This document shows, in pieces, positions 1 to 64,000 of a stretch of DNA of 64,000 nucleotides. The notes under the pieces are model-generated. The model saw nothing but the letters and a program-made list of their open reading frames with translations. It had not been told where the DNA came from and made no database searches. The translations under genes and the position numbers were made by a program. The stretch is taken from the NCBI GenBank assembly GCA_025061115.1, contig JANZKC010000003.1:160001-224000 (forward strand). The letters are read 5' to 3'. How positions within the stretch are numbered: position 1 is the stretch's first letter; each line of letters opens with the position of its first letter. Source of the DNA: Candidatus Culexmicrobium cathedralense (GTDB taxonomy: Archaea > Thermoproteota > Methanomethylicia > Culexarchaeales > Culexmicrobiaceae).

Positions 1-650
1 AATAGGGTTATGTTAGGGTGATTGTAGACTGCAGCCATTTTAGGCGATAAGATGCAGAGGGAGCAGTCGTCTGTGGGGAATGTGTAGCTTAGCTGCGCCA
101 TTCTACCTCCAATTGTCGGCTGTCTTTCAACCAAGTATACTTTGCAGCCTGAATCAGCCAGGTCTAAAGCGGCTTGAATGCCTGCAATTCCTCCTCCTAT
201 TACTAAAACTCTCTTACCAATCTCGATTTCTTTAACTTGAAGAGCTTGATTCAGCCTGGCCTTAGCGACGGCTGCTGCCACTTGATCTTTAGCTTTCAAA
301 GTGGCTCCTTCAGGATTGTCGGAGTGAACCCATGAGCACTGCTCTCTTATGTTGGCCATTTCAAGAAAGTATGGATTTAACCCAGCTTCTTCAATAAGTT
401 TTTTAAATGTAGCTTCATGGAATTTTGGGGAGCATGCTGCAATGACGATTCTATTCAGATGGTACTTCTTAATGTCTTCTAGAACCATTTTCTGGGCAGT
501 TTCCGAGCACATGTGCTCATGATCCTTGGCCAAGACAACGCCAGGTAAATTTCCAGCGAAATTTCTTACTTCTTCGACGTTGACGACGTTAGAAATGTTT
601 CCGCCGCAATGACAAATGTAAACGCCTATCCGTACGCCGTCGCTTGTCAT
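1..650 (-). CDS. hdrA: Heterodisulfide reductase subunit A (N-terminal part, runs off window)
   Basis: Manual translation from ATG at 650 (GGTGA RBS): MTSDGVRIGVYICHCGGNI...ACSPKFHE...MANIREQCSWVH...VLVIGGGIAGIQAALDLA...GGRMAQLSYTFPTDDCSLCILSPKM, hallmark HdrA motifs; not in the ORF track because it is truncated. Confidence 0.95.
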   Translation of the reverse strand, partial: MTSDGVRIGVYICHCGGNISNVVNVEEVRNFAGNLPGVVLAKDHEHMCSETAQKMVLEDIKKYHLNRIVIAACSPKFHEATFKKLIEEAGLNPYFLEMANIREQCSWVHSDNPEGATLKAKDQVAAAVAKARLNQALQVKEIEIGKRVLVIGGGIAGIQAALDLADSGCKVYLVERQPTIGGRMAQLSYTFPTDDCSLCILSPKMAAVYNHPNITL

Positions 651-787
651 TAGTATCACCGCTCATCATTGGTTGGATAAAAAGCATATTTATCGCTTTC
701 TTTAAAATTGTAGGCTTAACATGAGTATTTTCCGCGTAAATTATTTAAGATTATTATACATGATTAGCTCGCTGGAGATGGTTTGAA

Positions 788-1183
788 ATGAGTGAGGAGT
801 ATGAAGTTCGTGAAGGACTATATTATACTGAAGACCACACTTGGGCTGAAGTTTTGCCTGACGGAACCGTAAAGGTCGGCATAACGGATTATGCTCAGAA
901 AATGTTGAAGACAGTTAGGCGAGTTAGACTTGAAGAAGTTGGCGCAGAGGTTGAGCAGTTCGAGCCCTTTGGAATTATCGAGTCAACTAAAGCTACTAGC
1001 GACTTAATTTCCCCTGTTAGCGGAACGATTAAGAAGGTAAATGAAAGCGTCCTCCGCCAACCATCAATAGTTAACACTGACCCCTATGGCGCTGGTTGGC
1101 TAGTGATAATTGAGCCTTCAAATCTAGAGGAAGAACTTGAAAGCTTGCTGGACGCTGAAGGATATAAGGAGTACATGGTTTAG
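788..1183 (+). CDS. gcvH: Lipoyl-carrier protein, glycine cleavage H-protein family
   Basis: YYTEDHTW, VGITDYAQ, ESTKA lipoyl-lysine motif, SPVSG, VNTDPYGAGW. Confidence 0.93.
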   Translation: MSEEYEVREGLYYTEDHTWAEVLPDGTVKVGITDYAQKMLKTVRRVRLEEVGAEVEQFEPFGIIESTKATSDLISPVSGTIKKVNESVLRQPSIVNTDPYGAGWLVIIEPSNLEEELESLLDAEGYKEYMV

Positions 1184-1209
1184 CAGCGAATTAAATGCGA
1201 GGCAATCAT

Positions 1210-1674
1210 ATGACTAAACTTGAGCTTCAAAAAGTTCTTTTATATGATCCAAATAAGTGCTCGGGATGCCTCTACTGCATGATAGTATGCTCATATTCTC
1301 ATTATGGAGAAATTTCACTTGATAAAGCTCATCTGGAGGTCTTGAGAGACCCCTTTAATCCAAATATGTTTATAAATGCTCACTGTGCTCACTGTCAATA
1401 CCCATATTGTGAAGCCGCCTGCCCGCTTGATCCTAAAGCCATAGTTAAAGATGAGGATACTGGCTTCGTTTTGATAAATTCAGCTCGATGTATTGGGTGC
1501 AGAAGCTGCAATTATGCATGCCCAATATCAATCCCACATTTCGACGAGATATTCAAAGTAAGTGTCAAGTGCGATGCATGTAAAGGAGAATTTTTATGTG
1601 CCAAGTACTGCAGCACGGGCGCTCTGAGGGTTGTTACGAGGAAAGAGGCGATGGAGGCTCTTCAACATGAGTGA
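1210..1674 (+). CDS. 4x[4Fe-4S] polyferredoxin (CooF/HyfA/DmsB-like electron-transfer subunit)
   Basis: CSGCLYCMIVC, CAHCQYPYCEAACP, CIGCRSCNYACP, KCDAC...CAKYC; likely start ATG 1210 (track start 1195). Confidence 0.85.
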   Translation: MTKLELQKVLLYDPNKCSGCLYCMIVCSYSHYGEISLDKAHLEVLRDPFNPNMFINAHCAHCQYPYCEAACPLDPKAIVKDEDTGFVLINSARCIGCRSCNYACPISIPHFDEIFKVSVKCDACKGEFLCAKYCSTGALRVVTRKEAMEALQHE

Positions 1675-1945
1675 GAAGGAGCTTAAACTCTATCCTTTAA
1701 GAAAGAGGATTATCGGCTTGCCGCAGCCATTTAAGCCTCCAACAAGTGGGATATTGAAGTATGGTCACGTGCCCAGGCTATCAGGATTTTTGCAGAGAAC
1801 TAGATCTAAGCTTGGACTTTCAAAAGCTCCACCTACAGCCTATCAAGTTAAAGAAGCAGTTGAGGAAGTTCAAAATATAATTAGAACTTTAAAGCTGGAC
1901 ATAAAGTTTGCTTGGGATTGGAAGAAAAAGAGATTTCAGTATTAG
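1667..1945 (+). CDS. HdrC C-terminal-domain-like protein lacking Fe-S cysteines
   Basis: GHVP...RSKLGLSKAPPT...AVEEVQNII...FAWDW resembles the C-terminal tail of methanogen HdrC (GH..P...RK.LGL...PPT...ALEEVQ.....G..W); directly upstream of hdrB; no Cys. Confidence 0.65.
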   Translation: MSEKELKLYPLRKRIIGLPQPFKPPTSGILKYGHVPRLSGFLQRTRSKLGLSKAPPTAYQVKEAVEEVQNIIRTLKLDIKFAWDWKKKRFQY

Positions 1946-1958
1946 GAGATGAAACTAT

Positions 1959-2828
1959 ATGGCTAAGTACTCGCTTTTCCTTGGTTGCTACATTCCTTCA
2001 ATGCAGCCATTTGCTGAGGCTGCTCTCCGTAAAATATCTCCTGATCTAAACATTGAATTGCTAGATATTGTTGGAGCCACGTGCTGTCCCGTACCCGAAA
2101 TAGTTAGGCTAGTTGATGATGAAGCTTGGATTACAATTGCAGCTAGAAATTTAGCTCTAGCCGATTCAATGAGTCATGATATCCTCGTATTATGCAATGG
2201 GTGCTGGGAAACCCTTTATGAAGCGAGGGAAAAGTTGCTGCATGATATCAAGCTTAGAAATAAAGTGAATTCGAACTTGAAGCTCCTAGGTAAGAAGTTT
2301 ACTGGAAAAGCTGAAGTTAAGCATTATACTCAAGTGCTGGTTGAAGATGTAGGTTTGGATGCACTGAGAAGGAACATTAAAGTGGATTTAAAGAACTTGA
2401 AAGTTGCTGTTCATCCAGGATGCAAGTTGTATAAGAGTGATGGTGAGAAGCTAGCTAAGTACTTAAGAGATATTGTTGAAGCTTTGGGCGTCCAAGTAGT
2501 TGAATATGGAATTGAAAGAGTTTGCTGCGGATACCCCCTAATGCTTGCATCGGTTGATAAGGCAATTCATGAGAGAACGAAGTGGAAGTTAGATGCAATT
2601 AAGGATGCTAATGCTGATATGATCGTTGTTGCATGTCCAGCATGTTATGATCAATTAGAGAAGGCTCAACTTGCTCTCCGCGATGAAGGGCTAGAGTACA
2701 ATTTGCCAGTTCTTCACCTAACCGAGCTTATAGCCTTAGCTTTTGGCTATAAAGCTGGAGAGATTGGTTTAGACTTGCATGGAATAAGCTGTATGCCAGT
2801 AATTGAGAAACTGGAGGGAGTTAAGTGA
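1959..2828 (+). CDS. hdrB: Heterodisulfide reductase subunit B (two CCG domains)
   Basis: FLGC, TCCP, AARNLALA, CNGC, HPGC, CCGYP, ACPACYDQL, LPVLHLTELIALAFG. Confidence 0.93.
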   Translation: MAKYSLFLGCYIPSMQPFAEAALRKISPDLNIELLDIVGATCCPVPEIVRLVDDEAWITIAARNLALADSMSHDILVLCNGCWETLYEAREKLLHDIKLRNKVNSNLKLLGKKFTGKAEVKHYTQVLVEDVGLDALRRNIKVDLKNLKVAVHPGCKLYKSDGEKLAKYLRDIVEALGVQVVEYGIERVCCGYPLMLASVDKAIHERTKWKLDAIKDANADMIVVACPACYDQLEKAQLALRDEGLEYNLPVLHLTELIALAFGYKAGEIGLDLHGISCMPVIEKLEGVK

Positions 2829-3283
2829 GATTTAAGCAGAAAATGATGGTTTTCTCCCCATGGTTATTTCACCTACATGCTGGGGGCTGCAATGGCTGCG
2901 ATATTGAGCTGGTTGCAGCATTAACTCCCAGATTTGATGTTGAGCGTTTTGGAATAGTGTTGGTCGGTTCGCCAAAATTTGCTGACATTCTAGTTGTAAC
3001 GGGTCCTGTTCCAAAGCAAATCGCACCTTTTCTGAAGAGGGTTTATAATCAAGTTCCAGATCCAAAGGTAGTTGTTGCCGTTGGCTCATGCGCTTGCTCT
3101 GGAGGAGTATTTAATGATGAAGAAGGCGAGGAAACATATGCTATTGTGGGAGGAGTAGATAAGATAATTCCGGTTGACGTTTATGTGCCGGGGTGCCCTC
3201 CAAAGCCTGAAGCGATTATTGATGGTGTAGTTAAGGCGATTAAGATTTTAGCTGAGAAGGCTGGTGGTAGGGGTGAACATTAA
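2825..3283 (+). CDS. Group 4 [NiFe]-hydrogenase small subunit (NuoB/HycG-like)
   Basis: GGCNGCDIE, ADILVVTGPV, GSCACSGG, DVYVPGCPPKPE. Confidence 0.92.
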   Translation: MRFKQKMMVFSPWLFHLHAGGCNGCDIELVAALTPRFDVERFGIVLVGSPKFADILVVTGPVPKQIAPFLKRVYNQVPDPKVVVAVGSCACSGGVFNDEEGEETYAIVGGVDKIIPVDVYVPGCPPKPEAIIDGVVKAIKILAEKAGGRGEH

Positions 3284-3566
3284 GTATAAGTACTTGCCAT
3301 TCATTGCATCTCTAATTGCATCAACTACAGGCATCATATTTGCTTTCATCGTAGAAAGCCCCATATTGCTCTTATTCCTAATCGAGCTGGCATCAACTTC
3401 AGCGTTCTACTTACTATTCCTAGTTATTTTGTCTTCACTTCAACCTGAAAAGGTCGACATGGAAACTACTTTTGCATGTGGCTTGGCTAAACCTCCATAC
3501 CTAGATCCAAACGAACTCTATCAGTTCAAGTTTCCAATAGTTGAGGAGGAAGGGGAAAATGAGTAG
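3264..3566 (+). CDS. Small membrane subunit of hydrogenase complex (NuoA/MbhI-like)
   Basis: Two hydrophobic helices followed by FACG, reminiscent of the NuoA YECG loop; overlaps both neighbours. Confidence 0.55.
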   Translation: MVGVNIKYKYLPFIASLIASTTGIIFAFIVESPILLLFLIELASTSAFYLLFLVILSSLQPEKVDMETTFACGLAKPPYLDPNELYQFKFPIVEEEGENE

Positions 3567-5034
3567 CGAACTTATTTTAACATTAGCTATTCCATTAATT
3601 GCATCAATAACTGTCGCTTTACTTGAATCAAATGTAGCCCACGCTATTTCATTAACAGCTCTCGGGCTAACCCTAATAATAAATACTCACTTACTCACGA
3701 TTTCGCTGGCAGGTACAACTCAAGTTTGTGGCAGTCTAATTGGTGATCCTATTGGCCTGCTGATGAGTGAATTAATCCTAATCGTAGGTTTCATATCTGT
3801 AAGCTACTCCTTCCAATACTTCCCCGTAGGTCAAGATAGGAGAAGCCGCTTTTTTATGGCTTTAATGCTCGCCTTCGCTTCAACCCTTATTGGATTAGCA
3901 CTGTCTTCAAACATTCTAGGAATGCTTCTTTTCCTAGAAGCCTCAACAGTTCTCAGCGTCGTCCTAATAATTTATGGCGAGAGAGGTCGTAAAGCAATGC
4001 TTGCCGCTTCAATATACTTGGTAATGTCCATTGTAGAGTCATTATTGATAGTTGGTGGAATCTACTATTTAGCTAAGGCTTCAAACCTCCAGTTGTCAGC
4101 AATCAATATTTTCAATATTCAAAAATTGCACCCAGTAGCAGAGCCTGAAGCTTCAATTGCAGCTTTCCTTATATTGCTAGGTTTTGGTACTAAGGCTGGC
4201 ATCATACCTTTAGCGTTAATATGGCTTCCAATAACGCATGCAGAGGCTCCATCACCAGTTAGCGCTAATCTCTCAGGTGTGATGATTGAGGCTGCTTTCA
4301 TAGCTACACTCAGATGCGCGTATGCATTACTTCCTCATGCTTCAGATGTTGTTATTACGTTGCTCGCTGGCCTCGGAATGGCTAGCATCTGGGCTGGAAT
4401 TTTTGGCATGATAATAGATAGAGACTTAAAGCGGGTTCTAGCTTTTAGTAGCATTTTAAGCATGGGCAGTGTATGCATGGTAACTGGACTTAGCTTGGCA
4501 TCAAGTGGAGAAAACTTAGCTGCGGGACTTCAAGGCGTATTGTATTATTTAACTGCACATTCAGTTGGAAAGGCACTGCTCTTCTTAGGGAGCGGATCGT
4601 ACTTAAAGAAAATCGGAGAACGAAACTGGACTAAAATGGCTGGCGCAACCAAAATTTTGCCAATAACTTCAGCTCTTTGGATTGTTGGAGCAATTAGCAT
4701 AGCCGGACTGTTTCCTCCTGCGGCAGGATACTACGCTAAACACTTAATGATAAACTGTATAGATAACCTCGAAGTAGCGGTATGCGGCATACCTGCATTC
4801 TACTATAAGTTGTCCCTATATGCTGGAGGGATAGCGATATTTCTCATATTATTGGGGTTTACAGTATTTTCTCTTAGAGGAGCTGGAGAGCCAAATGATG
4901 TTTCAAAGTTAATGTTGATATCAAAAATTGCTCTTGCAGCAATCTGCATAATTTTAGGATTAGTTTCAACTAGCCTTGAACATGAGCTGTTCGCAACAGC
5001 TGTAAATGCAATCTTAAGATTAGGAGGTGGATGA
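3559..5034 (+). CDS. Antiporter-like ion-translocating subunit (NuoL/M/N, MrpD, HyfF family)
   Basis: About 14 hydrophobic segments; FLEAS, GFGTKAGIIP, WLPITHAEAPSPVSA, DLKRVLAFSS, HSVGKALLF. Confidence 0.9.
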   Translation: MSSELILTLAIPLIASITVALLESNVAHAISLTALGLTLIINTHLLTISLAGTTQVCGSLIGDPIGLLMSELILIVGFISVSYSFQYFPVGQDRRSRFFMALMLAFASTLIGLALSSNILGMLLFLEASTVLSVVLIIYGERGRKAMLAASIYLVMSIVESLLIVGGIYYLAKASNLQLSAINIFNIQKLHPVAEPEASIAAFLILLGFGTKAGIIPLALIWLPITHAEAPSPVSANLSGVMIEAAFIATLRCAYALLPHASDVVITLLAGLGMASIWAGIFGMIIDRDLKRVLAFSSILSMGSVCMVTGLSLASSGENLAAGLQGVLYYLTAHSVGKALLFLGSGSYLKKIGERNWTKMAGATKILPITSALWIVGAISIAGLFPPAAGYYAKHLMINCIDNLEVAVCGIPAFYYKLSLYAGGIAIFLILLGFTVFSLRGAGEPNDVSKLMLISKIALAAICIILGLVSTSLEHELFATAVNAILRLGGG

Positions 5035-6679
5035 CGTGGCTGGCATTAGGGAAGTAACCGCTGAACTTGAAAAAATATTATCACCAGACTTTGAAGTTGC
5101 CCGAACAGATGTTAATGGAAATCACATTTACATTAAAACTTCTCCAAACAAACTTCTAGATGCAGCTAGATACTTACTCCTAATTGACGCAAGGTTAGTT
5201 CACGTAACCGCTTCAGATATGGGAACTAAGGGCTTAAAGGTACTTCACATATATGGATTAGATCACTTAAAGCAGCACGCTCACATAATTTTGTATGCAC
5301 TTGTTCCCAGAAATGCTCCAAAGGTTCCTTCAGTTGCTGCTTTAACCTATCAAGCTTCGTGGGCTGAAAGAGAAACAATGGAACTTTTAGGCATAGAATT
5401 TGAAGGTCATCCTGACCCTCGACACATATTCCTTCCATTCGAGTGGCCTAAGCCAGTTGAAAGTGCTGAAGGCGAGTGGAATGAGGTTAAAGTTGAACGC
5501 CGTACTACTCTGCCAATAGGTCCATATCATCCAGCTCTTGTTGAAGGTGGATATTTCAAAGTTAAAGTTGATGGAGAAGAAATTATTGACGTTGATATTA
5601 AGGTTGGATTCAACCATAGAGGTGTGATGAAACTAGCTGAAAGAAGAAGTTTCTGGAAAGACATCTTCCTTGTTGGCAGAATATGTGGAATCTGCAACAC
5701 TCCCCACCGATTAACATTTGCTATCACTGCAGAAGCAATTGCAGGCATTACTCCTCCAGAAAGAGCAGAGTACATTAGAACTTTATTAGCAGAGCTCAAT
5801 AGGATACATAGCCACCTTCTATGGCTCGGCATAGCTTGTGAGCTTATAGGTTTCAAAACTTTACTCATGTGGGCATGGAAAATAAGGGAGCCAATTCAAG
5901 ATTGCATAGAGCTGCTAACTGGAAATAGAGTTCACATGGACGCTATAATTATTGGCGGAGTGAGGCGAGACGTCTCACAGAGCCAAATAACTAAGGTTGA
6001 AGAAAAGCTAAAGCAAGTTAAAAAGGAATTAGAGTCACTAGTTGAAGTAGTATCTACTCATAGCTTAGTTAGAGCGAGAACTGAGGATATTGGTGTGCTT
6101 ACGCTTGCAGACGCCAAGAATGGAGGAGCAGTAGGGCCAACTGCAAGAGCCAGTGGATGGAAAATTGATGTTAGGCGAGACAGCCCATATGCCGCGTATA
6201 GTGAAGAATATACGACTTGGGACGTAGTAGTCGATGATGGAAAAGACGTTCTTGCGAGAGTGATGGTTAGAGTTAAGGAAACATTAGTCTCGATAGATCT
6301 TTGCCTCCAATGTTTAGACGCGTTGAAACGTGTGGGCGGCCCGGTCATTATAAAGGATGTTAAGGAATTTCCCGAAGGTGAAGCTATAAGGAAAACTGAA
6401 GCTCCAAGAGGTGAATTATTCTACTACTTAGCATCAAATGGATTGAATATTCCGCAAACGGTTAGAATTAGAACTCCAAGCTATAGAAATATAGCTGCAC
6501 TAGTGTTTATGCTTAAAGGTTACACTCTTTCGGACGCACCAATAATTATCGGTAGTGTAGATCCCTGCTTCTCATGCACTGATAGAGTAATAATAGTAGA
6601 TGAGAAGAAAGGCAAGAAGGTGACTCTAAATTATGATGAATTCATGAGGGGTTTGGCGGTTAAAAAATTGGAGGAGTAG
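5027..6679 (+). CDS. Group 4 [NiFe]-hydrogenase large subunit, NuoC+D fusion (HycE/HyfG-like)
   Basis: N-terminal NuoC-like WAERETMELLGIEFEGHPDPR; L1 RICGICNTPH and L2 DPCFSCTDR intact; about 30-aa C-terminal extension typical of protease-matured subunits. Confidence 0.93.
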   Translation: MDDVAGIREVTAELEKILSPDFEVARTDVNGNHIYIKTSPNKLLDAARYLLLIDARLVHVTASDMGTKGLKVLHIYGLDHLKQHAHIILYALVPRNAPKVPSVAALTYQASWAERETMELLGIEFEGHPDPRHIFLPFEWPKPVESAEGEWNEVKVERRTTLPIGPYHPALVEGGYFKVKVDGEEIIDVDIKVGFNHRGVMKLAERRSFWKDIFLVGRICGICNTPHRLTFAITAEAIAGITPPERAEYIRTLLAELNRIHSHLLWLGIACELIGFKTLLMWAWKIREPIQDCIELLTGNRVHMDAIIIGGVRRDVSQSQITKVEEKLKQVKKELESLVEVVSTHSLVRARTEDIGVLTLADAKNGGAVGPTARASGWKIDVRRDSPYAAYSEEYTTWDVVVDDGKDVLARVMVRVKETLVSIDLCLQCLDALKRVGGPVIIKDVKEFPEGEAIRKTEAPRGELFYYLASNGLNIPQTVRIRTPSYRNIAALVFMLKGYTLSDAPIIIGSVDPCFSCTDRVIIVDEKKGKKVTLNYDEFMRGLAVKKLEE

Positions 6680-6681
6680 CT

Positions 6682-7674
6682 ATGCTTGTCGCACTTGCAG
6701 TATTAATTCCAATCATAAGCTTCATGATCGGCGTGTTATTGAATTTTGAGATTAGAAAGGTATTTGCAAGAGCTCAATATAGGCTGGGGCCGCTTTTAAC
6801 AATGTACAGCGATTTAAGGGGACTTTTAGGTTTTACGAGAATTTTGCAGCCGCTTTATGATATTTTAAAGCTTTCATATAAGGAGACTCTGATACCTAAA
6901 AGTGCAAATAAAATGCTCTTCACGTCATCTCCATGGATAAGCCTAATACTTGCCGTCGCAGCCTCATACTTCATATCCTATGGAGGATTAACGATTTTAG
7001 CTAACATCGAACTTAGCTTAATCTTCCTAACTTACCTCATCGTAGGAGTATCTCTATTCTGGATTATAGGTGCATCTGCAAGCTCATCACCCTGGGGCGC
7101 TATAGGTGTTAGGCGGGAAGCTGAACTTCTATTCTCAATTGAAGTTGCCCTGTTGTCGTCCATTTTTTCAGCCGCATTATTGGCAAACACTTTATCAGTT
7201 CAAGGCATAGTGAATGCGCAGTTGAAACTGTATCCATACATATTGTTGAACCCATTAGCTGCAATAACCTTCATGATAGCCCTTTTAGGCAAGTTGCAAT
7301 TAAAGCCATTCGACATTCCAGATGCTGAAGTTGAAATAGTGGCCGGTCCATTTACGGAGTATTCAGGAAAGCTTTTAGCATTGCTGCTTGCCTCCAAGTA
7401 CTTTTTAACGGCAATCATGACTGGATTATTCGTCAATATCTTCCTGGGCGGAGGGCAAATTCTACCTCCCACAAATTCATTAAACTTGGCAGTTAATTTC
7501 ATCGTCTTCCTAATACTATGCATTGCAGTGGCATTTATAGCCTCGTTAATCCACGCAGTAGCGCCGCGATTTAGAGTTGATCAGGGATTTAAGTGGGTCA
7601 TAACGCGCCTATGGCCGCTAGCCTTCGCATCGCTTGCCTTATCAATAGTCTTTAAAAGTATGGGGGTGTTATAG
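6682..7674 (+). CDS. Membrane subunit NuoH/HycD-like
   Basis: RKVFARAQYRLGP, QPLYDILKLSYKE, KPFDIPDAEVEIVAGPFTEYSG, PRFRVDQ. Confidence 0.92.
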   Translation: MLVALAVLIPIISFMIGVLLNFEIRKVFARAQYRLGPLLTMYSDLRGLLGFTRILQPLYDILKLSYKETLIPKSANKMLFTSSPWISLILAVAASYFISYGGLTILANIELSLIFLTYLIVGVSLFWIIGASASSSPWGAIGVRREAELLFSIEVALLSSIFSAALLANTLSVQGIVNAQLKLYPYILLNPLAAITFMIALLGKLQLKPFDIPDAEVEIVAGPFTEYSGKLLALLLASKYFLTAIMTGLFVNIFLGGGQILPPTNSLNLAVNFIVFLILCIAVAFIASLIHAVAPRFRVDQGFKWVITRLWPLAFASLALSIVFKSMGVL

Positions 7675-8247
7675 ATGCTGAAAGCCTTAAAGGAAGCTAT
7701 ATCTGCAATTTTTAACCCCGTGACAATCACGTATCCAGCTGGAAAACCTGAGGAAAAGTACAGTCAAATACCAGAAGGTTTGAGAGGGAAGCCGCAGTTC
7801 GATGATGAGAAGTGTATTGGGTGTGCAGCATGCACGGTTCAATGCAGTAGCGGCGCAGATACATTTCGCGACGAAGATGATAAGCGCATTATAGAAATAA
7901 GTTTGACAAAATGCATATTCTGCGGTAGATGTCAAGAAATATGCCCTCAAGAGGCAATTTCCCTAACTCAGGAATTCGAGTTGGCTAGCACTTCTAAAAA
8001 CAACCTAAAAGTTACCATTGAGCACAATCTATTAAAATGTGAAAACTGTGGAGCACCAATTACAACCGAAAAGCAGCTGGATAAAATTGTTGAGAGAATA
8101 TTAAGTCAAATTGATGAGAAAGCGAGAAAAATTGCTGAAGAAGACCTGCCTAAGTACATCCATCTATGTAGGAATTGTAGGAGAAAGTTGAGTTACAAGC
8201 TTAATACGCATCCAAGAAAGCATTACTTATATGTGGATAGCAGTTAG
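7675..8247 (+). CDS. Ferredoxin-like subunit NuoI/HycF-like with extra CxxC...CxxC site
   Basis: CIGCAACTVQC, CIFCGRCQEICP, CENCG...CRNCRR. Confidence 0.88.
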   Translation: MLKALKEAISAIFNPVTITYPAGKPEEKYSQIPEGLRGKPQFDDEKCIGCAACTVQCSSGADTFRDEDDKRIIEISLTKCIFCGRCQEICPQEAISLTQEFELASTSKNNLKVTIEHNLLKCENCGAPITTEKQLDKIVERILSQIDEKARKIAEEDLPKYIHLCRNCRRKLSYKLNTHPRKHYLYVDSS

Positions 8248-8279
8248 CTTTTATTAATCAGCCTGGAGGTTTGATTTGA

Positions 8280-8561
8280 ATGAAATTTAAGGCCGCATAT
8301 AAGGCAGCTAAGCTAATTAAAGTTTCAATTGAAGTTGAGGCTGGAAGAATTAAGAATATCAAGTTTACAGGCGATTTCTTCATATACCCAGAAGAAGCGC
8401 TTGGAAAGCTTGAGGAAGAACTTAAAGGTGCAGAGCTAAACGAGTATAAGTTACTTCAAATCGTAGAGTCCTTTTTCATCAGGGAGAACGTAACTACACC
8501 TTTAATTGAAGCAAGAGATTTCGTTAAAGCAATAATGAAAGCGGTTGGAAGGGAGATTTAG
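8280..8561 (+). CDS. lplB: Lipoate-protein ligase accessory (C-terminal) subunit
   Basis: IKNIKFTGDFFIYPEEALGKLEEELKG, the LplA C-terminal domain as a separate gene. Confidence 0.85.
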   Translation: MKFKAAYKAAKLIKVSIEVEAGRIKNIKFTGDFFIYPEEALGKLEEELKGAELNEYKLLQIVESFFIRENVTTPLIEARDFVKAIMKAVGREI

Positions 8562-9542
8562 GTGGTCGAATATATTAGAGTTTCAATTGGAACTGCTGCA
8601 GTACTAGGCTTGTCAAGAATTAGAATGGCAGCATCCCCTACTACAGCCTATCTAATGACATATTACCCCGGAAAATGCTTAGCTAAATGCAGTTTTTGCA
8701 CTCAATCCAGCGCAAGCATTACCGATGCGCAGTACTTATCTAGAGTATGCTGGCCCAAATTCAAATTCAGTGACGTTGTAAAAGCGCTATCCTCATGCAA
8801 AGAATTCAAGCGAATATGCCTTCAAACAATAATCTATCCAAATATGATCCAAGATGCAGTTGAAATAGTGTCGACTCTTAAAAGCCGTACGGCTTTGCCA
8901 ATATCAGTCTCCGTTCATCCTAAAAGTGTGGATGATGTTAAGCTTCTTATAAATGCAGGAGCGGATAGAATAGGTATTGGATTAGATGTAGCTACGCCAG
9001 AGCTTTTCAAGAAAATTAAGAGGCCATTTTCATGGGATAGAACATTGAAGTTTATTGAAGATTCTATAAAGTTTCTTGGTGAAGGACGTTTAACCTGCCA
9101 TTTAATTTACGGGCTTGGAGATACTGATGAAAGCTTCCTTAAACTTATCTACAAGCTCATGAAAAAAGGCGTTTTCACAAGCTTGTTTGCATTCACCCCA
9201 ATGGAGGGAACGCCTTTAGAAAATCTACCTCCGCCTAACCCATCAAAATATAGGGCAATACAGCTAGCTCATTACTTAATCACAAATAAAATTGCAGATA
9301 TCAGTGATTTCAAATTTCAAAATGGAGATTTAGTAGGTATATCTTTGGAGAAGAAATTGTTAGTTGAAGTTATTGAGAGTGGAAAACCATTCATAACGCG
9401 AGGCTGCCCAAACTGTAATAGGCCCTTCTATAATGAAAGTCCTAGAGGCCCAATATACAACTATCCTTCAATTGAATGGGTTAAAAAGGATATTAATATT
9501 ATCAAGCTTCAATTAAAGCAAGTTTTAGGTGAGATAATATGA
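8562..9542 (+). CDS. lipS2: Radical SAM lipoyl synthase component LipS2
   Basis: CLAKCSFC radical SAM motif plus TRGCPNCNRP, matching the TxGCPxC(N/D)RP signature of archaeal LipS2. Confidence 0.85.
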   Translation: MVEYIRVSIGTAAVLGLSRIRMAASPTTAYLMTYYPGKCLAKCSFCTQSSASITDAQYLSRVCWPKFKFSDVVKALSSCKEFKRICLQTIIYPNMIQDAVEIVSTLKSRTALPISVSVHPKSVDDVKLLINAGADRIGIGLDVATPELFKKIKRPFSWDRTLKFIEDSIKFLGEGRLTCHLIYGLGDTDESFLKLIYKLMKKGVFTSLFAFTPMEGTPLENLPPPNPSKYRAIQLAHYLITNKIADISDFKFQNGDLVGISLEKKLLVEVIESGKPFITRGCPNCNRPFYNESPRGPIYNYPSIEWVKKDINIIKLQLKQVLGEII

Positions 9543-10300
9543 GCGAGTGGCGCCTCATATATCTAAATGAATTTGATGGGTACTGGAACATGGCTATAGA
9601 TGAAGCAATGCTGATAATGAAGTCTAAAGGTAAAATTCCAAATACCCTTAGACTTTATCGATTCACTCCATCCGCGGTTACCATTGGATTTTTCCAATCG
9701 CCAAAAGAGGAAGTGAACATTGAGTTTTGCAGGAAGAATGGCATTGAAATAGTAAGACGCATAACTGGTGGAGGAACGGTATATCATGATGAAAATGGCG
9801 AAATAACTTACTCAATAGTTGTAAGTGAAAAGGATGCGCCTAAAGATATACTTAGAAGCTATGAACTATTCTGCAGTGGCATAGTCAAGGCATTGGAAAG
9901 ACTGGGACTTAAAGCTGAATTTCATCCAATAAATGATGTCCTAGTCTCGGGGAAGAAGATTTCAGGGTCGGCGCAAACAAGAAGGCGGGGAGTTGTTTTG
10001 CAGCATGGAACTTTAATGTACAATACAGATATATCAACACTAGCAGTTACGCTTAAGGTAATACCTGAAAAGCTTAAAGATAAGGGCGTAACTAAGCTCG
10101 AAGAAAGAGTGACAACGATTTCAAAGGCATTGAGTAGGCATGTTAGTAGGGATGAAGTTGTGCAAGCCATGATCGAAGGCTTTGCAGAAGCACTTCAAGT
10201 CAAATTTCATCATGATGAGCTGACAAGTGAAGAATTAGAACTGGCAGAAAAGCTGATGAAAGAGAAGTATTCAAAAGATGAGTGGAACTTTATGGTGTGA
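9539..10300 (+). CDS. lplA: Lipoate/octanoate-protein ligase catalytic subunit
   Basis: NMAIDEA, RRITGGGTVYHD, NDVLVSGKKISGSAQ, LQHGTL. Confidence 0.93.
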   Translation: MSEWRLIYLNEFDGYWNMAIDEAMLIMKSKGKIPNTLRLYRFTPSAVTIGFFQSPKEEVNIEFCRKNGIEIVRRITGGGTVYHDENGEITYSIVVSEKDAPKDILRSYELFCSGIVKALERLGLKAEFHPINDVLVSGKKISGSAQTRRRGVVLQHGTLMYNTDISTLAVTLKVIPEKLKDKGVTKLEERVTTISKALSRHVSRDEVVQAMIEGFAEALQVKFHHDELTSEELELAEKLMKEKYSKDEWNFMV

Positions 10301-10303
10301 ATT

Positions 10304-11155
10304 ATGATTAAAGCCTATAAGCCGCTGCCAAAATTTCCATCGATTTCCATAACTGGATCGTGGTGTGCCTTAAACTGCAAGTATTGCCAGGGGAAAGTGC
10401 TTAAGGAAATGATTCACGTGAGCTCTCCAACGCAACTCTACGCGTTATGTAGGCAATTAAAGAAAAGGCATGGAATTGTAGGATGCCTAATAAGTGGAGG
10501 TTTCAATAAAAAGGGAAAGTTGCCGATAAAAGCCTATTTGCCGGCGATTAAGGAGATAAAGAAAACGCTTGATTTAATCGTAAGCGTTCATGCGGGACTG
10601 GTAGATGGAAATTATGCTAAGGAATTGAGAGAAGCAAAAGTGGATATCGTAGACTTAAACATACTTGATCCTCAAACAATGAGTGAAGTAATGAATATGG
10701 ATTCAAACTGGGAAGACATCGAAAAAACGCTTGATGCGCTTCAAAATTTTGGTCCCCCATATACTGCACCACACATACTAATTGGAGCTTACTATGGAAG
10801 AATAAAGAGTGAATACGACTTAATTTCAATTCTTAAAGACTACGATCCGTACGTGATTGTTATGCTAATATTGCTTAAAGTTAGGGGAACACCCTTTGAA
10901 TCAATAGAGCCTCCCAAAGCAGAAGAGATAATAAAAATTTTCGACTATGCGCGAAAACTCATTCCGAAAGCTGAATTAGCATTAGGGTGCATGCGCCCCA
11001 GAGGTAATTACAGTGAAAAACTAGAATTTGAGCTAATAAGTAAAAATCTAATTGACAGAATAGTTTTACCTTCAACATTTAAGCCTAAATACCTTCCATT
11101 TTGCTGTTCACTTCCAAAAGAACTTGAAGAAAAAATAGTTAAAGAGTTATTATGA
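10304..11155 (+). CDS. lipS1: Radical SAM lipoyl synthase component LipS1
   Basis: SITGSWCALNCKYC, GCLISGG, LGCMRP and C-terminal FCCS, matching the GC(M/A)R and CC signatures of LipS1. Confidence 0.85.
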   Translation: MIKAYKPLPKFPSISITGSWCALNCKYCQGKVLKEMIHVSSPTQLYALCRQLKKRHGIVGCLISGGFNKKGKLPIKAYLPAIKEIKKTLDLIVSVHAGLVDGNYAKELREAKVDIVDLNILDPQTMSEVMNMDSNWEDIEKTLDALQNFGPPYTAPHILIGAYYGRIKSEYDLISILKDYDPYVIVMLILLKVRGTPFESIEPPKAEEIIKIFDYARKLIPKAELALGCMRPRGNYSEKLEFELISKNLIDRIVLPSTFKPKYLPFCCSLPKELEEKIVKELL

Positions 11156-11194
11156 TTATTGATCATGATGTGTTGTTTCGTTATTTTGTTCTGT

Positions 11195-12340
11195 TTATTT
11201 AAATTTTAATTTCATATAGAATATTGGTAGGAATGCAATTAACAGTATGGATATGATTGTTAGGGTTGTTTCAAATGGCACATAAGATAGCATTATACCT
11301 GTTACTATTGGGCCTGATGCTTGTCCAATATCTTTTATCGTTTCCATCGCTCCTATTGCAGCTCCATGCTTCTCTTCACTAGCTAATTCGGATATTAGTG
11401 GTGGGGTTGAGGCTGTGGTGAACGCCACGCCTACTGCAAATACCCCTATAAATGTTATTAGAGTTAGATAGCTGTTGGAAAATGCGGTTCCCATTATTCC
11501 AGCAGATGAAATCAATATTCCAACGGTAATTGTCTTTACTCTGCCTATTCTATCTGAAAGTCTTCCTGCATATGGTTTTAGAATTGTTATAATTAATAAT
11601 TGTATGGTGAATGTTAATCCAATTAGCCAAGGATCTATTCCTAACTTTCCCATATAAATTGGGAGAAAGGTTTCGAGGCTTTGCATTGCGAAGTAAGTTA
11701 CAGCCATAATGCTACTTGCAGTAATTATGTTGCTGCTAAAGATTAATGGTGAAGCTTTACGCGCTTCTTTTCTACTGAAGTTCTTTTCAACTTCAAATGC
11801 AGGTAGGTTGAAGAGTGCAATGAATGCTGCTAAACCAGCTAATCCACATGTTAGGTAAGCTTCTTTAAAGCTTGCTAAGCTTAATAATGCTCCTGCAATG
11901 CTGGGTGCAAGAAGCCTTCCGATCATAGTGGTTGATGAAAATATCCCCATCATTTCACCGCGCCTGGACTTGTACATGTCTGCTATGGATGCCATTGCTA
12001 CTGGAGTAAATGTGGCCGTTGCAATTCCATGATAAGCTCGTATTAATGCTAGTTGCCAAGCATCAGTTACAACTAGGTAGAGAAATGGAGATGATGCGAA
12101 GAAAAATCCTGAAGCAATTAATAATTTCTTCCTGCCGTAAATGTCTGATAATGCTCCAGCGGTTATATTTACTATTATTCCAGTAATTGTTGATGCTGCT
12201 GCAATGAATCCCAGCTCGCCTTCACTTACGCCAAGTTTTTTTGCAAATAAAGGTAATGTTGGAGATTTGGACATTGTTGAGCTGAGAATTGCTAGCAGTC
12301 CTGCTATTGACATTATGATGAATGCCTTGGAGGTGCGCAA
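11195..12340 (-). CDS. MFS transporter
   Basis: About 12 TM helices; GALSDIYGRKK and GRLSDRIGR motif A. Confidence 0.9.
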   Translation of the reverse strand: MRTSKAFIIMSIAGLLAILSSTMSKSPTLPLFAKKLGVSEGELGFIAAASTITGIIVNITAGALSDIYGRKKLLIASGFFFASSPFLYLVVTDAWQLALIRAYHGIATATFTPVAMASIADMYKSRRGEMMGIFSSTTMIGRLLAPSIAGALLSLASFKEAYLTCGLAGLAAFIALFNLPAFEVEKNFSRKEARKASPLIFSSNIITASSIMAVTYFAMQSLETFLPIYMGKLGIDPWLIGLTFTIQLLIITILKPYAGRLSDRIGRVKTITVGILISSAGIMGTAFSNSYLTLITFIGVFAVGVAFTTASTPPLISELASEEKHGAAIGAMETIKDIGQASGPIVTGIMLSYVPFETTLTIISILLIAFLPIFYMKLKFK

Positions 12341-12356
12341 ATTGAGTACCTAGCTT

Positions 12357-12856
12357 TCAGCTTTTAATCAGCTTTTTGAGGAATCTCAATCTTTCCATTC
12401 TACTCATTTTCTTCAATTCTTCTTTATGCTTAATTTCTAAGTCTTTAAGTTTAAAATACGTGTACAGTGCCTCCCAAATATTCACACCCATTTCTAGTGT
12501 TTCATAATCATTCTCGGTCATGAATCGAAGCCCACTTAATAATGCTTTTATGCCTACAGCTTCAGGTGCTTTCTCTAATTCGCCTTCAATGTCAGCTGCA
12601 TGAACAACTTCAGCAACCTTATACACATATGGGTCAGCAATATTATATTTTTCAACTATGACCTCAAAAGTGCACTTACCGTCTTTATGCCCTAATTCTA
12701 CCCCCTTATGTCAAATGGAGTTCCGTGTTCAGGCTTTAATTTTTCTTCCGGCCAGTTAATGAAGTTAAATTCTGCTTGGGGGTCAATAAACTTCTTTATT
12801 AACCAAGCACTTGCTGTTCTATCAACATAGGGAAAACTTCTCGTAACCCACTTCAC
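12357..12856 (-). pseudogene. Chromate-resistance ChrB C-terminal-domain protein, frameshifted
   Basis: GTG 12856 gives MKWVTRSFPYVDRTASAWLIKKFIDPQAEF...TPFDI, then a stop; adding one G to the G5 run (12701-12705) restores GVELGHKDGKCTFEVIVEKY..., continuous with track ORF 12357..12626. Confidence 0.75.
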
Positions 12857-13262
12857 ATAAATCACAATTAAGATATTTAATTAGAACCTCACATAAATTT
12901 TTCCAATTTAATAATCCACATCTTCTTAAGAAACATATAAACTTAAACTTTAAAGTTAATTTAATAATAAAATGTGAAATTAATTTATTCACTTAATAAT
13001 ATTGAGAATATAAAGTATAGCTCAATTAATACAGAAAACAATTATCAGAATAACTTTAGCAAAATGATGAAGAATGCTAAAGTAAACTTCAAGTGAAATC
13101 GCATGCTTTCTAGATGAAAATCATATTGGTGGCATTAAGTTGTCTAATGCTTATAACGTTGAATTCCCGGTCAGATCTGAATTTCAATAATAATTATCAA
13201 ATAGGTGCTTAAGCATAAATCTGCTTAATTAAATTGAATAGTCATGAAGGTTGATTGCGGAA

Positions 13263-13987
13263 ATGAGTATGGATCTTGAAAGATTTACGAAGGAAGTTAA
13301 GGATTATGCTATAAAAATGGCGCTTGCCTAGTAGGTATAGTTTCTCCTATTGATATTGATTCTAGATCTAAAATTTGGGTGGGTTGGAAAATTCAAAGTT
13401 ATACCAAGAAAACTTTTGAAATTATGCTCAAAGCGAGGTCAGTAATTGTTTTAGGCTATCATGTTTGTGATGACATCTTTGAAGTGGCAGTTAAAAGTGA
13501 TGGTAAGTGGATTTATCCGGAATATTTTCCTTTGAAGTTCGTTGAATTAAAGGTTATTCACTATTTGAGGATGAAGGGTTTCAATGCAGTTTCAGTTAAT
13601 AACATATTCCTCAAAACTCTAGCAAAGTTAGATGGATTCGGAAATTTCGGGAAGAATTCGCTAATAATAAATCCAATTTATGGTCCATGGCTGAGGTTTG
13701 CTGCGATATTAACTGATGCAGCGTTGAAGCATGACAAACCTTTTGAAGATGATTTGTGCGGTGACTGTGAAGAGTGCATTAAGGCTTGTCCAGTTAACGT
13801 ATTAACTCCATATAAGGTTGATGATGAGAAAAGCCTCGTCGGAATTCACTTGAATGATAGTCAGAATGCAAATTATAGTTATATTGAATTGTTCAGGAAA
13901 TATGAGCCATCAATAACGAGAAATTCGCATTTAATGTGCATGGAATGCCAAAAGGCTTGTAAGTATGGAAGAGAATTGCATTTTTAA
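13263..13987 (+). pseudogene. QueG/reductive-dehalogenase-like Fe-S protein, frameshifted
   Basis: MSMDLERFTKEVKDYAIK, then a shift at the A5 run (13313-13317) to GACLVGIV; GFGNFGKNSLIINPIYGPWLRFAAILTD, CGDCEECIKACP, CMECQKAC; the expected KC is KS. Confidence 0.7.
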
Positions 13988-14207
13988 GCATGATAATCAG
14001 GGTTTAATAGATCAATAATTTATGTAGAAATCTTGAAAATGAATTCTTTTAAGAGCATGCGATGTTTGTGTCGTTATGTTGAAAGGATTTTGATGAACTT
14101 AGAGTCAGTCTTATACTCGAATAGGCGTGTTGGGGAAAGAATTAATTAGCGTTTTAGTTAGTATAATTCTAAATCGTAGATTCGGCGCAATGGTGAAGGT
14201 GTAATTG

Positions 14208-15575
14208 ATGTGGAGCATGCTGTACTTAGTGCGAAATGATCCTGATAAAATTAGGTGGTCTCAGCGTAGGCGTGGTCTTAATGAAAACATCGTTGATCAG
14301 GCAGTTAAGCTTGACTTGGAGTGGAGGAGGGCTTTAACTGAACTTAATGAGTTGAGGAGGAAGCATAACGTCGTGTCTAGGGAGGTTGCAAGGCTTACTG
14401 GTGAGGCGAGAGAGGCTAAGATTCGGGAGGCTAAGGAGCTTTTAAAGGAAATTGAGAAGAAGGAGAGGTACGTTAAGAACCTTGAGGAGGAGAGGAATAG
14501 GGTTCTCCTAAGCATTCCAAATATTGTTCATGAATCTGTTCCGGTTGGAAAAAATGAGGATGACAACGTTCCAATTAGATTTTATGGTAAACCTAAAGTT
14601 TGGAAGGGATATTTGAATAGATTTTTAGAGCAAATTAATGGGTTTAATGTGGATTATGAAGTTATTGATTGGAAGCCTATTGGACATGCAGACATGCTTA
14701 CTAAGCTTGGATTTGGCGACACTTTGAAAGCTGGCCGAGTGGCAGGCTCCCGATTCTACTATCTATTCGATGATCTCGTGTGGCTTGATATGGCTTTACT
14801 AATGTATGCAATAGATCACATGACAAAGCAGGGTTTCACATTAGTTCTTCCACCATACATGATGAGGAGAGAGCCTTACCGTGGAGTTACAACTTTAAGT
14901 GATTTTGAAGATGCAATTTACAAAGTTGAAGGTGAAGACTTATACTTGATAGCTACAAGCGAGCATCCAATAGCTGCCCTTCATATGAATGAAGTTATTA
15001 AGGCAGAGGATTTGCCACTGTTATATGCTGGAATTAGCCCGTGCTTTAGGAAGGAAGCGGGGGCTCATGGAAAAGATACCAAAGGAATATTTAGGGTTCA
15101 TCAATTTCATAAGGTTGAACAGTTCGTGTTCTGCCTTCCTGAAGATTCCTGGTATTGGATAGAGAAGCTAATTGCAAATGCAGAGGCCCTATGGTCTGGC
15201 CTAGACATTCCTTATAGAATTGTGAATATCTGCACTGGAGAGCTTAGTGCAGTTGTAGCTAAGCGTTATGATTTAGAAGCTTGGATGCCGGCTCAGGGCA
15301 GGTATCGTGAAATGGTTTCGTGTAGCAACTGCACCGACTGGCAAAGTTATAGGCTTAAAATTAGATTTCAGCGTAAAGTTGAGAAAGGCTTGGAGAAAGG
15401 TTATGTTCACACTTTAAACTCAACGGCAATAGCTTCTACTAGAGCTATTACTGCAATATTAGAGAATTATCAGGAGCCTGATGGCACGGTGATCATTCCT
15501 AAAGTGCTCAGACAATATCTTGAATTGTTCCCTAAAGCTCCAAAGGAATTTATAGTGGCTAGGCGCAAGGAATGA
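14208..15575 (+). CDS. serS: Seryl-tRNA synthetase
   Basis: N-terminal coiled coil, GSRFYYL, ATSEHP, CFRKEAGAHGKDTKGIFRVHQFHKVEQF, EMVSCSNCTDWQS, HTLNSTA. Confidence 0.97.
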   Translation: MWSMLYLVRNDPDKIRWSQRRRGLNENIVDQAVKLDLEWRRALTELNELRRKHNVVSREVARLTGEAREAKIREAKELLKEIEKKERYVKNLEEERNRVLLSIPNIVHESVPVGKNEDDNVPIRFYGKPKVWKGYLNRFLEQINGFNVDYEVIDWKPIGHADMLTKLGFGDTLKAGRVAGSRFYYLFDDLVWLDMALLMYAIDHMTKQGFTLVLPPYMMRREPYRGVTTLSDFEDAIYKVEGEDLYLIATSEHPIAALHMNEVIKAEDLPLLYAGISPCFRKEAGAHGKDTKGIFRVHQFHKVEQFVFCLPEDSWYWIEKLIANAEALWSGLDIPYRIVNICTGELSAVVAKRYDLEAWMPAQGRYREMVSCSNCTDWQSYRLKIRFQRKVEKGLEKGYVHTLNSTAIASTRAITAILENYQEPDGTVIIPKVLRQYLELFPKAPKEFIVARRKE

Positions 15576-15610
15576 TATTGTAGGCAAATTGTAATACTTA
15601 AAGTCCGGGG

Positions 15611-15675
15611 GGCTTAGGGTTCAGACTGGCCACGGTCATCATTTTTCAGGGATTTCATTCATCATCCCCTAAGCC
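15611..15675 (-). ncRNA. Box C/D 2'-O-methylation guide sRNA
   Basis: Minus strand: terminal stem GGCTTAGGG/CCCTAAGCC; C ATGATGA, guide ATGAAATCC, D' CTGA, C' ATGATGA, guide CCGTGGCCAGT, D CTGA; all four boxes perfect. Confidence 0.88.
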
Positions 15676-15676
15676 T

Positions 15677-17290
15677 CTATATTGGGACTAGCTGTTTTGC
15701 TCTTAGCTCTCCGGTTAGCTCTTCTATGACGATTTTCTCATAAGCATGTATTTTCACTGGAACTGCGAATTTAAATCCTGATGGCGGCGAAACTATTAGT
15801 GCTTCACCTTTATCGAGCGTCTTAATTTCTTGACCTGCATTTTCAAGGTATGGGCTATAATTAATTATTAGTTGGTAGTCAGGCTTGGTTGGGAGGGGCA
15901 GAATTACTTTAGTTAATTGCTGCCTAACTATTGGCTCATCAAGTTCCCCCGGCATTTGAGTAATACAACATATTCCTACTCTATACTTTCTACCCCGCTT
16001 GCTTATTCTTGAGAAAATATTTTCCCTTCTAGATCCATCGCTGTAAAGTGCTCTTTTAGAGAGATATCTGTGGGCTTCTTCAACCATAATTAACGTTGTT
16101 GGAAGCTGCTCCCACTTTTTAGGTGCAATTTTCCTCAACTTTTCATATAGATTAAATATTCGTCTTGCAAATAGAACGGTAATCAATTTTTCTTGTGCTT
16201 CAGATGAACTCGGCATATCTATTAAAACAACTTTTCCTTCCGAAATAGCTTGCAGGACTGCATTTATCAAGTTAGTTTCACATCTTTTCATTTTGAATAT
16301 CTCGTCATTACCTAAAATTCTCCTTAACTTCCTTTTCGTAACTAGTATTGTTACTTTTTGAGATTTACCTCTAAATTCGTTGTAAATGTAGTTTGCATCT
16401 TCGTATATTAGGTATTTTAGCCACTCCTCCTCATAAGCTTTCCAAGCCATCCATAGGAGCGCTTCTTGGGGAGGTGTAAATTCTCCTGTTTGCTCAAAAT
16501 CACTTGGCCTCAGATCTCCCCACCAAACTTCAAGTGGATGTGCTTGAATTTTCCTGGTAAATAGCTCTCCGCTTAATTTGAATTCATAGTACATTTTACA
16601 GGGAAACTTGACTTTAGGTGTAATATAGAATAAGCTTCTTTCAGCATATATGCTGTGAACTAATCCTAAGTGGTATGCATCGCCTCCGTCGAAGTACTCG
16701 CTTTCAGTGTCGATGACTAATAGGGAGTAAAGACCTCCACTTCTCATTACATTCCAAGCTAAAACTTTTCCAAAATTCGTCTTTCCTCCACCAGTTATTG
16801 AGCATACTAGAATGTGGTGAGGGAATGCTCTAGCTCCATTCAATGTCACTTTCCTAGTAGTTGCAGTATGACCGCTTCTTAGAAATCCAATTTCAATGTC
16901 ACCTGTATCCAATGAAAGCTGCTCAGTGTCTTCATCAGTTAGGTACTCTACATATGAGAATAGGGATGGCACTGCAGTTGGGCCTGAAACGCGGCCAATT
17001 TCATCTATTTGAGCAATTATGGTTGCAATTGCAATGTCATAGCACCTTAAAGGCCTATCTATTAACTCAACTTCCTCGCCTTTTTCCTTCTTAAATGATA
17101 TTCTAGCCACTTCAGCTGGAGAAAGTAGTGCTTCGGGTTTGAAGTCGAAAACCCTAGCTATGAATTTTAAGCCCTTATCAACCACCTTTAAAAGCTGACC
17201 TCTCTCAACTCTTTTCCCAGTATAAACTCTAAAGTGAATTAAGTTGCTTTCAGCCCAAACTACAACTCCAACCCTATCTACTTCTCCCAT
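15677..17290 (-). CDS. HerA-like helicase/ATPase
   Basis: N-terminal HAS-barrel-like region, HILVCSITGGGKT Walker A, DTESEY, IMVEEAH Walker B, RGRKYRVGICCITQMP. Confidence 0.85.
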   Translation of the reverse strand: MGEVDRVGVVVWAESNLIHFRVYTGKRVERGQLLKVVDKGLKFIARVFDFKPEALLSPAEVARISFKKEKGEEVELIDRPLRCYDIAIATIIAQIDEIGRVSGPTAVPSLFSYVEYLTDEDTEQLSLDTGDIEIGFLRSGHTATTRKVTLNGARAFPHHILVCSITGGGKTNFGKVLAWNVMRSGGLYSLLVIDTESEYFDGGDAYHLGLVHSIYAERSLFYITPKVKFPCKMYYEFKLSGELFTRKIQAHPLEVWWGDLRPSDFEQTGEFTPPQEALLWMAWKAYEEEWLKYLIYEDANYIYNEFRGKSQKVTILVTKRKLRRILGNDEIFKMKRCETNLINAVLQAISEGKVVLIDMPSSSEAQEKLITVLFARRIFNLYEKLRKIAPKKWEQLPTTLIMVEEAHRYLSKRALYSDGSRRENIFSRISKRGRKYRVGICCITQMPGELDEPIVRQQLTKVILPLPTKPDYQLIINYSPYLENAGQEIKTLDKGEALIVSPPSGFKFAVPVKIHAYEKIVIEELTGELRAKQLVPI

Positions 17291-18285
17291 AGCTTTTCCT
17301 CCTTAAAGCTCGTTGACTTCAAATTTGAAATGAAGCGTGCTCTCAAGCTTGGATTTAATGATTCGAGAAATGTGAGGCGAAGATAAGCTAGCTCTTGTCT
17401 TCCAATTTTAGCTTCTTCATGACAGCTTTTAAGAGGATAGGGATATCCGGGAGTTGCTGGATCTTGAAGGTAAGCTACTTCGCTCAGGTATTCTCCAATG
17501 ATGGTGCTATCAAGTACATCTCTTCTATTTATGTCCACTCTAAAAATGTGGTCGGTGTCATGTGAGAATTTTACAATGCTTATTGCACCCAAATACCATT
17601 TAGGATATTGCCTTAATCTGAAAATAGGATAATAATACCATCCTGAATCTGCGAAAAGTTCGCTGCTCTTATGTAATAAGAATCCCAGAAGACTCTCTCC
17701 AGTATTAACTTCCAATTTAGATGCTTTAGTTACTCCTATAAGCCTCACTCCTTGCATGTGAAAGTACTCACATAACCTATCCAAAATCCTCCTGGTATCC
17801 TCCTTATATGCTGGAATTGCAATTAAAGGCCTGTCTAGAATGCAGTAATCCCCTCTACTGAGCCTTGAAGCAGCAGAAATTGCTGACTCAACTTCAACTT
17901 TAAAAAGAAATTCCATTGCTTCAAGCCTACTCTTGACCAGCTTAGCTCTAATAATGGGCTCAACTTCATAAATCCTCTGCCTCCCCCTCCAAATTGAGCA
18001 TGAAACTTTAGCTAATGCAATCTGAAAAGTGCCGCAGTCAAATAGAATTTTAAGTGAAGCATCTACTGAAAGAACTTTTCGACTATGCTTCTTAACTTCA
18101 AGTCTATGGAAATTTTCTATTCTGATTGGAATACCTCTGATAACCTTCCCGCGATCCCTAATTACGGGATATGGATTTGTTATAAGCTCACCAGTTAAAG
18201 TCCACTGCGGAGATTCAACTTTACCGATAAACATTCTTTCTAACTCTCCAACAATGGTGCGGAAGTCTTCAATTAGCAGATTCAT
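17278..18285 (-). CDS. NurA-like nuclease
   Basis: SVDAS, ILDRPL, IGVTKAS, FRVD, GYPYPLKSCHE; overlaps the herA-like start. Confidence 0.78.
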   Translation of the reverse strand: MNLLIEDFRTIVGELERMFIGKVESPQWTLTGELITNPYPVIRDRGKVIRGIPIRIENFHRLEVKKHSRKVLSVDASLKILFDCGTFQIALAKVSCSIWRGRQRIYEVEPIIRAKLVKSRLEAMEFLFKVEVESAISAASRLSRGDYCILDRPLIAIPAYKEDTRRILDRLCEYFHMQGVRLIGVTKASKLEVNTGESLLGFLLHKSSELFADSGWYYYPIFRLRQYPKWYLGAISIVKFSHDTDHIFRVDINRRDVLDSTIIGEYLSEVAYLQDPATPGYPYPLKSCHEEAKIGRQELAYLRLTFLESLNPSLRARFISNLKSTSFKEEKLWEK

Positions 18286-18446
18286 GTTACTCGCCCGTGG
18301 CCAGTCGCATAAAAATTTTTTAGTAAAAAAGATATTTTAAGTTCACTTTAGAAACAATTTTAAAAAATTAAAATATTTCTAATATTACCTTTTCGCCTAA
18401 AACGTACGTTCACAGCTCAATCATACCATATTACATCGCATGAAAA

Positions 18447-18607
18447 CGGTATCAAAAATTTGTTACCGTACCGCTTTTTCACCTTGAACTCATTTTAGCT
18501 TGCTTGAAAAGAAGGCTTAAGCGGGAAGAGTAATTATTTGCGTACTGTAATTCATGGCATGATGACTATTATGAATTATTTGTTATGGTATCCATTTTAT
18601 GTTACTG
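18447..18607. promoter_or_regulatory. Two 22-bp imperfect palindromic operator-like sites
   Basis: CGGTATCAAAAATTTGTTACCG (18447-18468) and TGGTATCCATTTTATGTTACTG (18586-18607); consensus GGTATC-N8-GTTAC, between the divergent nurA and regulator genes. Confidence 0.5.
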
Positions 18608-18643
18608 TATCAAAAGCTATATAACTGGTACCAGCTCTAATTA

Positions 18644-19684
18644 TTGTTAGAGCAAATGGTGACTTCAATGGTAGTGCTAATGTGCTTCGTCGGTCACGAC
18701 TATCAGAGAATTATAGACGGTATAAATTATTGGAGAATGAGAGAACCAATTGAAGCAATATATCTTTTCTATGATAAGAAAAGAGATCCTTATGGCTATG
18801 CGTCCAAGAGGAATACCAGGGATTTGGAGAAGGCCCTAACATTCGCTGGATCCAAACCTAAGGTTATTGGAATTAATCCTCAAGATTATGAGGATGTTTT
18901 CACTTCACTTTATAAGGCTTTAAAGATTGAAGTTGTTGATAATGGAAGAAAGGTTTTAATCGATGCAACTTCAACAACGAAGGAAGCTTATGGAGCTGCA
19001 GTCACTGTAAGCTTAATGTTTCCTAAGGTGGGAATTTACATAGTTCCTCCAGCTGAGCGTGGATGGTATATTCCTGAACCTGGAACGCCTGAGTATGAAA
19101 ACTGGTTTAGCCGCGTTAGAATGAGAAGAGGAACTCAGCCTCAAGAAATATACTTGCCAGGCAATAGACTTGAACATCCAAGTTTTGAAGAAATGAAAAT
19201 TCTACTCGCGCTCATAGAGCATGGAGGTAAAGCTGACTCAATAAAGTCTATAATTAAGTGGTGTGGAGAGAATCCTAGAAGTCCTGCAGTGAAAAATAGG
19301 TTTAGCAGATTGATTGCAAAACTAGTTTCCAAGGGGTTAATTGCGGAGGAGCCATCGACCAGGACCAAAAGATTAAGGTTAACTGATTTTGGAAGAGTCT
19401 TTGCTAAGGCTTTAAGGCTTATAGCATCACGGCCTCAATCAGATATGGAAGCTTCAGCTGAATTTCAAGTCAATATTATTGCTCCGAAAGTTTTTCAGAC
19501 TCTTCAAGAACCCATAACCTCTAGGAGCGAACTAGAAAAAACTTCAACTTCGGATTTAGAATTAGTTGGAAATTTAATTTCATCATTCCATGCTGATTCT
19601 GAAGAAATTCCTCAAGAATTAAAATCGGAATTTGCATCTTTAATTGCTAAATTGGCTAAAGAATTTAAAGTTAGATTTGCTTAG
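18644..19684 (+). CDS. CARF-like Rossmann + winged-HTH regulator (Csa3/DUF6293-like)
   Basis: FVGHDYQRII, IYLFYD, LIDATSTTK (CARF-like NxSGG position), C-terminal wHTH SRLIAKLVSKGLI...RLTDFGR. Confidence 0.6.
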   Translation: MLEQMVTSMVVLMCFVGHDYQRIIDGINYWRMREPIEAIYLFYDKKRDPYGYASKRNTRDLEKALTFAGSKPKVIGINPQDYEDVFTSLYKALKIEVVDNGRKVLIDATSTTKEAYGAAVTVSLMFPKVGIYIVPPAERGWYIPEPGTPEYENWFSRVRMRRGTQPQEIYLPGNRLEHPSFEEMKILLALIEHGGKADSIKSIIKWCGENPRSPAVKNRFSRLIAKLVSKGLIAEEPSTRTKRLRLTDFGRVFAKALRLIASRPQSDMEASAEFQVNIIAPKVFQTLQEPITSRSELEKTSTSDLELVGNLISSFHADSEEIPQELKSEFASLIAKLAKEFKVRFA

Positions 19685-19703
19685 GTTAAAACAAGCTAAT
19701 AAT

Positions 19704-20144
19704 TCATTTTAGCTTGATTAGCAAGTCAGGCTTATTAGTTACAATTCCATTAGCTCCATAAAGCTTTAGAGTTTCAGCAGTCTTTAAGTCATCCACTGTC
19801 CATGGAATTCTCATCAATTTTAGCTTTTTAGTAAATGCTATTGCCCTTTTTGATGCTAGCTTGCGGAAAGGAACTGCTTTTCCAGCCATCAAATTCAATA
19901 TCTCCCCTCAATAATTGTATTTTCTCTCTTCAAAACTTGCGTCGAGTTTTCTAAGCTCTTTTAATGTAAACTTACTAACTCCTCCCATGCCATTCGTAGT
20001 TCGATCAACTGTTTCATCATGAATAACTGTCACATAATCGTCTTTAGTAACTCTTACATCGATTTCAATTGCGTCTGCGCCCATTTCATATGCACTAGCA
20101 CCTCTATGTGCTACTATGAAAAACTTCTCCAAGAGAATCGGCAC
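19704..20144 (-). pseudogene. Glycerophosphodiester phosphodiesterase remnant
   Basis: AHRGASAY lacking the PENT segment, IEIDVRVTKD, IHDETVDRTT in one fragment; PWTVDD...GIVTNKPD in a second; internal deletions. Confidence 0.8.
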
Positions 20145-20213
20145 TTGCTGTCATTAAGAAAAATTTTCCTTCTAAATGTTCATAATTGTTTATTTGGTGC
20201 GTCTCATGAGCAA

Positions 20214-20786
20214 TTAATATTTGACAATTAATTCTTCTATTTGCGCATCATCTGGGCGTAAGCTCGCTACCGCCTTTCTAATCATATGTTTAACGTTTGA
20301 CACGTTGAAGTTGAACTTACTCATAACGTATAGGTATATTATGTGAGGAATATTTTCAACGTAAACTGTCTTAATTGCTGTAGGCTCCCATCCCGGTATT
20401 GGAATCATGTGAGCGACAATTCTAGTGCCAGGCTTAAGTTCTTCTTCAAATTTCCTTTTCAAAAGCTCATTTGCCTTCCTTAGCAAGTAGAGTGTAATTA
20501 CGGTTGCATTGCTTAAATCAACTTCAAATAGGTTTCCTAAAATCACTTTTGCTCGTTCAAACAATCCCTCTCTAATGATTCGCCTTTTAGCTATATTCAC
20601 TAATTTCTCCTGAATTTCTACTCCAATTGCTTTTGCTCCAAATTCCTTCGCAGCAGTGACTACTATTTCCCCATCACCTGCACCTAAGTCATATACGATA
20701 TCGTTAGGCTTAACCTTAGCTAGTTTAAGCATCTCCCGAGCTACTTCTCTCGGAGTTTTAAAGTATGGTGATACGAACATTGTCAT
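20214..20786 (-). CDS. Class I SAM-dependent methyltransferase (protein-lysine methyltransferase-like)
   Basis: PYFKTP, YDLGAGDG, GVEI, VITLYL, LKPGTRIVAH. Confidence 0.8.
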   Translation of the reverse strand: MTMFVSPYFKTPREVAREMLKLAKVKPNDIVYDLGAGDGEIVVTAAKEFGAKAIGVEIQEKLVNIAKRRIIREGLFERAKVILGNLFEVDLSNATVITLYLLRKANELLKRKFEEELKPGTRIVAHMIPIPGWEPTAIKTVYVENIPHIIYLYVMSKFNFNVSNVKHMIRKAVASLRPDDAQIEELIVKY

Positions 20787-20846
20787 TCACCTTCAGCTAA
20801 CCAATTTTAATATAAAAACTTAGTGAGCTCGGAGTTTCAGAGGTAT

Positions 20847-20918
20847 TTTGCATCAGAAACAAGAACCCATCATCATTCACATAGTGTGTCTGACGAAACC
20901 TCCATCATCATCTGCAAA
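20847..20918 (-). ncRNA. Box C/D guide sRNA, probably double guide for 16S rRNA
   Basis: Stem TTTGCA/TGCAAA; C ATGATGA, guide TGGAGGTTTCGT, D' CAGA, C' ATGATGA, guide TGGGTTCTTGTTT, D CTGA. Confidence 0.82.
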
Positions 20919-20961
20919 CTAACTTAATGACTTCCATGTTGAAATATTTTGCCTAAGCATT

Positions 20962-22923
20962 TCATTTTTTGATGCTTGCCAGTCGCATTGCATTTAATAT
21001 AACTGCGAATGAAACGCCCATGTCGCCGATTGCGACGGCAGTCCAAAGGTTAACTATTCCTAGTATTGCCAGAATAGCTAGTGCTGCTTTTACCCCAATT
21101 GAAATAATTACGTTTTGCTTAACTATATTCATTGTTCTATGGCTTAAATCAGTTAAATATGATATTTTCCTTAAATCTGGTCTCATTAAAACGATATCTC
21201 CGGTCTCAATTGCGACTTCTGCTCCTGAGCCTATTGCTATGCCCACGCAAGCGTTTGCTAGTGCTGGAGCATCATTTATTCCATCTCCAACCATAGCTAC
21301 ATGCTTATTGTGCACGGTCATTAAGTCCTTGACAACTTTGATTTTATCGTCAGGAGATAGGTTGGCTTTATAATCGTCAATATCCAATTTTTCAGCTATA
21401 GTTTTAGCCACTTTCTCATGATCTCCAGTTATCATTATTACTTTCAATCCTCTTCGTTTTAGGTCAGCTATAACATCTCTACTTTCTCCTCGAAGTTCAT
21501 CTTCAACTCCAATGACGCCTATTGACCCATCTTCGTTTCCAATTGCCACCGAAGTTATCCCTTGCTGTCTAAGTTGATTTACGATGCTGAATGGGAAATG
21601 CACATTAAATTCCTCAAATATTCTTTCATTGCCTATGAAGTAGGTTTTACCGTTAATTACTGCAACAGCGCCTTTTCCTGGTACAGCTTTAAAATCCTTA
21701 ACTTTCAATGCTTTAATTCCTCTTCTTTTCGCCTCTTCAATTATGGCTTTTGCTATTGGATGTTCGGAATGCTGATTTATTGAGTAGGCAATTTGTAGGA
21801 CTTTTCTTTCATCGCCATTTAATGGAATTATTTTTGAAATTTTTAATTCACCCTTCGTTAAAGTCCCAGTTTTGTCAAATGCGATCACGTTGACTTTCGT
21901 CATGTGCTCTAAATATTTACCTCCCTTAATCAGCACGCCGCTTCTGGCTGCGCTGGTTAAGCCTGATACAATTGCAACTGGAGTTGAAATTGCCAACGCG
22001 CATGGACAGGAAATTACTAATAGTGTTAATGACCTATATAGCCAGTAACGCCAAGTTCCGCCGAGAATGATTGACGGCACAGATGCAACTAATAATGCTG
22101 ATAAAATTATGGTTGGAGTATAATATTGGGAAAAGTTTTCTATAAAGCGCTCAACTTGGGACTTCTCTTTTCTCGCTTGCCCAATTAATTCAATAACTCT
22201 CGAGAAGAGGGTGTCTTTTGCCTCTTTCTCAACCTTAATTTTCAGTACTCCATCAATGTTTATGGTCCCTGCATATACTCTATCTCCAATAGTCTTTTCT
22301 ACTGGAATTGACTCTCCAGTTAATGGAGATTCATCAACATTTGATGATCCCTCAATTACAATTCCGTCCAATGGAATTTTCTCACCTGGCTTAACAAGTA
22401 CAATTTCCCCAATCTTCACGCTTTCAACATCTAGCTCAACTATAACTTCACCTCTAATAACCCTAGCCTTTACGGGTTTTTTCTCTAAAAGTAATTCGAC
22501 GCTTTTTCTAGCCTTATCCGCCGCATACCCTTCTAAGAAGTTGGCTATGCTAAATAAGAAAACTACTGCGCTCCCCTCGCCATACTCGCCTATAATAAAA
22601 GCTCCGATGGCAGCTAGCATCACGAGAAATTCTATGTAAAACTTCTTTTCATGTATTAATCCGTGAATTCCTTCGGCGAATATTTTTCTTCCGGATATTA
22701 TTAATGTTAGAGTGAAGCATATGATTGCATATAACTCTAATTTCAAAATGAAGATGAGTACTAATCCCAAGATCAGGGATGTTAGCGAAACTGCACTTTC
22801 AAGTACGAATTTTATGAAGTCAGTTTCATGCTCATTATCATCTGAGCTGTTTTGATTTTCTAAAGCGCAAGCTACGCATGTATTATTATTCCTAGCTTCA
22901 CTATTATGTGTGTGAGGCGCCAT
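20962..22923 (-). CDS. Heavy-metal P1B-type ATPase (CadA/ZntA-like)
   Basis: [36 protein letters not shown] in TM8 (IGDMG). Confidence 0.93.
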
Positions 22924-22998
22924 TTAATACTCTCCTTTTTGTAGCTAATTTACTAAGTAAAGTATTTAAATGCAAAAGTTTCTTCTAGGATAGTAATT

Positions 22999-23015
22999 TC
23001 ACTAGTAGGTAGTGA
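22999..23015. promoter_or_regulatory. Inverted repeat, candidate HxlR-type operator
   Basis: TCACTA-GTAGG-TAGTGA immediately upstream of the HxlR-like gene, divergent from the P1B ATPase. Confidence 0.35.
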
Positions 23016-23020
23016 TCATA

Positions 23021-23384
23021 ATGGAGCGGGAAAACGTATGCTTCTGTCCCCTCTATGGTTTGCTTGATGTAATCGCTAAAGTGGTCTCTACTAATCATTG
23101 CTATTCTCGGCAATGAGGGAGCAAAGGGATTTAATGAACTTCACAGGGAACTTAAGGGGGTAAGCGCAAAAACGCTTTCCAAAACTTTGAAGGAACTTGA
23201 AAGACACGGGTTAATTGAGAGAAAAGTATTGAGTACTTCTCCGCCAAGAGTTGAGTATTCATTATCTAAAGATGGTTGGGAGTTAAGGTCACATCTAATT
23301 CCACTTTTAAAGTGGGTTTCTGAGAAAGGGGCAAGGGAAGCACCCTGGTGTCCAATAAAGTTAACTACAAAACATGAATTTTAA
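23021..23384 (+). pseudogene. HxlR-family transcriptional regulator, frameshifted
   Basis: MERENVCFCPLYGLLDVIAK, then a frame change at AAA 23078-23080 into KWSLLIIAILG...GFNELHRELKGVSAKTLSKTLKELERHGLIERKV...PPRVEYSL. Confidence 0.78.
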
Positions 23385-23435
23385 CCATTAACTAGCTACC
23401 AACTGTAAAAATGTTAAAAAGCATGTATAGCAAGT

Positions 23436-24227
23436 TTATCTTCCCATGTACCTTGGCTCTCTCTTCTCGAAGAAGGCTTTTATTCCTTCAGTCTTATCCT
23501 CAGTTGCGAAGCAGTTGCTGAAGGCTTCAACCTCATAAAGTATGCCTGCTTCAAAGCTTACTTCAAAGCTCTTATTTACTAACCTCTTAACTGCAGCTAA
23601 TGCTAATGGAGCATTTTTAACTATCTTTAAAGCTATTTCCTCCGCAGCTTTATCCAATTCATCAGGCTTTACGATTTTATTAATTATGCCAAGTTCCATC
23701 GCTTCTTCAGCACTTATCATGCTCCCCGTTAAAAGTAGCTCTTTAGCTTTCTTTTCTCCAATTATTTTGGGTATTCTCTGTGTTGCTCCCCATCCTGGAA
23801 TTATGCCTAAAGTTACTTCTGGACTTCCAAATTTAGCATTTTCAGATGCAATTATAATGTCGCATGCTAATGCTAATTCTAATCCGCCTCCAAGTGCATA
23901 GCCATTTACTGCTGCAATAAATGGTTTCGGGGAATTCATAATTGCGTTCATTACCTTGTGCCCAAGGAGAGCTGCCTCCTTGGCTTCATGTACGCCGTAC
24001 TCTGCGAACTCTTTAAGATCTGCTCCAACGCTAAACGCTTTTTCTCCACTTCCCCTAATAATTACTGCTCTAATGGAATTGCTTTTGCTTGCGTAATTTA
24101 CCGCGTCATACAGCTCTCTTAAAACTTCGGATTTCAAGACGTTTAGAGGTGGATTATTTATTATTATTTTAGCTATTTTCTTTTCAGCATCTTCCTCATA
24201 AATTATATGCATGAAATCCATTGTCAT
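23436..24227 (-). CDS. crt: Enoyl-CoA hydratase (crotonase)
   Basis: AFSVGADL, IAAVNGYALGGGLELALACD, PEVTLGIIPGWGATQR; start revised to MTMDF with GGTGA RBS. Confidence 0.9.
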   Translation of the reverse strand: MTMDFMHIIYEEDAEKKIAKIIINNPPLNVLKSEVLRELYDAVNYASKSNSIRAVIIRGSGEKAFSVGADLKEFAEYGVHEAKEAALLGHKVMNAIMNSPKPFIAAVNGYALGGGLELALACDIIIASENAKFGSPEVTLGIIPGWGATQRIPKIIGEKKAKELLLTGSMISAEEAMELGIINKIVKPDELDKAAEEIALKIVKNAPLALAAVKRLVNKSFEVSFEAGILYEVEAFSNCFATEDKTEGIKAFFEKREPRYMGR

Positions 24228-24231
24228 CACC

Positions 24232-25092
24232 TTAATACTTGTAGAATCCTTCACCAGTTTTTCTTCCTAGTAAACCAGCTCTAACCATTTTCCTAAGGAG
24301 GGGACATGGCCTATACTTGGGGTCTCCAAGCTCCTTATAAAGCGTCTCCATAATTGCCAACACTATGTCCAAGCCAATGAGATCGGCCAATTCAAGTGGG
24401 CCCATTGGATGATTTAAACCCAATTTGCATGCTGCATCTATGTCCTTAGGCTTTGCAACACCCTCCATAACTAAGTAGATTGCTTCGTTTATGAATGGTA
24501 TTAAAAGCCTATTAACAATGAATCCTGGAGCTTCCTTGACTGCTACAGGCTTCTTGCCAAGTTTTTCAGCTAATTTCATTGTCGTTTCAAATGTTTCGTC
24601 TGAAGTGCGTGCGCCCCTAATTACTTCAACTAGCTTCATTACTGGAGCTGGATTGAAAAAGTGCATTCCAATTACCCTATCTGGCCTTTTTGTAGCCATA
24701 GATATCTCAGTAATGCTCAAAGATGAAGTGTTGGAAGCTAATATTGCATGTTTAGGAGCATTCTCATCAATTTCTTTGAAAACGCTCTTCTTGACATCTA
24801 AATTTTCAAATACTGCTTCAATTACAAAGTCTGCTTCCTTGACTGCTTCTTTAACAATAGTAGTAGTTTTTATTCTATTCAAGATTTTTTCAGCATCCTC
24901 TCTTGAAAGCTTACCTTTATCTACTGCCCTATTAACGAATTTTTTGATTGTAGCCATGGCGCTTTGAAGAATTTCATCCTTGATATCACATAAATACACC
25001 TCAAAGCCGGACTGCGCAACTACCTGTGCTATTCCTCTACCCATTACTCCCGCACCAATAACTGCAATCTTTCTGATATTCTCAACTTTCAA
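24232..25092 (-). CDS. hbd: 3-hydroxybutyryl-CoA / 3-hydroxyacyl-CoA dehydrogenase
   Basis: [60 protein letters not shown]. Confidence 0.93.
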
Positions 25093-25188
25093 ACATATCT
25101 CCTCCGCACAAAAATTACTCAATAAAACTTAAAGCTTTATTGAAGTGAGTCTTACCATTTGATGAGTATGGAAGTTAGATTCATGTGG

Positions 25189-25244
25189 AGGATGATGGGT
25201 TTTCCCTGCATTATACATGATGGCGCGATGCCATTTTACGCTGA
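25189..25244 (+). ncRNA. Possible degenerate box C/D sRNA
   Basis: AGGATGA - TGGGTTTTCC - CTGC ... ATGATGG - CGCGATGCCATTTTACG - CTGA; three boxes degenerate, no clear terminal stem. Confidence 0.3.
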
Positions 25245-25579
25245 AAAGTTCGAAACGTAGAAAAGCATGATGATCTTGAAAATATTATTTTGAATACTTT
25301 ATAAATATTTTAATTCAAATAAACTAATTTTAGATGACTTTATTAATAAAATTTTATCGTCAATTAACGTATTTATTAATCGTTTTAAGGCTCTATTGAG
25401 ATTTAACCTCAAAATGTTTTTACATTTTTGTTTTAAAGATGTGATGTTTTATTTACCACGTCACCTAAGAATTAGTTGAATTGATTGTTCAATTGTTTTA
25501 CATTTATGATTAATACGCACGTATTTTAGTCGGTTAATCTATTTTTCGTCAATAATCTATTTAATCAATTATTATAATT

Positions 25580-26824
25580 TTATTGACCTCCCTCATATAT
25601 TCTGAAATATTCTTCCTTCTTTAGAGTTTCGGGAGTCATATATATTAATGGTAGTCGGATGAATAAATCTATTAATAGTGCTAGGATGAATGGTGCTTCT
25701 GGGCTAAGGTAAGTCCAAATATACCCTCCTATTGTTGCGCTGGGGATTCTTACTAAACCTGAAATAAAGCCCTTAATTCCTGACCATCTGCCTCTTTCTT
25801 CTTCGGGAACTAATTCCATTGCTATTGTCTGCCAGAGAGGTGTGGAGGAGAAAAATACTCCTCGAAGTGCCCATGAGATTATTAGGAACCATGGATTTGG
25901 CGCTAGGATGAATATTAACTGTGAGAGATAAAATGTTGGCCTAAATGCTACCAGTAGTTTAACTCTCCCAATTTTGTCTGCTAGTCTGCCTATGGGTATT
26001 GAGCACAGCAATGAGATTGCGTTTAGCGTTGAGCTCATCAAACCTAGAATCCATGGTGTTGCGCCTTTATATTCTACTGCATATATCATAACGTATGGCA
26101 TTGTTATGCCCCATACGTATCCTCCCAATGCTTCAATGAGAATCCATCTTTGAAGCCACTTTCTTCCCTTTAATATCTTTACCATTCCTTTGAAATCATC
26201 CCTTAAATTGAACTTCTTACCAGATCCCTTAATGTCCTTAAGAAAAACCATTGGAATTGGCGCTAAAGCTGCTAATCCCAGAAACTGTACAATGAAAAGT
26301 GGCTTTATACCTTCAGTAGAAATTCCACCAAACGTTTCCACTATAAATGCCGCTATCATTGGTGCTATTAGGCTTGATATGGTTGATATGGTTGAAGAAA
26401 TGCCGAATCCGGTTGCTCTAGTAGTTCTTCTAAGTGAATTTGCTAGGTAGACCACTTCAACCACATTCACAATATTCATTGTTAAAACTGAGAAAATTGA
26501 TGCAAGAATTAAGAGCTTCCAATCCCATGCGAAAATGTAGAAGAGAGGTGTAATAACTTCTATTAGCATAGCTGTCATCAGTGATCTCTTTAAGCTTTTA
26601 ACATCAGCGAAGAAGCCCACGAACGGCGATACAATTGCTGAGACTGCATCTCCAAGGCTTCTCAAATAGCCAATGCCTATTTCTTGCATTCCCAGTGATT
26701 TCATGTAAAGTGAAGTGTAGGACATGGGTAAGCTGTTAAATAGTGAAGCATATCCTCTTCTGAAGAGTAAAACGAGGTAGTTTTTACTCTGTCTACTGAA
26801 GAATTCCTTAATTTTCGGTAGCAT
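25580..26824 (-). CDS. MFS transporter
   Basis: About 12 TM helices; GRLADKIGRVK; MELVPEEERGR. Confidence 0.88.
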   Translation of the reverse strand: MLPKIKEFFSRQSKNYLVLLFRRGYASLFNSLPMSYTSLYMKSLGMQEIGIGYLRSLGDAVSAIVSPFVGFFADVKSLKRSLMTAMLIEVITPLFYIFAWDWKLLILASIFSVLTMNIVNVVEVVYLANSLRRTTRATGFGISSTISTISSLIAPMIAAFIVETFGGISTEGIKPLFIVQFLGLAALAPIPMVFLKDIKGSGKKFNLRDDFKGMVKILKGRKWLQRWILIEALGGYVWGITMPYVMIYAVEYKGATPWILGLMSSTLNAISLLCSIPIGRLADKIGRVKLLVAFRPTFYLSQLIFILAPNPWFLIISWALRGVFFSSTPLWQTIAMELVPEEERGRWSGIKGFISGLVRIPSATIGGYIWTYLSPEAPFILALLIDLFIRLPLIYMTPETLKKEEYFRIYEGGQ

Positions 26825-26943
26825 TTACAGTGACCTTCCCATTCAACTTTTCTCTTGATCTGGATTATAGAGGGTAAGCTGAACATTGATTTAAGATTTT
26901 TGATTAAAAATGAATTTAAATGCAGCTAATAGGATACTTGCCT

Positions 26944-27273
26944 TCACCTCACTCTTGTTCCAGGAGGAACTTCGCTTTCGATCGTAAGCCATACTGGTCT
27001 GCCTTGATAGTCAGCAGCTAAAAGCATTCCTTCAGACTTAATTCCAGCAATGACTTTCGGCTTTAAATTTGCCACCACCACGAAAAGCTTACCTTCAAAG
27101 TACTCTGGAGAATATATCTCAGCTCCGCCGGCAATTATGGTTCTAGGCTTCTCTTCTCCAACATCAACAGTCAACTTTAAAATGCGCTTTCTACCAGGGA
27201 TTTTCTCAGCCTTCAAAACTCTTCCAATTCTAATATCGATCTTCATGAAATCGTCAAATGATATATAGCTCAT
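26944..27273 (-). CDS. tRNA-binding OB-fold protein (Trbp111/CsaA/MetRS C-terminal domain)
   Basis: ISFDDFMKIDIRIGRV, VANLKPKVIAGIKSEGMLLAA, PPGTRVR. Confidence 0.9.
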   Translation of the reverse strand: MSYISFDDFMKIDIRIGRVLKAEKIPGRKRILKLTVDVGEEKPRTIIAGGAEIYSPEYFEGKLFVVVANLKPKVIAGIKSEGMLLAADYQGRPVWLTIESEVPPGTRVR

Positions 27274-27403
27274 ATCAGACCTCCCCTCTCAGCTTCATTG
27301 TATCAATCTAAACTTAAAGTTTATCATATCCAAAACTTTCAGCAACCTAATTTAATTTAAATGCTAACCTTTATATGGTACTTGACAATAATTAGCTGTC
27401 AAG

Positions 27404-27979
27404 ATGAGCAGCGATAATACATTACTCATGCGCCTAATAAGGAAGATAGCAAACCTAAAGGTCAGCGGACTTGCCCTCAGCAAGCTTGAACAACTTGCTT
27501 CAAAGATTGGAGTAAATGAGAAAGAAATACTTAAGCTATATGTTGAAGTTAAAAATAAGATCAATCGAGCAAAATTCTCCATCACTTCTTTCAGCGAAAG
27601 AATAATTCTTCTACCTCAATGTCTTCGCCCAAAAAATTGCCCGGCAAAGCTTGGCGAATACGGATATGAATGCGTCGAAAATTGTAATTTATGTGAAATA
27701 AATCGGGTAATTAGTTATGCAAAGAAGCTGGGTTACAAATATATCTTCATATTGCCAGGCGGAAGTATAATTGAGAGGATTTTTAGAGAATTAAAGCCTA
27801 AAGCCTGCCTAGGTATTGCTTGTCTCAAAGAGCTGGTGCTTGGCAGTTTTATCTGTGAAAAATTTAATGTTGCTTCTCAAGGAGTTCCATTAATTAAAGA
27901 TGGCTGCGTGAATACCGAAGTTAGGTGGAGCGATGTCTATAAAGCCATAGCTTTAAGTGCGGGAAGTACATCTAAATAA
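27404..27979 (+). CDS. DUF116 family protein (Cys-rich)
   Basis: LLPQCLRPKNCPA, CVENCNLC, PGGS, GIACLKEL, KDGCVNTEV. Confidence 0.8.
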   Translation: MSSDNTLLMRLIRKIANLKVSGLALSKLEQLASKIGVNEKEILKLYVEVKNKINRAKFSITSFSERIILLPQCLRPKNCPAKLGEYGYECVENCNLCEINRVISYAKKLGYKYIFILPGGSIIERIFRELKPKACLGIACLKELVLGSFICEKFNVASQGVPLIKDGCVNTEVRWSDVYKAIALSAGSTSK

Positions 27980-28011
27980 ATTACTTTGCAAGTTTAGCAA
28001 ATGTAGTATTA

Positions 28012-28299
28012 TCACTTAAATCTGAAGCCTTTCTTTGACTTCATTTGCACTGAGGCCCTCAACCAGTAGCATTTTCTCTCTCTACTCTTAGAACCTGAAA
28101 TTAAAGTTACTCTTGCCTTAAGCTTCTTCTTTAAAAGCTTTAGTAGCTCTTTATTCGCTTTTCCCCTAATTGGAGGTGACTCGAGATTTATTATAATAAA
28201 ACCGTTCTCAACGCCAATGATGCCCTGCTTTCTCGAATTAGGCTTAACTTTGACATGAATTATTACGCCTTTCCTACTTTCAGAAATACATGGTTTCAA
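28012..28299 (-). CDS. DUF167/YggU family protein, C-terminus probably frameshifted
   Basis: VKVKPNS, PPIRGKANKEL, GSKSR; removing one GA unit from the repeat at about 28075-28083 restores the typical SREKMLLVEGL tail. Confidence 0.8.
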   Translation of the reverse strand: MKPCISESRKGVIIHVKVKPNSRKQGIIGVENGFIIINLESPPIRGKANKELLKLLKKKLKARVTLISGSKSRERKCYWLRASVQMKSKKGFRFK

Positions 28300-28365
28300 A
28301 TTTTCACCTCGAAGCTCTCATTTTAATCATTTTACTTTGAATTTTAGCTGGCACCAATAATGCTT

Positions 28366-29409
28366 TTAGCTTGCTCTCAATTTGATTTCATAATCCCTAA
28401 ATAACTTGCTTAATTCGGAGACTTTATAATTTTCATTTATGATCATCTTAGCCTCTTCAATTAATTGTATTCTTTGCTCCTTGTTCAATCTTTTAAAGTA
28501 GTTTCTCCCTTCAATAAATCCTCTAAGAACTTTATGAACAAGTTCAATGCAATTAAATGTCCACGCAATATATGTATAGTTTGCCAACCTGTAAAGGGGC
28601 TTCTTAATTACATCAGCTCTATCAGCGCAATCATCAATTGATACGTTTAAAATCATGTTTACCAGCTCTTCTCTAGAGCCAAAATAGCTTGATTTATGTA
28701 TAATGCCTGACCAGAAGGGCCTTTCTGCTTGTAAGTGAAGATTTGCAACTTCCGCTTGTGGAACGAAGTAAACTTTAACATTATCCCTACTTAATAGAAA
28801 GGCTAAGTATGTTTCTATGCCATAATTGCCTACTAAGCGTATTTCCTCAAGATTATATTTAGAGGCTATTTCAAGTGGCATTACTCTATTGCTAGCTAAA
28901 TTAAATATTTCAAATGGAGATGAGTAGTTTTCTGGGATCGCATCGAAGTTCGATGTTATTCCATACTTGTGAATTTGACCGATCCTGTTTTTTGGTTCAT
29001 TTCTTGGTTTCGTCGTTCTTTCGAAGACTGGCAATTGGAGAACGCAGTTATTTAATTTTTTAATTATCTTTTCAAGGCGGGATATTTTGGTTTTGGCAGC
29101 AATTTCATCATCACCTTGAATTAGCACATAATCTACATCATTGGTGCGCGTTAGATAATTTATACCTCCCCAAGTTGGATTATCACCATAGTATGTCACT
29201 GTATTTACATTCACTTCATTATAATTGTTAAACTTATTAGCTATCTTCCTTATTTTTGCAGGGTCTTTACATTTTTTACCATCAATAACAATTAAAATTT
29301 CCAAATTGCACGCATAATCATCTTGATTCAAGTAGGATTGCAAAGTATAGCTAATAGATTTTTCTCGATAGCATCCACCCTTAGTTGGCATTATAATTGC
29401 AAGCTTCAT
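28366..29409 (-). CDS. Glycosyltransferase family 2-like protein
   Basis: IIMPT, ILIVIDG, YVLIQGDDE (DxD-like), YGIET. Confidence 0.6.
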   Translation of the reverse strand: MKLAIIMPTKGGCYREKSISYTLQSYLNQDDYACNLEILIVIDGKKCKDPAKIRKIANKFNNYNEVNVNTVTYYGDNPTWGGINYLTRTNDVDYVLIQGDDEIAAKTKISRLEKIIKKLNNCVLQLPVFERTTKPRNEPKNRIGQIHKYGITSNFDAIPENYSSPFEIFNLASNRVMPLEIASKYNLEEIRLVGNYGIETYLAFLLSRDNVKVYFVPQAEVANLHLQAERPFWSGIIHKSSYFGSREELVNMILNVSIDDCADRADVIKKPLYRLANYTYIAWTFNCIELVHKVLRGFIEGRNYFKRLNKEQRIQLIEEAKMIINENYKVSELSKLFRDYEIKLRAS

Positions 29410-29657
29410 AACATCCCCAACAAAACTTGATCCAAAGTAAATTCTCCAGCTAAAATCGTAATATTATGGGGGACTTTATATTAAAATACCTTTAGCTTAC
29501 ATTTTAATGAATAATCTCCTTCAATCTTAACCTTTAACATTGGATTTTCAACTTCTACAAAAATTATTTCATAGGAGTATGAAATCCGAAAAATATTAAT
29601 TCAATTATTTATAAAATAAAATTTATAAGTTCAAAATTTAATATTATTGATGATGAG

Positions 29658-29885
29658 GTGGAAGTACTGGAAGATAGATCTTGCAATAATATTTTTCTAT
29701 TATTGACCATTGTTGATTTTGGCATGGCATTTGCTTGGGCTAGAATGTCCTTTCCCTCCCAATTAATTTGCATACTATTTCCATTCTTCTTTCCAGGATC
29801 ATTTGTATGGGCAATAGCGCTGTTCATATACAGGATACATCTTATGGAAAAGGAGCGGCAAATGACTAATTTAATTGAGAATTAA
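29658..29885 (+). CDS. Small hydrophobic hypothetical protein (possibly a fragment)
   Basis: Two hydrophobic segments; no motif recognised. Confidence 0.3.
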   Translation: MEVLEDRSCNNIFLLLTIVDFGMAFAWARMSFPSQLICILFPFFFPGSFVWAIALFIYRIHLMEKERQMTNLIEN

Positions 29886-30039
29886 AATCATTTTACAATC
29901 TTAAATTACATATTATATAATTTTCTCAAGTTATTTAATGAATCTCAATAACTTAATGATTATTTGTAATATTAATTAAAGACAAAGCTCATTTAAATCA
30001 CCTAAATCCATGTGGCAATTTTACATAATTAATGTCATT

Positions 30040-30378
30040 TTTCAAATGGAAAGATGATAATTGATTTAGCAGCGATTTCATCGTCACCCTGGATTAATAG
30101 GTAATCAGCATCTCTTTTTTGAGATGAAATATTCCTCCCCAAGTTGGATTGTACCCACAATACGTTATCGTATTTACCTCTAAGCTACTTTGAACATTAA
30201 ATTTGTCAGCTATGTGTTCAATTCGCTTTATATCCTTACAGTTTCTGCCGTCAATGGCTATGAGAATTTCCAGCACAAAGTGATGTTTATATTGGTTTAC
30301 ACATGATTGTAAAACGTAGTTTAGCGATAGCTCCCTACAGTATCCTCCCTTTGTGGGCATTACAACTTCCAGTTTCAT
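30040..30378 (-). pseudogene. Truncated paralog of the GT2-like gene at 28366-29409
   Basis: MKLEVVMPTKGGYCRELS...NPTWGGI closely matches the paralog; after a shift at an A6 run it continues DADYLLIQGDDEIAAK, then decays. Confidence 0.75.
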
Positions 30379-30379
30379 A

Positions 30380-30880
30380 AGAGGCTCATGATTTTTGTGT
30401 AAAAGTTTACATTCTTTTAGGCGACGAGCTCCATTCAGAGCTCTAGTTGCAAAGGCGATGCAAGTTAATTCTCCGCATTCACCGCAATTTTTCTTAGGAA
30501 GATAATTATACGGCTTTGGAGCTGAAAGTTTAACTCTTACGTCTTAATTCTTTATCACTAGGCAGTTGATTGGGCGTTCTTTTCCTAACTTCACTTATTA
30601 ATTCACGCAATAGTCTTAAGACTAATTCAGCTTCATCTGAATCTTTAGCACAAAAACAACTTCACCTGAACCATAAATTTCAATAATTCTGCCAAGAAAT
30701 TTCAATGTCAGGCGATTCTAGGCAGGTAAATATTTTACGTTTAGTGGTGGAAGCATCATAGCTAGAGCTTTAACTTCCTCCTTCAAACCTTTAGGGTCTA
30801 TTGCCTCAATCTCGCATCTATCAAGACGTTTAATGCATCCTCCTTTAACAATCTTTATTATGAATTCATCAGTAACATGG
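30380..30880 (-). pseudogene. Decayed (Fe-S)-binding protein (C-terminal CxxCxxxxC...C domain)
   Basis: Reads YNYLPKKNCGECGELTCIAFATRALNGARRLKECKLL near 30400-30510; the upstream part is broken by TAG at 30718 and by frameshifts; boundaries approximate. Confidence 0.6.
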
Positions 30881-30916
30881 ATTTCAAGTATCTGTGTTGA
30901 ATATTGAGAATTTTTA

Positions 30917-31510
30917 TCATAAAGTTTTCTTTTTGAAGAGTAGACCTCCTCTGTAATACTTCGTAGCTGGGCATCCAAGACACTTCTCTTCAATATACCT
31001 TACACATGATGAACAATTCACATTGCATGGTGCTTTTTTCAAATTTCTGCCAGCTAAAAACACTCTTATTGGAAGATAAGGCGAATACTCAACCTCTCCG
31101 ACAGGATAATAGTTTATCCTCCTAACACCGGGAATCTTCCTGATCGAGCACTCCTCCGTAGATATTGACTCAAGAGTTTTCATATCTTCAGCTATCATTA
31201 AAGCAACCAAATTGAACTCACCAATAATAGTGAAAAATCTCACTATTCTTGGACATTCAGCAAATCTATGCAAAATTCTTCGAATAACATCACCACTTTC
31301 AGCCTCGATAAAAATAATGACTGGAATGCATTGAAACTTATCAACATTTACAAGAGCTGAGACTTTTACGAGTTTTTGTTTAAGAAGCTTGTCAAGCCTC
31401 TTTTTCACTCCCATACTAGTATATCCAATTTTTTCTGCCATTTCCTTCAAGGTTGCTCTTCCATCAGCCTGGAGCATACTAATGATTTCCCGGTCAATAA
31501 AGTCGATCAT
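30917..31510 (-). CDS. Lrp/AsnC-family regulator with Cys-rich C-terminal tail
   Basis: Start revised to MIDFIDREIISMLQADGR; HTH; IIGEFNL; tail CNVNCSSC...CLGCP. Confidence 0.85.
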   Translation of the reverse strand: MIDFIDREIISMLQADGRATLKEMAEKIGYTSMGVKKRLDKLLKQKLVKVSALVNVDKFQCIPVIIFIEAESGDVIRRILHRFAECPRIVRFFTIIGEFNLVALMIAEDMKTLESISTEECSIRKIPGVRRINYYPVGEVEYSPYLPIRVFLAGRNLKKAPCNVNCSSCVRYIEEKCLGCPATKYYRGGLLFKKKTL

Positions 31511-31573
31511 CAGTTTATAAAATAAACAAAAATAATTTATAAAAGTTTTGAAAATAGCCTGCAGGGTGATTAT

Positions 31574-32458
31574 TTGGAGGCGCATTGGATTTGGCTTATC
31601 GTCGCAGGAGCAACTGTAGGTTTAATTAGTAGTTATTTTGGTGTTGGAGCTTGCTTCATAATGGTTCCAGTAATGATATCAACATTAACAAGCATGTTCA
31701 AAGTGGATCCAAGTCTTGCTCCGCTAATTGCCTTCGGAAGTAACATGGCTATTGTAGTTCCAACGGCAATTAGCGGAGTACTAAAACATAAAAACGAATT
31801 AGCTAGAAAAGGAATGCCATTCCCACTAGAGCACTACCTAAAATTTGCAATTCCAGTTGGAGTAGGAAGCTTTTTGGGATCATTATTAGCATTTGTCTTC
31901 TTCACCACTCATAGAGCAATTGCAGGATTAATCCTAAAAGGATTATTTGGAATTACGTGCCTCATCGGCGCTTATAGGTTTATGAAAGCAAGAGCGAAAC
32001 CAATTAACGAACTAAAAGAGCCCTCAACCATTAAATACACTCTTGCTGGCTTGCTCTGTGGATGTTTAGCTCATTTCATGGGTATAGGTGGGGGATTAAT
32101 TTACATTCCAACGTTAAACGTCATACTCGAAATTCCAATTCACATTGCAGTCCCAATTTCAATAGCAACTATGGTTATTGGATCATCAATAGGCGCCCTA
32201 TCATTCGGGGTACTAGGCTATCTAGACCAGCTAAAGCATCCAGCTGAATATCCACCACTAACCTTCGGATGGTTTAACCTCCTCCTATTCATACTAATAG
32301 GAATTCCAAGCGTGATTTTTGCGCAGATAGGTCCAAAGCTAGCACATAAAACTCCACCTAAAAAATTGAAAATACTCTTAGCAATCCTGTACATTTACGT
32401 TGGACTCAGATTAACTATGAATAGCATAATGCAAATGACTAATTTAACTGAGAGGTGA
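31574..32458 (+). CDS. TauE/SafE (sulfite exporter-like) membrane protein
   Basis: Duplicated FGVGACFIMVP / MGIGGGLIYIP motifs; multiple TM helices. Confidence 0.85.
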   Translation: MEAHWIWLIVAGATVGLISSYFGVGACFIMVPVMISTLTSMFKVDPSLAPLIAFGSNMAIVVPTAISGVLKHKNELARKGMPFPLEHYLKFAIPVGVGSFLGSLLAFVFFTTHRAIAGLILKGLFGITCLIGAYRFMKARAKPINELKEPSTIKYTLAGLLCGCLAHFMGIGGGLIYIPTLNVILEIPIHIAVPISIATMVIGSSIGALSFGVLGYLDQLKHPAEYPPLTFGWFNLLLFILIGIPSVIFAQIGPKLAHKTPPKKLKILLAILYIYVGLRLTMNSIMQMTNLTER

Positions 32459-32480
32459 TATTTGTCTTTCGAAAAACACT

Positions 32481-33968
32481 TTACTTATTTTTTCGCCGCC
32501 ATTTTTTCCCAATTGGATAAGCATCATCGGGTACATTGTGATATTCCAGTGTAGTTAGGTCTGCTGGTCCTAGACCTGGGGAATCTATTGGGTAATCTAG
32601 TGCTACTATTTTATCCCAGAAAGCTCTATGATGAACTCTATCTTTTAGTACGATGATTGCTTTCTTTCTTGGATCTATGCCTAAAGCTATAAAGCCTTGA
32701 TCATCTAGGGGAGCTCTTAATGTCTGTGAAATAATTACGTGCCTATCTTCACCCATGTTTATAACTGCTATAAGCTCTTCCTGCACTTTTCTGCCTCGAC
32801 CCATGGGTCCAACTAGCGTATATTCAACAGGACCCAAGTATTCTAGTTTACCTTTAATCTCAATAGGTTCACCTGAAATCGGATGAGCCCATCCGCCAAT
32901 CTTAATTGTGACCTCATCTCCAACCTTATATGTCTCCTTTAATTTTTCTAAAGCAGTGGGATCGGCAATTCCTCCAATAACGAAACTTTTAGCGCCTTGC
33001 TCAATTAATTCCTTTAAAACATGCGTTCCATCACCAAGTCTATCACTATGCTCTGCAATTAATATGGGCTTTACACCCTTCCTTACTAAGCGTATAACTT
33101 CAGCTACACCCTCCTTTGGCTTTGGAAGCGGCTTAGTAAATTCGTATCGAAGACTCCAAATTAAGTTAGAAATATCCTGTGCAGCTTTCTCAGCCAATTC
33201 TCTATTACCATTGGTAACGACGAATACTGATGCACCAATATCAGGTACATCAGCGTAAGCATAGCCAGCTGCCACTGATGCGCAATAAACGCCCTTAGCC
33301 TCCCACTCTCTACACCTATCATACACGAGTTTCATTGGCGGACGATCAGTGGCTTGAAATATGCTTGCTGAAACTACACCTGGCTTTCTAAATGCCATTA
33401 CTGGCTTGAATTCACCCCTAATAGTCTTAATCATGCATCTAGCGGCAATCATTCCAATTTCCTCGGAATCAACATGTGGATAAGTCTTAAGTATGAATAC
33501 TGCATCAGCCACTTCAGCTAATTCGTGATCTTCATTAGCATGCAAATCAAGTGTAACCATAATTGGAATATTTCCAACAACATTTCTAACTCGCCTAACT
33601 ATTTCGGCTTCGGGTTTTGGAATTCCTTCAACAGCCATTGCACCATGAAGTGCAAGTAACACGCCATCAAAAGAACCTGCCTCTCTCATTCTATCCAAAA
33701 TTTCATTAGTTATCTTTTCAAACGCATCTCTAGTTATCCAACCGGTAAATCCTACAGCTTTAGTTCTGCCAGCAGCTAAAATACCTACTAACTTAGCATT
33801 TTCTTCTTCAGCGACTTTCATAAAACCCCTAATATAATTTGGAAAGCTTTGGAAGTGCTTGAAAATTTCATCGCCTCTTAAAATGTAATCTTCAAACAGG
33901 TCATACGTGGTTTTTTGTGGAACGAAAGTGCACGTTTCATGGGAAAAGCTAGCTACGGCAATTCTCAT
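32481..33968 (-). CDS. MlrC-family (M81) metallopeptidase
   Basis: HETCTF, LALHGAM, TLDLHAN, KTYPHVD. Confidence 0.9.
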   Translation of the reverse strand: MRIAVASFSHETCTFVPQKTTYDLFEDYILRGDEIFKHFQSFPNYIRGFMKVAEEENAKLVGILAAGRTKAVGFTGWITRDAFEKITNEILDRMREAGSFDGVLLALHGAMAVEGIPKPEAEIVRRVRNVVGNIPIMVTLDLHANEDHELAEVADAVFILKTYPHVDSEEIGMIAARCMIKTIRGEFKPVMAFRKPGVVSASIFQATDRPPMKLVYDRCREWEAKGVYCASVAAGYAYADVPDIGASVFVVTNGNRELAEKAAQDISNLIWSLRYEFTKPLPKPKEGVAEVIRLVRKGVKPILIAEHSDRLGDGTHVLKELIEQGAKSFVIGGIADPTALEKLKETYKVGDEVTIKIGGWAHPISGEPIEIKGKLEYLGPVEYTLVGPMGRGRKVQEELIAVINMGEDRHVIISQTLRAPLDDQGFIALGIDPRKKAIIVLKDRVHHRAFWDKIVALDYPIDSPGLGPADLTTLEYHNVPDDAYPIGKKWRRKNK

Positions 33969-34313
33969 GGCTCATCAATTTTAACTATAAATTTCAAAAT
34001 ACTATATAAGTAATGCTATTTGTTTGGGGATGGACATAATCGATTATTTTAATATTAATCGATACTTATCTTATCTAAATTAAATGAAAAATACTTAGAT
34101 GTAGATTATCTTAGTTGGTTAATCAAGATTAGAAATATTCAAAAGAAATGTGATGTCATTAACTTAAAATCATCTTCAATTTCTTGGCAATTTTAACCAT
34201 TAATCCATGATCGTGTGAGGTTAACGAAGCCATATTTAAAAATGAGCTTAATTATATCGATATTTATCAGCAATCCTAAACGATAAATTACCCAATCTAT
34301 CTTAAGTTAATCC

Positions 34314-35513
34314 ATGAAATCCAAGAAATATGATGGATATACGTCGTATCAATACTTGGAAGAAAGAGTTGACTTTAAGCCCTATATGCTAGTTAAGCAA
34401 ATTGGTAGAGTTCCATCCTCAACCATACCTCTAACTAAAAGTGAAGAGGAGCGAGTACAAGAAATACTTGAAAAGTACGTAGTAATTTCACTTCACGACC
34501 ACTTAGAAGTTTACCCTGAAGATCCAAGTCAAATACCAGATTATATCAAGCGAGGTAGAATGTGGATTGCCTATGAAGGATTAGCGGCTTCAGGTTTGGA
34601 TGGAGTTTTCGCAGGACTATATGATGGAGTAGGCTCAATTGAATCTAGAGATCCATGGGCGTGGGAAAACATAATTTATCAAATAGGAATGTTTCTGTCA
34701 GATCTCAAGCATCAGAATTTTGCTATTCTAGCTGAGAAAGTCGATGACATAATTAGGGCACATAATGAAGGTAGAGTTGCAGTAGTAATTCACCTTGAAG
34801 GAACTCCAAATATTGGGTCAAATCTAGATAAAATAGATGTGCTTTACGGCTTAGGAGTTAGATGTATGGGAATAACGTATAGTCAGGGGAATCATTTTGG
34901 ATCCGGCCTAGCAGATGAGAAGGATGTAGGATTAACAGATTTAGGCTATAAGCTCATTGACAGAATGAATAAACTTGGAATAGCAATTGATCTTGCACAT
35001 GCAAGTGACAAAACCTCGCTAGAAGTTATAGAGGCAAGCAGATACCCTGTATTCATAACACATGCTGGAGCAAGAGCTTTATGGCCAACGAGGAGAATGA
35101 AGCCAGACGAAGTAATCCAAGCACTGGCTGAAAAGGGAGGAGTAATTGGCGTAGAAGCAGCACCGCACACAACATTAACACTCAATAGGAGAAAGCATAC
35201 CATCGAGTCAGTTATGGAGCACTTCGAATACATTGCCAAGCTAGTCGGAATAGACTACGTAGCATTTGGGCCAGACACGATCTTTGGAGACCACGTAGCA
35301 ATACATCAAATATTCAGAGAGGAATTGGCAATAAGCAAAACCAAAGAAGGCATACCTCCATATGAAGAAGTGGATTACGTCGATGGACTCGAAAACCCAT
35401 CAGAATTCATCAACATAATTAGATGGCTAGTAAAGCACGGCTACTCAGATAATGAAATAGCTAAAGTCATCGGAGGAAACATCCTCAGAGTCCTAAATAA
35501 AACGTGGAAATAA
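34314..35513 (+). CDS. Membrane/renal dipeptidase family (M19)
   Basis: SLHDH, HLEG, IDLAHAS, ITHAGA, AFGPD, IGGNILRV. Confidence 0.9.
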   Translation: MKSKKYDGYTSYQYLEERVDFKPYMLVKQIGRVPSSTIPLTKSEEERVQEILEKYVVISLHDHLEVYPEDPSQIPDYIKRGRMWIAYEGLAASGLDGVFAGLYDGVGSIESRDPWAWENIIYQIGMFLSDLKHQNFAILAEKVDDIIRAHNEGRVAVVIHLEGTPNIGSNLDKIDVLYGLGVRCMGITYSQGNHFGSGLADEKDVGLTDLGYKLIDRMNKLGIAIDLAHASDKTSLEVIEASRYPVFITHAGARALWPTRRMKPDEVIQALAEKGGVIGVEAAPHTTLTLNRRKHTIESVMEHFEYIAKLVGIDYVAFGPDTIFGDHVAIHQIFREELAISKTKEGIPPYEEVDYVDGLENPSEFINIIRWLVKHGYSDNEIAKVIGGNILRVLNKTWK

Positions 35514-35570
35514 GCTCTAAAGCACAAGGCCGGGGCGACCCAAATTGAATAGCGTGCTCCAGCGAAACTC

Positions 35571-35674
35571 TCCGTCACAACCCGCGTTTCGACGGATAGG
35601 GGTTGCTATTCAGACGAAAATTAAATTTCTGACGGAGACCTTATATGGCGTATCCGACAAAATATTCTGACGGT
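35571..35674. other. res-like recombination site with three inverted-repeat subsites
   Basis: TCCGTC-N14-GACGGA (35571-35596), TCAGAC-N15-GACGGA (35610-35636), TCCGAC-N10-GACGGT (35653-35674), directly upstream of a serine resolvase. Confidence 0.6.
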
Positions 35675-35680
35675 GCAGCT

Positions 35681-36322
35681 ATGAGGGCAGTAATATATGC
35701 CAGAGTAAGCGTCCGTGGAGAAGACATAGAGAATCAAGTTAAAACCATAAGTGGCTGGGCTCAGCGCCACGGATACCAAATTGCTGCAGTATTCAAAGAC
35801 ATAGATGTGACTGGAGCCTCAAATCCACTAGAAAGGGAGGCATTCAAAGCATTAATGAAATTCTGCAAAGACAATGACGTCAAAACAATCCTGGTTTACG
35901 ACCTAAGTAGATTTGGAAGATCCCTACCAGAAGCAGTGGGAGCACTAAGAAAACTACTAGATGAAGGCTACACCGTAATTTTCACGCGATTCAACCTCAA
36001 AGCAGACTTAAACGATATTGCAGGCAAAGTAATGGTCTACACACTACTCATGGCAGCGGAACTAGAGAGAGACTTCATGCATATGAGATTAGAAGCAGCG
36101 AGAATGGCCGGTAAGAGAATTGGAAGAAAACCAGTTGAAATACCAGTTGACCTAGTTAAACAGCTATTGTCAAGAGGAAAAACAATAGCCGACATACACC
36201 GATACTTAATTTCGAAAGGCTACCTAAAATATAGGGAAAAAGGCAGGGAAAGAACGTTAAGCTACGAGAGGTTCCGGCGAAAATTAAAGAAACTTGGTAT
36301 TACTAGTGGTGGAAAATCGTGA
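35681..36322 (+). CDS. Serine recombinase (resolvase/invertase family)
   Basis: MRAVIYARVS, DLSRFGRS, AELERD, GRKP then C-terminal HTH; start revised to ATG 35681. Confidence 0.9.
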   Translation: MRAVIYARVSVRGEDIENQVKTISGWAQRHGYQIAAVFKDIDVTGASNPLEREAFKALMKFCKDNDVKTILVYDLSRFGRSLPEAVGALRKLLDEGYTVIFTRFNLKADLNDIAGKVMVYTLLMAAELERDFMHMRLEAARMAGKRIGRKPVEIPVDLVKQLLSRGKTIADIHRYLISKGYLKYREKGRERTLSYERFRRKLKKLGITSGGKS

Positions 36323-36512
36323 AGCAGCGTCTATCCTCATTTTGCAGTAATGGAATTTTTGCGTCAAAAAATTATTTGAAAGATAAAATAAATGTAATAC
36401 TTTGGTATTTTACTTGTCCCTCTAGCCTTTAAGCCTCATTTTCTTCTGCACACGTATAATGAAAAAGTGAGTAAAGTATCATAAATTTTATAAACTTAAA
36501 ATTAAATAACAC

Positions 36513-37364
36513 GTGATGGTGAAATCTTTGCAGCCACTACTGGCAACGGTACGCAGCCACCTCTCCCAAAAAGGCTACGACTTTCAGGAAAATGCAGAAC
36601 TGAGGGGCACAATAACTTGGAAGGTCGACTTCTACCTTCCAGATAATAAAACTGTAATAATGTGCCTCTCTTCCGCGGATGATTTCTACAAGTTAATGTT
36701 CATAGCCCAAGATTTAATGCAATTTAGCCCGATAACTTTTATTATAATCTCTCAAGCAAGAAGCTTTCCATACAAGTACTTACAAATAGCAAGAAATTAT
36801 GGCATTCCAATTTTGAATCGCCGTAATCTGAAATTAATCGATAAGGTGATTTCTGGAGATATTGACGTTGAAGAGATCAATGCTCAGCTTCAGACCGTTG
36901 AGAGAAGAGCTTCTCGAAAAGTTGCGGAAGAATGTAGAATGCGAATTTATGAAATGCTGAAAGTTCGCCCATTAACCGAAGATGAAATTGTAGAATCGTT
37001 AAGTACTGATTTTCCTGAAAGAACGATTAAGTGGTGCTTGCTGACTCTAAAGCGGCAAGGGAAAGTTAGGAGATTGGCTTCACTCAGCGGATCTAGAAAA
37101 GCTGTTTATGGAGTTAAAGAGGATCAGATTTTTCAAATACCTAGATACTATACGGTTGGAAAGGAGCTTCAGCGCAAAATTAACTCTCACCGAATAATTG
37201 AATTCCTGAATAAAGCTGGAAGAAAGGGGCTGACAATTACTGAAATTTCAAACTTAGCAGGACTTAAGATTTCTCAAGTTGTCGCATACCTAAGATTTTT
37301 AGAGAATAGAGGCCTAGTGAAAAGGCTAAAAGACAAAAGGAAAATTAGATGGAAAACGTTATGA
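36513..37364 (+). CDS. Degenerate restriction-endonuclease-like N-domain + two winged-HTH domains
   Basis: KGYDFQENAELRG...KVDFYLP...IMC (REase-like, lacks ExK); two wHTH-like segments (LTEDEIVESL...LKRQGKV; LTITEISNLAGL...LENRGLV). Confidence 0.5.
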   Translation: MMVKSLQPLLATVRSHLSQKGYDFQENAELRGTITWKVDFYLPDNKTVIMCLSSADDFYKLMFIAQDLMQFSPITFIIISQARSFPYKYLQIARNYGIPILNRRNLKLIDKVISGDIDVEEINAQLQTVERRASRKVAEECRMRIYEMLKVRPLTEDEIVESLSTDFPERTIKWCLLTLKRQGKVRRLASLSGSRKAVYGVKEDQIFQIPRYYTVGKELQRKINSHRIIEFLNKAGRKGLTITEISNLAGLKISQVVAYLRFLENRGLVKRLKDKRKIRWKTL

Positions 37365-37597
37365 TCGAACCCCATAAATGTATGTAAACGTTGAAAAAAG
37401 ACTTAACAGATCCTGCGGCTCATGGATCACCAGATACGCATAAAATAATACTGGAATTATGTAAAAAGCCGAAATTAACTTAAAGAGAATAGTACGGTTG
37501 AGTTGTGCTGGAGGACGAGAAACTTCTGGAAATGTTTCGGTCTGCTTACGAATATTCTTGGGTAAAATCGGCATTTAAGAGTTAGTTCAAGAGATTG

Positions 37598-38167
37598 CTA
37601 AACATCAGCCGAGTTCATTGCATCATTGCTATAATGATTTTTGCTCTTCAACAATCTATCTCTTATAGCTGTAATTGAGAGCACTATAACTCCAATTATG
37701 ATTAGCATCATCCCATGCTTTGCCCTACTCCAATCAACCCCAATTAGCGATAGCTCTACTACACAGTTTTTGAAAATCGTGAAATTTATGAATTCCACTA
37801 CATAAAGCCCTGGTTCATCCAAGTGAAAAGTAAATCCAACTTCTTTTTCACCTCTCTCAAGAATTAGCTTTTCATTAACATCATATATAGGCTCTTCACC
37901 GTTCAACACGTAATTTAAGTAGCAATCTAAGCGTGAAATTTTAATTATTACGATTTCAGTGCTATTTCTTACGTTTCCATTTGATCTAGCTATTTTCACA
38001 TAATAGGTTGCTTCATCAAAAACTTCACATACTGGTCCCGTGAATGGTGAACTTTTAACGTCAAATGTCCTATTAGAGTAATGACTGCTATTCACTAGCA
38101 TGCAAAGCCCGATGAGAATTAACATTACAGAAATCCTATAGTAGACCTTCAAGATTTCACCTCTCAA
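37598..38167 (-). CDS. Membrane protein, two TM helices flanking an extracellular domain
   Basis: Hydrophobic N- and C-terminal helices; overlaps the permease stop. Confidence 0.65.
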   Translation of the reverse strand: MRGEILKVYYRISVMLILIGLCMLVNSSHYSNRTFDVKSSPFTGPVCEVFDEATYYVKIARSNGNVRNSTEIVIIKISRLDCYLNYVLNGEEPIYDVNEKLILERGEKEVGFTFHLDEPGLYVVEFINFTIFKNCVVELSLIGVDWSRAKHGMMLIIIGVIVLSITAIRDRLLKSKNHYSNDAMNSADV

Positions 38168-38984
38168 AACTCATATGCTTACACATTAGGAAGCTAATGA
38201 CCGTTATTGCCGAAATTAATAGAGCTGATAATGAGATCGTATTGAAGACTTGGAGAGCATCAAGCACAATGAAGGGTTCAGTTAGCGGATGTATTCGCTT
38301 CCATCCAAAAAGTAATGCTAAAACCAGCCAAGTAAGCTTAGGCGGCAACATGTAAGAAATGGGGTCAGGTAGATGACCTAGCTCTGCCAAAACTCTGAAA
38401 GCCATCCAGAAAATCACAGAGGTAATGGAGGATAATATCCATTTTTCTTTAAATAGAATGGAGATAACTGATGATATAGCAATTATGTAGTAGGTTTGCA
38501 CTAAAAGCGATACCAGTAACAATGGTAGATTAATTAATGAAAATGCATAGTATGAAAGTTCGAGATAAAAGTTTAAAGCTAAAGGCAATGCTAAAATAGT
38601 AAAGTTAACAATTGTGTGAAGCAAAATCTTCGAAGCTAGCAACTCCATTCGACTTACAGAGCTACTTAAAATAATCTCAAATTCGCCCCTTTCTATAGCC
38701 GCCGAAATCCTATAGCCAATTATTAAAGGGATGTATATGGTTGAAACTGCAAAGTTATAGCCTATCATTAAGAATATGAAGAATTGCATTGCCCTCTCCA
38801 ATGATGAATTAATTCTCTGCAAAAACAATATGGTATTATGGTTACTTGGAATTGAAAAAGTAAAATCAAATTGTATTTGCAGTAAAAAGTACATTGACAT
38901 GAAAATGAGGGCTTCCATCACTGGAAAGCGATATGTCTCTTTAAATTCAATACTCATTAGATCAATTATGTTTTTAAATTTCAT
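38157..38984 (-). CDS. ABC-2 type exporter permease
   Basis: ERGEFEIILSSSVSRMELLASK motif; about 6 TM helices. Confidence 0.82.
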   Translation of the reverse strand: MKFKNIIDLMSIEFKETYRFPVMEALIFMSMYFLLQIQFDFTFSIPSNHNTILFLQRINSSLERAMQFFIFLMIGYNFAVSTIYIPLIIGYRISAAIERGEFEIILSSSVSRMELLASKILLHTIVNFTILALPLALNFYLELSYYAFSLINLPLLLVSLLVQTYYIIAISSVISILFKEKWILSSITSVIFWMAFRVLAELGHLPDPISYMLPPKLTWLVLALLFGWKRIHPLTEPFIVLDALQVFNTISLSALLISAITVISFLMCKHMSFER

Positions 38985-38988
38985 ATTA

Positions 38989-39909
38989 TCACGTCTCCAG
39001 AACCTTCTTAATTAGAAGTTCTAAATTACCGCCATAACTTGATTCATGAATCGTGTCAAGAAGTTTCTTAAATCTACTTTTACTAATCCACTCAAAGAAT
39101 CCTTCCCTATCATTAGTTACAACAATTACTGTGTCATTTTTCATAACTTCAATTTTATCAATAAAACTTAATTTTTTCAATTGATCTATTAAGTCGCTTT
39201 CTGCACTCTTTATCGCGAACTTTTTAGTCGTCAAACCATGTTTTTCATAAAGATCAGCTAATTTACCATATTCAATGAGCATGCCGTTACTCATTATCGC
39301 AACGGTGTCACACACCCTCTCCAATTCGTAGAGGATGTGTGAAGAGAGAAGTATATTTATACCGAATGCACCATGCAATTCCTTCAATTTCTCGAGCATT
39401 ATAGCCCGGCCATTAATATCCAGATTTGCTGTTGGCTCGTCGAGAATTAAGAGCTCAGGATGACCAATTAAGGCGCATGCTAATGCAAATCTCCTACGCA
39501 TTCCCATGGAAAGTTTACCAATACATCTATCAGCATGTTCATAGAGATTCACAAATTTAAGCCAAAATTTAACTTCTTCATTAACTCCGCTAACGTTTTT
39601 AGCTTTAGCTACAAAGCTTAAATAATCAATGCATGAAACATGCTTCGGGTATGAAAGGTTCTCCGGCATGTATCCAACAAGCCTAGCTATTTTGCTACTT
39701 TCTTTCCACGAATTGAAACCGAGGACGAAGGAGCACCCAATTGTTGGCTTTATAAAGCCCATCAATATTTTGATTAAAGTAGTTTTACCAGAACCATTTG
39801 GACCTATTAAGCCTAGAATTCCTTTCTTAAAGGTAAAGGATACATTTGATAAAGCTGATATTTTCCCAAACTTCTTGGTTACATTTTTAACTTCTATTAC
39901 CTCTCTCAA
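38989..39909 (-). CDS. ABC exporter ATP-binding subunit
   Basis: GPNGSGKTT, LSMGMRRR, LILDEPT, SSHIL. Confidence 0.93.
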   Translation of the reverse strand: MREVIEVKNVTKKFGKISALSNVSFTFKKGILGLIGPNGSGKTTLIKILMGFIKPTIGCSFVLGFNSWKESSKIARLVGYMPENLSYPKHVSCIDYLSFVAKAKNVSGVNEEVKFWLKFVNLYEHADRCIGKLSMGMRRRFALACALIGHPELLILDEPTANLDINGRAIMLEKLKELHGAFGINILLSSHILYELERVCDTVAIMSNGMLIEYGKLADLYEKHGLTTKKFAIKSAESDLIDQLKKLSFIDKIEVMKNDTVIVVTNDREGFFEWISKSRFKKLLDTIHESSYGGNLELLIKKVLET

Positions 39910-40668
39910 TTATTTAGTCCCCCTAAATAATTTTTTATAAATAAGAGCAAATAAAATAATTGATGCAATAAGTATGATTATTAATATTAGCATTAAGTTT
40001 AAAGGATTGAGGGGCGTGGATAATATTGGTTGAGCATTCCCATAAAGCGAGAAGCCCAAATCAAGATTAGCAATCATGAATATCCCAACTGAATATAGAA
40101 GTGCATCAACGATGAAGCCCTCCATGTAAAGAACAAGTAAAGATTTAGAATCATAATAGTAGTTGAATGCTAATTGTCCCCTTTCAACCTCAAAAGCTGA
40201 GGAGATCATCAGGCCGCAAATATCTGTTTTATTTACAACTAACCTTACATCATCCACTACTCTCCCTACAAATTTGTATTTTTCAAAGTAAGTTACAATA
40301 AAACTCTTATTTTCAATATCATTTCGAGTTAAATAAAAACCAGTTATCCCTATCATCTCACCATTTAGCTTATAAACTTCTCTTGTTTTAATGTTTAAAA
40401 GCACTGATGTGCTGTTAGCATAAATGATTTTTGACGAGTTATAGATTTCAACACTCAAATTCAAAACATAAAACGTATTATTAAGCTTCTTCGGAGTTAT
40501 GACAAATAGTATTTTAAGCAGTGCTTCTTTTGATGCTAATTCTGGTCCTCCAGAACAATATAAGTAGATGCCATATGCTTGTCCTTTATAAATTAGTCGA
40601 GCATTTAATGGTCTTAATGGTAGGGGCGATGTTATTAGAAAAAATAGGAGAAGTAACTGCACAAACAT
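39910..40668 (-). CDS. Secreted, C-terminally membrane-anchored protein
   Basis: N-terminal hydrophobic signal, several N-x-S/T sequons, C-terminal TM helix plus basic tail. Confidence 0.65.
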   Translation of the reverse strand: MFVQLLLLFFLITSPLPLRPLNARLIYKGQAYGIYLYCSGGPELASKEALLKILFVITPKKLNNTFYVLNLSVEIYNSSKIIYANSTSVLLNIKTREVYKLNGEMIGITGFYLTRNDIENKSFIVTYFEKYKFVGRVVDDVRLVVNKTDICGLMISSAFEVERGQLAFNYYYDSKSLLVLYMEGFIVDALLYSVGIFMIANLDLGFSLYGNAQPILSTPLNPLNLMLILIIILIASIILFALIYKKLFRGTK

Positions 40669-40692
40669 GTAGTAGACCTCGCTCTTGCTTTG

Positions 40693-41121
40693 CTAGTCAT
40701 ATGTGGCCTTCGTTATTGCTTTAGCATATGCCCACCATTCATTTCCGAGAGCTACATTTCTAAACTTTGCAGAACGCCATGAATACGCCAATGTTGTACC
40801 CATGTAATGTCCTTGATTACCTTCATCGACCACAGCGATACCATAACATGCCCACACTCCAGTATCCCAGTCGTGAAAGTCATATGAATCATCATTGCCT
40901 TCTTCGACAGCACATATGTACGCTTTGACTCCCCAACTGAAAATAATGCAATATCCCCAGTCATGAACTTCCCATTCATCAATTTCTGGATCTGGATTGC
41001 TATCTCCAGAGCTTGTGACAGCAATTGTCTCAATTACATTAACTAGAGCTAATAAGGTTATAAGCACCAATATGCTGATGATATGTCTTCTCTTTACAAC
41101 ATTTCCCATTATTATCACCAA
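40693..41121 (-). CDS. Small secreted protein (archaeocin-like candidate)
   Basis: KRR plus hydrophobic signal peptide; acidic spacer; Trp/Tyr/Cys/Gly-rich mature region; first gene of the ABC cassette. Confidence 0.55.
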   Translation of the reverse strand: MVIIMGNVVKRRHIISILVLITLLALVNVIETIAVTSSGDSNPDPEIDEWEVHDWGYCIIFSWGVKAYICAVEEGNDDSYDFHDWDTGVWACYGIAVVDEGNQGHYMGTTLAYSWRSAKFRNVALGNEWWAYAKAITKATYD

Positions 41122-41279
41122 ATATTCTTTTATTTTTCTAATATATATTGAAAAATTTGGCCCAATTGCATGAATTAATAATTAATAGAAAATGAAAGAT
41201 CATTAAAGCTGGAAATAAAGCGTCTGGCATCATTGTAGAGTTTTGAGATGACACCTAGCTGCCTTTCAATTGCTAATAT

Positions 41280-41311
41280 GTAAACAAAATGTTTATATTA
41301 ACGTAAACAAA
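41280..41311. promoter_or_regulatory. vapBC operator-like repeats
   Basis: TAAACA-AAA-TGTTTA palindrome (41281-41295) and direct repeat GTAAACAAA at 41280 and 41303, upstream of the antitoxin. Confidence 0.45.
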
Positions 41312-41328
41312 TCGTATTACTGATCATT

Positions 41329-41553
41329 ATGTCAACTGTAATAAGTATCAGGATAAGAAGCGAAGTTAAGGAGCTTCTCGAGGAAGCAGGCATCAACATA
41401 AATTATGAGGTGAAAAAATTTCTAGAAGATTTAGCTTGGAAAGTGAGGGTAAAGAAGAATTTACTTATGATTGACGAATTTTTAAAGAATATGCCGCCTG
41501 CTCATAGAGGATTTGCAGTTAAATCAGTGAGGGAAGATCGTGAACGTCGTTGA
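41329..41553 (+). CDS. vapB: VapB-type antitoxin (RHH)
   Basis: STVISIRI N-terminal strand; VREDRERR tail overlapping the PIN gene. Confidence 0.82.
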   Translation: MSTVISIRIRSEVKELLEEAGININYEVKKFLEDLAWKVRVKKNLLMIDEFLKNMPPAHRGFAVKSVREDRERR

Positions 41554-41938
41554 CTCATCAATTATTGCAAAGTATATTTTAAGAGAAGAAGGCTGGGAGC
41601 AAGTCAGAAAATACCTTGAAGAAGGTGCTTTAACTTTTAAAATCGCAATTAAAGAAGCATTAAATGCTTTATGGAAGAGAGTTGTGATGAAAGAAATAGA
41701 ATCAAATTATGCCTTCCAGATCGCTAAAATATTATTAAAGCATCCCATCGTAAAATTCGAGCCTCAAGACCCATATTTGCCTGATGCATTTCGCATAGCA
41801 ACTGCAAGGAAAATAACCGTTTATGATGCGTTATTCATAGCTTTAGCTAAGCGCCATAATTCAAAACTCATTACTAGTGATAGAAAGCAAGCAGATGTAG
41901 CCGAAATTGAAAATGTAGAAGTTATATATATCCCATAA
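41540..41938 (+). CDS. vapC: VapC PIN-domain toxin
   Basis: VVDSSIIAK, KEALNAL, TVYDALFIALA, LITSDRKQ. Confidence 0.9.
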   Translation: MNVVDSSIIAKYILREEGWEQVRKYLEEGALTFKIAIKEALNALWKRVVMKEIESNYAFQIAKILLKHPIVKFEPQDPYLPDAFRIATARKITVYDALFIALAKRHNSKLITSDRKQADVAEIENVEVIYIP

Positions 41939-42012
41939 TAAGCTATCAATCGAATAATTCAGCTAATTTTTATAAGGAATTAAATATATTAAATTTAATT
42001 TTGATTCACTCA

Positions 42013-43188
42013 TTATGCTACCTTAATTAATTCATATTGATCACTGCCTATTCCGAGTTTTACTGCTGCTTCTATCATGCTTTTCCAGTCAGGTCCTCCC
42101 TGCGGTTTTGCATAGCTGAATGGCGGGTAGTCTATTAGGGCGGATAGCTTATCTTTCCCTGGTTCCATTACTCCGAGTTCGTCGACTGCAGATCCAGGTA
42201 TACCGGGCGAGTTATTTATCATGTCTATAGACGCCTTGTCGATTGCTACTGGATCTTTAGAGGCCAGTACTCCTATGTCAGGAACTATGGGGATGTCTGC
42301 GTATGCTGCGCAGTCGCAGTGTGGCGTTATGTCGTAGGCGAAATTGAAGAAGAACACTTTGTCTTTTCCAATGAGATTTATTATGGCAGACGCTGCATCT
42401 GCAACTCTTATTGATAATTCGCTGTTTCTTGGATGGTGCATTTCGCTCCAACTTGTAATTGCATTAATTGGACATATTGTCCAGCAGCCGCATCCCCAAA
42501 GGCATTTCTCTTCTATTACCTTTAAGTGGTTATCCACTAGTTGAATTGCCTTTGCTGGGCAAAATTCTACGCATTTCATACACTTATTGCACACTTCAAC
42601 TTTAATTTTCGGTTTCATCGCCAAGTGTAGTGGAGCCTTTCCAGACTTGGTTAGGCACCCTACACCGATATTCTTCAGTGCACCTCCAAATCCCGTTCTT
42701 GAATGCCCCTTGGCATGAGCAAGTGATACCAATGCGTCGGCTTCAGCAATAGCTTGGGCAACCTCAACTTCCTTAAGTCTTAAACCATTAACTTTCACTT
42801 TAACTCCACTAAATCCCTTTAAACCATCGGCTACAACTATTGGAGCTCCTAATGATTCAGGAGTATATCCATGCATTGCAGCTGCTTCCAAGCACTTTTC
42901 AGCTGTACCCCTACCTCCAGTGAGACCAACTCCAGTAGTATCCGTTATGAACGGCTTTGCACCTAACTCCTTAATCTTATCAACGATGACTCGAATATGA
43001 CTAGGCCTAATAAAGCGAAAATTGCCCGGCTCGCCGAAATGAATCTTTACTGCAACCAAATCACCTTTACTAATAGCGCTTGCCGCACCAGATTTATCAA
43101 AAAGTTTAGCCAATTTTACCTCCAAGTTTTCATTCTTCTTCCTCGACTTAACATCGATGAAATAAACTTTTGAAGCCACGACTATCAC
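42013..43188 (-). CDS. DUF362 Fe-S protein with internal ferredoxin
   Basis: VKIHFGEPGN, HAKGH, GGALKNIGVGC, CNKCMKCVEFCP, CDC, DPVAIDKAS. Confidence 0.88.
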   Translation of the reverse strand: MIVVASKVYFIDVKSRKKNENLEVKLAKLFDKSGAASAISKGDLVAVKIHFGEPGNFRFIRPSHIRVIVDKIKELGAKPFITDTTGVGLTGGRGTAEKCLEAAAMHGYTPESLGAPIVVADGLKGFSGVKVKVNGLRLKEVEVAQAIAEADALVSLAHAKGHSRTGFGGALKNIGVGCLTKSGKAPLHLAMKPKIKVEVCNKCMKCVEFCPAKAIQLVDNHLKVIEEKCLWGCGCWTICPINAITSWSEMHHPRNSELSIRVADAASAIINLIGKDKVFFFNFAYDITPHCDCAAYADIPIVPDIGVLASKDPVAIDKASIDMINNSPGIPGSAVDELGVMEPGKDKLSALIDYPPFSYAKPQGGPDWKSMIEAAVKLGIGSDQYELIKVA

Positions 43189-43722
43189 CGCAATACAATA
43201 TCTCCAACTATCCTATTATAACTACTTACGACTACTTATTAATGGTGTATTAAAACAATTTTATTGTAATATACTTTATCGTCAATCGTCGTGATACATT
43301 GCTAGATCATTGATTTTAGCAAATATTCATTTAATTATTTCCATTAATTATTTACTGCTTCTTTACACTAAATTTGAATTATATGTGTAATAATTAGACC
43401 ATTTTTCTATTACGAAAATAATGCAATATTAAAGATATATTTAGATTAAAATTGAATTAGACGATGTAATTAATCTAAGGATTTTTCATTTTCTTACCAT
43501 CGAAATTTTCTGGTTATTTGACGGTGTGATTTTAGCTGCATTTTTATGTTTGTCAGGTTGAAGGTTGTTGGTTTTATTCAAGTATTGTCGATTCGTTGTT
43601 GTTGATGTTATTACGTCAATTGACGTATAAACGCTCCATTAAATAATTATTTTGTTAAATTATTCGTAAAGAGTATATACTATTTTTATGAATAGTTATT
43701 AATGTATTATGGGGGGCAAATC

Positions 43723-45492
43723 GTGGATGAGTTTGATATTTTGATTGAAAATGCAATGATTGTTGATGGAACTGGCATGCAGAGGTTTGCTGGATATATA
43801 GGTGTTAAAGATGAAAAATTAGCATACTTATCAGTTGAAAAGCCTGGGGTAGATGCGAAGCATGTTATTGATGCTAAAGGGTTAATTGCTTGTCCAGGAT
43901 TTGTCGATATTCACGGTCACGCTGATGAAACTATTATCCTATATCCTAAAGCGGAGAACTATGTTTTACAGGGAGTTACTACTGTTGTTGGTGGTAATTG
44001 CGGCTTTTCACCGGCTCCAGTTGGCGATTATTGGTTGATGTCCTTTTGGGAGTTAGATTGGTGGCATGAGTTAAAGCCATTCAAGTATTATCCGCCGCTA
44101 ATGCATCCGGTGGAGAAGGTTAATGAGAAGTTGAAGGAGAAGTTTGGCTTTACAATTGATTGGCGTACTTTCGGTGAATATTTAGATAAAGTTGAGAGTA
44201 AAGGCATGTCGATTAATTTGGTGCCGATTGTTGGTCATAATGCTATTAGAGCTGCAGTTATGGGCGAAGATTTCAAGAGGAAGGCTAAGCCTGAAGAAAT
44301 TGAGAAGATGAAGGAGCATGTCAGGGAGGCTATGGAAGCTGGAGCTCATGGTTTGTCCAGTGGCCTCGATTATGCTCCAGGCTTTTACGCTGATACTCAA
44401 GAGCTAATTGAGCTTGTTAAGGTCGTTAAGGAATATAATGGAATTTATGCTACTCATTGGAGGAGAACTGGAATTAGAACCGAAACTAGAAGAGAAGTAA
44501 ATCCTCCTGAGAAAATTAAGGGCATTATCGAGGCAATTGAAATCGGTAGGAAGACTGGTGTTCCAGTTCAAGTTTCACATATCCTAACTGGATATGTAAT
44601 CTATCCTCCTCCACCACCTGAATTGCTTGAAGCTGCAGCAAAAGCTACTTTAAAGGTAATTGAAGATGCGAGGAAAGATGGAGTAGATATTGCATTCGAC
44701 TTAATTCCAAATACGACTGGCGGAGTATTTTCTGTTCCAAGGCTCATAGCTCTATTAACTCCATGGCTTAGGGAGGCTGGCTCAGAGGAAAAGTTGATTG
44801 AAAACCTAAAGGCTGAGGATTACAGGAGAGAAGTTAAAGAGGCAATTTACGCTGGGAAGTGGTATTCAGTTAATCCGATAATAAACCCATATTGGATGAA
44901 TGGAATTGTAATTAGAAAGTGTAAAAATGAAGAATACGTTGGCAAGACTCTTGGCGAGATTGCAAAAATTAAAAATGCAGATCCGGTTGACACGCTAATT
45001 GACTTGATAATTGAAGATCCTGGAACGCTTATTGAGCCCAAGATTGTGGATGAGCGTGAAGTAGTAACGTATGTTAAACATCCATTAGCAATGATAGGTA
45101 TAGACACTTTTGCACTGGACTTTAAGTGGGAAGCTAAGGTGCCTCCATACTACCTTCCTCACCCGAATACCTATGGAGCATATCCAAGATGTATCAGGCG
45201 ATTCGTAAAGGAATTAAAGGTACTTACACTAGAGGAGGCGATAAAAAAGGCGACTTACATGCCAGCGCAAAGAATGAAATTAAAGGATAGAGGAGCAATC
45301 AAAGTAGGTTACTATGCAGATATATTGCTTTTCGACTACAATTCCATAAGCGAGGGAGGAGATTACTTAACTCCAAGAAAACCGCCCAAAGGAATAAAAT
45401 ATGTCATCATCAATGGAAAAATAGTTGTAGAGAATGGGAAACATACGGGAGCCAAGCCTGGAAAACTATTGAGAAAGAAGGGCAAATCATAA
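43723..45492 (+). CDS. N-acyl-D-amino-acid deacylase (D-aminoacylase, amidohydrolase family)
   Basis: PGFVDIHGHAD, QGVTTVVGGNCGFS, SSGLDYAPG, HPNTYGAYPR, ADILLFD. Confidence 0.88.
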   Translation: MDEFDILIENAMIVDGTGMQRFAGYIGVKDEKLAYLSVEKPGVDAKHVIDAKGLIACPGFVDIHGHADETIILYPKAENYVLQGVTTVVGGNCGFSPAPVGDYWLMSFWELDWWHELKPFKYYPPLMHPVEKVNEKLKEKFGFTIDWRTFGEYLDKVESKGMSINLVPIVGHNAIRAAVMGEDFKRKAKPEEIEKMKEHVREAMEAGAHGLSSGLDYAPGFYADTQELIELVKVVKEYNGIYATHWRRTGIRTETRREVNPPEKIKGIIEAIEIGRKTGVPVQVSHILTGYVIYPPPPPELLEAAAKATLKVIEDARKDGVDIAFDLIPNTTGGVFSVPRLIALLTPWLREAGSEEKLIENLKAEDYRREVKEAIYAGKWYSVNPIINPYWMNGIVIRKCKNEEYVGKTLGEIAKIKNADPVDTLIDLIIEDPGTLIEPKIVDEREVVTYVKHPLAMIGIDTFALDFKWEAKVPPYYLPHPNTYGAYPRCIRRFVKELKVLTLEEAIKKATYMPAQRMKLKDRGAIKVGYYADILLFDYNSISEGGDYLTPRKPPKGIKYVIINGKIVVENGKHTGAKPGKLLRKKGKS

Positions 45493-45523
45493 TTTAAAAA
45501 TGATTAAACTACATTCTTTTACT

Positions 45524-45889
45524 TTAACAGGTTACGTGTAATATTGCTGCAACCCTCTTTCCTTCATTCCTAAGCTTATTAATTACTTCAATTACGCGTG
45601 GAGTAGTATCGATTATAATTTCTACTCCTCTATCCTTCACTATCTGGACGGCTTCATCTATTATGGGTAATGCTCCAAATTGTCCAGAGCCAATAACTAT
45701 AACCTCGGGGCCCTCATCTAACAACTCTTCAACTTCGGGAGGTGCAAGTGGTGTATGTAACCCTCTCTTAAAAGGCTTTGAAAGTTCCTTTTTACGCTTG
45801 GAAATTTGGCCATCAACGTGAATAACGATATCATGATTATATCTTTTTCCATCAACAATGATATAGCCAAATCCAGTTTTCTCAAGCAT
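45524..45889 (-). CDS. Mth938-like domain protein
   Basis: FGYIIVDGKRYNHDIVI, PEVIVIGSGQFGAL, AAILHVTC. Confidence 0.88.
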   Translation of the reverse strand: MLEKTGFGYIIVDGKRYNHDIVIHVDGQISKRKKELSKPFKRGLHTPLAPPEVEELLDEGPEVIVIGSGQFGALPIIDEAVQIVKDRGVEIIIDTTPRVIEVINKLRNEGKRVAAILHVTC

Positions 45890-45960
45890 AATTCCACCAC
45901 AATCTAAATAATACATGGGAGAACAAAACTATTACCACTAAAGTTAGGTGACTGATAAAA

Positions 45961-46473
45961 TTGAAAGCAGTAATATTTGATATTGATGGCGTAATAGCTG
46001 ATCCATCGAAGCGCCTTGAAAAATGCTTAAAGGAGCTAGGTGCAACCGATATAAAAAATATGTTTGGAGCCAAGCGAAGGAAATTTTGGAAAATATTCCT
46101 AAGTAGCAAGTATATGCATTTAGACAAGCCTATTGCTGTAAACATTGAGTATATTAGAAAATTGAAGGAACAAGGATACTACATCATCCTGCTAACTGGA
46201 AGAAGAAAAGATACGCAGGGGCAAGCTACTCTTAAACAGCTGGAGAGGTGGGGCGTTCCATATGATGAGATATATTTTAGATATCCAATGGACTTTAGAA
46301 AGGATGTAACATATAAGGCAAACATAATTAAGAAATTAAAAAGTAGAGGCTATGAAATAGTTGAGATATGGGATGACATGGAGAAGATAGCTCAAAAATT
46401 AAAGAAATTGGTGCCGAATGCAAAGGTTGTAGTTTATGATTTTAAAGAAAAAAGAATGTCAATTTTAATTTAA
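45961..46473 (+). CDS. HAD-superfamily phosphatase (polynucleotide kinase/phosphatase-like)
   Basis: FDIDGV, LLTGR, K, WDD motifs. Confidence 0.82.
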   Translation: MKAVIFDIDGVIADPSKRLEKCLKELGATDIKNMFGAKRRKFWKIFLSSKYMHLDKPIAVNIEYIRKLKEQGYYIILLTGRRKDTQGQATLKQLERWGVPYDEIYFRYPMDFRKDVTYKANIIKKLKSRGYEIVEIWDDMEKIAQKLKKLVPNAKVVVYDFKEKRMSILI

Positions 46474-46483
46474 TATTTTGAAA

Positions 46484-47059
46484 TTACAGTTCCTTCAAAT
46501 TGTTTGATGATGAAAGTATTAGCAGCATTGAAAGCATGTTGAAATCAATTTCCACCTTGGAGCGCCAGCCAATCTTTATAATTTGACCATCTTGCTCCAG
46601 ATAGCCGTATCTGACGAATTTATCTATTATATAGTCAATTCTCCATCGAGGAAGCTTTTCAGCTAATATGTCCTCAAGCTCCCGCCTATTAACTGAGCCG
46701 CCCCTCGAGTTTATGTAAGCCAAGGAAGCTGCTAGAGCGCCTATATCATCTATTCTCCAGCCAGCTGTTAATATATCAGTTAATTTAGCTGGATCCCTAA
46801 GAGTAACTATGAATAAAGCTTTATCATAATCTTCTATTGAAGCATTTTCAGGATTCACGTCGCCTTGAAAAACAACTTTAACTTTTAAGCCAAATTTAGC
46901 TAACTCTTCATCGAGAAGTTTAATTACATCCAAATATTTTCTGCCTAAAGATCTCTTAAGCTCCCAGCCCTTTACTCCTGCGCGCCTATGCCTTTGGAGT
47001 AAAAGTAGTTGAGCAGCTCTCCTAACTTTGCTAGAATAATCAATTTTCCTTCTGCTCAT
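46484..47059 (-). CDS. Kite-like (ScpB/Nse1/MukE-like) tandem winged-helix SMC partner
   Basis: Two wHTH-like segments; third gene of an overlapping operon with the SMC-like ATPase. Confidence 0.55.
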   Translation of the reverse strand: MSRRKIDYSSKVRRAAQLLLLQRHRRAGVKGWELKRSLGRKYLDVIKLLDEELAKFGLKVKVVFQGDVNPENASIEDYDKALFIVTLRDPAKLTDILTAGWRIDDIGALAASLAYINSRGGSVNRRELEDILAEKLPRWRIDYIIDKFVRYGYLEQDGQIIKIGWRSKVEIDFNMLSMLLILSSSNNLKEL

Positions 47060-47840
47060 TTAAATTAATCCTCCTTCTCCATTCATCATAAGTTATTGAA
47101 ATGGCAATAGATTTATTCTTAGAAACTTGGCTTGAACTACCCTTAGGAATTATAAGGTAGTCTCTCCTTTTAGGATCGAACTCCAAGGCAATATATCCAT
47201 ATGTGGCGAGAAAGCTAATCATGTACGCCTTTAAGAGGGAGATTTCATAATCGATATTCAAAACGAATTTCCAATATGAAATAGGTTTACCATTGGAATA
47301 GCTTAGAAGCCTTCTCCAAAACTCTTCAATCATATCATTAAATGATCCCTGTAAAGCAAGCTTCTCCTTTATTAAATCCTCAATTGAGGTCAATTCCACT
47401 CCGATGATAGGTGGAGGAAGCCTTCCCCACCTATCTTTTAAGGGTGGAAGATTCAACCAATAATTAATAGCTGCTTCAATAGCTTTTGGAGATATAGTCC
47501 TTATTGATGCTATTGGGTGCCATGCAGAAACGATAATTGAAGCTAACTTCTTTAAACTTAGAGTTTTGATTTTCCATTCAATAATCATTGGATCAAAATA
47601 GAGCCTAGAAGATCTGCTTTTGACCCAATCTCGCTGCAATTCCACAATTTTAGAAATCCGGTCTATTGCATCTAAATCTAAGGCTAAATCTTCAATGGAC
47701 AATGAATCTTTCAAATAATTCCTTAATTTTGAAAGCAATTCTGGAACGTTAACTTGGAATGGGTCGGAGCCACGCTTTATGACGTAATCACAAGACTTAA
47801 CTATCCTCTTAACTGTGCTAATATTCCTCCGCTTACTCAT
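47040..47840 (-). CDS. Kleisin-like (ScpA-like) SMC partner
   Basis: DPFQVNV matches the ScpA DPWDIDI motif; C-terminal winged helix (ISFLATYGYIALE). Confidence 0.6.
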   Translation of the reverse strand: MSKRRNISTVKRIVKSCDYVIKRGSDPFQVNVPELLSKLRNYLKDSLSIEDLALDLDAIDRISKIVELQRDWVKSRSSRLYFDPMIIEWKIKTLSLKKLASIIVSAWHPIASIRTISPKAIEAAINYWLNLPPLKDRWGRLPPPIIGVELTSIEDLIKEKLALQGSFNDMIEEFWRRLLSYSNGKPISYWKFVLNIDYEISLLKAYMISFLATYGYIALEFDPKRRDYLIIPKGSSSQVSKNKSIAISITYDEWRRRINLNEQKEN

Positions 47841-49702
47841 GGATTGACGCTCCTAACGATAGATTTTCCTCCAACATTTTGAACAACGATTATGTTAGCA
47901 TTCTTAATCTGCGGTATTATTGGGCTTGGAGTTATTGCAATGCATTGAACATTGCTACCTTCAGAAAAGGATGATACTAGCAATTTAGATATGATCTCCC
48001 TATTTCTTGGATCCATATGAATGTCAAATTCATCTACAGCTCTGAATGGAGATTTTATGAAGCTTTGAGCTGCCAAAAGAAAAGCCATGACTGCAGTTGT
48101 TCTTTCACCACCACTTTGAGAATATCCATCCAAAACAACTGGAGCATTTCCTCTGAAGCCGATTAAAATTTCCAAACCAGCTTCATCAACATCTTCAGCA
48201 TTGATCAATCTAACATACCCTGTAGCGCCAATTTCATTTAGAATATCTCCATAAATTTTGTTTATTTGGCTTAACACTTCACTAACAACTTTTCTCCAAA
48301 GTTTCACCCTTTCTTCAAGCTCATTTAATAGTAGTGCTCTATTTTGCTCAAGAATTCTTATTCGCTCAGATAGCTCCTCAAAGGTCTTAGAATAAGCTAA
48401 ATACATTTGCTCAACATCTTCTGAAACTTCGCCAATATACTCCAAACGCAATTCAACCATCCTAATTTTATCCAAAATTTCAGCTGGCTCGCCAACTTTT
48501 CCAGGGCGAGGCCCTAATGCTTCAGCTTCACTTATCAACATGTTTAATTCATTTAATCCTCTTGATAGATCCCTCTTCAACTCGATTAATTCAGCTTTGG
48601 CAGAATCCAATTTAAATTGTAATAACTCCAATCTAACTCTACTTTCAATGTATTTTTCATATAAATTCTCGATAGTGAAGTCAAGATCATTGATTTTCAC
48701 CTGAATTTCAGCCAATTTAGAATGTATTTCCTCTAAATCGATAATTGATGTTGACCCAAATAGCTTTACAATATTCTCTCTACCGATCTTTCCAGTCAAT
48801 TTATTTATAACTTCAATTCTTCCGGCTTCCCTGCTTTTTTCAATAAGATTTAGTAGTAAGGTTTTGCGTTGCATAGTAAGTTCATTTATTTTGCCTGTTA
48901 GATTTGAGCATTCAAGATTTATTCTTTTAATTCTCATTTTCATGGATGAAATCCTTTCTTCCAATTCTCTAATCTTATCTTCAATGCTATCGATTAAGGC
49001 TTCCTTCCTGCAAACCTTTGCCCATGCATGCTCGATTTTAAGTTCATTAAGCTCTCTTTCAAACTTCCTTCTCAACTCAAGTTTCTCATACTCGCTCCTC
49101 CAGAAATCAAGTGTTGTTTTTGCTCTTTCAAGTAGTCTGTGAACGCTTTCCTCCTCCTTCAATATCTTCCTCAATCTATTTTTGATGTCATTAATTCTTT
49201 CTCTATAATGGGTTAAGCCAATTGCATCCTCAAATATTCTAAGCTTCTCCTTAGGTGGAACAACTGCGAATTCTTCAACCATGTTTTGATGCATGATTAT
49301 TAGCATGTTATCTGGCTTGAATCCCAATGATCTTAATATTTCTTGAACTTCACTTTTCGTTTTAGTTTTACCATTAACTTCAAACCAGTACGACCCATCT
49401 GACCGTAAATACCTAGAAATTTTGATGGTATTTGAGTGGATTTTAGGATAAGGTCTTCTTCTACCTTTAGGTGAGTTGTCTATTATCAGTGAAACTCTCG
49501 CTAGCTTTTCACCCCACCTAATTAAATCGCTTAACCTTCGACCCCTCTCAGTATATGCTTGTCCAAGGGCAACTGATATTCCAAGTAGAATTGAAGACTT
49601 ACCTGCACCATTTGGCCCACATATGAGATTTAGACCTGGCTTGAGCGGAATTCTGCCAAACTCATATGACATGAAGTTTTCAAGTATAACTTCCAGTATC
49701 AT
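47837..49702 (-). CDS. Short SMC-family ATPase, SMC5/6-like
   Basis: LENFMS, GPNGAGKSSIL, coiled coil, QSGGERT, SPFRAVDEFDIHMDPRNR, ITP. Confidence 0.85.
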   Translation of the reverse strand: MILEVILENFMSYEFGRIPLKPGLNLICGPNGAGKSSILLGISVALGQAYTERGRRLSDLIRWGEKLARVSLIIDNSPKGRRRPYPKIHSNTIKISRYLRSDGSYWFEVNGKTKTKSEVQEILRSLGFKPDNMLIIMHQNMVEEFAVVPPKEKLRIFEDAIGLTHYRERINDIKNRLRKILKEEESVHRLLERAKTTLDFWRSEYEKLELRRKFERELNELKIEHAWAKVCRKEALIDSIEDKIRELEERISSMKMRIKRINLECSNLTGKINELTMQRKTLLLNLIEKSREAGRIEVINKLTGKIGRENIVKLFGSTSIIDLEEIHSKLAEIQVKINDLDFTIENLYEKYIESRVRLELLQFKLDSAKAELIELKRDLSRGLNELNMLISEAEALGPRPGKVGEPAEILDKIRMVELRLEYIGEVSEDVEQMYLAYSKTFEELSERIRILEQNRALLLNELEERVKLWRKVVSEVLSQINKIYGDILNEIGATGYVRLINAEDVDEAGLEILIGFRGNAPVVLDGYSQSGGERTTAVMAFLLAAQSFIKSPFRAVDEFDIHMDPRNREIISKLLVSSFSEGSNVQCIAITPSPIIPQIKNANIIVVQNVGGKSIVRSVNP

Positions 49703-49793
49703 TACCAGCTGAACCTCACATTAACATAAATATACTTTCTACCTAAAAATTAATTGTAACATGTAAATTTGATTATTCATGTAAGGTGAAATC

Positions 49794-50480
49794 TTGGTAG
49801 TAGCAGGTAAAATATTCAAACTTCGAGAAGCTATTCCGCTAAGGACAATAACTGCAAAATTATTGGATTACAAGGTGGAAGAGACGGTTGAGGAGCCTCC
49901 TCAAGAATTTACATTGCTCACTGAAATCGTAAACTTAGATCTAGTTGGAGATAGGATTAGAGGCTTATACACCAAGGATATTCTCATAAAAATATCTAGG
50001 AGAGGAGAAGAGGTTCCTATAGTTAAAACCCTTGAAGCTCCATTCACATTTACAGTTAGAGGAAATAATATTCTATTGACAATTATTGGAAAGAAGAATT
50101 GGGCTAACTACGTAGCAAACGAACTAAGCAAAATTATATTCATTAGTGTAGGCGGAATTGTTGAAGCAAGAATTTCACCGGAGACGCTGAGGCAATATCA
50201 TGAAGAAAATCCTGAAGGGACTAAAGTAATCTTCTTCGACAATGTTGACATTCCAAACATAGATAAACTTAGCTTGTATGGGCCAGATCTCAAAAACACA
50301 ATGCTATATAGCGAGTACTTATCCCATGGAAGCATCTGGTACATAGTTGCCACATCTAAGAAACATGGGTACGTAGTTGGAATAACTAGAAACTGCGTGA
50401 TAACCGTCTTCAGCAAAATTGATGAATACTCATTTTTCAGATTCGTTGAAGACGAAATATTTCCACTAATAGAAGTTTGA
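49794..50480 (+). CDS. Hypothetical protein divergent from the SMC-like operon
   Basis: Clean 228-aa ORF with GGTGA RBS; no motif recognised. Confidence 0.7.
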   Translation: MVVAGKIFKLREAIPLRTITAKLLDYKVEETVEEPPQEFTLLTEIVNLDLVGDRIRGLYTKDILIKISRRGEEVPIVKTLEAPFTFTVRGNNILLTIIGKKNWANYVANELSKIIFISVGGIVEARISPETLRQYHEENPEGTKVIFFDNVDIPNIDKLSLYGPDLKNTMLYSEYLSHGSIWYIVATSKKHGYVVGITRNCVITVFSKIDEYSFFRFVEDEIFPLIEV

Positions 50481-50565
50481 GCATTCTAGTTATTAACTAC
50501 CAAGAAAATTAGCGATAACATTTATCCCTGAAGGTTGAGTAAACCTATTTCTAGGTGCATAGACA

Positions 50566-51435
50566 TTGATCATTCTAGTCACGGGCCTTCTTCCATTTGA
50601 ATCTGGTAAAACTAGCTTTGTAAGCGAGCTAATTCAAACTTTAAGCGAAGTTGGAATTGAAGCAACTCCATTCAAGCCCATAGGAGGGCATAATGCTTGG
50701 TATCAATATGAAACCCTACTGAATAGTATTAAGCTTAAATGTCTCGTGGGAGAGGATGCCTATAAATTAGCAAAAATGGTTAATCGAATAGATGAAGTTG
50801 ACCTGCTATCCCCAATAGACATCTTACTGGCACCTCCAGACCCAATGAAACACCTCGAAAGCATGCATTACTTAATGGATGTTTATAGAAGCATGTTTAA
50901 ACAAGCCGTAATGCTAAGAACAACTCTATTTTTAAATGGTAAAGCATGCACGAAGCACTACTTAATAGAAGACAACTACGATAATGCTATTCAAACGCTA
51001 AAAAGCGATATAGATGCTCTCATTGAAGTTATTGGAGATGTAAATAATATTAACTATGATGACTTTATGAACAAAATTTTAGATCCAAGCCTCTACAATG
51101 AAGTTGATAAAATATTGCGGTACCTTATATCAAGGGATAAGAATGTCATCATAGAAAGCTTTAATGATGCAGCATTACCTATTCCAAAAGCAATCAACTC
51201 AGACTACGTAATTATAGTATCTCCAGGACGCGTATTTCTATATAGGGGTGAAGTATATGCAAGAGCTGCAAGTGTACTAGAAGAATATAGAAGTCCACTA
51301 TCAATCAAAACCCAAACAATAATGCCTTTATGCAGGCCACTTGCAATCATACCTTGGAAGCCAAAAAGCAAAGAAGCAATTAAGCCCTCTGAGGCAGCCA
51401 ACCAAGTTGCAAAGATAATATTAAGACCTAGATAA
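50566..51435 (+). CDS. Predicted P-loop ATPase/GTPase (dethiobiotin-synthase-like fold)
   Basis: GLLPFESGKTS, PFKPIGGHNAWYQY, IIESFNDAALP. Confidence 0.75.
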   Translation: MIILVTGLLPFESGKTSFVSELIQTLSEVGIEATPFKPIGGHNAWYQYETLLNSIKLKCLVGEDAYKLAKMVNRIDEVDLLSPIDILLAPPDPMKHLESMHYLMDVYRSMFKQAVMLRTTLFLNGKACTKHYLIEDNYDNAIQTLKSDIDALIEVIGDVNNINYDDFMNKILDPSLYNEVDKILRYLISRDKNVIIESFNDAALPIPKAINSDYVIIVSPGRVFLYRGEVYARAASVLEEYRSPLSIKTQTIMPLCRPLAIIPWKPKSKEAIKPSEAANQVAKIILRPR

Positions 51436-51529
51436 TCAACATTAATCACTTCATAAAGCCATATCTGTTGTGAAATTGCAACTAATATGCTTTAATAAGT
51501 ATGGATGCATACTGATTTTAGGTGCCACT

Positions 51530-53329
51530 ATGGCTGATTCATATAAAATTTTGAATGAGGAATTTTCAATTCAAGAGCTGATGGATTTTGTAAGCGATTT
51601 AAGCCGCTTTCATAGAATTCAAGGCTGCGATGAAATAGAGAAAGCTGGGAACTATATAAAATCCATTATTGAAAGCGAGGACGTACTTGATGTGGAGTTG
51701 AAGCACTATAGTTACGGTATTAGGCATGGTTCTTTTGGACCAGTTGTAGGCTGGTGGATTAAGGGCGGAGAGCTCAGATTGATCAAGCCCCGAGAAGAAC
51801 TTTTACACAGCTTTAAAGATTCAAGGACGCTTGTAGCAGCTCATAGCCCTGGCGGAATAGTTGAAGCTGAAGTTTTGCATATTGGAGACGGAGAAGACCC
51901 ATCAAGCTACAATAAAATCGATGTTGAAGGCAAAATCATTCTAGCTTGCGGCTATGCATACATTGTTTATAGGCAAGCCACACAGAACGGTGCAGCTGGA
52001 GTTTTAATTTATAGGAAAACAGGAATAGAAGATGCAGTTCCATATATGGGTTTATTTCTAACTCCGGAGGAAGCCAAGGAATCAAAAGCTCCAGCACTAG
52101 TAATATCCAAAAAAACAGCTAATAAACTTATTAAGCTAATTGAAAAGGGCGAAAAGCCAGTAGTAAGAATCACCGTAAATGCTGGTTATAGAGAGGAAGC
52201 TTGGATACCAGTAGTTACAGCTAAGATAGGGGAAAGTGAAAGCGAAATTCACCTATGTGCTCACTACTGTCACCCGGCTGGAACAGTCAATGATAATGTA
52301 AGTGGAGCTGCCTCTCTAATGGAATTAGCTCTAAGCTTAGCCAGGGCAATCAAGAATAAACGATTAGATAAGCCAGATAAACACTCAATAAGATTTCTAT
52401 GGGTCCCAGAATTCGCGGGGACATTAGCGTATATGATTAATGATAAACCACAAGTGGTTTTCAGCGTAAATCTAGATATGATTGGAGAAGAACAGCAGCT
52501 AGCAGGATCAACCATAAACTTCGTAAAGCCTCCTCCAAGGCTATTCCACCCATATGAAGCCGTAATTTATTACAACTTGAAGAACGCACTATCACTAAGT
52601 GAAAGCTTCTCATCCCCAAGAAAAGCTCTAGCCTACCGATTCGACATCGTACCATACGAATTTGGAAGCGACCATGATGTATATGTGCAATTCAATGTGC
52701 CATCAATAATGATTAATCAGTGGCCAGATAAGTTCTATCATAGCGATCAAGATACGATAGACAAATTCGACCCACAGCTAGCTAAAATAATCTCAACCTC
52801 AATTGGCTCCGCAATTTACATGATATCAAAAACAGGACATGAAAAGGAAATTCAAAAACTAGTTAAAAGCTACTTCTACAATTACATTGGACTTGAACTA
52901 TCTGCAACCCATAAGGAGCTATTCGAAGCAAGGTACAAATACATAATCAAATCAATTGGAAGCAAAGTATTAAGCGAAGTACCAGACAAGACAATCAAAA
53001 AGCTGATGGAAGCAATTGAAGAAGAATGCGAGAGCCAAAGTGATAAAGAGAAATACGTATATAAAGAGCCAATAGGCGTATTGTCCTCAAGGCTCATTTA
53101 TAGGCGAATGGGCTGGGAAGGCTATAAAGCACTAAAGGAAATTACTGAAAAGGAAAAATTCATGAGAACAGTCATCAGCAGCTTAATTCCACTATACATG
53201 CGGAATCCAATTAGCATAAGTAGACTCGCAAAAATGATAGAAGAGGATTACGGAGTTAAAGTGAAATTGGATTTACTGAGAAAAACAATTGAACTATTAA
53301 TCAAAGCTAAAATAATCGAGAAAAAATAA
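51530..53329 (+). CDS. M28-family aminopeptidase with PA domain (DUF4910-like)
   Basis: HRIQG, CAHYCHP, NDNVSG, VPEFAGT, NLDMIGE, GSDH, FYHSDQD. Confidence 0.85.
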   Translation: MADSYKILNEEFSIQELMDFVSDLSRFHRIQGCDEIEKAGNYIKSIIESEDVLDVELKHYSYGIRHGSFGPVVGWWIKGGELRLIKPREELLHSFKDSRTLVAAHSPGGIVEAEVLHIGDGEDPSSYNKIDVEGKIILACGYAYIVYRQATQNGAAGVLIYRKTGIEDAVPYMGLFLTPEEAKESKAPALVISKKTANKLIKLIEKGEKPVVRITVNAGYREEAWIPVVTAKIGESESEIHLCAHYCHPAGTVNDNVSGAASLMELALSLARAIKNKRLDKPDKHSIRFLWVPEFAGTLAYMINDKPQVVFSVNLDMIGEEQQLAGSTINFVKPPPRLFHPYEAVIYYNLKNALSLSESFSSPRKALAYRFDIVPYEFGSDHDVYVQFNVPSIMINQWPDKFYHSDQDTIDKFDPQLAKIISTSIGSAIYMISKTGHEKEIQKLVKSYFYNYIGLELSATHKELFEARYKYIIKSIGSKVLSEVPDKTIKKLMEAIEEECESQSDKEKYVYKEPIGVLSSRLIYRRMGWEGYKALKEITEKEKFMRTVISSLIPLYMRNPISISRLAKMIEEDYGVKVKLDLLRKTIELLIKAKIIEKK

Positions 53330-53371
53330 TCATAATTATATTATTTTTATTTATTATAAGAGGATTAGAAG

Positions 53372-53551
53372 CTAATTATGAAAGTGCTTTTGAGCTGCTT
53401 TAACGAATGCATGCGCCAATTCCTCTTTATAGCCAACTAATATAACCTGTTTAATTGTTGTGCCACCATCAATATGGCGCTTCAATTCAAATACCATGAC
53501 ATTAGCAGCATTATCTGGAGACACACCACCCACACCAGTACCTAATCCTGG
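53372..53551 (-). pseudogene. C-terminal half of a macrodomain (ADP-ribose-binding) protein, cut at the element junction
   Basis: PGLGTGVGGVSPDNAANVMVFELKRHIDGGTTIKQVILVGYKEELAHAFVKAAQKHFHN*; macrodomain PxxGTGxxG motif; in-frame TAA immediately upstream and no start codon. Confidence 0.8.
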
Positions 53552-53621
53552 TTAGAGTAAAATCGAATTGTACCTTAATTTTTAAATACTCGATTTTGAG
53601 TAAAATATTTGGGGAATTATA

Positions 53622-54830
53622 ATGCTTGAAATCCCCCTAAACCCATACTACCTCAAGTGGATTGAATCTGATGAAAGCCTTAGGAAGCTCGCAACTCGAG
53701 TCTACTTGAAAAGCGGAAGCACAAGCACAGTAAGAACATACCTCGACGGAGTAATAATGCTCAGCAAATTTCTGGAAATGAAGCCAAGTGAAATTTTAAA
53801 GGCAAAACTAGACTGGGAAGGCATATTGAATGAATTTATAGCCTACCTAATTTATGAGCGCAAAACTGCAAGGGGAACAGCGCTTAACTACTTCAGCGGA
53901 GTAAAAAAGTGGCTTGAAATCAACTTACCCAAAGAAGACTGGTACTCAATAGACTGGCGAAGAATAGACAAGCCAAGCAAATGGAAAGTAGAGCGAGACA
54001 GAATACCAACAAGAGAAGACTTAAGATTAATATTAAAAGCAGCAAATCCAGCCTGGAGAGCAATAATAACATTAGCAGTCTCAAGCGGCTTAAGACAAGG
54101 AACAATCATAAACCTCAAAATAGGAAACATAAAAATCTACGAAAACGGCAAAATCAAACCACTAACAGAATATTTGAAGGAAAATAAGCCGCTAAGCAGC
54201 GAAGCCCTGGGCATTATTTTGGTGGAACCTGAAATCGCAAAGGAAAGGCCAGAAAAATACCTAACATTCTGCACAGCCGAAGCCCTAAAACACATCCTAA
54301 TGTACCTTAAAATCAGGATGAAGCGAGGAGAAAAACTAAGTGAAGATACACTGTTATTCGTCAACAGAAGCAAGCGCAAAATAAATCCACACACATTCAA
54401 ATACAACTGGCTAGACATCCTCGCAAGAGTAGATAAAAACGTGAAGCACCGCAAATGGCACATCTACCGATTCCACACACTCAGAAAATACTTCTCAACA
54501 TGGTGCAAACTTTCAGGTGTAGATCCCTGGGTAGTAGAAGCCTGGATGGGCCACAAAGCAGGGATCCACCAAGTCTACTTCCTATCAGGCATAGAAGACC
54601 TAGAAAACCCAGTCCTAATAGCCAGGCTAGCCGAAGAATACAGAAAAGCAGTTCCAACACTCACCATATTCACAGAAGAAGAAAAAATAAGAGAGCTGGA
54701 AAAGCGGCTTGAAGAGGAAATAAAAGCAAGAGACGAAATCATAAAAATGCTCAAAGAAGAACTAAAGCAACTGGAAGCTAAAATAGCTGAAATTGAAAGA
54801 AAAGCCAGAAACTCGAGCTATATGTGGTAA
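53622..54830 (+). CDS. Tyrosine recombinase/integrase
   Basis: SSGLRQG (R), FHTLRKYF (HxxR), WMGH, QVYF (Y nucleophile); C-terminal coiled coil. Confidence 0.92.
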   Translation: MLEIPLNPYYLKWIESDESLRKLATRVYLKSGSTSTVRTYLDGVIMLSKFLEMKPSEILKAKLDWEGILNEFIAYLIYERKTARGTALNYFSGVKKWLEINLPKEDWYSIDWRRIDKPSKWKVERDRIPTREDLRLILKAANPAWRAIITLAVSSGLRQGTIINLKIGNIKIYENGKIKPLTEYLKENKPLSSEALGIILVEPEIAKERPEKYLTFCTAEALKHILMYLKIRMKRGEKLSEDTLLFVNRSKRKINPHTFKYNWLDILARVDKNVKHRKWHIYRFHTLRKYFSTWCKLSGVDPWVVEAWMGHKAGIHQVYFLSGIEDLENPVLIARLAEEYRKAVPTLTIFTEEEKIRELEKRLEEEIKARDEIIKMLKEELKQLEAKIAEIERKARNSSYMW

Positions 54831-55066
54831 CTAATTGTCCAAAACTATATAACTAATTATTCAGTGAATGCAGATAATGATGCAAATTACATGAATATAT
54901 TTTATAGCATTAATGCTTATGGTGGCTTTAAAAGCAATAGCGACATTGAATCTTAAAATACCTAACAATAAATTTTTTACCGCCGCCGTAATAGGGCGAT
55001 GACCTCATGTTTTTGTATAAAAAGTGAAGTAAAGAATTTATACGGTAAGTCACACAAAGTTGAATT

Positions 55067-55176
55067 GGGCCGGGAGGGTCTCCCGCTAAGGCAGGGGCGG
55101 GGGTCATCGGCTGTTAACCCTTTCATCACAGTTCAGTTAGCTCAGCATTCGTCCTTTGCTTCGGGCCCTCCGGCCC
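55067..55176 (-). ncRNA. Structured RNA: GC stem + bulge-helix-bulge motif enclosing a box C/D-like RNA
   Basis: GGGCCGGAGGG-CCCG-AAG-CAA-AGGACGA-ATGCTGAGCTAA-CTGA-ACT-GTGATGA-AAGGGTTAACAG-CCGA-...-CCTTAG-CGGG-AGA-CCCTCCCGGCCC; GC-rich island in an AT-rich spacer. Confidence 0.7.
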
Positions 55177-55207
55177 ATTACCATCATTAATTTAAAATTA
55201 ATGGGAA

Positions 55208-55220
55208 GGATATAAGTTTG
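55208..55220 (-). promoter_or_regulatory. BRE/TATA-like promoter for the structured RNA
   Basis: CAAACTTATATCC on the minus strand, about 35 nt upstream of the RNA 5' stem. Confidence 0.45.
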
Positions 55221-55545
55221 CATTGACTATTTTATCGCAAGGTGATGATGTGAAACTTCCATCAAAATTTACATTTCACATGAAAAATTTAAAGACTAAA
55301 AATTTAAATAGGCATCATCAGTATGGAGGTTGGATTCTCCTCCAACCTTATAAAAGGAACTACAATCCATTCAAGCCCAACCCAATTTGCCAGCACAACC
55401 CTTTTTGTTGCCCTAACTGTTGCAGGTGGATCTCTAAAGAGAATTAGTAAATTTTAGTACTCTAGGCATCAAAAAGTTTTACATTATTATATCCAAAGAA
55501 AAATGAGGAGTTTAACTGGTCTTCACATCAACTTGCTGGAGAGTT

Positions 55546-55818
55546 TTAGCATTCTTTCTGTTCCTTCTTCTTCAATTCAGCGCACTCCATTATTATTTTC
55601 TTGATGCTTGGAAGGTATGGGCAATGTTTAGTTAAAACATCAAAAAAGCACTCTCTAACGCTGATGTATATGTCCCACAAGATCTCTTTCCTTACCACTT
55701 CAAGAGGTATTTTGTATACTTCCGCCATTTTAAGCACTTCAGCGATGTAGTCTAGCATTTGAAGCTGCGCTTGAAGCCAAATTACATCAATAACCTTTTC
55801 CTTGAGAAACATAAACAT
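55546..55818 (-). CDS. Hypothetical protein
   Basis: 90-aa ORF with GGTGA RBS. Confidence 0.6.
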   Translation of the reverse strand: MFMFLKEKVIDVIWLQAQLQMLDYIAEVLKMAEVYKIPLEVVRKEILWDIYISVRECFFDVLTKHCPYLPSIKKIIMECAELKKKEQKEC

Positions 55819-55896
55819 TATAATATCACCATATTAGAATATGAGAATAATTATATTTAAATATTATCATACAGTAATATTGGAGTAGTGATAGTT

Positions 55897-56046
55897 ATGG
55901 CTAAGATAAAGACTTGCTTCACAATCGATGAGGATCTATACAAAAAGTTCCAAATCTTCGTGATAATGAAGCATGGAACTAAGAAGAAAATAAGCTTCGA
56001 AGTAGAAAACGCATTAAGAGAATACCTGGAAAAACATGAAAAATAA
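55897..56046 (+). CDS. Ribbon-helix-helix (CopG-like) DNA-binding protein
   Basis: Manual: MAKIKTCFTIDEDLYKKFQIFVIMKHGTKKKISFEVENALREYLEKHEK. Confidence 0.7.
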   Translation: MAKIKTCFTIDEDLYKKFQIFVIMKHGTKKKISFEVENALREYLEKHEK

Positions 56047-56065
56047 GTATAGTAATGGTGAAATC

Positions 56066-56554
56066 ATGAGGGAGGATGATCAAAAACAGTACTTTCCAAT
56101 CATTAAAGAATGGTTAGAGAAGAATAATTATAAAGCTATAATTACAGGAGATGCGCATCATCTAGTAATACCAATTTGGGATATATTCCCCATAAGATCC
56201 CATGTAATCCCAGACGTTATAGGATATAAGGAAAATCCATTTCCACACCTCACTATAGTAGAAGTGGAAACAAAATTGGATAAAATATTTGAGGCCATAG
56301 GAAAGTGCATGATTTGGAAGACAATAGCAAGCATAGTTTTTCTAGCCTATCCTGAAGGATCAATCAGAAAGTTACCTGCACTTGAAAAATTAGGCCTAGG
56401 ACTAATCAGTGTATCCGAGAATGAAGTAAGAGAAATAATAAGCATTCTACCTAAAGAATCATTAGATGCTCATAAAATCTTAGAGTTACATCCCCTTTAT
56501 CACAATAAAGAGCAAGAAATTATTAGACGGATCAAGAATATAATTGAATTATAG
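56066..56554 (+). CDS. PD-(D/E)xK-fold nuclease-like protein
   Basis: IKEWLEKNNY, IPDVIG, IVEVET, AIGKC, LGLGLISV; GGTGA RBS before ATG 56066. Confidence 0.55.
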   Translation: MREDDQKQYFPIIKEWLEKNNYKAIITGDAHHLVIPIWDIFPIRSHVIPDVIGYKENPFPHLTIVEVETKLDKIFEAIGKCMIWKTIASIVFLAYPEGSIRKLPALEKLGLGLISVSENEVREIISILPKESLDAHKILELHPLYHNKEQEIIRRIKNIIEL

Positions 56555-56574
56555 CTGAAATTTTATTTTGAGAT

Positions 56575-57282
56575 TTATTCTTCAATCATTAGTCTGTAGA
56601 ATGTTATGTATTTTTTCGGGGCTCTAGGGAATCTAATGTACATTTCGCGAAGCTCATTTTTTGCCAGGACTTCAGCTATCTTGGTTTTCTTTATCACTGG
56701 ATCATCCCAGTATTTTTTTACTATCGCTTTTAACTGCCTCTTTGCAGATTCTAACTCTTTCCTTGTCAATTCATTTAGACTTTTATCGTAAAGCCAGGCT
56801 GCATAGTAGTGAATTATGCTTGGCTTGTGGTAAAGCTTACCTTCCTTCTTTAGTCTAGCCATTGCGTAGCGAGTTCTAAGGCTTACTTGTAGCTTTTCAT
56901 AGCTGCTGAACCATGACTTGATGAAAAGCCATAATTCACGTAGAAGTGGATCTCCTATTTCAGGCTCTCTGGCAAAGTCGATTAAGACTTTGTAGTTTTC
57001 CATTATTGTTCTGAGCCTATTTAATGCTTCAATTGGACTTGAAGCTCTATAAAATCTCGTGAGATCGTACATAATGATCACATCAATATTGGATGTTTTA
57101 ACGTACTCAAGCAATTTTTTGAAAATTGGTCTCTCCAGGGGATCTACGCTGCCACTAATATTTTCCTCGAAAATCTCGACCACTTCATAACCTCTGGATT
57201 GCGCGTAATTTAGCACTACTTGAAGCTGACTCTTGGGAGTTTGATCTTCGGTACTAACTCTAGCATAGATGACTGCCTTCAA
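56575..57282 (-). CDS. Serine recombinase (resolvase family)
   Basis: YARVSTEDQ, ENISGS, ERP, YDLTRFYR. Confidence 0.9.
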   Translation of the reverse strand: MKAVIYARVSTEDQTPKSQLQVVLNYAQSRGYEVVEIFEENISGSVDPLERPIFKKLLEYVKTSNIDVIIMYDLTRFYRASSPIEALNRLRTIMENYKVLIDFAREPEIGDPLLRELWLFIKSWFSSYEKLQVSLRTRYAMARLKKEGKLYHKPSIIHYYAAWLYDKSLNELTRKELESAKRQLKAIVKKYWDDPVIKKTKIAEVLAKNELREMYIRFPRAPKKYITFYRLMIEE

Positions 57283-57425
57283 GCATGTCCACCATTTACA
57301 ATAGTACCCTATTAGAATAAAAATATTTCTAAAGTCTTACTAAAGAAATAAAATCATGATTTTACTTAAGGGGACCCTAAAGAAAGCTGGAACTTCGCTT
57401 TCGCTCCATATATTGGGGGATAGCT

Positions 57426-58331
57426 ATGAGCAAGCGCAGGGAAGATCGCTTAGGCATAGTCTTAACATTATTTTTGTTGATAATTATTTCAAGCGTTTTA
57501 GTTTACATTTCAGCTAAATTTGCACCTAAAATTGCTGAGTGGGTTAAAACGTGGACTTTCCCATTTGGTAATGGACAATTAGTCATCACGGGGGTATTTA
57601 GAATACTGAGCGCTGATGGAAAAGTAATTGCTCAAGGGCCTATTGAAAGTATAAGTCAAGTAGAGTATGAGGGGAAGCCGGCAGCCACTTACCAGGCCAC
57701 CTTTACGGTGCTCATGAATGCAGGAAACATAGACCCAAACACTGTTCAAATTTCAGTTAAATTCTTTATGCTGTCGACTAAAGGGTTGGAAAGGAACTTA
57801 CACATCGAAAGCAAGCAGATATCATTAAAATGGAATGAAGATGGAACTTACAGCGGGTCGATTAGCTTCACATATGAGTACATCGTTAAAGATGCAGTTG
57901 AAGACATATTAACTGTAGATGGCATAGCATTGGATCAAGACTACCTGCTAGGCTTAACCCATCTATACCAATTCACCGTCACAGCAATGACAACTGATGG
58001 AAAACAGCTGAAAGCCGAAAAGCAACTAAAACACGAAGTAGCTTACAACGTAATAGCATATAAGCCCTTCCTAGACTTAGAAGTACTCTACGACTTCAAA
58101 ATAACTCAAGAACCAACATTAGAAACGGAAACAACTACAACTACGTCTAGCAGTGGTGGAGGCGGTGGAGGATCTACTGGAACATTCGACTATAAAGCAA
58201 TTAGCTATATTAAACCCTTAAGTGAAGTCCAAATGCAACAAAAACTCAAAACAGCAGGTATATTAACATTAGTGATAATCGCACTGATCATAGCAGTAAC
58301 ACTTGTAATGAGGAGCTACTCCAGAAGATAA
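57426..58331 (+). CDS. Surface-exposed protein with N- and C-terminal TM helices and a Thr/Ser/Gly linker
   Basis: Hydrophobic ends, beta-rich core, TTTTTSSSGGGGGGS linker. Confidence 0.7.
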   Translation: MSKRREDRLGIVLTLFLLIIISSVLVYISAKFAPKIAEWVKTWTFPFGNGQLVITGVFRILSADGKVIAQGPIESISQVEYEGKPAATYQATFTVLMNAGNIDPNTVQISVKFFMLSTKGLERNLHIESKQISLKWNEDGTYSGSISFTYEYIVKDAVEDILTVDGIALDQDYLLGLTHLYQFTVTAMTTDGKQLKAEKQLKHEVAYNVIAYKPFLDLEVLYDFKITQEPTLETETTTTTSSSGGGGGGSTGTFDYKAISYIKPLSEVQMQQKLKTAGILTLVIIALIIAVTLVMRSYSRR

Positions 58332-58589
58332 AGCTAGGAAATATGCTAGACGTCTAGAAAACGACAGGCAATAAATCAATTAAAACTCAAACTAAGTTAT
58401 TCGTACAAAGTACAAATATACAATAGCCACTAAAATTAGAAGTCATAAAGCGTTATTTTCATAAAAATACCTATCATCATTTTAATAAAGGCTGCAGTGT
58501 GTGGTGCTTCAAGGGTGGAGGGGCATATCACGAATTAGCTTAAACCACTTATAATAGCTTAAGATCAACCAGTCAGACTGAGTCATATT

Positions 58590-58982
58590 TCACAGCGTGT
58601 TCAATTCAGAGTCTTTAAAAGCAAAAAAGCATTCTTCACAAAGAAGGTAGAATTTACCTTCTATTTCTCCATGACATAGATCACATAATAATGATTTTCT
58701 ACTTGAATTTGTAGCCAATTGAAATTGCCAGTCTGGAAGATAAACAAAGTTGAATCTGCTTACCTTCATAATCTTTATTTTGAGCTTCTTCCAACCTTTT
58801 AAATCTCTTACTTTAACTCCTTTTTCTAGGTCTCTTATTCTTTTAATGTAAGTGTTGTAGTTAAACTTGCTTTTCAATCTCCTTCTTAAGCGCAAGTATA
58901 AATCGTAAAGTAGGATAGGGCGGCCAACCATTTTTAATTCATCAATAATGTGCCCATATGTAAGCTCGGTCAAGCGGGTCAA
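58590..58982 (-). CDS. Putative DNA-binding protein with C-terminal Zn finger
   Basis: Basic wHTH-like N-terminus; CDLC...CEEC. Confidence 0.6.
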   Translation of the reverse strand: MTRLTELTYGHIIDELKMVGRPILLYDLYLRLRRRLKSKFNYNTYIKRIRDLEKGVKVRDLKGWKKLKIKIMKVSRFNFVYLPDWQFQLATNSSRKSLLCDLCHGEIEGKFYLLCEECFFAFKDSELNTL

Positions 58983-59166
58983 AATAATTCACCATAATAG
59001 AAAGTTAACTTTCTATTATTTAAGCTTATGGTTCAAAGGTCATCATCAAAAAAGGATAAAATTTCTTGAAATATGTTCATACAATGAAAATTTTCAAATT
59101 ATTACTTCAATATGCACTATTATTTTCAATCTGCTTATTTTTCGCTTCTATTTATGGGTGAGTAAG

Positions 59167-59358
59167 ATGCGTAATTTAGGCAATTTAGAGGTAATTCGAA
59201 TAAGTAAGGTGTCAAGCAACGATTCCGTCCCACTCATATATTTGCCGAAGAAAGCTGTCGAAAGGATTGGACTGAGAAAAGGCGACTACGTTGTTCTTGC
59301 AACTGATGGTAGGAGGCTGATCATCGAAAAGCTGGAATTAAACAGTCAAGGAGGCTGA
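59167..59358 (+). CDS. AbrB/MazE/SpoVT-like DNA-binding protein
   Basis: IYLPKKAVERIGLRKGDYVVLATDGRRLIIEK; start revised to ATG 59167. Confidence 0.78.
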   Translation: MRNLGNLEVIRISKVSSNDSVPLIYLPKKAVERIGLRKGDYVVLATDGRRLIIEKLELNSQGG

Positions 59359-59364
59359 AGTGCC

Positions 59365-59475
59365 ATGCGCATGAAAGATAGGAAGATAATCACCATCAAA
59401 ATTGACGATCTGAAGGCATTGAAAGAGCATGTTCGAAAGTGTTTGAAGCTTATTGAGAAGCTTGAGGTGATGTAA
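59365..59475 (+). CDS. Small hypothetical protein
   Basis: Manual: MRMKDRKIITIKIDDLKALKEHVRKCLKLIEKLEVM; GGAGG RBS, fills the operon gap exactly. Confidence 0.45.
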   Translation: MRMKDRKIITIKIDDLKALKEHVRKCLKLIEKLEVM

Positions 59476-59476
59476 A

Positions 59477-59851
59477 GTGAGTACTAGCTTAAATGTTGAA
59501 AAGCTCAAGTTAGAGGCCCAGATCCATGAACTTAGGCAAATAATTTCAATACTTAACAATAGGCTGCAAGCGCTTGAAAAAGCTTTGAAGTCAAGTGGAG
59601 TTGAAATTGTCACTTTGAAAGTTGAGCCGCCAATTGATGTTGAGAGCAGGCTTTTAAAATGGCTATGTCGCCGAATTTTAGATCCTCATAAAGAGAAGCA
59701 TGGAATCCAGTATAAACTACGATTTATCGCTGGGACAAACCTCGTTCAAGAGATCGTACTTTGGATTCCTCAAGGTAAGCAGGAACACCTCGACGAGATC
59801 AAGACCTGTTTGAAATGGGTTTGTAAAAAAGCTGCAAGTGCGGGGTGTTGA
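59477..59851 (+). CDS. Hypothetical protein with N-terminal coiled coil
   Basis: Heptad pattern LKLEAQIHELRQIISILNNRLQALEKAL; GAGGTGA RBS. Confidence 0.6.
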   Translation: MSTSLNVEKLKLEAQIHELRQIISILNNRLQALEKALKSSGVEIVTLKVEPPIDVESRLLKWLCRRILDPHKEKHGIQYKLRFIAGTNLVQEIVLWIPQGKQEHLDEIKTCLKWVCKKAASAGC

Positions 59852-59857
59852 AGAGGA

Positions 59858-62071
59858 ATGGGAAGGTGGAGTCCATTAAATAAGCCCAGCCCAGAAGAGG
59901 CCAGGCAATTCCTAGCTGAAAAAGGCTTCTTAATCGAAGTAAAATCTTTAAGTAATTCATTTAACGTATATAAGGTATTGCTGCACGGCCCAGATGGGAA
60001 TCTCCATGAACAAAAGTGTGAGCACTTATCAGGCTATTCTCCAACAGCTATCATTAACTTTCTTAAAAGCTATAATATTAATGAAAATGACCTCCCTGAT
60101 TTTTTAGCAGCCATATCCTCAATCATTGAAGCAATTTTACCTCAAAAGTTTAGGTTTGTGCTTGATGATGGCACAATAATTGAGCCTGAAGCCAGTGATG
60201 GCTTAGCAGTCAACCCCGCAATGTTGTTTGTAAGACACGAAAATTTCACGATTGTAGGTGAATTAACTTACCTTAAAAGTAAGGTGAAGATTCCTGATAA
60301 GCGAAGAGGTTTCAAGGAAATTATAGGTTATGAGCCTTTCCTAGTAATTGCGAGGTATGAAGGATCAGAAATTAAGAGGGATTTTAAGCCTTTGAGAAAG
60401 CTGGAATTTATTGATGTTGGAGACATCCCAGTTAGGTTAGATTGGCGCGGGAGGGCTTCAAGTCCTCTTAAAACCGTTATGAAGCTTGAAACAATTGGCG
60501 ATTTCATGAAAGGTGCTATTTCTCCCCACTTCAAGGAGTTATTTGATGAGGCTCTAAGTAACATAAAGAAATTCATTGACTTTTGGTGGGATCAGCGCCT
60601 ATATACTTTAACTGCAGTCTATTGTATGTCCACGTACTTTGCCGACTTCTTCACAGCATTTCCATTTCTCTACTTTTATGGTCCTCCAGGAACTGGAAAA
60701 ACTAGGGCTGGCAAGACAATTACTTTAATGAGTAGAAGAGGCTTCATAGTAACTGATCCTACTGAAGCATCCATTTACAGAACTGCTGAAGCATTCAAGC
60801 CTACATTCCTCTTCGATGAATCCATTATGCGCAAAGAGCTTTGGAAGCTGGTTAGAGCTGCATTTAAAGCTGGGGCTCAAATTCCGAGAGTAACTAAAGT
60901 TAGGGGTGAATACTTTGAATTATCATTTTTTGATCCATACTCACCGTACATTTTTGCAAGCACTGAAACTCCTGAAGAGTTAGGTGGAAGTGAAGCAGAC
61001 TTAACTAGAACTATCATAATAGTTATGAAATTTGGTCGAGATCCAAGTGGCAGAGATCCTGAACCTAACGACTTTACAAGATTCAGAGAGAAAATGTACT
61101 TGGCAAGACTCACTCGAGCCAATGAAATCATTGAAGCAATAGAGAAAGTTAAATGTTTAGCAAAAACACTTACAGGAAGAGAAAGAGAGGTTTGGCTTCC
61201 ACTTCTATCTTTAGCGAGAGTTATTGATGAAAAAGTTTTCAATGAAATACTTAACCTCGCTGCAGAGCTTTTTGAGGCAAAGAAGCTAGAGCTGTATAGA
61301 GATGAAAGGCTGATAATTGAAGCACTAGAGCGGTTAATGATGGATGAAGCTCAAAAGAGCTTAGGAGATGATCTTTTACTGCGTTTTTATGCGAAAGATC
61401 TCAATGCAATACTGAAGGACATTCTAGTTTTTGAGAGGCAAGAATTAACTGAAAAACAGTTTGAGCGATTTTGGAGCACCAGGAGAATAGGTAAAATACT
61501 TAGTAGAATGGGATTCAAGGGCCGCCTATATAAGGGAATAAAAAGATATACTTTAACTAGAGCAGAGCTCGAGGACCTAAAGCAAAAGTACTTTGCCTTG
61601 AGCTCCAGTGGAAATGAGGGTGGATTTGGTGGGTTTGGTGTATTTTCTGGAGAAAGGGGTACCTCTGAGAAAAACCCACCCCAGCATGAAGCAGAACCAT
61701 CAGAAATAATGATGGAGGGTGGATTTTCTGAAACCCTACCCCTTTTCCGAAAAAACCCACCAAATCCACCAAACCCACCCTTCATTCATGGACAAATATC
61801 AAAAAGCATTCCTCACCACATCCTCACACTAAAGAAGATTAAGCGCGGCGAGATCGATATTCCTGAAGAAGCGCTTCAAAGAGTTTACACTTATATTGAG
61901 AGGAATCTCCCACTTCAAAGAGACTTAATTAAGTTTATAGAGCTTAATGAGCTGCCAAAAGAGGCGCTTACAGTTCTCATCATGAAAGGCAGGGTAATTG
62001 AAAGAAGACTTCCAAGCGGTGAGGTGAGGCTTCTTCCATCCTACGTTTTGGGAGGATGGAGGTGTGGGTGA
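59858..62071 (+). CDS. Putative replication protein / helicase-like P-loop NTPase (DUF3631-like)
   Basis: FYGPPGTGKT Walker A, TFLFDE Walker B, DLTRTIII, GREREVWLPL, wHTH-like C-terminal region. Confidence 0.7.
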   Translation: MGRWSPLNKPSPEEARQFLAEKGFLIEVKSLSNSFNVYKVLLHGPDGNLHEQKCEHLSGYSPTAIINFLKSYNINENDLPDFLAAISSIIEAILPQKFRFVLDDGTIIEPEASDGLAVNPAMLFVRHENFTIVGELTYLKSKVKIPDKRRGFKEIIGYEPFLVIARYEGSEIKRDFKPLRKLEFIDVGDIPVRLDWRGRASSPLKTVMKLETIGDFMKGAISPHFKELFDEALSNIKKFIDFWWDQRLYTLTAVYCMSTYFADFFTAFPFLYFYGPPGTGKTRAGKTITLMSRRGFIVTDPTEASIYRTAEAFKPTFLFDESIMRKELWKLVRAAFKAGAQIPRVTKVRGEYFELSFFDPYSPYIFASTETPEELGGSEADLTRTIIIVMKFGRDPSGRDPEPNDFTRFREKMYLARLTRANEIIEAIEKVKCLAKTLTGREREVWLPLLSLARVIDEKVFNEILNLAAELFEAKKLELYRDERLIIEALERLMMDEAQKSLGDDLLLRFYAKDLNAILKDILVFERQELTEKQFERFWSTRRIGKILSRMGFKGRLYKGIKRYTLTRAELEDLKQKYFALSSSGNEGGFGGFGVFSGERGTSEKNPPQHEAEPSEIMMEGGFSETLPLFRKNPPNPPNPPFIHGQISKSIPHHILTLKKIKRGEIDIPEEALQRVYTYIERNLPLQRDLIKFIELNELPKEALTVLIMKGRVIERRLPSGEVRLLPSYVLGGWRCG
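61613..61786. repeat. Iteron-like palindromic array inside the replication gene (candidate origin)
   Basis: Eight 9-mers GGTG(G/T)RTTT: forward at 61619, 61628, 61637, 61718; reverse at 61672, 61753, 61762, 61771. Confidence 0.75.
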
Positions 62072-62208
62072 TGAGAACTAAAAGTGTCATAGTATTCTGC
62101 TGGCATGGTTACAGAAATCCTCACTTTTGCACTGAGTGCCTGTGGAGGGAGATTTGCAGCATTTCCAATCCTACATTGACCTCTAGTGAGGTGAAGGTTT
62201 GTGCGTGA
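62071..62208 (+). CDS. Small Cys/His-rich protein
   Basis: Manual: MRTKSVIVFCWHGYRNPHFCTECLWREICSISNPTLTSSEVKVCA; overlaps both neighbours. Confidence 0.45.
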   Translation: MRTKSVIVFCWHGYRNPHFCTECLWREICSISNPTLTSSEVKVCA

Positions 62209-62473
62209 GCTAATTAACAAGCAGGGAATACTGGAGGTTGATGGAGACATATATCAGTGCACTATTGTTGGAGCGCAATTTCGAGCTAAAAGGGAAAACA
62301 TCCTTTACATCGACGAGGAAGCGTACTGCAAGCTTCTCACAGGTTGTGAGAAGCCGAACATAGTCATTCTCCTAGTCAAGTTGAACTGCAAAAGTGCTGT
62401 CTGTGAGATCATGCAGAGTGGTAGTATTTGCATTAGAGAATCTAGAAGGAGAGATCAAAAATGCCGAGTGTGA
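62201..62473 (+). CDS. Hypothetical protein
   Basis: 90-aa ORF with GAGGTGA RBS. Confidence 0.5.
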   Translation: MRELINKQGILEVDGDIYQCTIVGAQFRAKRENILYIDEEAYCKLLTGCEKPNIVILLVKLNCKSAVCEIMQSGSICIRESRRRDQKCRV

Positions 62474-62601
62474 AAGTTAGACTTTCAACTCTCGTTAAGC
62501 TCAAGCAACTGAAAAAGAAGTTGAAGACTGCAAGCAGCCTAGATGACGTGATAGTCAGACTGATTCACTTTTACGAGGAGAATAGGGGAGTGAGGAGTTG
62601 A
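62461..62601 (+). CDS. Small RHH/antitoxin-like DNA-binding protein
   Basis: Manual: MPSVKVRLSTLVKLKQLKKKLKTASSLDDVIVRLIHFYEENRGVRS. Confidence 0.6.
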   Translation: MPSVKVRLSTLVKLKQLKKKLKTASSLDDVIVRLIHFYEENRGVRS

Positions 62602-63065
62602 TGCCTGTCGAGCTATTTACATCACCTGAAGAAGTTGCCGAAAGAATTGTTCAGCGAGTTTGGGATGAAGGATGGTTTCTAATAATACCAACGAACTTTA
62701 AAACCATGACGTTCCTCGAGTGGCTAGAGTACAAGTACTACACTCCAGGAACTAAAGAAAATGCATTCTATGAGATCTCGTTGCTTCCGATGATGGCCAT
62801 AATTAAGCCTAAGCCCCACTTCTACAACTTGTGGTTTAATGAACATGAGGAAGAGCTCATTCCCCTCATAAAGAAACACGGCTGCATAATAATTCTAAGA
62901 GACTTCCAACCAGCTGGGATGAACCGCGACTATAAGATAACTGGCAAGATCCTCTTAGTCTTCGAGGATAGGAATGACATGAGAAACTTCCTTGCAAAAA
63001 TGATGATCTTTCACTTCATTAAGTTAAAGTTAAGATCTCCCTTTCGAGGTGTAAGTCTTGACTGA
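62598..63065 (+). CDS. Hypothetical protein
   Basis: 155-aa ORF in the overlapping operon. Confidence 0.6.
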   Translation: MMPVELFTSPEEVAERIVQRVWDEGWFLIIPTNFKTMTFLEWLEYKYYTPGTKENAFYEISLLPMMAIIKPKPHFYNLWFNEHEEELIPLIKKHGCIIILRDFQPAGMNRDYKITGKILLVFEDRNDMRNFLAKMMIFHFIKLKLRSPFRGVSLD

Positions 63066-63708
63066 GAATATCGAGAAGATAAGAAAAGAGTTGGATTCAG
63101 TTTTAGTTGAGGCTGTTAGGCCTACAGCTCAGCTCGGAGTTGAAAACCTCATCGCCTGTGAGTTGGCTCGAGCAGTGTTCAGCAAGCCTCTTGAGAAGAT
63201 TCGGCACATCTTGGAAGCCTATCTTCTAATTTCAAATGAGAAGAGAAGGGAGTTGCTAGGTATATGTGATGATGAACATGAGGAGCTTATAAAAATATAT
63301 AAGCTGTGCCTAGACTTGCAAAGAACAATATTCATGGAAGATAGATACTGTGAAATGAGAACTGCAGCTATACCTTGGAGCTTCACTGCCAAGGAGATTT
63401 ATAAGTACTTGGACTGGATCGGTAATTTTGTACCATACCATTACCCATTAGTCTCATATTATAAAAAGTTAGATTATATGAAGAAATTCTACTATGCAAG
63501 TAAATTAGGAAATCTAACATGGATGACTGCAAGAGAAGTTCAAACACGCTTCATACAATATGCAATGCCTAAAGTGATTCGCATAATGCGCTTATTACTC
63601 GAGAAGATCGTCACGCCAGAAATCTGGTGGCAATCACTTCAAATCATAAGTGGAAAAGTTAAGGTAAAGGAGCGAGATCAACGTGCAGCATTACAGAGTG
63701 AAGCCTAG
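63058..63708 (+). CDS. Hypothetical protein
   Basis: 216-aa helical ORF directly upstream of the ATPase. Confidence 0.6.
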   Translation: MTENIEKIRKELDSVLVEAVRPTAQLGVENLIACELARAVFSKPLEKIRHILEAYLLISNEKRRELLGICDDEHEELIKIYKLCLDLQRTIFMEDRYCEMRTAAIPWSFTAKEIYKYLDWIGNFVPYHYPLVSYYKKLDYMKKFYYASKLGNLTWMTAREVQTRFIQYAMPKVIRIMRLLLEKIVTPEIWWQSLQIISGKVKVKERDQRAALQSEA

Positions 63709-64000
63709 CCTCATAGCAGTAAAGTGGCTCAGAGGAATAGAGCATATCAACTTTGGAAGCAAGCCAGTAGTCTTAATGGCTTTAGGCGTTAGAGGAGCAG
63801 GTAAAAGCGCATTCCTAGAAGCAGTAGCAGAGCATTTTTTGGCAAGCGGTCACAGTGTCCTAGACCTGTTTGGAGCCAGGAGCGGAGAAGGCTTAGCATG
63901 GCTTAGGTCACCATGGATACAAGAATTAGACCTCCCAGTACTGCTGATTAAAGGCAGAAATATAGATGTAACTTGCAGCTGGAACGTGAAAAGCTGGGAT
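63698..64000 (+). CDS. P-loop ATPase, N-terminal part (packaging/FtsK-HerA-like candidate), runs off window
   Basis: Manual: MKPSLIAVKWLRG...LMALGVRGAGKSAFLEAVAE...VLDLFGARSGEGLAWLRSPW. Confidence 0.65.
   Translation, partial: MKPSLIAVKWLRGIEHINFGSKPVVLMALGVRGAGKSAFLEAVAEHFLASGHSVLDLFGARSGEGLAWLRSPWIQELDLPVLLIKGRNIDVTCSWNVKSWD

Follow-up and report, generated by a model that had tools for sequence, protein, structure and literature searches.

The window (the whole stretch of 64,000 nucleotides that was analysed) begins with two divergently oriented gene runs, in which genes were assigned through Pfam and NCBIfam profile matches with the NCBIfam bit cut-offs. On the + strand the ORF list holds 14 close-packed genes from 788 to 11155, overlapping or separated by gaps of 0–32 bp, in the order GcvH2, Fd4, HdrC remnant, HdrB, six hydrogenase genes and LplB-LipS2-LplA-LipS1. 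An earlier note on this DNA had described the same tightly packed run but had counted 15 genes. The features are as follows.

3–659, − strand: HdrA2, N-terminal 219 aa (NF040770, 334 bits for the fragment)
660–787: divergent intergenic region, 128 bp, A+T-rich (sequence read directly)
788–1183, + strand: GcvH2, 131 aa (PF01597, 3.3e-37; NF002270, 145 bits, cut-off 117)
1195–1674, + strand: Fd4, four-cluster polyferredoxin, HybA/DmsB-type (Fer4_11, 7.7e-14)
1631–1945, + strand: HdrC-like remnant, 104 aa as listed (TIGR03290, weak at 1.7e-7)
1959–2828, + strand: HdrB, disulfide reductase catalytic subunit (PF02754, two stretches, 4.8e-27)
2825–3283, + strand: NuoB-like [NiFe]-hydrogenase small subunit (PF01058, 1.7e-35)
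3264–3566, + strand: orf100, small membrane protein, 100 aa (two hydrophobic segments by hydropathy)
3541–5034, + strand: Mrp/NuoL-type antiporter-like subunit, 497 aa (PF00361, 2.4e-36; HyfB-like NF005086, 3.8e-55)
5027–6679, + strand: fused NuoC-NuoD-like large (catalytic) subunit (PF00346, 5.3e-65; PF00329, 2.5e-19; PF00374, 1.8e-13)
6682–7674, + strand: NuoH/HycD-like membrane subunit (PF00146, 7.4e-64)
7675–8247, + strand: HycF/HyfH-like 2x[4Fe-4S] subunit (NF009053, 2.7e-37)
8280–8561, + strand: LplB, small subunit of bipartite lipoate-protein ligase (NF053749, 75.1 bits, cut-off 65)
8562–9542, + strand: LipS2, radical-SAM lipoyl synthase component (NF053743, 363.7 bits, cut-off 270)
9539–10300, + strand: LplA, catalytic subunit of lipoate-protein ligase (PF21948, 4.3e-61)
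10304–11155, + strand: LipS1, radical-SAM lipoyl synthase component (NF053742, 242.6 bits, cut-off 230)

The locus is almost certainly the "Ehe" cluster of a Culexarchaeales archaeon, a locus type published by Kohtz et al. 2022 (PMC9723716) as the "Ehe complex" of Culexarchaeia. The available text of that paper also proposes that the co-located GcvH holds the disulfide seen by HdrB/HdrA2B2C2, and the core idea of a GcvH lipoyl disulfide as Hdr substrate is therefore not new. The divergent hdrA reported by the earlier note is the first gene of an operon that runs on upstream of the window (G000:C3:154639-160659) in the order HdrA2-HdrC2-HdrB2-SdhB-like ferredoxin-TfrA/SdhA-like flavoprotein; the full HdrA2 has 800 aa and ends in a fused MvhD-like part (NF040770, 999.7 bits). 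The intergenic region contains the TATA-like stretches tttaaaat and attatttaag, a GGAG precedes the ATG at 788, and the region is presumed to be the promoter region common to hdrA2 and gcvH2.

GcvH2 retains the lipoyl lysine (K68; IESTKATSDLISP) that had been read as intact, contains 0 Cys and shares 48% identity with the canonical GcvH1 of the same genome. In the tree GcvH2 forms a distinct paralog clade apart from GcvH1 (98), and D72, I74 and S93 are specific to this paralog, the position of S93 being occupied in 18/18 canonical sequences by a Glu that GcvH2 has lost. The adjoining Fd4 has 16 Cys and four CxxCxxCxxxC-like motifs and is always found immediately 5' of HdrC-like-HdrB in Ehe, Ehd and Asgard loci. 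For the HdrC-like remnant the ATG at 1667 is the likely start codon, which shortens it to 92 aa, and its orthologs in related loci measure 92–100 aa. Its TIGR03290 match spans model positions 83–141 of 144 and the protein has 0 Cys, so that the resemblance to HdrC noted earlier holds for the C-terminal third only and does not extend to an Fe-S protein. HdrB scored 242 bits against TIGR03288, under the cut-off of 345, and matched the solved HdrB 5odc_B over its full length (3e-59). It carries two complete CCG motifs (C10, C42, C43, C79, C82 and C155, C189, C190, C226, C229), all 10 Cys of which are invariant.

The six group 4 hydrogenase genes (2825–8247) agree with their earlier description, as the NuoC-NuoD fusion has intact Ni-Fe ligand motifs (RICGIC at residue 218, DPCFSC at residue 512) and one antiporter subunit is encoded. 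The latter has about 12 hydrophobic segments by hydropathy and is presumably the ion-translocating module, while the HycF-like subunit contains 12 Cys, including four extra (CxxC...CxxC). There was no family match for orf100 in Pfam or NCBIfam; it is conserved in Ehe and Ehd, with orthologs at 40–46% in Culexarchaeales and 29–38% in Ehd loci. HypD and a HycI-like gene were found in the genome.

Profile matches at 8280–11155 bear out the lplB, lipS2, lplA and lipS1 genes assigned to the operon end, the LplA large subunit scoring 278 bits against NF053750, under its cut-off of 480. Each of the four is single copy, and a new observation here is that the sole lipoylation genes of the genome are those of the Ehe operon. 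The kit must therefore serve canonical GcvH1 as well as GcvH2, and for this reason its operon position alone is weaker evidence. It is likewise new that GcvH2 is a separate paralog and that canonical gcvT-gcvH1 and gcvP are located elsewhere, on contig C1; within the window there was no gcvP, gcvT, E2 or Pyr_redox_dim match, as expected from the claim that it holds no gcvP/T/L or 2-oxoacid dehydrogenase gene. Our search of the genome detected neither classical LpdA nor E2, also a new observation, and its single Pyr_redox_dim protein (C2) belongs to the CoA-disulfide-reductase/NADH-oxidase family and not to LpdA. For a lipoyl substrate of HdrB, the lack of LpdA counts in favor and the presence of gcvT, gcvH1 and gcvP against. 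Three PF00364 matches occur in the genome, the third being a biotin carrier adjoining a carboxylase, and GcvH1 and GcvH2 are its only lipoyl acceptors. Neither mcrA nor ComA, the markers of the mcr/CoM check, was found in this genome (G000, a MAG like all genomes compared, estimated as 99.99% complete with 7.65% contamination), and Culexarchaeia are described in the available text of PMC9723716 as being without a full CoM/CoB pathway.

GcvH2 was searched for in 12 Culexarchaeales genomes and in 62 genomes class-wide. Nine of the 12 possess it (73–100% identity), followed in 9/9 by Fd4-HdrC-like and in 8/9 by HdrB, the contig of the ninth ending first, and lipoylation genes come after the hydrogenase genes in 5/5 Culexarchaeales loci extending past HycF (window, L095, L043, L044, L045). 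HdrA2B2C2-SdhB-like-TfrA-like adjoins GcvH2 in all Culexarchaeales loci reaching that far, divergent in families f1/f2 and co-oriented upstream in f3. The linkage of GcvH2, HdrB, hydrogenase and lipoylation genes was found again, as a new observation, in the sister family f4 with a differing gene order: LplB-LplA-LipS2 divergent from GcvH2-CoADR-like-Fd4-antiporter-NuoC-HdrB-NuoD-NuoH-HycF-NuoB-HycI, where CoADR-like denotes a CoA-disulfide-reductase-like flavoprotein. This order is complete in 3/4 loci, the fourth being cut by a contig end, and GcvH2 lies within the hydrogenase cluster in 4/4 genomes. The linkage is not due to chance, as it recurs in every related genome with a contig reaching far enough.

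The four f4 genomes (92–98% complete) gave no GcvT (0/4), GcvP (0/4) or E2 (0/4), and their only Biotin_lipoyl matches are three retained GcvH-like genes, a combination also new here. One copy adjoins CoADR-like and the HdrB-hydrogenase cluster, another a CCG protein and a GlcD-like FAD/Fe-S oxidase, and the last a LipS1-like radical SAM gene. Further contexts were GcvH-CoADR-like-HdrD-like (Fer4 and 2 CCG)-EtfB-EtfA in f6 and HdrA-GcvH-like in f7.

HdrB phylogeny counts against a lipoyl substrate. The nearest relatives of HdrB (55–62% identity) are encoded in Asgard loci and in the second cluster of G009, none of which contains a GcvH gene up to about 10 kb to either side; the five Asgard genomes concerned each encode a single GcvH at another place, and GcvT as well. 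The clade of HdrB also takes in the Ehd HdrBs of Methanomethylicales that have mcrA, and the Ehd clusters of these archaea share the core architecture of Ehe but are without GcvH; other disulfides are therefore clearly used as well by HdrBs of this clade. The GcvH2-linked HdrBs did not form one clade (AU p = 2.9e-5, on a quick tree with the group named after the tree was seen).

In our interpretation the substrate of HdrB is most likely the lipoyl disulfide on the putatively co-transcribed GcvH2, and GcvH2 is proposed as a protein-bound disulfide/dithiol substrate. The lipoyl substrate named in the earlier note is partly supported, by the linkage, the lack of mcrA, ComA and LpdA, and family f4, with the GcvH-less HdrB relatives opposing it. 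These relatives would suit an HdrB whose substrate is a disulfide or sulfane compound of low molecular weight (polysulfide, the disulfide or persulfide of CoA, or another thiol cofactor) and which is adjoined by GcvH2 and lipoylation genes for some other reason, an explanation that we hold to be possible though rather unlikely. Fd4-HdrC-like-HdrB-hydrogenase clusters without GcvH occur in Asgard, Bathyarchaeia-labelled and methanogenic Methanomethylicales loci; CoADR/NADH-oxidase-family genes flank the Asgard clusters in 6/6 loci with enough flank, an arrangement also compatible with a small-molecule disulfide; these clusters are preceded by group 3b hydrogenase genes, and a CoADR-family flavoprotein is also encoded inside the f4 cluster. 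However, in both gene orders GcvH2 remains adjacent to Fd4/HdrB or to the CoADR-like gene, f4 keeps three lipoyl proteins beside CCG/flavoprotein redox genes with no canonical lipoate enzyme found, and no thiol-cofactor biosynthesis genes were seen in the cluster.

In Bacillus, GcvH is a scaffold or relay for lipoate assembly. A GcvH2 tied functionally to Lpl/LipS and not to HdrB would explain its place in one operon with the sole lipoylation genes and, in f4, directly beside LplB-LplA-LipS2, but this is very improbable given that f3 GcvH2 adjoins Fd4-HdrB with the lip genes >7 kb distant behind unrelated genes, that LplA matched no LipL-type amidotransferase family at cut-off, and that no E2 acceptor for a relay was found in the genome or in f4 (0/4). 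It is improbable, too, that the complex is the missing glycine cleavage L-protein, reoxidizing dihydrolipoyl H-protein from GcvP/GcvT in amino-acid fermentation and passing electrons to H2 with the help of an ion gradient, even though the genome has gcvT, gcvH1 and gcvP without classical LpdA and group 4 hydrogenases usually evolve H2. The available text of PMC9723716 assigns the glycine cleavage system to peptide catabolism. The H protein of the operon is nevertheless a diverged paralog that is not the neighbor of gcvT, f4 has the same linkage without detectable glycine cleavage genes, and the L function could be assigned equally well to the CoADR-like flavoprotein; the replacement of dihydrolipoamide dehydrogenase in amino-acid fermentation, as suggested earlier, is accordingly not specifically supported. 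The overall kit of Hdr-like genes, a GcvH-like lipoyl protein and LplA/LipS1/LipS2 resembles sHdr clusters (PMC6067878, PMC10332631, in their available text); in a sulfur-oxidizing or sulfur-trafficking system of this type the lipoyl protein would deliver sulfane sulfur to the Hdr-like complex. According to the available text of PMC6067878, LbpAs other than some archaeal ones have two conserved Cys, whereas GcvH2 has none. The accessible part of 10.1101/2023.12.18.572138 states that sHdr systems always include DsrE, TusA or rhodanese, and none of these was found among the annotated genes, which cover 15 kb upstream of the window and its first 14 kb. With HdrB wired to a hydrogenase in anaerobes, an sHdr/LbpA-type role seems highly doubtful.

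For lipoyl-disulfide electron transfer we infer the following path and coupling, with electron flow possible in either direction. The group 4 [NiFe]-hydrogenase, which has a single antiporter-like subunit, would be wired to HdrB through the HycF-like subunit and Fd4; Fd4 would provide the clusters missing from the HdrC remnant, and this cysteine-free remnant would act as a clamp. GcvH2, lipoylated by LplAB/LipS1/LipS2 from the end of the same operon, would accept electrons in the reaction of H2 and lipoyl to dihydrolipoyl, yielding about -24 kJ/mol at standard potentials, sufficient for roughly one ion; alternatively, the gradient could drive the reverse reaction from dihydrolipoyl to H2. The lipoamide E0' is given as -0.29 V in the available text of PMC6067878. 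According to the same text sHdr requires the lipoyl protein LbpA, a precedent for a lipoyl partner of Hdr-like proteins. The soluble partner here may be the divergently encoded HdrA2-HdrC2-HdrB2 with SdhB-like and TfrA/SdhA-like subunits, which together resemble a split thiol:fumarate reductase joined to a putatively bifurcating HdrA, and in f4 it may be the CoADR-like NAD(P)H flavoprotein.

The gene content of f4 represents a natural experiment, in which canonical lipoate enzymes were not found while GcvH-like and lipoylation genes were kept, and relatives without any ordinary lipoate enzyme make lipoyl-disulfide electron transfer more likely. GcvH2 would then be a protein-bound two-electron carrier shuttling between the membrane complex and soluble enzymes, and is proposed to play the part that CoM-S-S-CoB has elsewhere, in an organism that has neither mcr nor CoM synthesis.

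ORF and family scans of the window upheld the earlier note's description of a tight co-oriented run that joins a lipoyl carrier, HdrB, a group 4 hydrogenase and lipoylation genes, except for its count of 15 genes: 14 co-oriented ORFs lie between 788 and 11155, and neighbours overlap or are separated by no more than 32 bp. This run, referred to here as the Ehe cluster, and the genes to either side of it comprise the following features.

Features of the window at the Ehe cluster and its flanks (coordinates, strand, description)
3-659, - strand, start of hdrA2, a divergent gene that continues upstream of the window
788-1183, + strand, GcvH-family protein (GcvH2, the lipoyl-carrier paralog of the locus), exceeding both NCBIfam GcvH cut-offs
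1195-1674, + strand, four-cluster ferredoxin Fd4 with 16 Cys and four cluster motifs
1631-1945, + strand, HdrC-like remnant similar to the last third of HdrC only, with no Cys
1959-2828, + strand, HdrB with two complete CCG motifs and 10 invariant Cys
2825-8247, + strand, six hydrogenase genes (NuoB-like, 2-TM, antiporter-like, NuoC-NuoD fusion, NuoH-like and HycF-like)
8280-11155, + strand, LplB, LipS2, LplA and LipS1, each by family profile match
11195-12340, - strand, MFS transporter, downstream of lipS1
12357-12626, - strand, ChrB C-terminal-domain fragment of 89 aa, downstream of lipS1
13379-13987, + strand, QueG/reductive-dehalogenase-like Fe-S protein of 202 aa, downstream of lipS1

GcvH2 scored 145.1 against NF002270 (cut-off 117) and 123.6 against TIGR00527 (cut-off 115.85), with K68 as the lipoyl lysine. 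HdrB aligned end to end with the solved methanogen HdrB 5odc_B (3e-59) and retains both noncubane-cluster cysteine motifs, while the HdrC-like protein aligned to positions 83-141 of the HdrC model only and, having no cysteine, does not qualify as a two-[4Fe-4S]-cluster HdrC. The HdrB and HdrC-like genes share one cluster with a single antiporter subunit and a group 4 [NiFe]-hydrogenase whose fused NuoC-NuoD large subunit has intact RxCGxC/DPCxxC motifs (RICGIC at residue 218, DPCFSC at residue 512). The hydrogenase partner set comprises NuoB-, NuoH-, HycF- and antiporter-like subunits in the cluster and HypD and HycI-like maturation genes in the genome; no family is known for the 2-TM protein. 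LplB, LipS2 and LipS1 exceeded their family cut-offs, and the LplA large subunit reached 278 bits against a cut-off of 480 together with a PF21948 match at 4.3e-61. The HycF-like subunit (window 7675-8247) carries four cysteines outside its two [4Fe-4S] motifs (C122, C125, C164 and C167, arranged as CxxC...CxxC), which may bind a further metal site. The MFS transporter, ChrB fragment and QueG-like genes at window 11195-13987 have no evident tie to the Ehe cluster.

Kohtz et al. 2022 (ISME Commun 2:86, PMC9723716) named Ehe a Culexarchaeia cluster of [NiFe]-hydrogenase, HdrBC and an antiporter subunit, reported its co-location with SdhA, 'CdhA', HdrA2B2C2 and GcvH, and suggested that GcvH may hold a disulfide interacting with HdrB and/or HdrA2B2C2; CoM/CoB synthesis was described there as incomplete in Culexarchaeia. 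The window locus is a rediscovery of this published cluster and of the published GcvH-disulfide suggestion, as it belongs to the same lineage and has the same cluster including GcvH, HdrA2B2C2, an SdhA-like protein and the so-called CdhA, with no structural difference. The nearest public loci bear Culexarchaeia genus names (HdrB identity 64-74%), and mcrA was found in 0/12 genomes of the order, consistent with a Culexarchaeia host without mcr. The proposal in the earlier note that HdrB acts on a lipoyl disulfide on GcvH is therefore already in print, as a suggestion; it gained comparative support here, including that from the f4 family discussed below. Besides Kohtz et al. 2022, no literature was found on a linkage between GcvH or lipoyl proteins, HdrB and hydrogenase; a 2025 study of Methanonezhaarchaeia (PMC12700198) mentions HdrB-linked group 4 hydrogenases, with no hits for GcvH or 'lipo' in its accessible text. 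The main text of PMC9723716 contains 'lipo' twice, and Lpl, LipA, LipS1/2 and CoA-disulfide reductase are not named in it. What is added here beyond that main text is the presence of single-copy lipoylation genes within the operon, the paralog status of GcvH2, the cysteine-free nature of 'HdrC' and the reassignment of 'CdhA', and also the absence of LpdA and E2, a second gene order with a CoA-disulfide-reductase-like (CoADR-like) flavoprotein as partner, further contexts that pair GcvH-like with CCG proteins, and the retention of lipoate without classical lipoate enzymes in f4.

In the DNA upstream of the window, hdrA2 was found to encode an 800-aa product with a fused MvhD-like end and to be the first gene of an operon in which HdrC2 and HdrB2 come next, and then genes for an SdhB/TfrB-like Fe-S protein (230 aa) and a TfrA/SdhA-like flavoprotein (318 bits). 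The 230-aa protein was rejected as a CO dehydrogenase ('CdhA'), as its similarity to the CdhA model (784 positions) covers only 68 residues, in the ferredoxin stretch. Its sequence resembles that of an SdhB/TfrB-type subunit, and CO oxidation by the cluster is consequently unsupported. We take the TfrA-like, SdhB/TfrB-N-like and CCG (HdrB2) genes to be the split parts of TfrAB, the thiol:fumarate reductase of methanogens (NF004900, NF004898). Unlike TfrAB, these parts are joined to HdrA2 with its fused MvhD, their TfrA/TfrB-type matches all score below the family cut-offs, and dihydrolipoyl-GcvH2 would take the place of CoM-SH/CoB-SH as their thiol. Genes for HdrB2-HdrC2-HdrA2, a HydG-like protein, an SdhB-like protein and a TfrA-like protein also lie at L079:3738-12456, on a bacterial contig (from a MAG titled Ruminococcus sp.), without GcvH and with 38-56% identity to the archaeal operon, indicating that the HdrA2/fumarate-reductase-like unit occurs by itself and has crossed domains. 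A third Hdr set, located 32 kb upstream of the window at G000:C3:124369-129005 (L111), consists of HdrC, HdrB (31%) and HdrA (49%, divergent), and is probably the HdrABC paired with MvhADG by Kohtz et al.

Our survey of the rest of the source genome (G000; 1.98 Mb in 25 contigs, the window being G000:C3:160001-224000) relied on an assembly with an estimated completeness of 99.99% and contamination of 7.65%, a caveat that applies to all genome-wide presence and absence calls given here, and absences rest on MAGs. The linkage itself is unaffected by the estimated contamination, as the Ehe cluster and the upstream operon lie on a single 263-kb contig. The earlier note had raised the possibility that the cluster replaces dihydrolipoamide dehydrogenase; in the genome neither mcrA, ComA nor a classical LpdA was found, and a gcvT-gcvH1 pair and gcvP are present on contig C1, GcvH1 being the canonical H protein. 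No 2-oxoacid dehydrogenase E2 was found in the genome. Its one Pyr_redox_dim protein belongs to the CoA-disulfide-reductase/NADH-oxidase family and was rejected as LpdA (332 bits for CoA-disulfide reductase versus 148 bits for lipoamide dehydrogenase); the gene neighbours, a 2-hydroxyacid dehydrogenase, a GTPase and a ribosomal protein, offered no lead. Lipoyl/biotinyl domains were found in GcvH1, GcvH2 and a biotin carrier adjoining a carboxylase. LplB, LipS2, LplA and LipS1 each occur in one copy, so that the lipoylation kit beside GcvH2 must serve GcvH1 too.

When 55 GcvH-like sequences were placed in a quick maximum-likelihood tree, GcvH2 of the Culexarchaeales formed a clade of its own (support 99), which was joined by GcvH2 of families f4 and f6 and the other f4 copies in a larger clade (support 98), with the gcvT-linked Culexarchaeales GcvH1 outside. 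A single clade of Culexarchaeales and f4 GcvH2 was not rejected (AU p = 0.43), nor was it demonstrated by the tree. GcvH2 retains the lipoyl-lysine motif but deviates at three positions that are conserved among canonical sequences, with Ser at one of them in place of a Glu kept by 18/18 canonical sequences. This lost Glu, the location of gcvT beside GcvH1 rather than GcvH2, and the existence of f4 orthologs in genomes where neither GcvT nor GcvP was found together speak against a GcvT/GcvP partnership of GcvH2 like that of GcvH proper. With regard to the lipoate-binding proteins (LbpA) of the sHdr system, most are marked by two conserved cysteines near the N- and C-termini, with some archaeal LbpAs excepted (PMC6067878), whereas GcvH2 has no cysteine. 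DsrE, TusA and rhodanese were not found among the genes annotated around the Ehe cluster; the LbpA-like feature that is present is the linkage of LplA, LipS1 and LipS2 maturation genes.

The gene linkage proposed in the earlier note was found to recur in a search of the class's 62 genomes, which began with a sample of 41, with a GcvH2 ortholog defined by at least 54% identity. Orthologs were present in 13/62 genomes, of which nine were among the 12 Culexarchaeales and four were the 4/4 genomes of f4, where the GcvH, HdrB and hydrogenase linkage has another gene order and the loci bear Nezhaarchaeales or Methanomethylicia labels; none occurred in the relatives f5 (0/32) and f7 (0/10). In the 41-genome sample, mcrA was not found in the Culexarchaeales and f4 (0/12 and 0/4) and was found in 16/22 genomes of f5 and f7. 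In 9/9 Culexarchaeales genomes with GcvH2, Fd4 and the HdrC-like gene come after it, with HdrB next in eight and the ninth contig stopping before it. The HdrA2 operon adjoins GcvH2 throughout, divergently in families f1 and f2, and immediately 5' in the same orientation in f3. Lipoylation genes lie behind the hydrogenase genes in all five Culexarchaeales loci that extend past HycF; in f3 a peptidase gene is located in between, along with an OsmC-like gene in one genus. At L044:3335-3859 (G006:C2) the OsmC-like gene adjoins LplB-LipS2 downstream of the Ehe genes. OsmC/Ohr peroxidases are reducible by lipoyl proteins, and an antioxidant side role of GcvH2 via the OsmC-like protein is possible. 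An apparent joint loss of Ehe HdrB and GcvH2 in one genome, G003, was rejected, as its contig ends inside the cluster and shows NuoH-HycF-LplB-LipS2-x-LplA-LipS1. In f4, LplB-LplA-LipS2 is divergent from a run of GcvH2-CoADR-like-Fd4-antiporter-NuoC-HdrB-NuoD-NuoH-HycF-NuoB-HycI.

In the four f4 genomes (92-98% complete, 1-4% contamination) neither GcvT, GcvP nor E2 was found (0/4 each), yet they retain LplA, LplB, LipS2 and a LipS1-like gene, and their Biotin_lipoyl matches are confined to three GcvH-like genes. The first of these adjoins the CoADR-like gene and the HdrB-hydrogenase cluster, the second a CCG-domain protein and a GlcD-like FAD/Fe-S oxidase, and the third the LipS1-like gene. 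The possession of lipoyl carriers and lipoate synthesis without classical lipoate enzymes in f4 is the strongest support from gene content for a putative redox-carrier role. In f6 a GcvH2-like gene is followed by a CoADR-like gene, an HdrD-like gene (a ferredoxin domain and two CCG domains), EtfB and EtfA, while in f7 an HdrA gene lies directly 5' of a GcvH-like gene; these contexts, with those of f4, indicate that lipoyl carrier paralogs in the class recur beside CCG-type disulfide enzymes. At the f7 locus L128:7826-10731 (G024:C6, an mcrA-positive genome), a gene for a 788-aa HdrA is separated by about 80 bp from a GcvH-like gene of the GcvH2-like clade.

We favour lipoyl-GcvH2 as the HdrB substrate, which on the comparative genomic evidence is somewhat more probable than not, and the main alternative is that HdrB reduces a small-molecule disulfide. 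The core of Fd4, HdrC-like, HdrB and hydrogenase genes is more widespread than the GcvH2 linkage, as it was also found in mcrA-positive Methanomethylicales (Ehd) and in loci labelled Bathyarchaeia, Nitrososphaeria, Hermod-, Heimdall- and Promethearchaeota, and no GcvH was found within about 10 kb on either side of these other core loci. Asgard loci have group 3b hydrogenase genes before the cluster and a divergent CoADR-like gene after it in 6/6 loci with enough flank, and five Asgard genomes have one GcvH each, plus GcvT. Both the absence of GcvH around the Ehd and Asgard cores and the CoADR-like gene flanking the Asgard clusters would fit a small molecule as well. This explanation is nevertheless considered improbable, and against it stands the retention of lipoyl proteins without classical lipoate enzymes in f4. 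A predicted complex of HdrB with GcvH2, computed with two alignments and without control pairs, gave an ipSAE of 0.00 in both and speaks neither for nor against such a pairing.

A quick tree of 49 HdrB sequences recovered the hydrogenase-linked HdrBs as a single clade (support 80), in which the Ehe HdrB of the Culexarchaeales and the Asgard type are sister groups (support 100), f4 lies near the base and methanogen Ehd in between. Forcing the GcvH2-linked HdrBs, a group picked after inspection of the tree, into one clade was rejected (AU p = 2.9e-5). Together with the cores that have no GcvH nearby, this tree implies that HdrB of the clade uses more than one disulfide or that GcvH acts in trans elsewhere. 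Several further loci were observed within this group. One Culexarchaeales genome, G009, has besides Ehe a second HdrB-hydrogenase cluster of Asgard type at L097:4955-16664 (G009:C1), without GcvH and containing group 3b hydrogenase genes, Fd4, HdrC-like, HdrB (55%), NuoCD, antiporter, NuoH, HycF and NuoB; Kohtz et al. noted a second 'Ehd-like' cluster in one MAG (PMC9723716). The tblastn-defined HdrB range at L055:1159-2019, on a contig of a MAG titled Heimdallarchaeota, has one in-frame stop, which may reflect a sequencing error or a pseudogene. In the Asgard genome G041, the only GcvH gene lies about 2 kb from HdrC-HdrB-OFOR-HdrA, on the other strand with two unknown genes between, and was not counted, as the linkage is unconvincing.

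Among known systems, Ehd of Methanomethylicia shares with the window the core gene order orf100/antiporter, Fd4, HdrC-like, HdrB, NuoCD, NuoH, HycF and NuoB, with the HdrBs in one clade, but Ehd loci of mcrA-positive genomes have neither GcvH nor lipoylation genes, and Ehd is assumed to reduce CoM-S-S-CoB (PMC9723716). That substrate does not fit the source genome, where mcrA and ComA were not found and CoB synthesis is described as incomplete for the lineage (PMC9723716). Methanogenic HdrABC-MvhAGD (5odc) has in common with the window the full-length HdrB alignment and noncubane cysteine motifs, whereas the window has no HdrA in the same operon, a cysteine-free HdrC tail with a separate four-cluster ferredoxin, a group 4 membrane hydrogenase as electron partner, and no mcr or CoM found in its genome. 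The sHdr-LbpA system, according to Cao et al. 2018 (PMC6067878) and Tanabe et al. 2023 (PMC10332631), likewise ties an Hdr-like enzyme to a GcvH-like lipoyl protein and LplA/LipS1/LipS2, with a proposed electron passage through lipoamide, and archaeal sHdr clusters link a disulfide-reductase flavoprotein (dihydrolipoamide dehydrogenase) much as f4 and f6 link the CoADR-like gene (PMC6067878). The window differs in its anaerobic host, in the lack of LbpA-type cysteines and of sulfur transferases in the cluster, and in an HdrB that joins a membrane hydrogenase instead of an sHdrC1B1AHB2C2 set. Group III Hdr-like/LbpA/EtfBA clusters of Actinobacteria and Firmicutes (PMC6067878) resemble f6 in combining a lipoyl protein, a CCG enzyme and Etf, but the f6 arrangement is archaeal, includes the CoADR-like gene, and is found in relatives and not in the window.

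With lipoyl-GcvH2 as the substrate, H2 would be split at the NuoD-like Ni-Fe site, and electrons would reach the two HdrB noncubane clusters by way of the cluster of the NuoB-like subunit, those of the HycF-like subunit and the four of Fd4, the cysteine-free HdrC tail serving only as a clamp for HdrB, which would reduce the lipoyl-K68 dithiolane of GcvH2. By our own comparison, the lipoyl-lysine arm is a thiol-bearing medium-chain acyl amide chemically near the 7-mercaptoheptanoyl tail of CoB. The potential of H2 is about -0.41 V and that of fumarate reduction about +0.03 V. Given a lipoamide potential of -0.29 V (PMC6067878), the step from H2 to lipoyl would yield about -24 kJ/mol, or roughly one ion via the single antiporter-like subunit, and the reverse, gradient-driven H2 evolution, would be equally possible. 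For the re-oxidation of dihydrolipoyl-GcvH2, the candidate is HdrB2 in the divergent HdrA2-HdrC2-HdrB2/SdhB-like/TfrA-like unit, a putative split thiol:fumarate reductase on a bifurcating-type HdrA, where fumarate reduction could pull ferredoxin reduction; the unit could also work in the opposite direction, with succinate oxidation as suggested by Kohtz et al. In f4 and f6 the CoADR-like flavoprotein beside GcvH2 may connect the carrier with NAD(P)H.

In summary, we tentatively propose a joint reading, somewhat short of even in likelihood, in which GcvH-like proteins may be dedicated lipoyl electron carriers for CCG enzymes of the HdrB, HdrD and GlcF types in non-methanogenic lineages of the Methanomethylicia class. 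Ehe, as an ion-pumping H2:lipoyl oxidoreductase, and an HdrA2-based, possibly bifurcating, dihydrolipoyl:fumarate (plus ferredoxin) oxidoreductase would then form an H2/fumarate energy chain with a lipoyl protein replacing CoM-S-S-CoB, and f4 would keep lipoate solely for this purpose. Relative to the published hypothesis, the present analysis sharpens the comparative support and names a few defined proteins suited to expression and assay. If true, this would represent a third role of lipoate, beside the 2-oxoacid and glycine cleavage complexes and sHdr sulfur oxidation, and would address the long-standing question of what Hdr-type reductases reduce in the many archaea and bacteria without CoM or CoB synthesis. 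A lipoyl protein would be the 'heterodisulfide' of the non-methanogenic relatives of methanogens, a concrete and testable answer that would bear on how energy conservation was rewired upon the loss or gain of methanogenesis in TACK archaea.

Follow-up and report, generated by a model that had tools for sequence, protein, structure and literature searches.

The locus considered here raises the question of whether an archaeal gene can have an intron as its product. It lies on the minus strand of the window, the 64,000-nt stretch of DNA analysed in this study. An initial annotation, made from the letters alone, had described a GC stem and a motif of the bulge-helix-bulge (BHB) type that enclose a box C/D-like RNA with two guides against tRNA-Asn, preceded by a TATA-like promoter. 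On reading the sequence, each of the listed elements was found on that strand, and the A/T-rich boxes CTTATAT and TTTTAAAT are present upstream (Table 1). The locus is a real, conserved RNA gene. The evidence supports a self-contained gene, in which a C/D-type dual guide lies within a BHB closed by a tRNA-like stem.

Anatomy and conservation of the RNA gene

The two strands of the outer stem, GGGCCGGAGGG and CCCTCCCGGCCC, pair over 7 bp and, after one bulged C, over another 4 bp. The 7 bp appear acceptor-like, and the 4 bp seem to stand where an anticodon stem would. The 5' strand of the central helix is the counterpart of nt 32-35 of an anticodon loop. Boxes and guides follow a layout of 7+12+4+3+7+12+4 nt. 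Two hallmarks of archaeal box C/D sRNAs are present: D' and C' boxes joined by a short spacer (K-loop), and 12-nt guides with a Watson-Crick pair at the N+5 position (G-C11 and A-U36).

Table 1 Features of the RNA gene and of its carrier element (window coordinates unless stated otherwise)
Feature	Position	Strand	Remarks
Upstream A/T-rich TATA-like boxes, putative promoter	CTTATAT 55216-55210; TTTTAAAT 55197-55190	minus	read from sequence
Outer (exon) stem, 5' strand GGGCCGGAGGG	55176-55166	minus	sequence, folding, alignment
Central BHB helix, 5' strand CCCG	55165-55162	minus	pairs with CGGG 55085-55082
5' bulge AAG, 3' of its helix strand	55161-55159	minus	predicted cut 55160/55159, after the second nt
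C box AGGACGA, degenerate	55155-55149	minus	both GA dinucleotides retained; U2 and U5 altered
Guide 1 (D' guide) ATGCTGAGCTAA, 12 nt	55148-55137	minus	between C and D' boxes
D' box CTGA	55136-55133	minus	followed by 3-nt spacer ACT
C' box GTGATGA	55129-55123	minus	forms internal K-loop region 55136-55123 with D' box
Guide 2 (D guide) AAGGGTTAACAG, 12 nt	55122-55111	minus	between C' and D boxes
D box CCGA, degenerate	55110-55107	minus	sequence, alignment
C-rich linker, D box to BHB 3' half	55106-55086	minus	length differs among homologues; partly deleted in copy 2
Central BHB helix, 3' strand CGGG	55085-55082	minus	sequence, alignment
3' bulge AGA, 3' of its helix strand	55081-55079	minus	predicted cut 55080/55079
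Outer stem, 3' strand CCCTCCCGGCCC	55078-55067	minus	sequence, folding, alignment
Unpaired A, discriminator position	55066	minus	sequence; follows outer stem 3' strand
Integrated element, window portion	53552..64000	.	integrase, RNA gene, recombinase, further ORFs
Tyrosine recombinase (integrase), 402 aa	53622..54830	+	Pfam Phage_integrase 9.8e-13; PHROG integrase 7.9e-21
Left 10-bp direct repeat CTAATCCTGG	53542..53551	+	element starts at 53552
Right 10-bp direct repeat CTAATCCTGG	G000 C3:224662-224671		662-671 bp beyond the window end
Serine recombinase	56575-57282	minus	element ORF

Homologues were searched for with a covariance model (R1), which matched 4 of 62 genomes of the class and yielded four intact variants and one truncated paralogue. 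All positive genomes belong to the organism's own family of Methanomethylicia-type archaea, namely the host genome (G000) and three of the four other members (G001, G002 and G003), compared to 0 of 57 genomes outside the family. Pattern scans in combination with R1 confirmed the RNA in 2 of 47 stretches from genomes or viruses and in 4 of 9 from metagenomes, every one of them with the same variants. The single IMG/VR stretch from the pattern scan that could have pointed to a viral origin was rejected by the covariance model.

The intact variants diverge by 20-30% in sequence, and all four retain the bulge lengths, the 4-bp helix and the register. As judged from the alignment, these diverged homologues share the entire architecture to an extent that exceeds chance. 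Over the 5 distinct rows of the alignment, 94.6% of the cells pair, and a shift of the 3' partners by 1 to 3 columns lowers this share to 58% or less. The outer, exon-side helix is 10-13 bp long, with 96% of the cells paired over the 5 distinct rows and two compensatory pairs. The 5' strand of the central helix reads CUCG in G001 and UCCG in G003. The G-U pairs of G001, G002 and G003 are compatible only with the minus strand as the RNA. Covariation in homologues, which the initial annotation had named as a check, gave a divided result: two pairs are compensatory, but both come from one lineage and 42 of 500 shuffles match the observed score, a weak signal from 5 distinct rows.

Among the boxes, D' (CTGA) is invariant across the homologues, and C' reads xTGATGA or ATGATTGA (in RNA letters xUGAUGA or AUGAUUGA). 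The D box is CCGA in G000, CTGA in copy 2 (the truncated paralogue) and in G002, CTGG in G001 and CAGA in G003. Every homologue has degenerate terminal C/D boxes (AGGACGA/CCGA, AUGAAGA/CUGG, AUGAUUG/CUGA and AUAAAGA/CAGA), and in the aligned register one G or A of the K-turn core is lost in G001 (CUGG) and in G003 (AUAAAGA). The search of Rfam that had been suggested beforehand returned zero matches at the gathering score. In E-value mode, however, 12 of the 16 matches listed were archaeal C/D families stacked on 55102-55160 of the minus strand, the best among those listed being sR1 (22 bits, E=0.003; gathering score 45). Rfam C/D families are lineage-specific, so the failed gathering score mainly shows that the RNA is a member of no described family. 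A relaxed box scan of G000 gave five C/D candidates, namely the two copies of the gene and three ordinary sRNAs, and thus no further BHB-embedded C/D gene in this genome.

Copy 2 is inverted relative to the window copy and located 104 kb away from it, between housekeeping genes. Missing from it are 28 nt, among them the BHB's 3' half, while putative promoter, boxes and guides are retained, indicating that the BHB is dispensable for persistence of the gene. The CTTATAT box and its spacing are conserved in copy 2 and in G001; G002 and G003 have other A/T boxes upstream.

BHB geometry and guide targets

In all four intact variants, two bulges of 3 nt flank the 4-bp helix on opposite strands, and each bulge follows its helix strand on the 3' side. 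The same geometry is found in 10 tRNA-intron BHBs of the host, i.e. those pre-tRNAs whose BHB the scan read out. In these, the helix strand comprises nt 32-35, the 5' bulge consists of nt 36, nt 37 and the first intron nt, and the 3' bulge ends at nt 38. Written in this register, the RNA gene reads GGAGGG-CCCG-AAG...CGGG-AGA-CCCTCC, and its predicted 5' cut corresponds to that of the host tRNA introns, which are cut after nt 37. Once joined, the "exons" would form a loop of 7 nt with the joint at the canonical 37/38 position, and in G001 this loop would read CUCGAA/A (slash at the joint), with U at position 33. The predicted excised piece (55159..55080) would measure 80 nt.

Only one C-G pair of the inner, intron-side helix is conserved, with longer pairing in G000 alone, and the BHB is thus of the relaxed type. 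Relaxed BHB forms are tolerated by two-subunit splicing endonucleases. The host genome encodes two EndA paralogues, at C1:462959-463216 and C2:433801-434061, as well as RtcB and fibrillarin. The bare geometry is uninformative, since the scan pattern (4-bp helix, two 3-nt bulges and 6-bp outer helix) occurs at 2722 places in the 1.98-Mb genome. The single-sequence fold has a z-score of only -2.25. At 37 °C, the BHB-constrained fold of the four homologues lies 0-5.4 kcal/mol above the minimum free energy (MFE), and at 75 °C this gap is 0.6-1.6 kcal/mol; in three of the four, the MFE structure at 37 °C is without the central helix. Cleavage by the splicing endonuclease, circularisation and methylation are treated below as predictions, given the degenerate terminal boxes, the sub-threshold Rfam matches and the outcome of a search for sequencing runs with the locus, which listed three DNA metagenome runs and no RNA run.

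The host tRNA-Asn gene is located at C1:772408-772484 of G000. Guide 1, for which a target at tRNA-Asn positions 8-15 had been claimed, indeed forms 11 contiguous pairs with it, from U8 to U17a, with C11 at the N+5 position. Guide 2 forms 10 contiguous pairs, from C32 to C41, with U36 at N+5, and gains two more when the first two letters of the D box are counted. The initial annotation was right about the anticodon arm and, for the window copy, about both N+5 nucleotides, but the host reads GGGCUG where CGGCUG had been guessed. Aligning the guides to the host tRNAs, a check named in advance, placed tRNA-Asn first among 47 tRNAs with 11+10 pairs (runner-up 10+7). It is also the sole site in G000 at which both guides pair side by side. 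This guide-target match exceeds chance.

Other targets were considered as well. The best runs within the rRNA operon (C4:19601-25600) need several G-U pairs, and none is comparable to tRNA-Asn. Chance 10-11-mers elsewhere in G000 fall in coding regions. A rationale based on codon usage was rejected, as AAT and AAC together account for 3.28% of codon usage in 11 ORFs of the element and for 3.41% in long ORFs of the host.

The tRNA-Asn of G001 is identical, and a hand alignment gave 11 pairs (two of them G-U) and 10 pairs. Both guides of G002 are altered and, in a comparison with part of its tRNAs that is not a full ranking, pair with its own tRNA-Ser(GCU), over 11 nt in the D loop and over 10 nt across the spliced anticodon loop. 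For G003, tRNA-Asn again ranks first, among 37 tRNAs, with 11+10 pairs and a compensating guide change opposite A16. The best match of its guide 2 is the variable-loop/T-stem region of tRNA-Asn, with tRNA-Tyr tying for guide 2 alone. A role of this guide against tRNA-Asp was dismissed: the 37 tRNAs retrieved include no tRNA-Asp, and the tRNA-Asp loop of G000 is mismatched. In each lineage, both guides thus appear to match a single tRNA best, which is Asn in three and the spliced Ser(GCU) in one, and the guides have changed together with the target. The N+5 sites vary, being C11, U12, C11 and C16 for the D' guide, and nt 36 in three lineages and C48 in G003 for the D guide. To our knowledge, 2'-O-methylation at nt 36 is not among the known tRNA modifications.

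Carrier element and genomic setting

The window copy sits 1.5 kb inside an integrase-bearing element of 11,120 bp, which also holds an AbrB/MazE-like ORF and several family-less ORFs. An empty site was found in metagenome run X3, in which a contig passes position 53551 into 20 letters identical to C3:224672-224691 (20 letters beyond the joint, compared to 31 demanded by the tool). The depth drops from about 72 to about 9. Joining the flanks of the element restores one Macro-domain reading frame. The carrier is an integrative element: the integrase gene lies at one end, a copy of the direct repeat bounds each end, and a relative has the site empty.

The term mobile-element RNA, used in the initial annotation, fits the window copy but not the family. 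In the three related genomes the homologues occupy other chromosomal settings that are integrase-free, and, together with copy 2 between housekeeping genes, this indicates that the RNA is not element-specific. Its presence in element-free relatives, which had been named as evidence against the original reading, was observed in part: in the three genomes and probably in the strain of run X3, which is element-free and appears to have an intact copy at the copy-2 locus. Homologues of the integrase were detected in 8 of the 62 class genomes, and R1, run with filters off on 10 integrase loci, gave no RNA match. In G003, a 68%-identical integrase lies on another contig than the RNA. A link between the RNA and this integrase family was therefore rejected. 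No relative of the integrase was found in IMG/VR with the query used. The RNA gene was also discarded as the attachment site itself, as the contig contains no direct repeat of this gene of at least 13 nt, bar the inverted copy 2.

Two further matches were noted in the vicinity. A 90-aa ORF upstream of the RNA gene (55546-55818) gave a weak SpoU_sub_bind match (E=0.12), judged to be noise because the sequence looks helical by eye. A fluoride-riboswitch-like match at 55302-55349 (16.8 bits compared to 34) is noise.

Interpretation and relation to known systems

We lean, if only slightly, towards reading the locus as a stand-alone RNA gene resembling a minimal tRNA precursor, the BHB intron of which is the product, spliced by the host and guiding tRNA methylation. 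The GC stem, acceptor-like over 7 bp and anticodon-stem-like over 4 bp, would bear the intron at the canonical position. The gene would be transcribed from its own promoter, and the two-subunit splicing endonuclease of the host would cleave within both 3-nt bulges (Table 1). Ligation by RtcB would then yield a circular RNA of 80 nt and, as a by-product that can be dispensed with, a hairpin whose loop has 7 nt. The circle, or a linear form, may assemble with L7Ae, Nop5 and fibrillarin into a box C/D RNP, whose guides would bind one tRNA, tRNA-Asn(GUU), at two places, its D arm (nt 8-17a) and the loop and stem of its anticodon (nt 32-41), and, by the N+5 rule, direct 2'-O-methylation to C11 and U36. 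The family would shift among variable genome regions, with the window copy as cargo of the 11-kb integrative element.

An unlikely alternative, which nevertheless deserves serious weight, is a conventional box C/D sRNA, linear, with trimmed ends and a terminal stem of unusual length, for which the BHB likeness would be fortuitous or a relic and methylation of tRNA-Asn routine. It would agree with copy 2, which keeps all but the 3' half of the BHB, with the unconserved inner helix and with the frequency of generic BHB geometry by chance; archaeal sRNAs that target tRNAs are common, as far as the cited account goes (PMC6009581). It would leave unexplained why bulges, helix and register persist in 4/4 intact variants despite their divergence, why this register coincides with that of host pre-tRNAs down to the 7-nt loop after joining, and why a linker of 20-25 nt is retained, whose sole use would be to bridge to the BHB's 3' half. 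Synteny and a fixed target site would moreover be expected of a housekeeping guide, and the RNA gene shows neither. We consider it improbable that the RNA acts without methylation, as an antisense RNA clamping one tRNA, be it to sponge it up, to chaperone its folding, or to shield the anticodon loop or act as its decoy, in which case the degenerate C/D boxes would be L7Ae-binding or structural elements only. The pairing of both segments with one tRNA is conserved while the N+5 nucleotide is not, the terminal K-turn boxes are degenerate, and guide 2 covers the whole anticodon loop in three lineages, all of which such an RNA could accommodate. However, at the temperatures that a hydrothermal-vent organism is expected to experience, duplexes of 10-11 bp would be weak without an RNP to stabilise them. 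Moreover, the 12-nt spacing of the boxes is exact and the D'/C' K-loop conserved, both requirements of a methylation RNP, and N+5 pairs Watson-Crick in G000.

A functionless remnant, either of a decayed tRNA gene or of an attachment site of an integrative element, had been named in the initial annotation as a competing explanation and is very improbable. The acceptor-like ends with the discriminator-like A, the adjoining integrase and the existence of a truncated second copy would suit it. Neither ARAGORN (0 genes in the window) nor Rfam found a tRNA, however, and in place of a cloverleaf with D and T arms the locus has no more than an acceptor-like stem and a BHB that recalls an anticodon arm. 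Those stretches that resemble a tRNA run antisense, are non-contiguous and permuted, and are placed exactly between the boxes. The true att repeat is a different 10-mer within the Macro-domain gene, 1.5 kb off, and the RNA gene does not recur as a direct repeat on the flanks of the element. In addition, gene and promoter-like boxes are conserved in four genomes.

The gene is a variant on known themes, namely the guide in the tRNA-Trp intron and BHB-circularised RNAs. In archaea such as Haloferax and Pyrococcus, the pre-tRNA-Trp intron houses a box C/D guide RNA (PMC7994747, PMC7714728). The RNA described here resembles it in that the C/D guide lies within a BHB intron at the canonical 37/38 position; according to the same sources the tRNA-Trp intron is released by the endonuclease, circularised and guides tRNA 2'-O-methylation around the anticodon, as proposed here. 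It differs in that the exons are a stem with a 7-nt loop instead of a tRNA, that the gene has its own putative promoter, that a different tRNA (Asn or Ser-GCU) would be targeted in trans, that the predicted sites are 11 and 36 instead of the 34 and 39 given there, and that its C and D boxes are degenerate. An intron is also present in the tRNA-Trp gene of the host; it shares little with the RNA gene beyond a GCGGGAG run near the 3' splice site.

In Thermoproteus, a permuted SRP RNA is reported to be matured via BHB cleavage and circularisation (Plagens 2015, PMC4731332; PMC7994747). There, by that account, circularisation restores the order of the RNA, whereas here a guide RNA with normal box order is concerned. 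About one third of the sRNAs of Pyrobaculum target tRNAs, and a few families direct both guides to one tRNA (Lui 2018, PMC6009581), as do sR46, sR61, sR123 and sR126 and the RNA studied here. Migration of targets among relatives and location in unstable genome regions are further likenesses to the C/D sRNAs and MITE-like sRNA elements of that study, which in the portions cited does not describe a BHB or an exon stem for them (PMC6009581). The route by which C/D sRNAs are circularised is given as unclear, and their ends are usually without BHB motifs (PMC7994747). In the literature searched, a C/D sRNA gene that stands alone and is flanked by a BHB was not described; supplementary tables (e.g. 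Lui 2018, Danan 2012) might list cases. Eukaryotic non-coding snoRNA host genes make their product from an intron and can do without their exons; they use spliceosomal introns and exonucleolytic release. The likeness lies in the intron as product, the difference in the BHB and the tRNA splicing endonuclease proposed here.

The ribosome reads the 2'-OH of anticodon nt 36 in decoding, and a 2'-O-methyl group blocks ribonucleases that use the 2'-OH. A guide directed at nt 36 could therefore disable or retune a tRNA, or protect it from an anticodon nuclease. It is conceivable, though doubtful, that the RNA is a selfish or accessory weapon or shield, roaming islands and mobile elements and co-opting tRNA splicing and methylation of the host to 2'-O-methylate nt 36 of one tRNA. 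If so, the chosen tRNA would be Asn here and Ser-GCU in a relative, and the rapid retargeting between lineages would be a trace of conflict.

Should the BHB be used as in the favoured reading, this would be an archaeal gene whose sole product is its intron, a prokaryotic counterpart of eukaryotic non-coding snoRNA host genes and a box C/D sRNA with circularisation hard-wired via the tRNA splicing pathway. The stem-plus-BHB scaffold resembles engineered circular-RNA expression cassettes, as outlined in a 2026 preprint, and may be a natural minimal substrate for these. The RNA family constitutes a compact natural experiment, in which both guides were switched jointly from tRNA-Asn to tRNA-Ser(GCU) and the D guide sets anticodon nt 36 at the methylation position in three lineages. 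With one of the copies aboard a defined 11-kb integrative element, the idea that mobile DNA modifies tRNAs by way of an RNA guide becomes directly testable.

The RNA gene and its homologues

The RNA gene lies on the minus strand, and the elements described for it in the initial annotation were found accurately placed in the minus-strand sequence of 55220-55060 (see table). Its layout of C (7 nt), guide (12), D' (4), spacer (3), C' (7), guide (12) and D (4) is the archaeal standard. The outer stem consists of 7 bp, a bulged C and a further 4 bp, and is formed in the MFE structure calculated with ViennaRNA (z-score -2.25). ARAGORN detected no tRNA in the window. Comparison of the window with Rfam yielded nothing at gathering score, but sub-threshold archaeal C/D matches were obtained. 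Of the 16 matches listed in E-value mode, 12 belonged to archaeal box C/D families and overlay one another at 55102-55160 (minus strand), with sR1 as the top match (22 bits vs. 45 for gathering, E = 0.003).

Features of the RNA gene and its neighbours (window positions)
Feature	Position	Strand	Remark
Upstream A/T-rich boxes	within 55220-55060	minus	sequence reading
Outer stem, 5' strand GGGCCGGAGGG	55176-55166	minus	followed by CCCG, then AAG
6-nt lead		minus	between AAG and C box; sequence reading
AGGACGA, 12-nt guide, CTGA, ACT, GTGATGA, 12-nt guide, CCGA		minus	in this order; sequence reading
C-rich linker, 21 nt		minus	3' of CCGA; sequence reading
3' half: CGGG, AGA, CCCTCCCGGCCC, terminal A	55066 (terminal A)	minus	sequence reading
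Tyrosine integrase	53622-54830		adjoins RNA gene
Serine recombinase	56575-57282		near RNA gene
AbrB/MazE-like ORF and ORFs without family			near RNA gene

Homologues were searched for with BLAST and a covariance model of the family (R1). The host genome (G000) contains a truncated paralogue, copy 2, at C3:111028-111290, which is inverted, lies 104 kb away and shares 84% identity with the RNA gene across 290 bp, promoter and trailer included. One copy each was found in G001 (same genus) and in G002 and G003 (same family), and none in the fifth family member, G004, or in 57 genomes of the class outside the family. Scanning 185,579 species genomes for the pattern gave 46 stretches; together with one IMG/VR stretch, 47 were tested with R1, which accepted two, namely the G001 and G003 RNAs. 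With a stricter pattern, a metagenome collection gave nine stretches, four of which were accepted, again the same variants.

The D' box is CTGA in every homologue, and C' is GUGAUGA, AUGAUGA or AUGAUUGA. The terminal C boxes (AGGACGA, AUGAAGA, AUGAUUG, AUAAAGA) and D boxes (CCGA, with CUGA in copy 2, CUGG, CUGA, CAGA) are poor throughout. The linker and the ligated ends of a circle could form a stem closing the C/D K-turn. An ordinary candidate box C/D sRNA is located at 15621-15668 (minus strand), with near-canonical boxes (GGGATGA, CTGA, ATGATGA, CTGA) and a 7-bp terminal stem GGCTTAG/CTAAGCC without a BHB.

BHB register and conservation

The host genome (1.98 Mb, 41% G + C, 25 contigs) has many intron-bearing tRNA genes and encodes two splicing-endonuclease paralogues (open frames of 188 and 180 aa), fibrillarin and RtcB. 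The BHBs of host tRNA introns were read with a small scanner, and ten tRNAs were read out (Gln, two Glu, Ser-GCU, Leu-GAG, Gly-GCC as labelled by ARAGORN, Ser-UGA, Leu-UAA, Tyr and Trp). In these ten pre-tRNAs, the strand of the 4-bp helix is nt 32-35, the 5' bulge comprises nt 36, 37 and the first intron nucleotide, and nt 38 is the last nucleotide of the 3' bulge. The BHB geometry claimed for the RNA gene is present in the same register (GGAGGG/CCCG/AAG...CGGG/AGA/CCCTCC), with 80 nt between the predicted cuts. Its joined "exons" would give a stem with the 7-nt loop CCCGAA+A; the corresponding loop in G001, CUCGAA+A, has a regular anticodon-loop shape. Based on register and loop, the gene looks like an acceptor stem placed directly on an anticodon arm that carries an intron at the canonical position.

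The bare geometry with a 6-bp outer helix is not rare, occurring at 2722 places in the host genome, and the weight of the case therefore rests on conservation. All four intact variants keep the outer stem, the 4-bp helix (CCCG, CUCG, CCCG and UCCG vs. CGGG) and both 3-nt bulges. In the alignment of five distinct rows, 94.6% of cells are paired, and sliding the 3' partners by 1-3 columns reduces pairing to 23-58%. In G003, both partners were exchanged in two pairs of the outer stem (G-C to A-U), but 42 of 500 shuffles of the five rows reach the observed covariation, so that the statistics are thin. In intact homologues, a structure constrained to contain the BHB lies 0-5.4 kcal/mol (37 °C) or 0.6-1.6 kcal/mol (75 °C) above the MFE. 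The constrained structure coincides with the MFE for G001 at 37 °C, and the MFE of the host RNA at 75 °C itself includes the outer stem, central helix and 3' bulge. The intron-side helix conserves a single C-G pair, indicating a BHB of the relaxed kind. Read on the opposite strand, the U-G and G-U pairs seen in G001, G002 and G003 would turn into A-C mismatches, which fixes the transcribed strand.

The host tRNA-Trp gene (C1:795707-795836), missed by ARAGORN, is interrupted by an intron of about 55 nt. This intron contains GAUGAUG, which resembles a C box, and a stretch complementary to the anticodon region of the tRNA itself. The 5' strand of the acceptor stem is not encoded as one contiguous stretch, pointing either to a split gene or to an additional non-canonical intron. 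ARAGORN calls of tRNA-Phe (C2:258860-259571) and tRNA-Ser (C4:125827-127817) with introns of 637 and 1895 nt are either artefacts or contain very long introns.

Guide targets

The claimed complementarity of both guides to host tRNA-Asn was confirmed, with this tRNA ranking first.

Predicted targets of guide 1 (D' guide) and guide 2 (D guide)
Genome	tRNAs compared	Target	Guide 1	Guide 2	N+5, D' guide	N+5, D guide
G000	47, ranked (ARAGORN)	tRNA-Asn(GUU), first	11 pairs, nt 8-17a	10 pairs, nt 32-41	C11	nt 36
G001	tRNA-Asn alone, identical to G000's	tRNA-Asn	11 pairs, 2 G-U (aligned by hand)	10 pairs (aligned by hand)	U12	nt 36
G002	orthologues only	tRNA-Ser(GCU)	11 nt, D loop C12..U20a	10 nt, UUGCUAAGCC	C16	nt 36
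G003	37 retrieved, ranked	tRNA-Asn, first	11 pairs	10 pairs incl. G-U	C11	C48

The second-ranked host tRNA reaches 10 + 7 pairs. Guide 1 also forms 9-10 pairs with the D arm shared by several tRNAs, and guide 2 is specific (next-best tRNA, 8 pairs). Both sites together occur in tRNA-Asn alone in the host genome; lone chance 10-11-mers elsewhere sit in coding regions, and the rRNA operon has no comparable match to the guides. Both G002 guides are unlike those of the host, and the guide 2 target is formed only after removal of the intron of the tRNA-Ser(GCU) gene. Since it is absent from unspliced DNA, a direct genomic search (24 places with at most one mismatch) gave no tRNA among the 10 places inspected. 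Guide 1 of G003 has a U facing A16, which replaces C16 in its tRNA-Asn, and guide 2 is complementary to the variable loop and T stem, where tRNA-Tyr equals tRNA-Asn for this guide only.

The two guides thus converge on one tRNA in four of four lineages, and guide and target changed together, which is the strongest evidence for function. The initial N+5 assignment to C11 and position 36 is arithmetically correct for the host guides. Across the lineages, the predicted targeting of a tRNA is conserved, and the putative N+5 site is not. No intron is present in the tRNA-Asn genes of G000, G001 and G004, which are mutually identical, or in that of G002, which is 92% identical. In the G003 gene (L117, C13:594-687), about 17 additional nt follow the anticodon stem, at a position that is non-canonical for an intron.

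Genomic settings and interpretation

Contigs of three DNA metagenome runs (hydrothermal vent, sediment) were aligned to 45000-64000. In one of them, X3, depth falls at 53551 from about 60-78 to about 5-14, and one contig runs beyond this joint with just 20 letters, identical to C3:224672-224691. A 10-bp direct repeat CTAATCCTGG is present at both ends, with imperfect inverted repeats immediately inside. The flanks form a single Macro-domain reading frame (minus strand), in which the insertion is in frame; the right flank fragment covers positions 1-102 of 118 of the Pfam Macro profile. Depth drop, joint, repeats and rejoined frame together delimit an element of 11,120 bp (C3:213552-224671), from window position 53552 to 671 bp past the window, with the RNA gene 1.5 kb inside. 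Contig C3, of which the window is 160001-224000, is chromosomal and carries genes such as those for an Obg-like GTPase and a TPP enzyme. Most element ORFs match no family, including a 737-aa ORF with a faint P-loop signal, and comparison of element and host ORFs gave no support for a codon-usage motive. A segment of about 200 bp upstream of the RNA gene (55205-55404) recurs at C1:458511-458710 (78% identity) with no RNA gene following; in it, the arms of an 8-bp inverted repeat, TGATGATG/CATCATCA, flank an A/T-rich stretch.

The designation as a mobile-element RNA therefore applies to this copy, but not to the family, which occurs in other settings. Copy 2 is located between a Pab87-like peptidase gene and a TPP-enzyme gene. 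In G001, the RNA gene and an MgtC gene occupy a segment of about 2.2 kb absent from G000, between tRNA-Gln(CUG) and an MFS/ThiC block, the G002 copy adjoins a PLD-like gene at a contig end, and the G003 copy follows a proteasome-alpha/SBDS operon right at the end of synteny with four relatives. Integrase homologues occur in 8 of 62 class genomes, and scanning of 10 such loci revealed no RNA of this family close by. Immediately upstream of the G003 gene, a short sequence (L110 9362-9520) is found that recurs at G000 C1:161062-161194 and C4:3560-3717 (74-78% identity, no Rfam match) and may encode a small helical protein.

The main rival reading is an ordinary linear sRNA with the BHB as a relic. 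Its best argument is copy 2, which lost the 3' half of the BHB through a 28-nt deletion between two CCCG repeats and retains promoter, boxes and guides, with a canonical CTGA as D box. The element is absent from the dominant strain of X3, where a contig of depth 60.5 spanning 55010-55290 shows five copy-2 marker substitutions. Its deletions are just four small ones of 1, 1, 2 and 1 nt, and it lacks the 28-nt gap. To judge from the alignment tables of contig differences, the copy-2 locus of this element-free strain probably carries a copy whose BHB is intact, and the loss in G000 would be recent. The copy beside the integrase belongs to the element, but the RNA is also present in relatives that lack the element. 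A purely antisense role is a less probable alternative.

Passages of PMC7994747 describe tRNA-Trp introns as C/D guides and circularisation of Thermoproteus SRP RNA via a BHB. Like the former, the RNA gene places a C/D-like guide in a predicted BHB intron. The ends of C/D sRNAs usually lack BHB motifs according to the same review. PMC6009581 presents dual guides on one tRNA as rare and describes MITE-like sRNA elements. The non-tRNA BHB substrates listed in PMC7714728 are rRNA, cbf5 mRNA and one 5' UTR, and PMC12558985 finds none of these motifs at circular omega-RNAs. A literature search of main texts returned no description of a stand-alone BHB-flanked C/D guide gene.

Taken together, the best-supported reading of the sequences is an intron-only gene for a C/D RNA with two guides against a single tRNA. 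The host endonuclease and RtcB would release and circularise this RNA, which would then be aimed at that tRNA, and the family would hop between variable regions, with one copy being the cargo of an integrative element.
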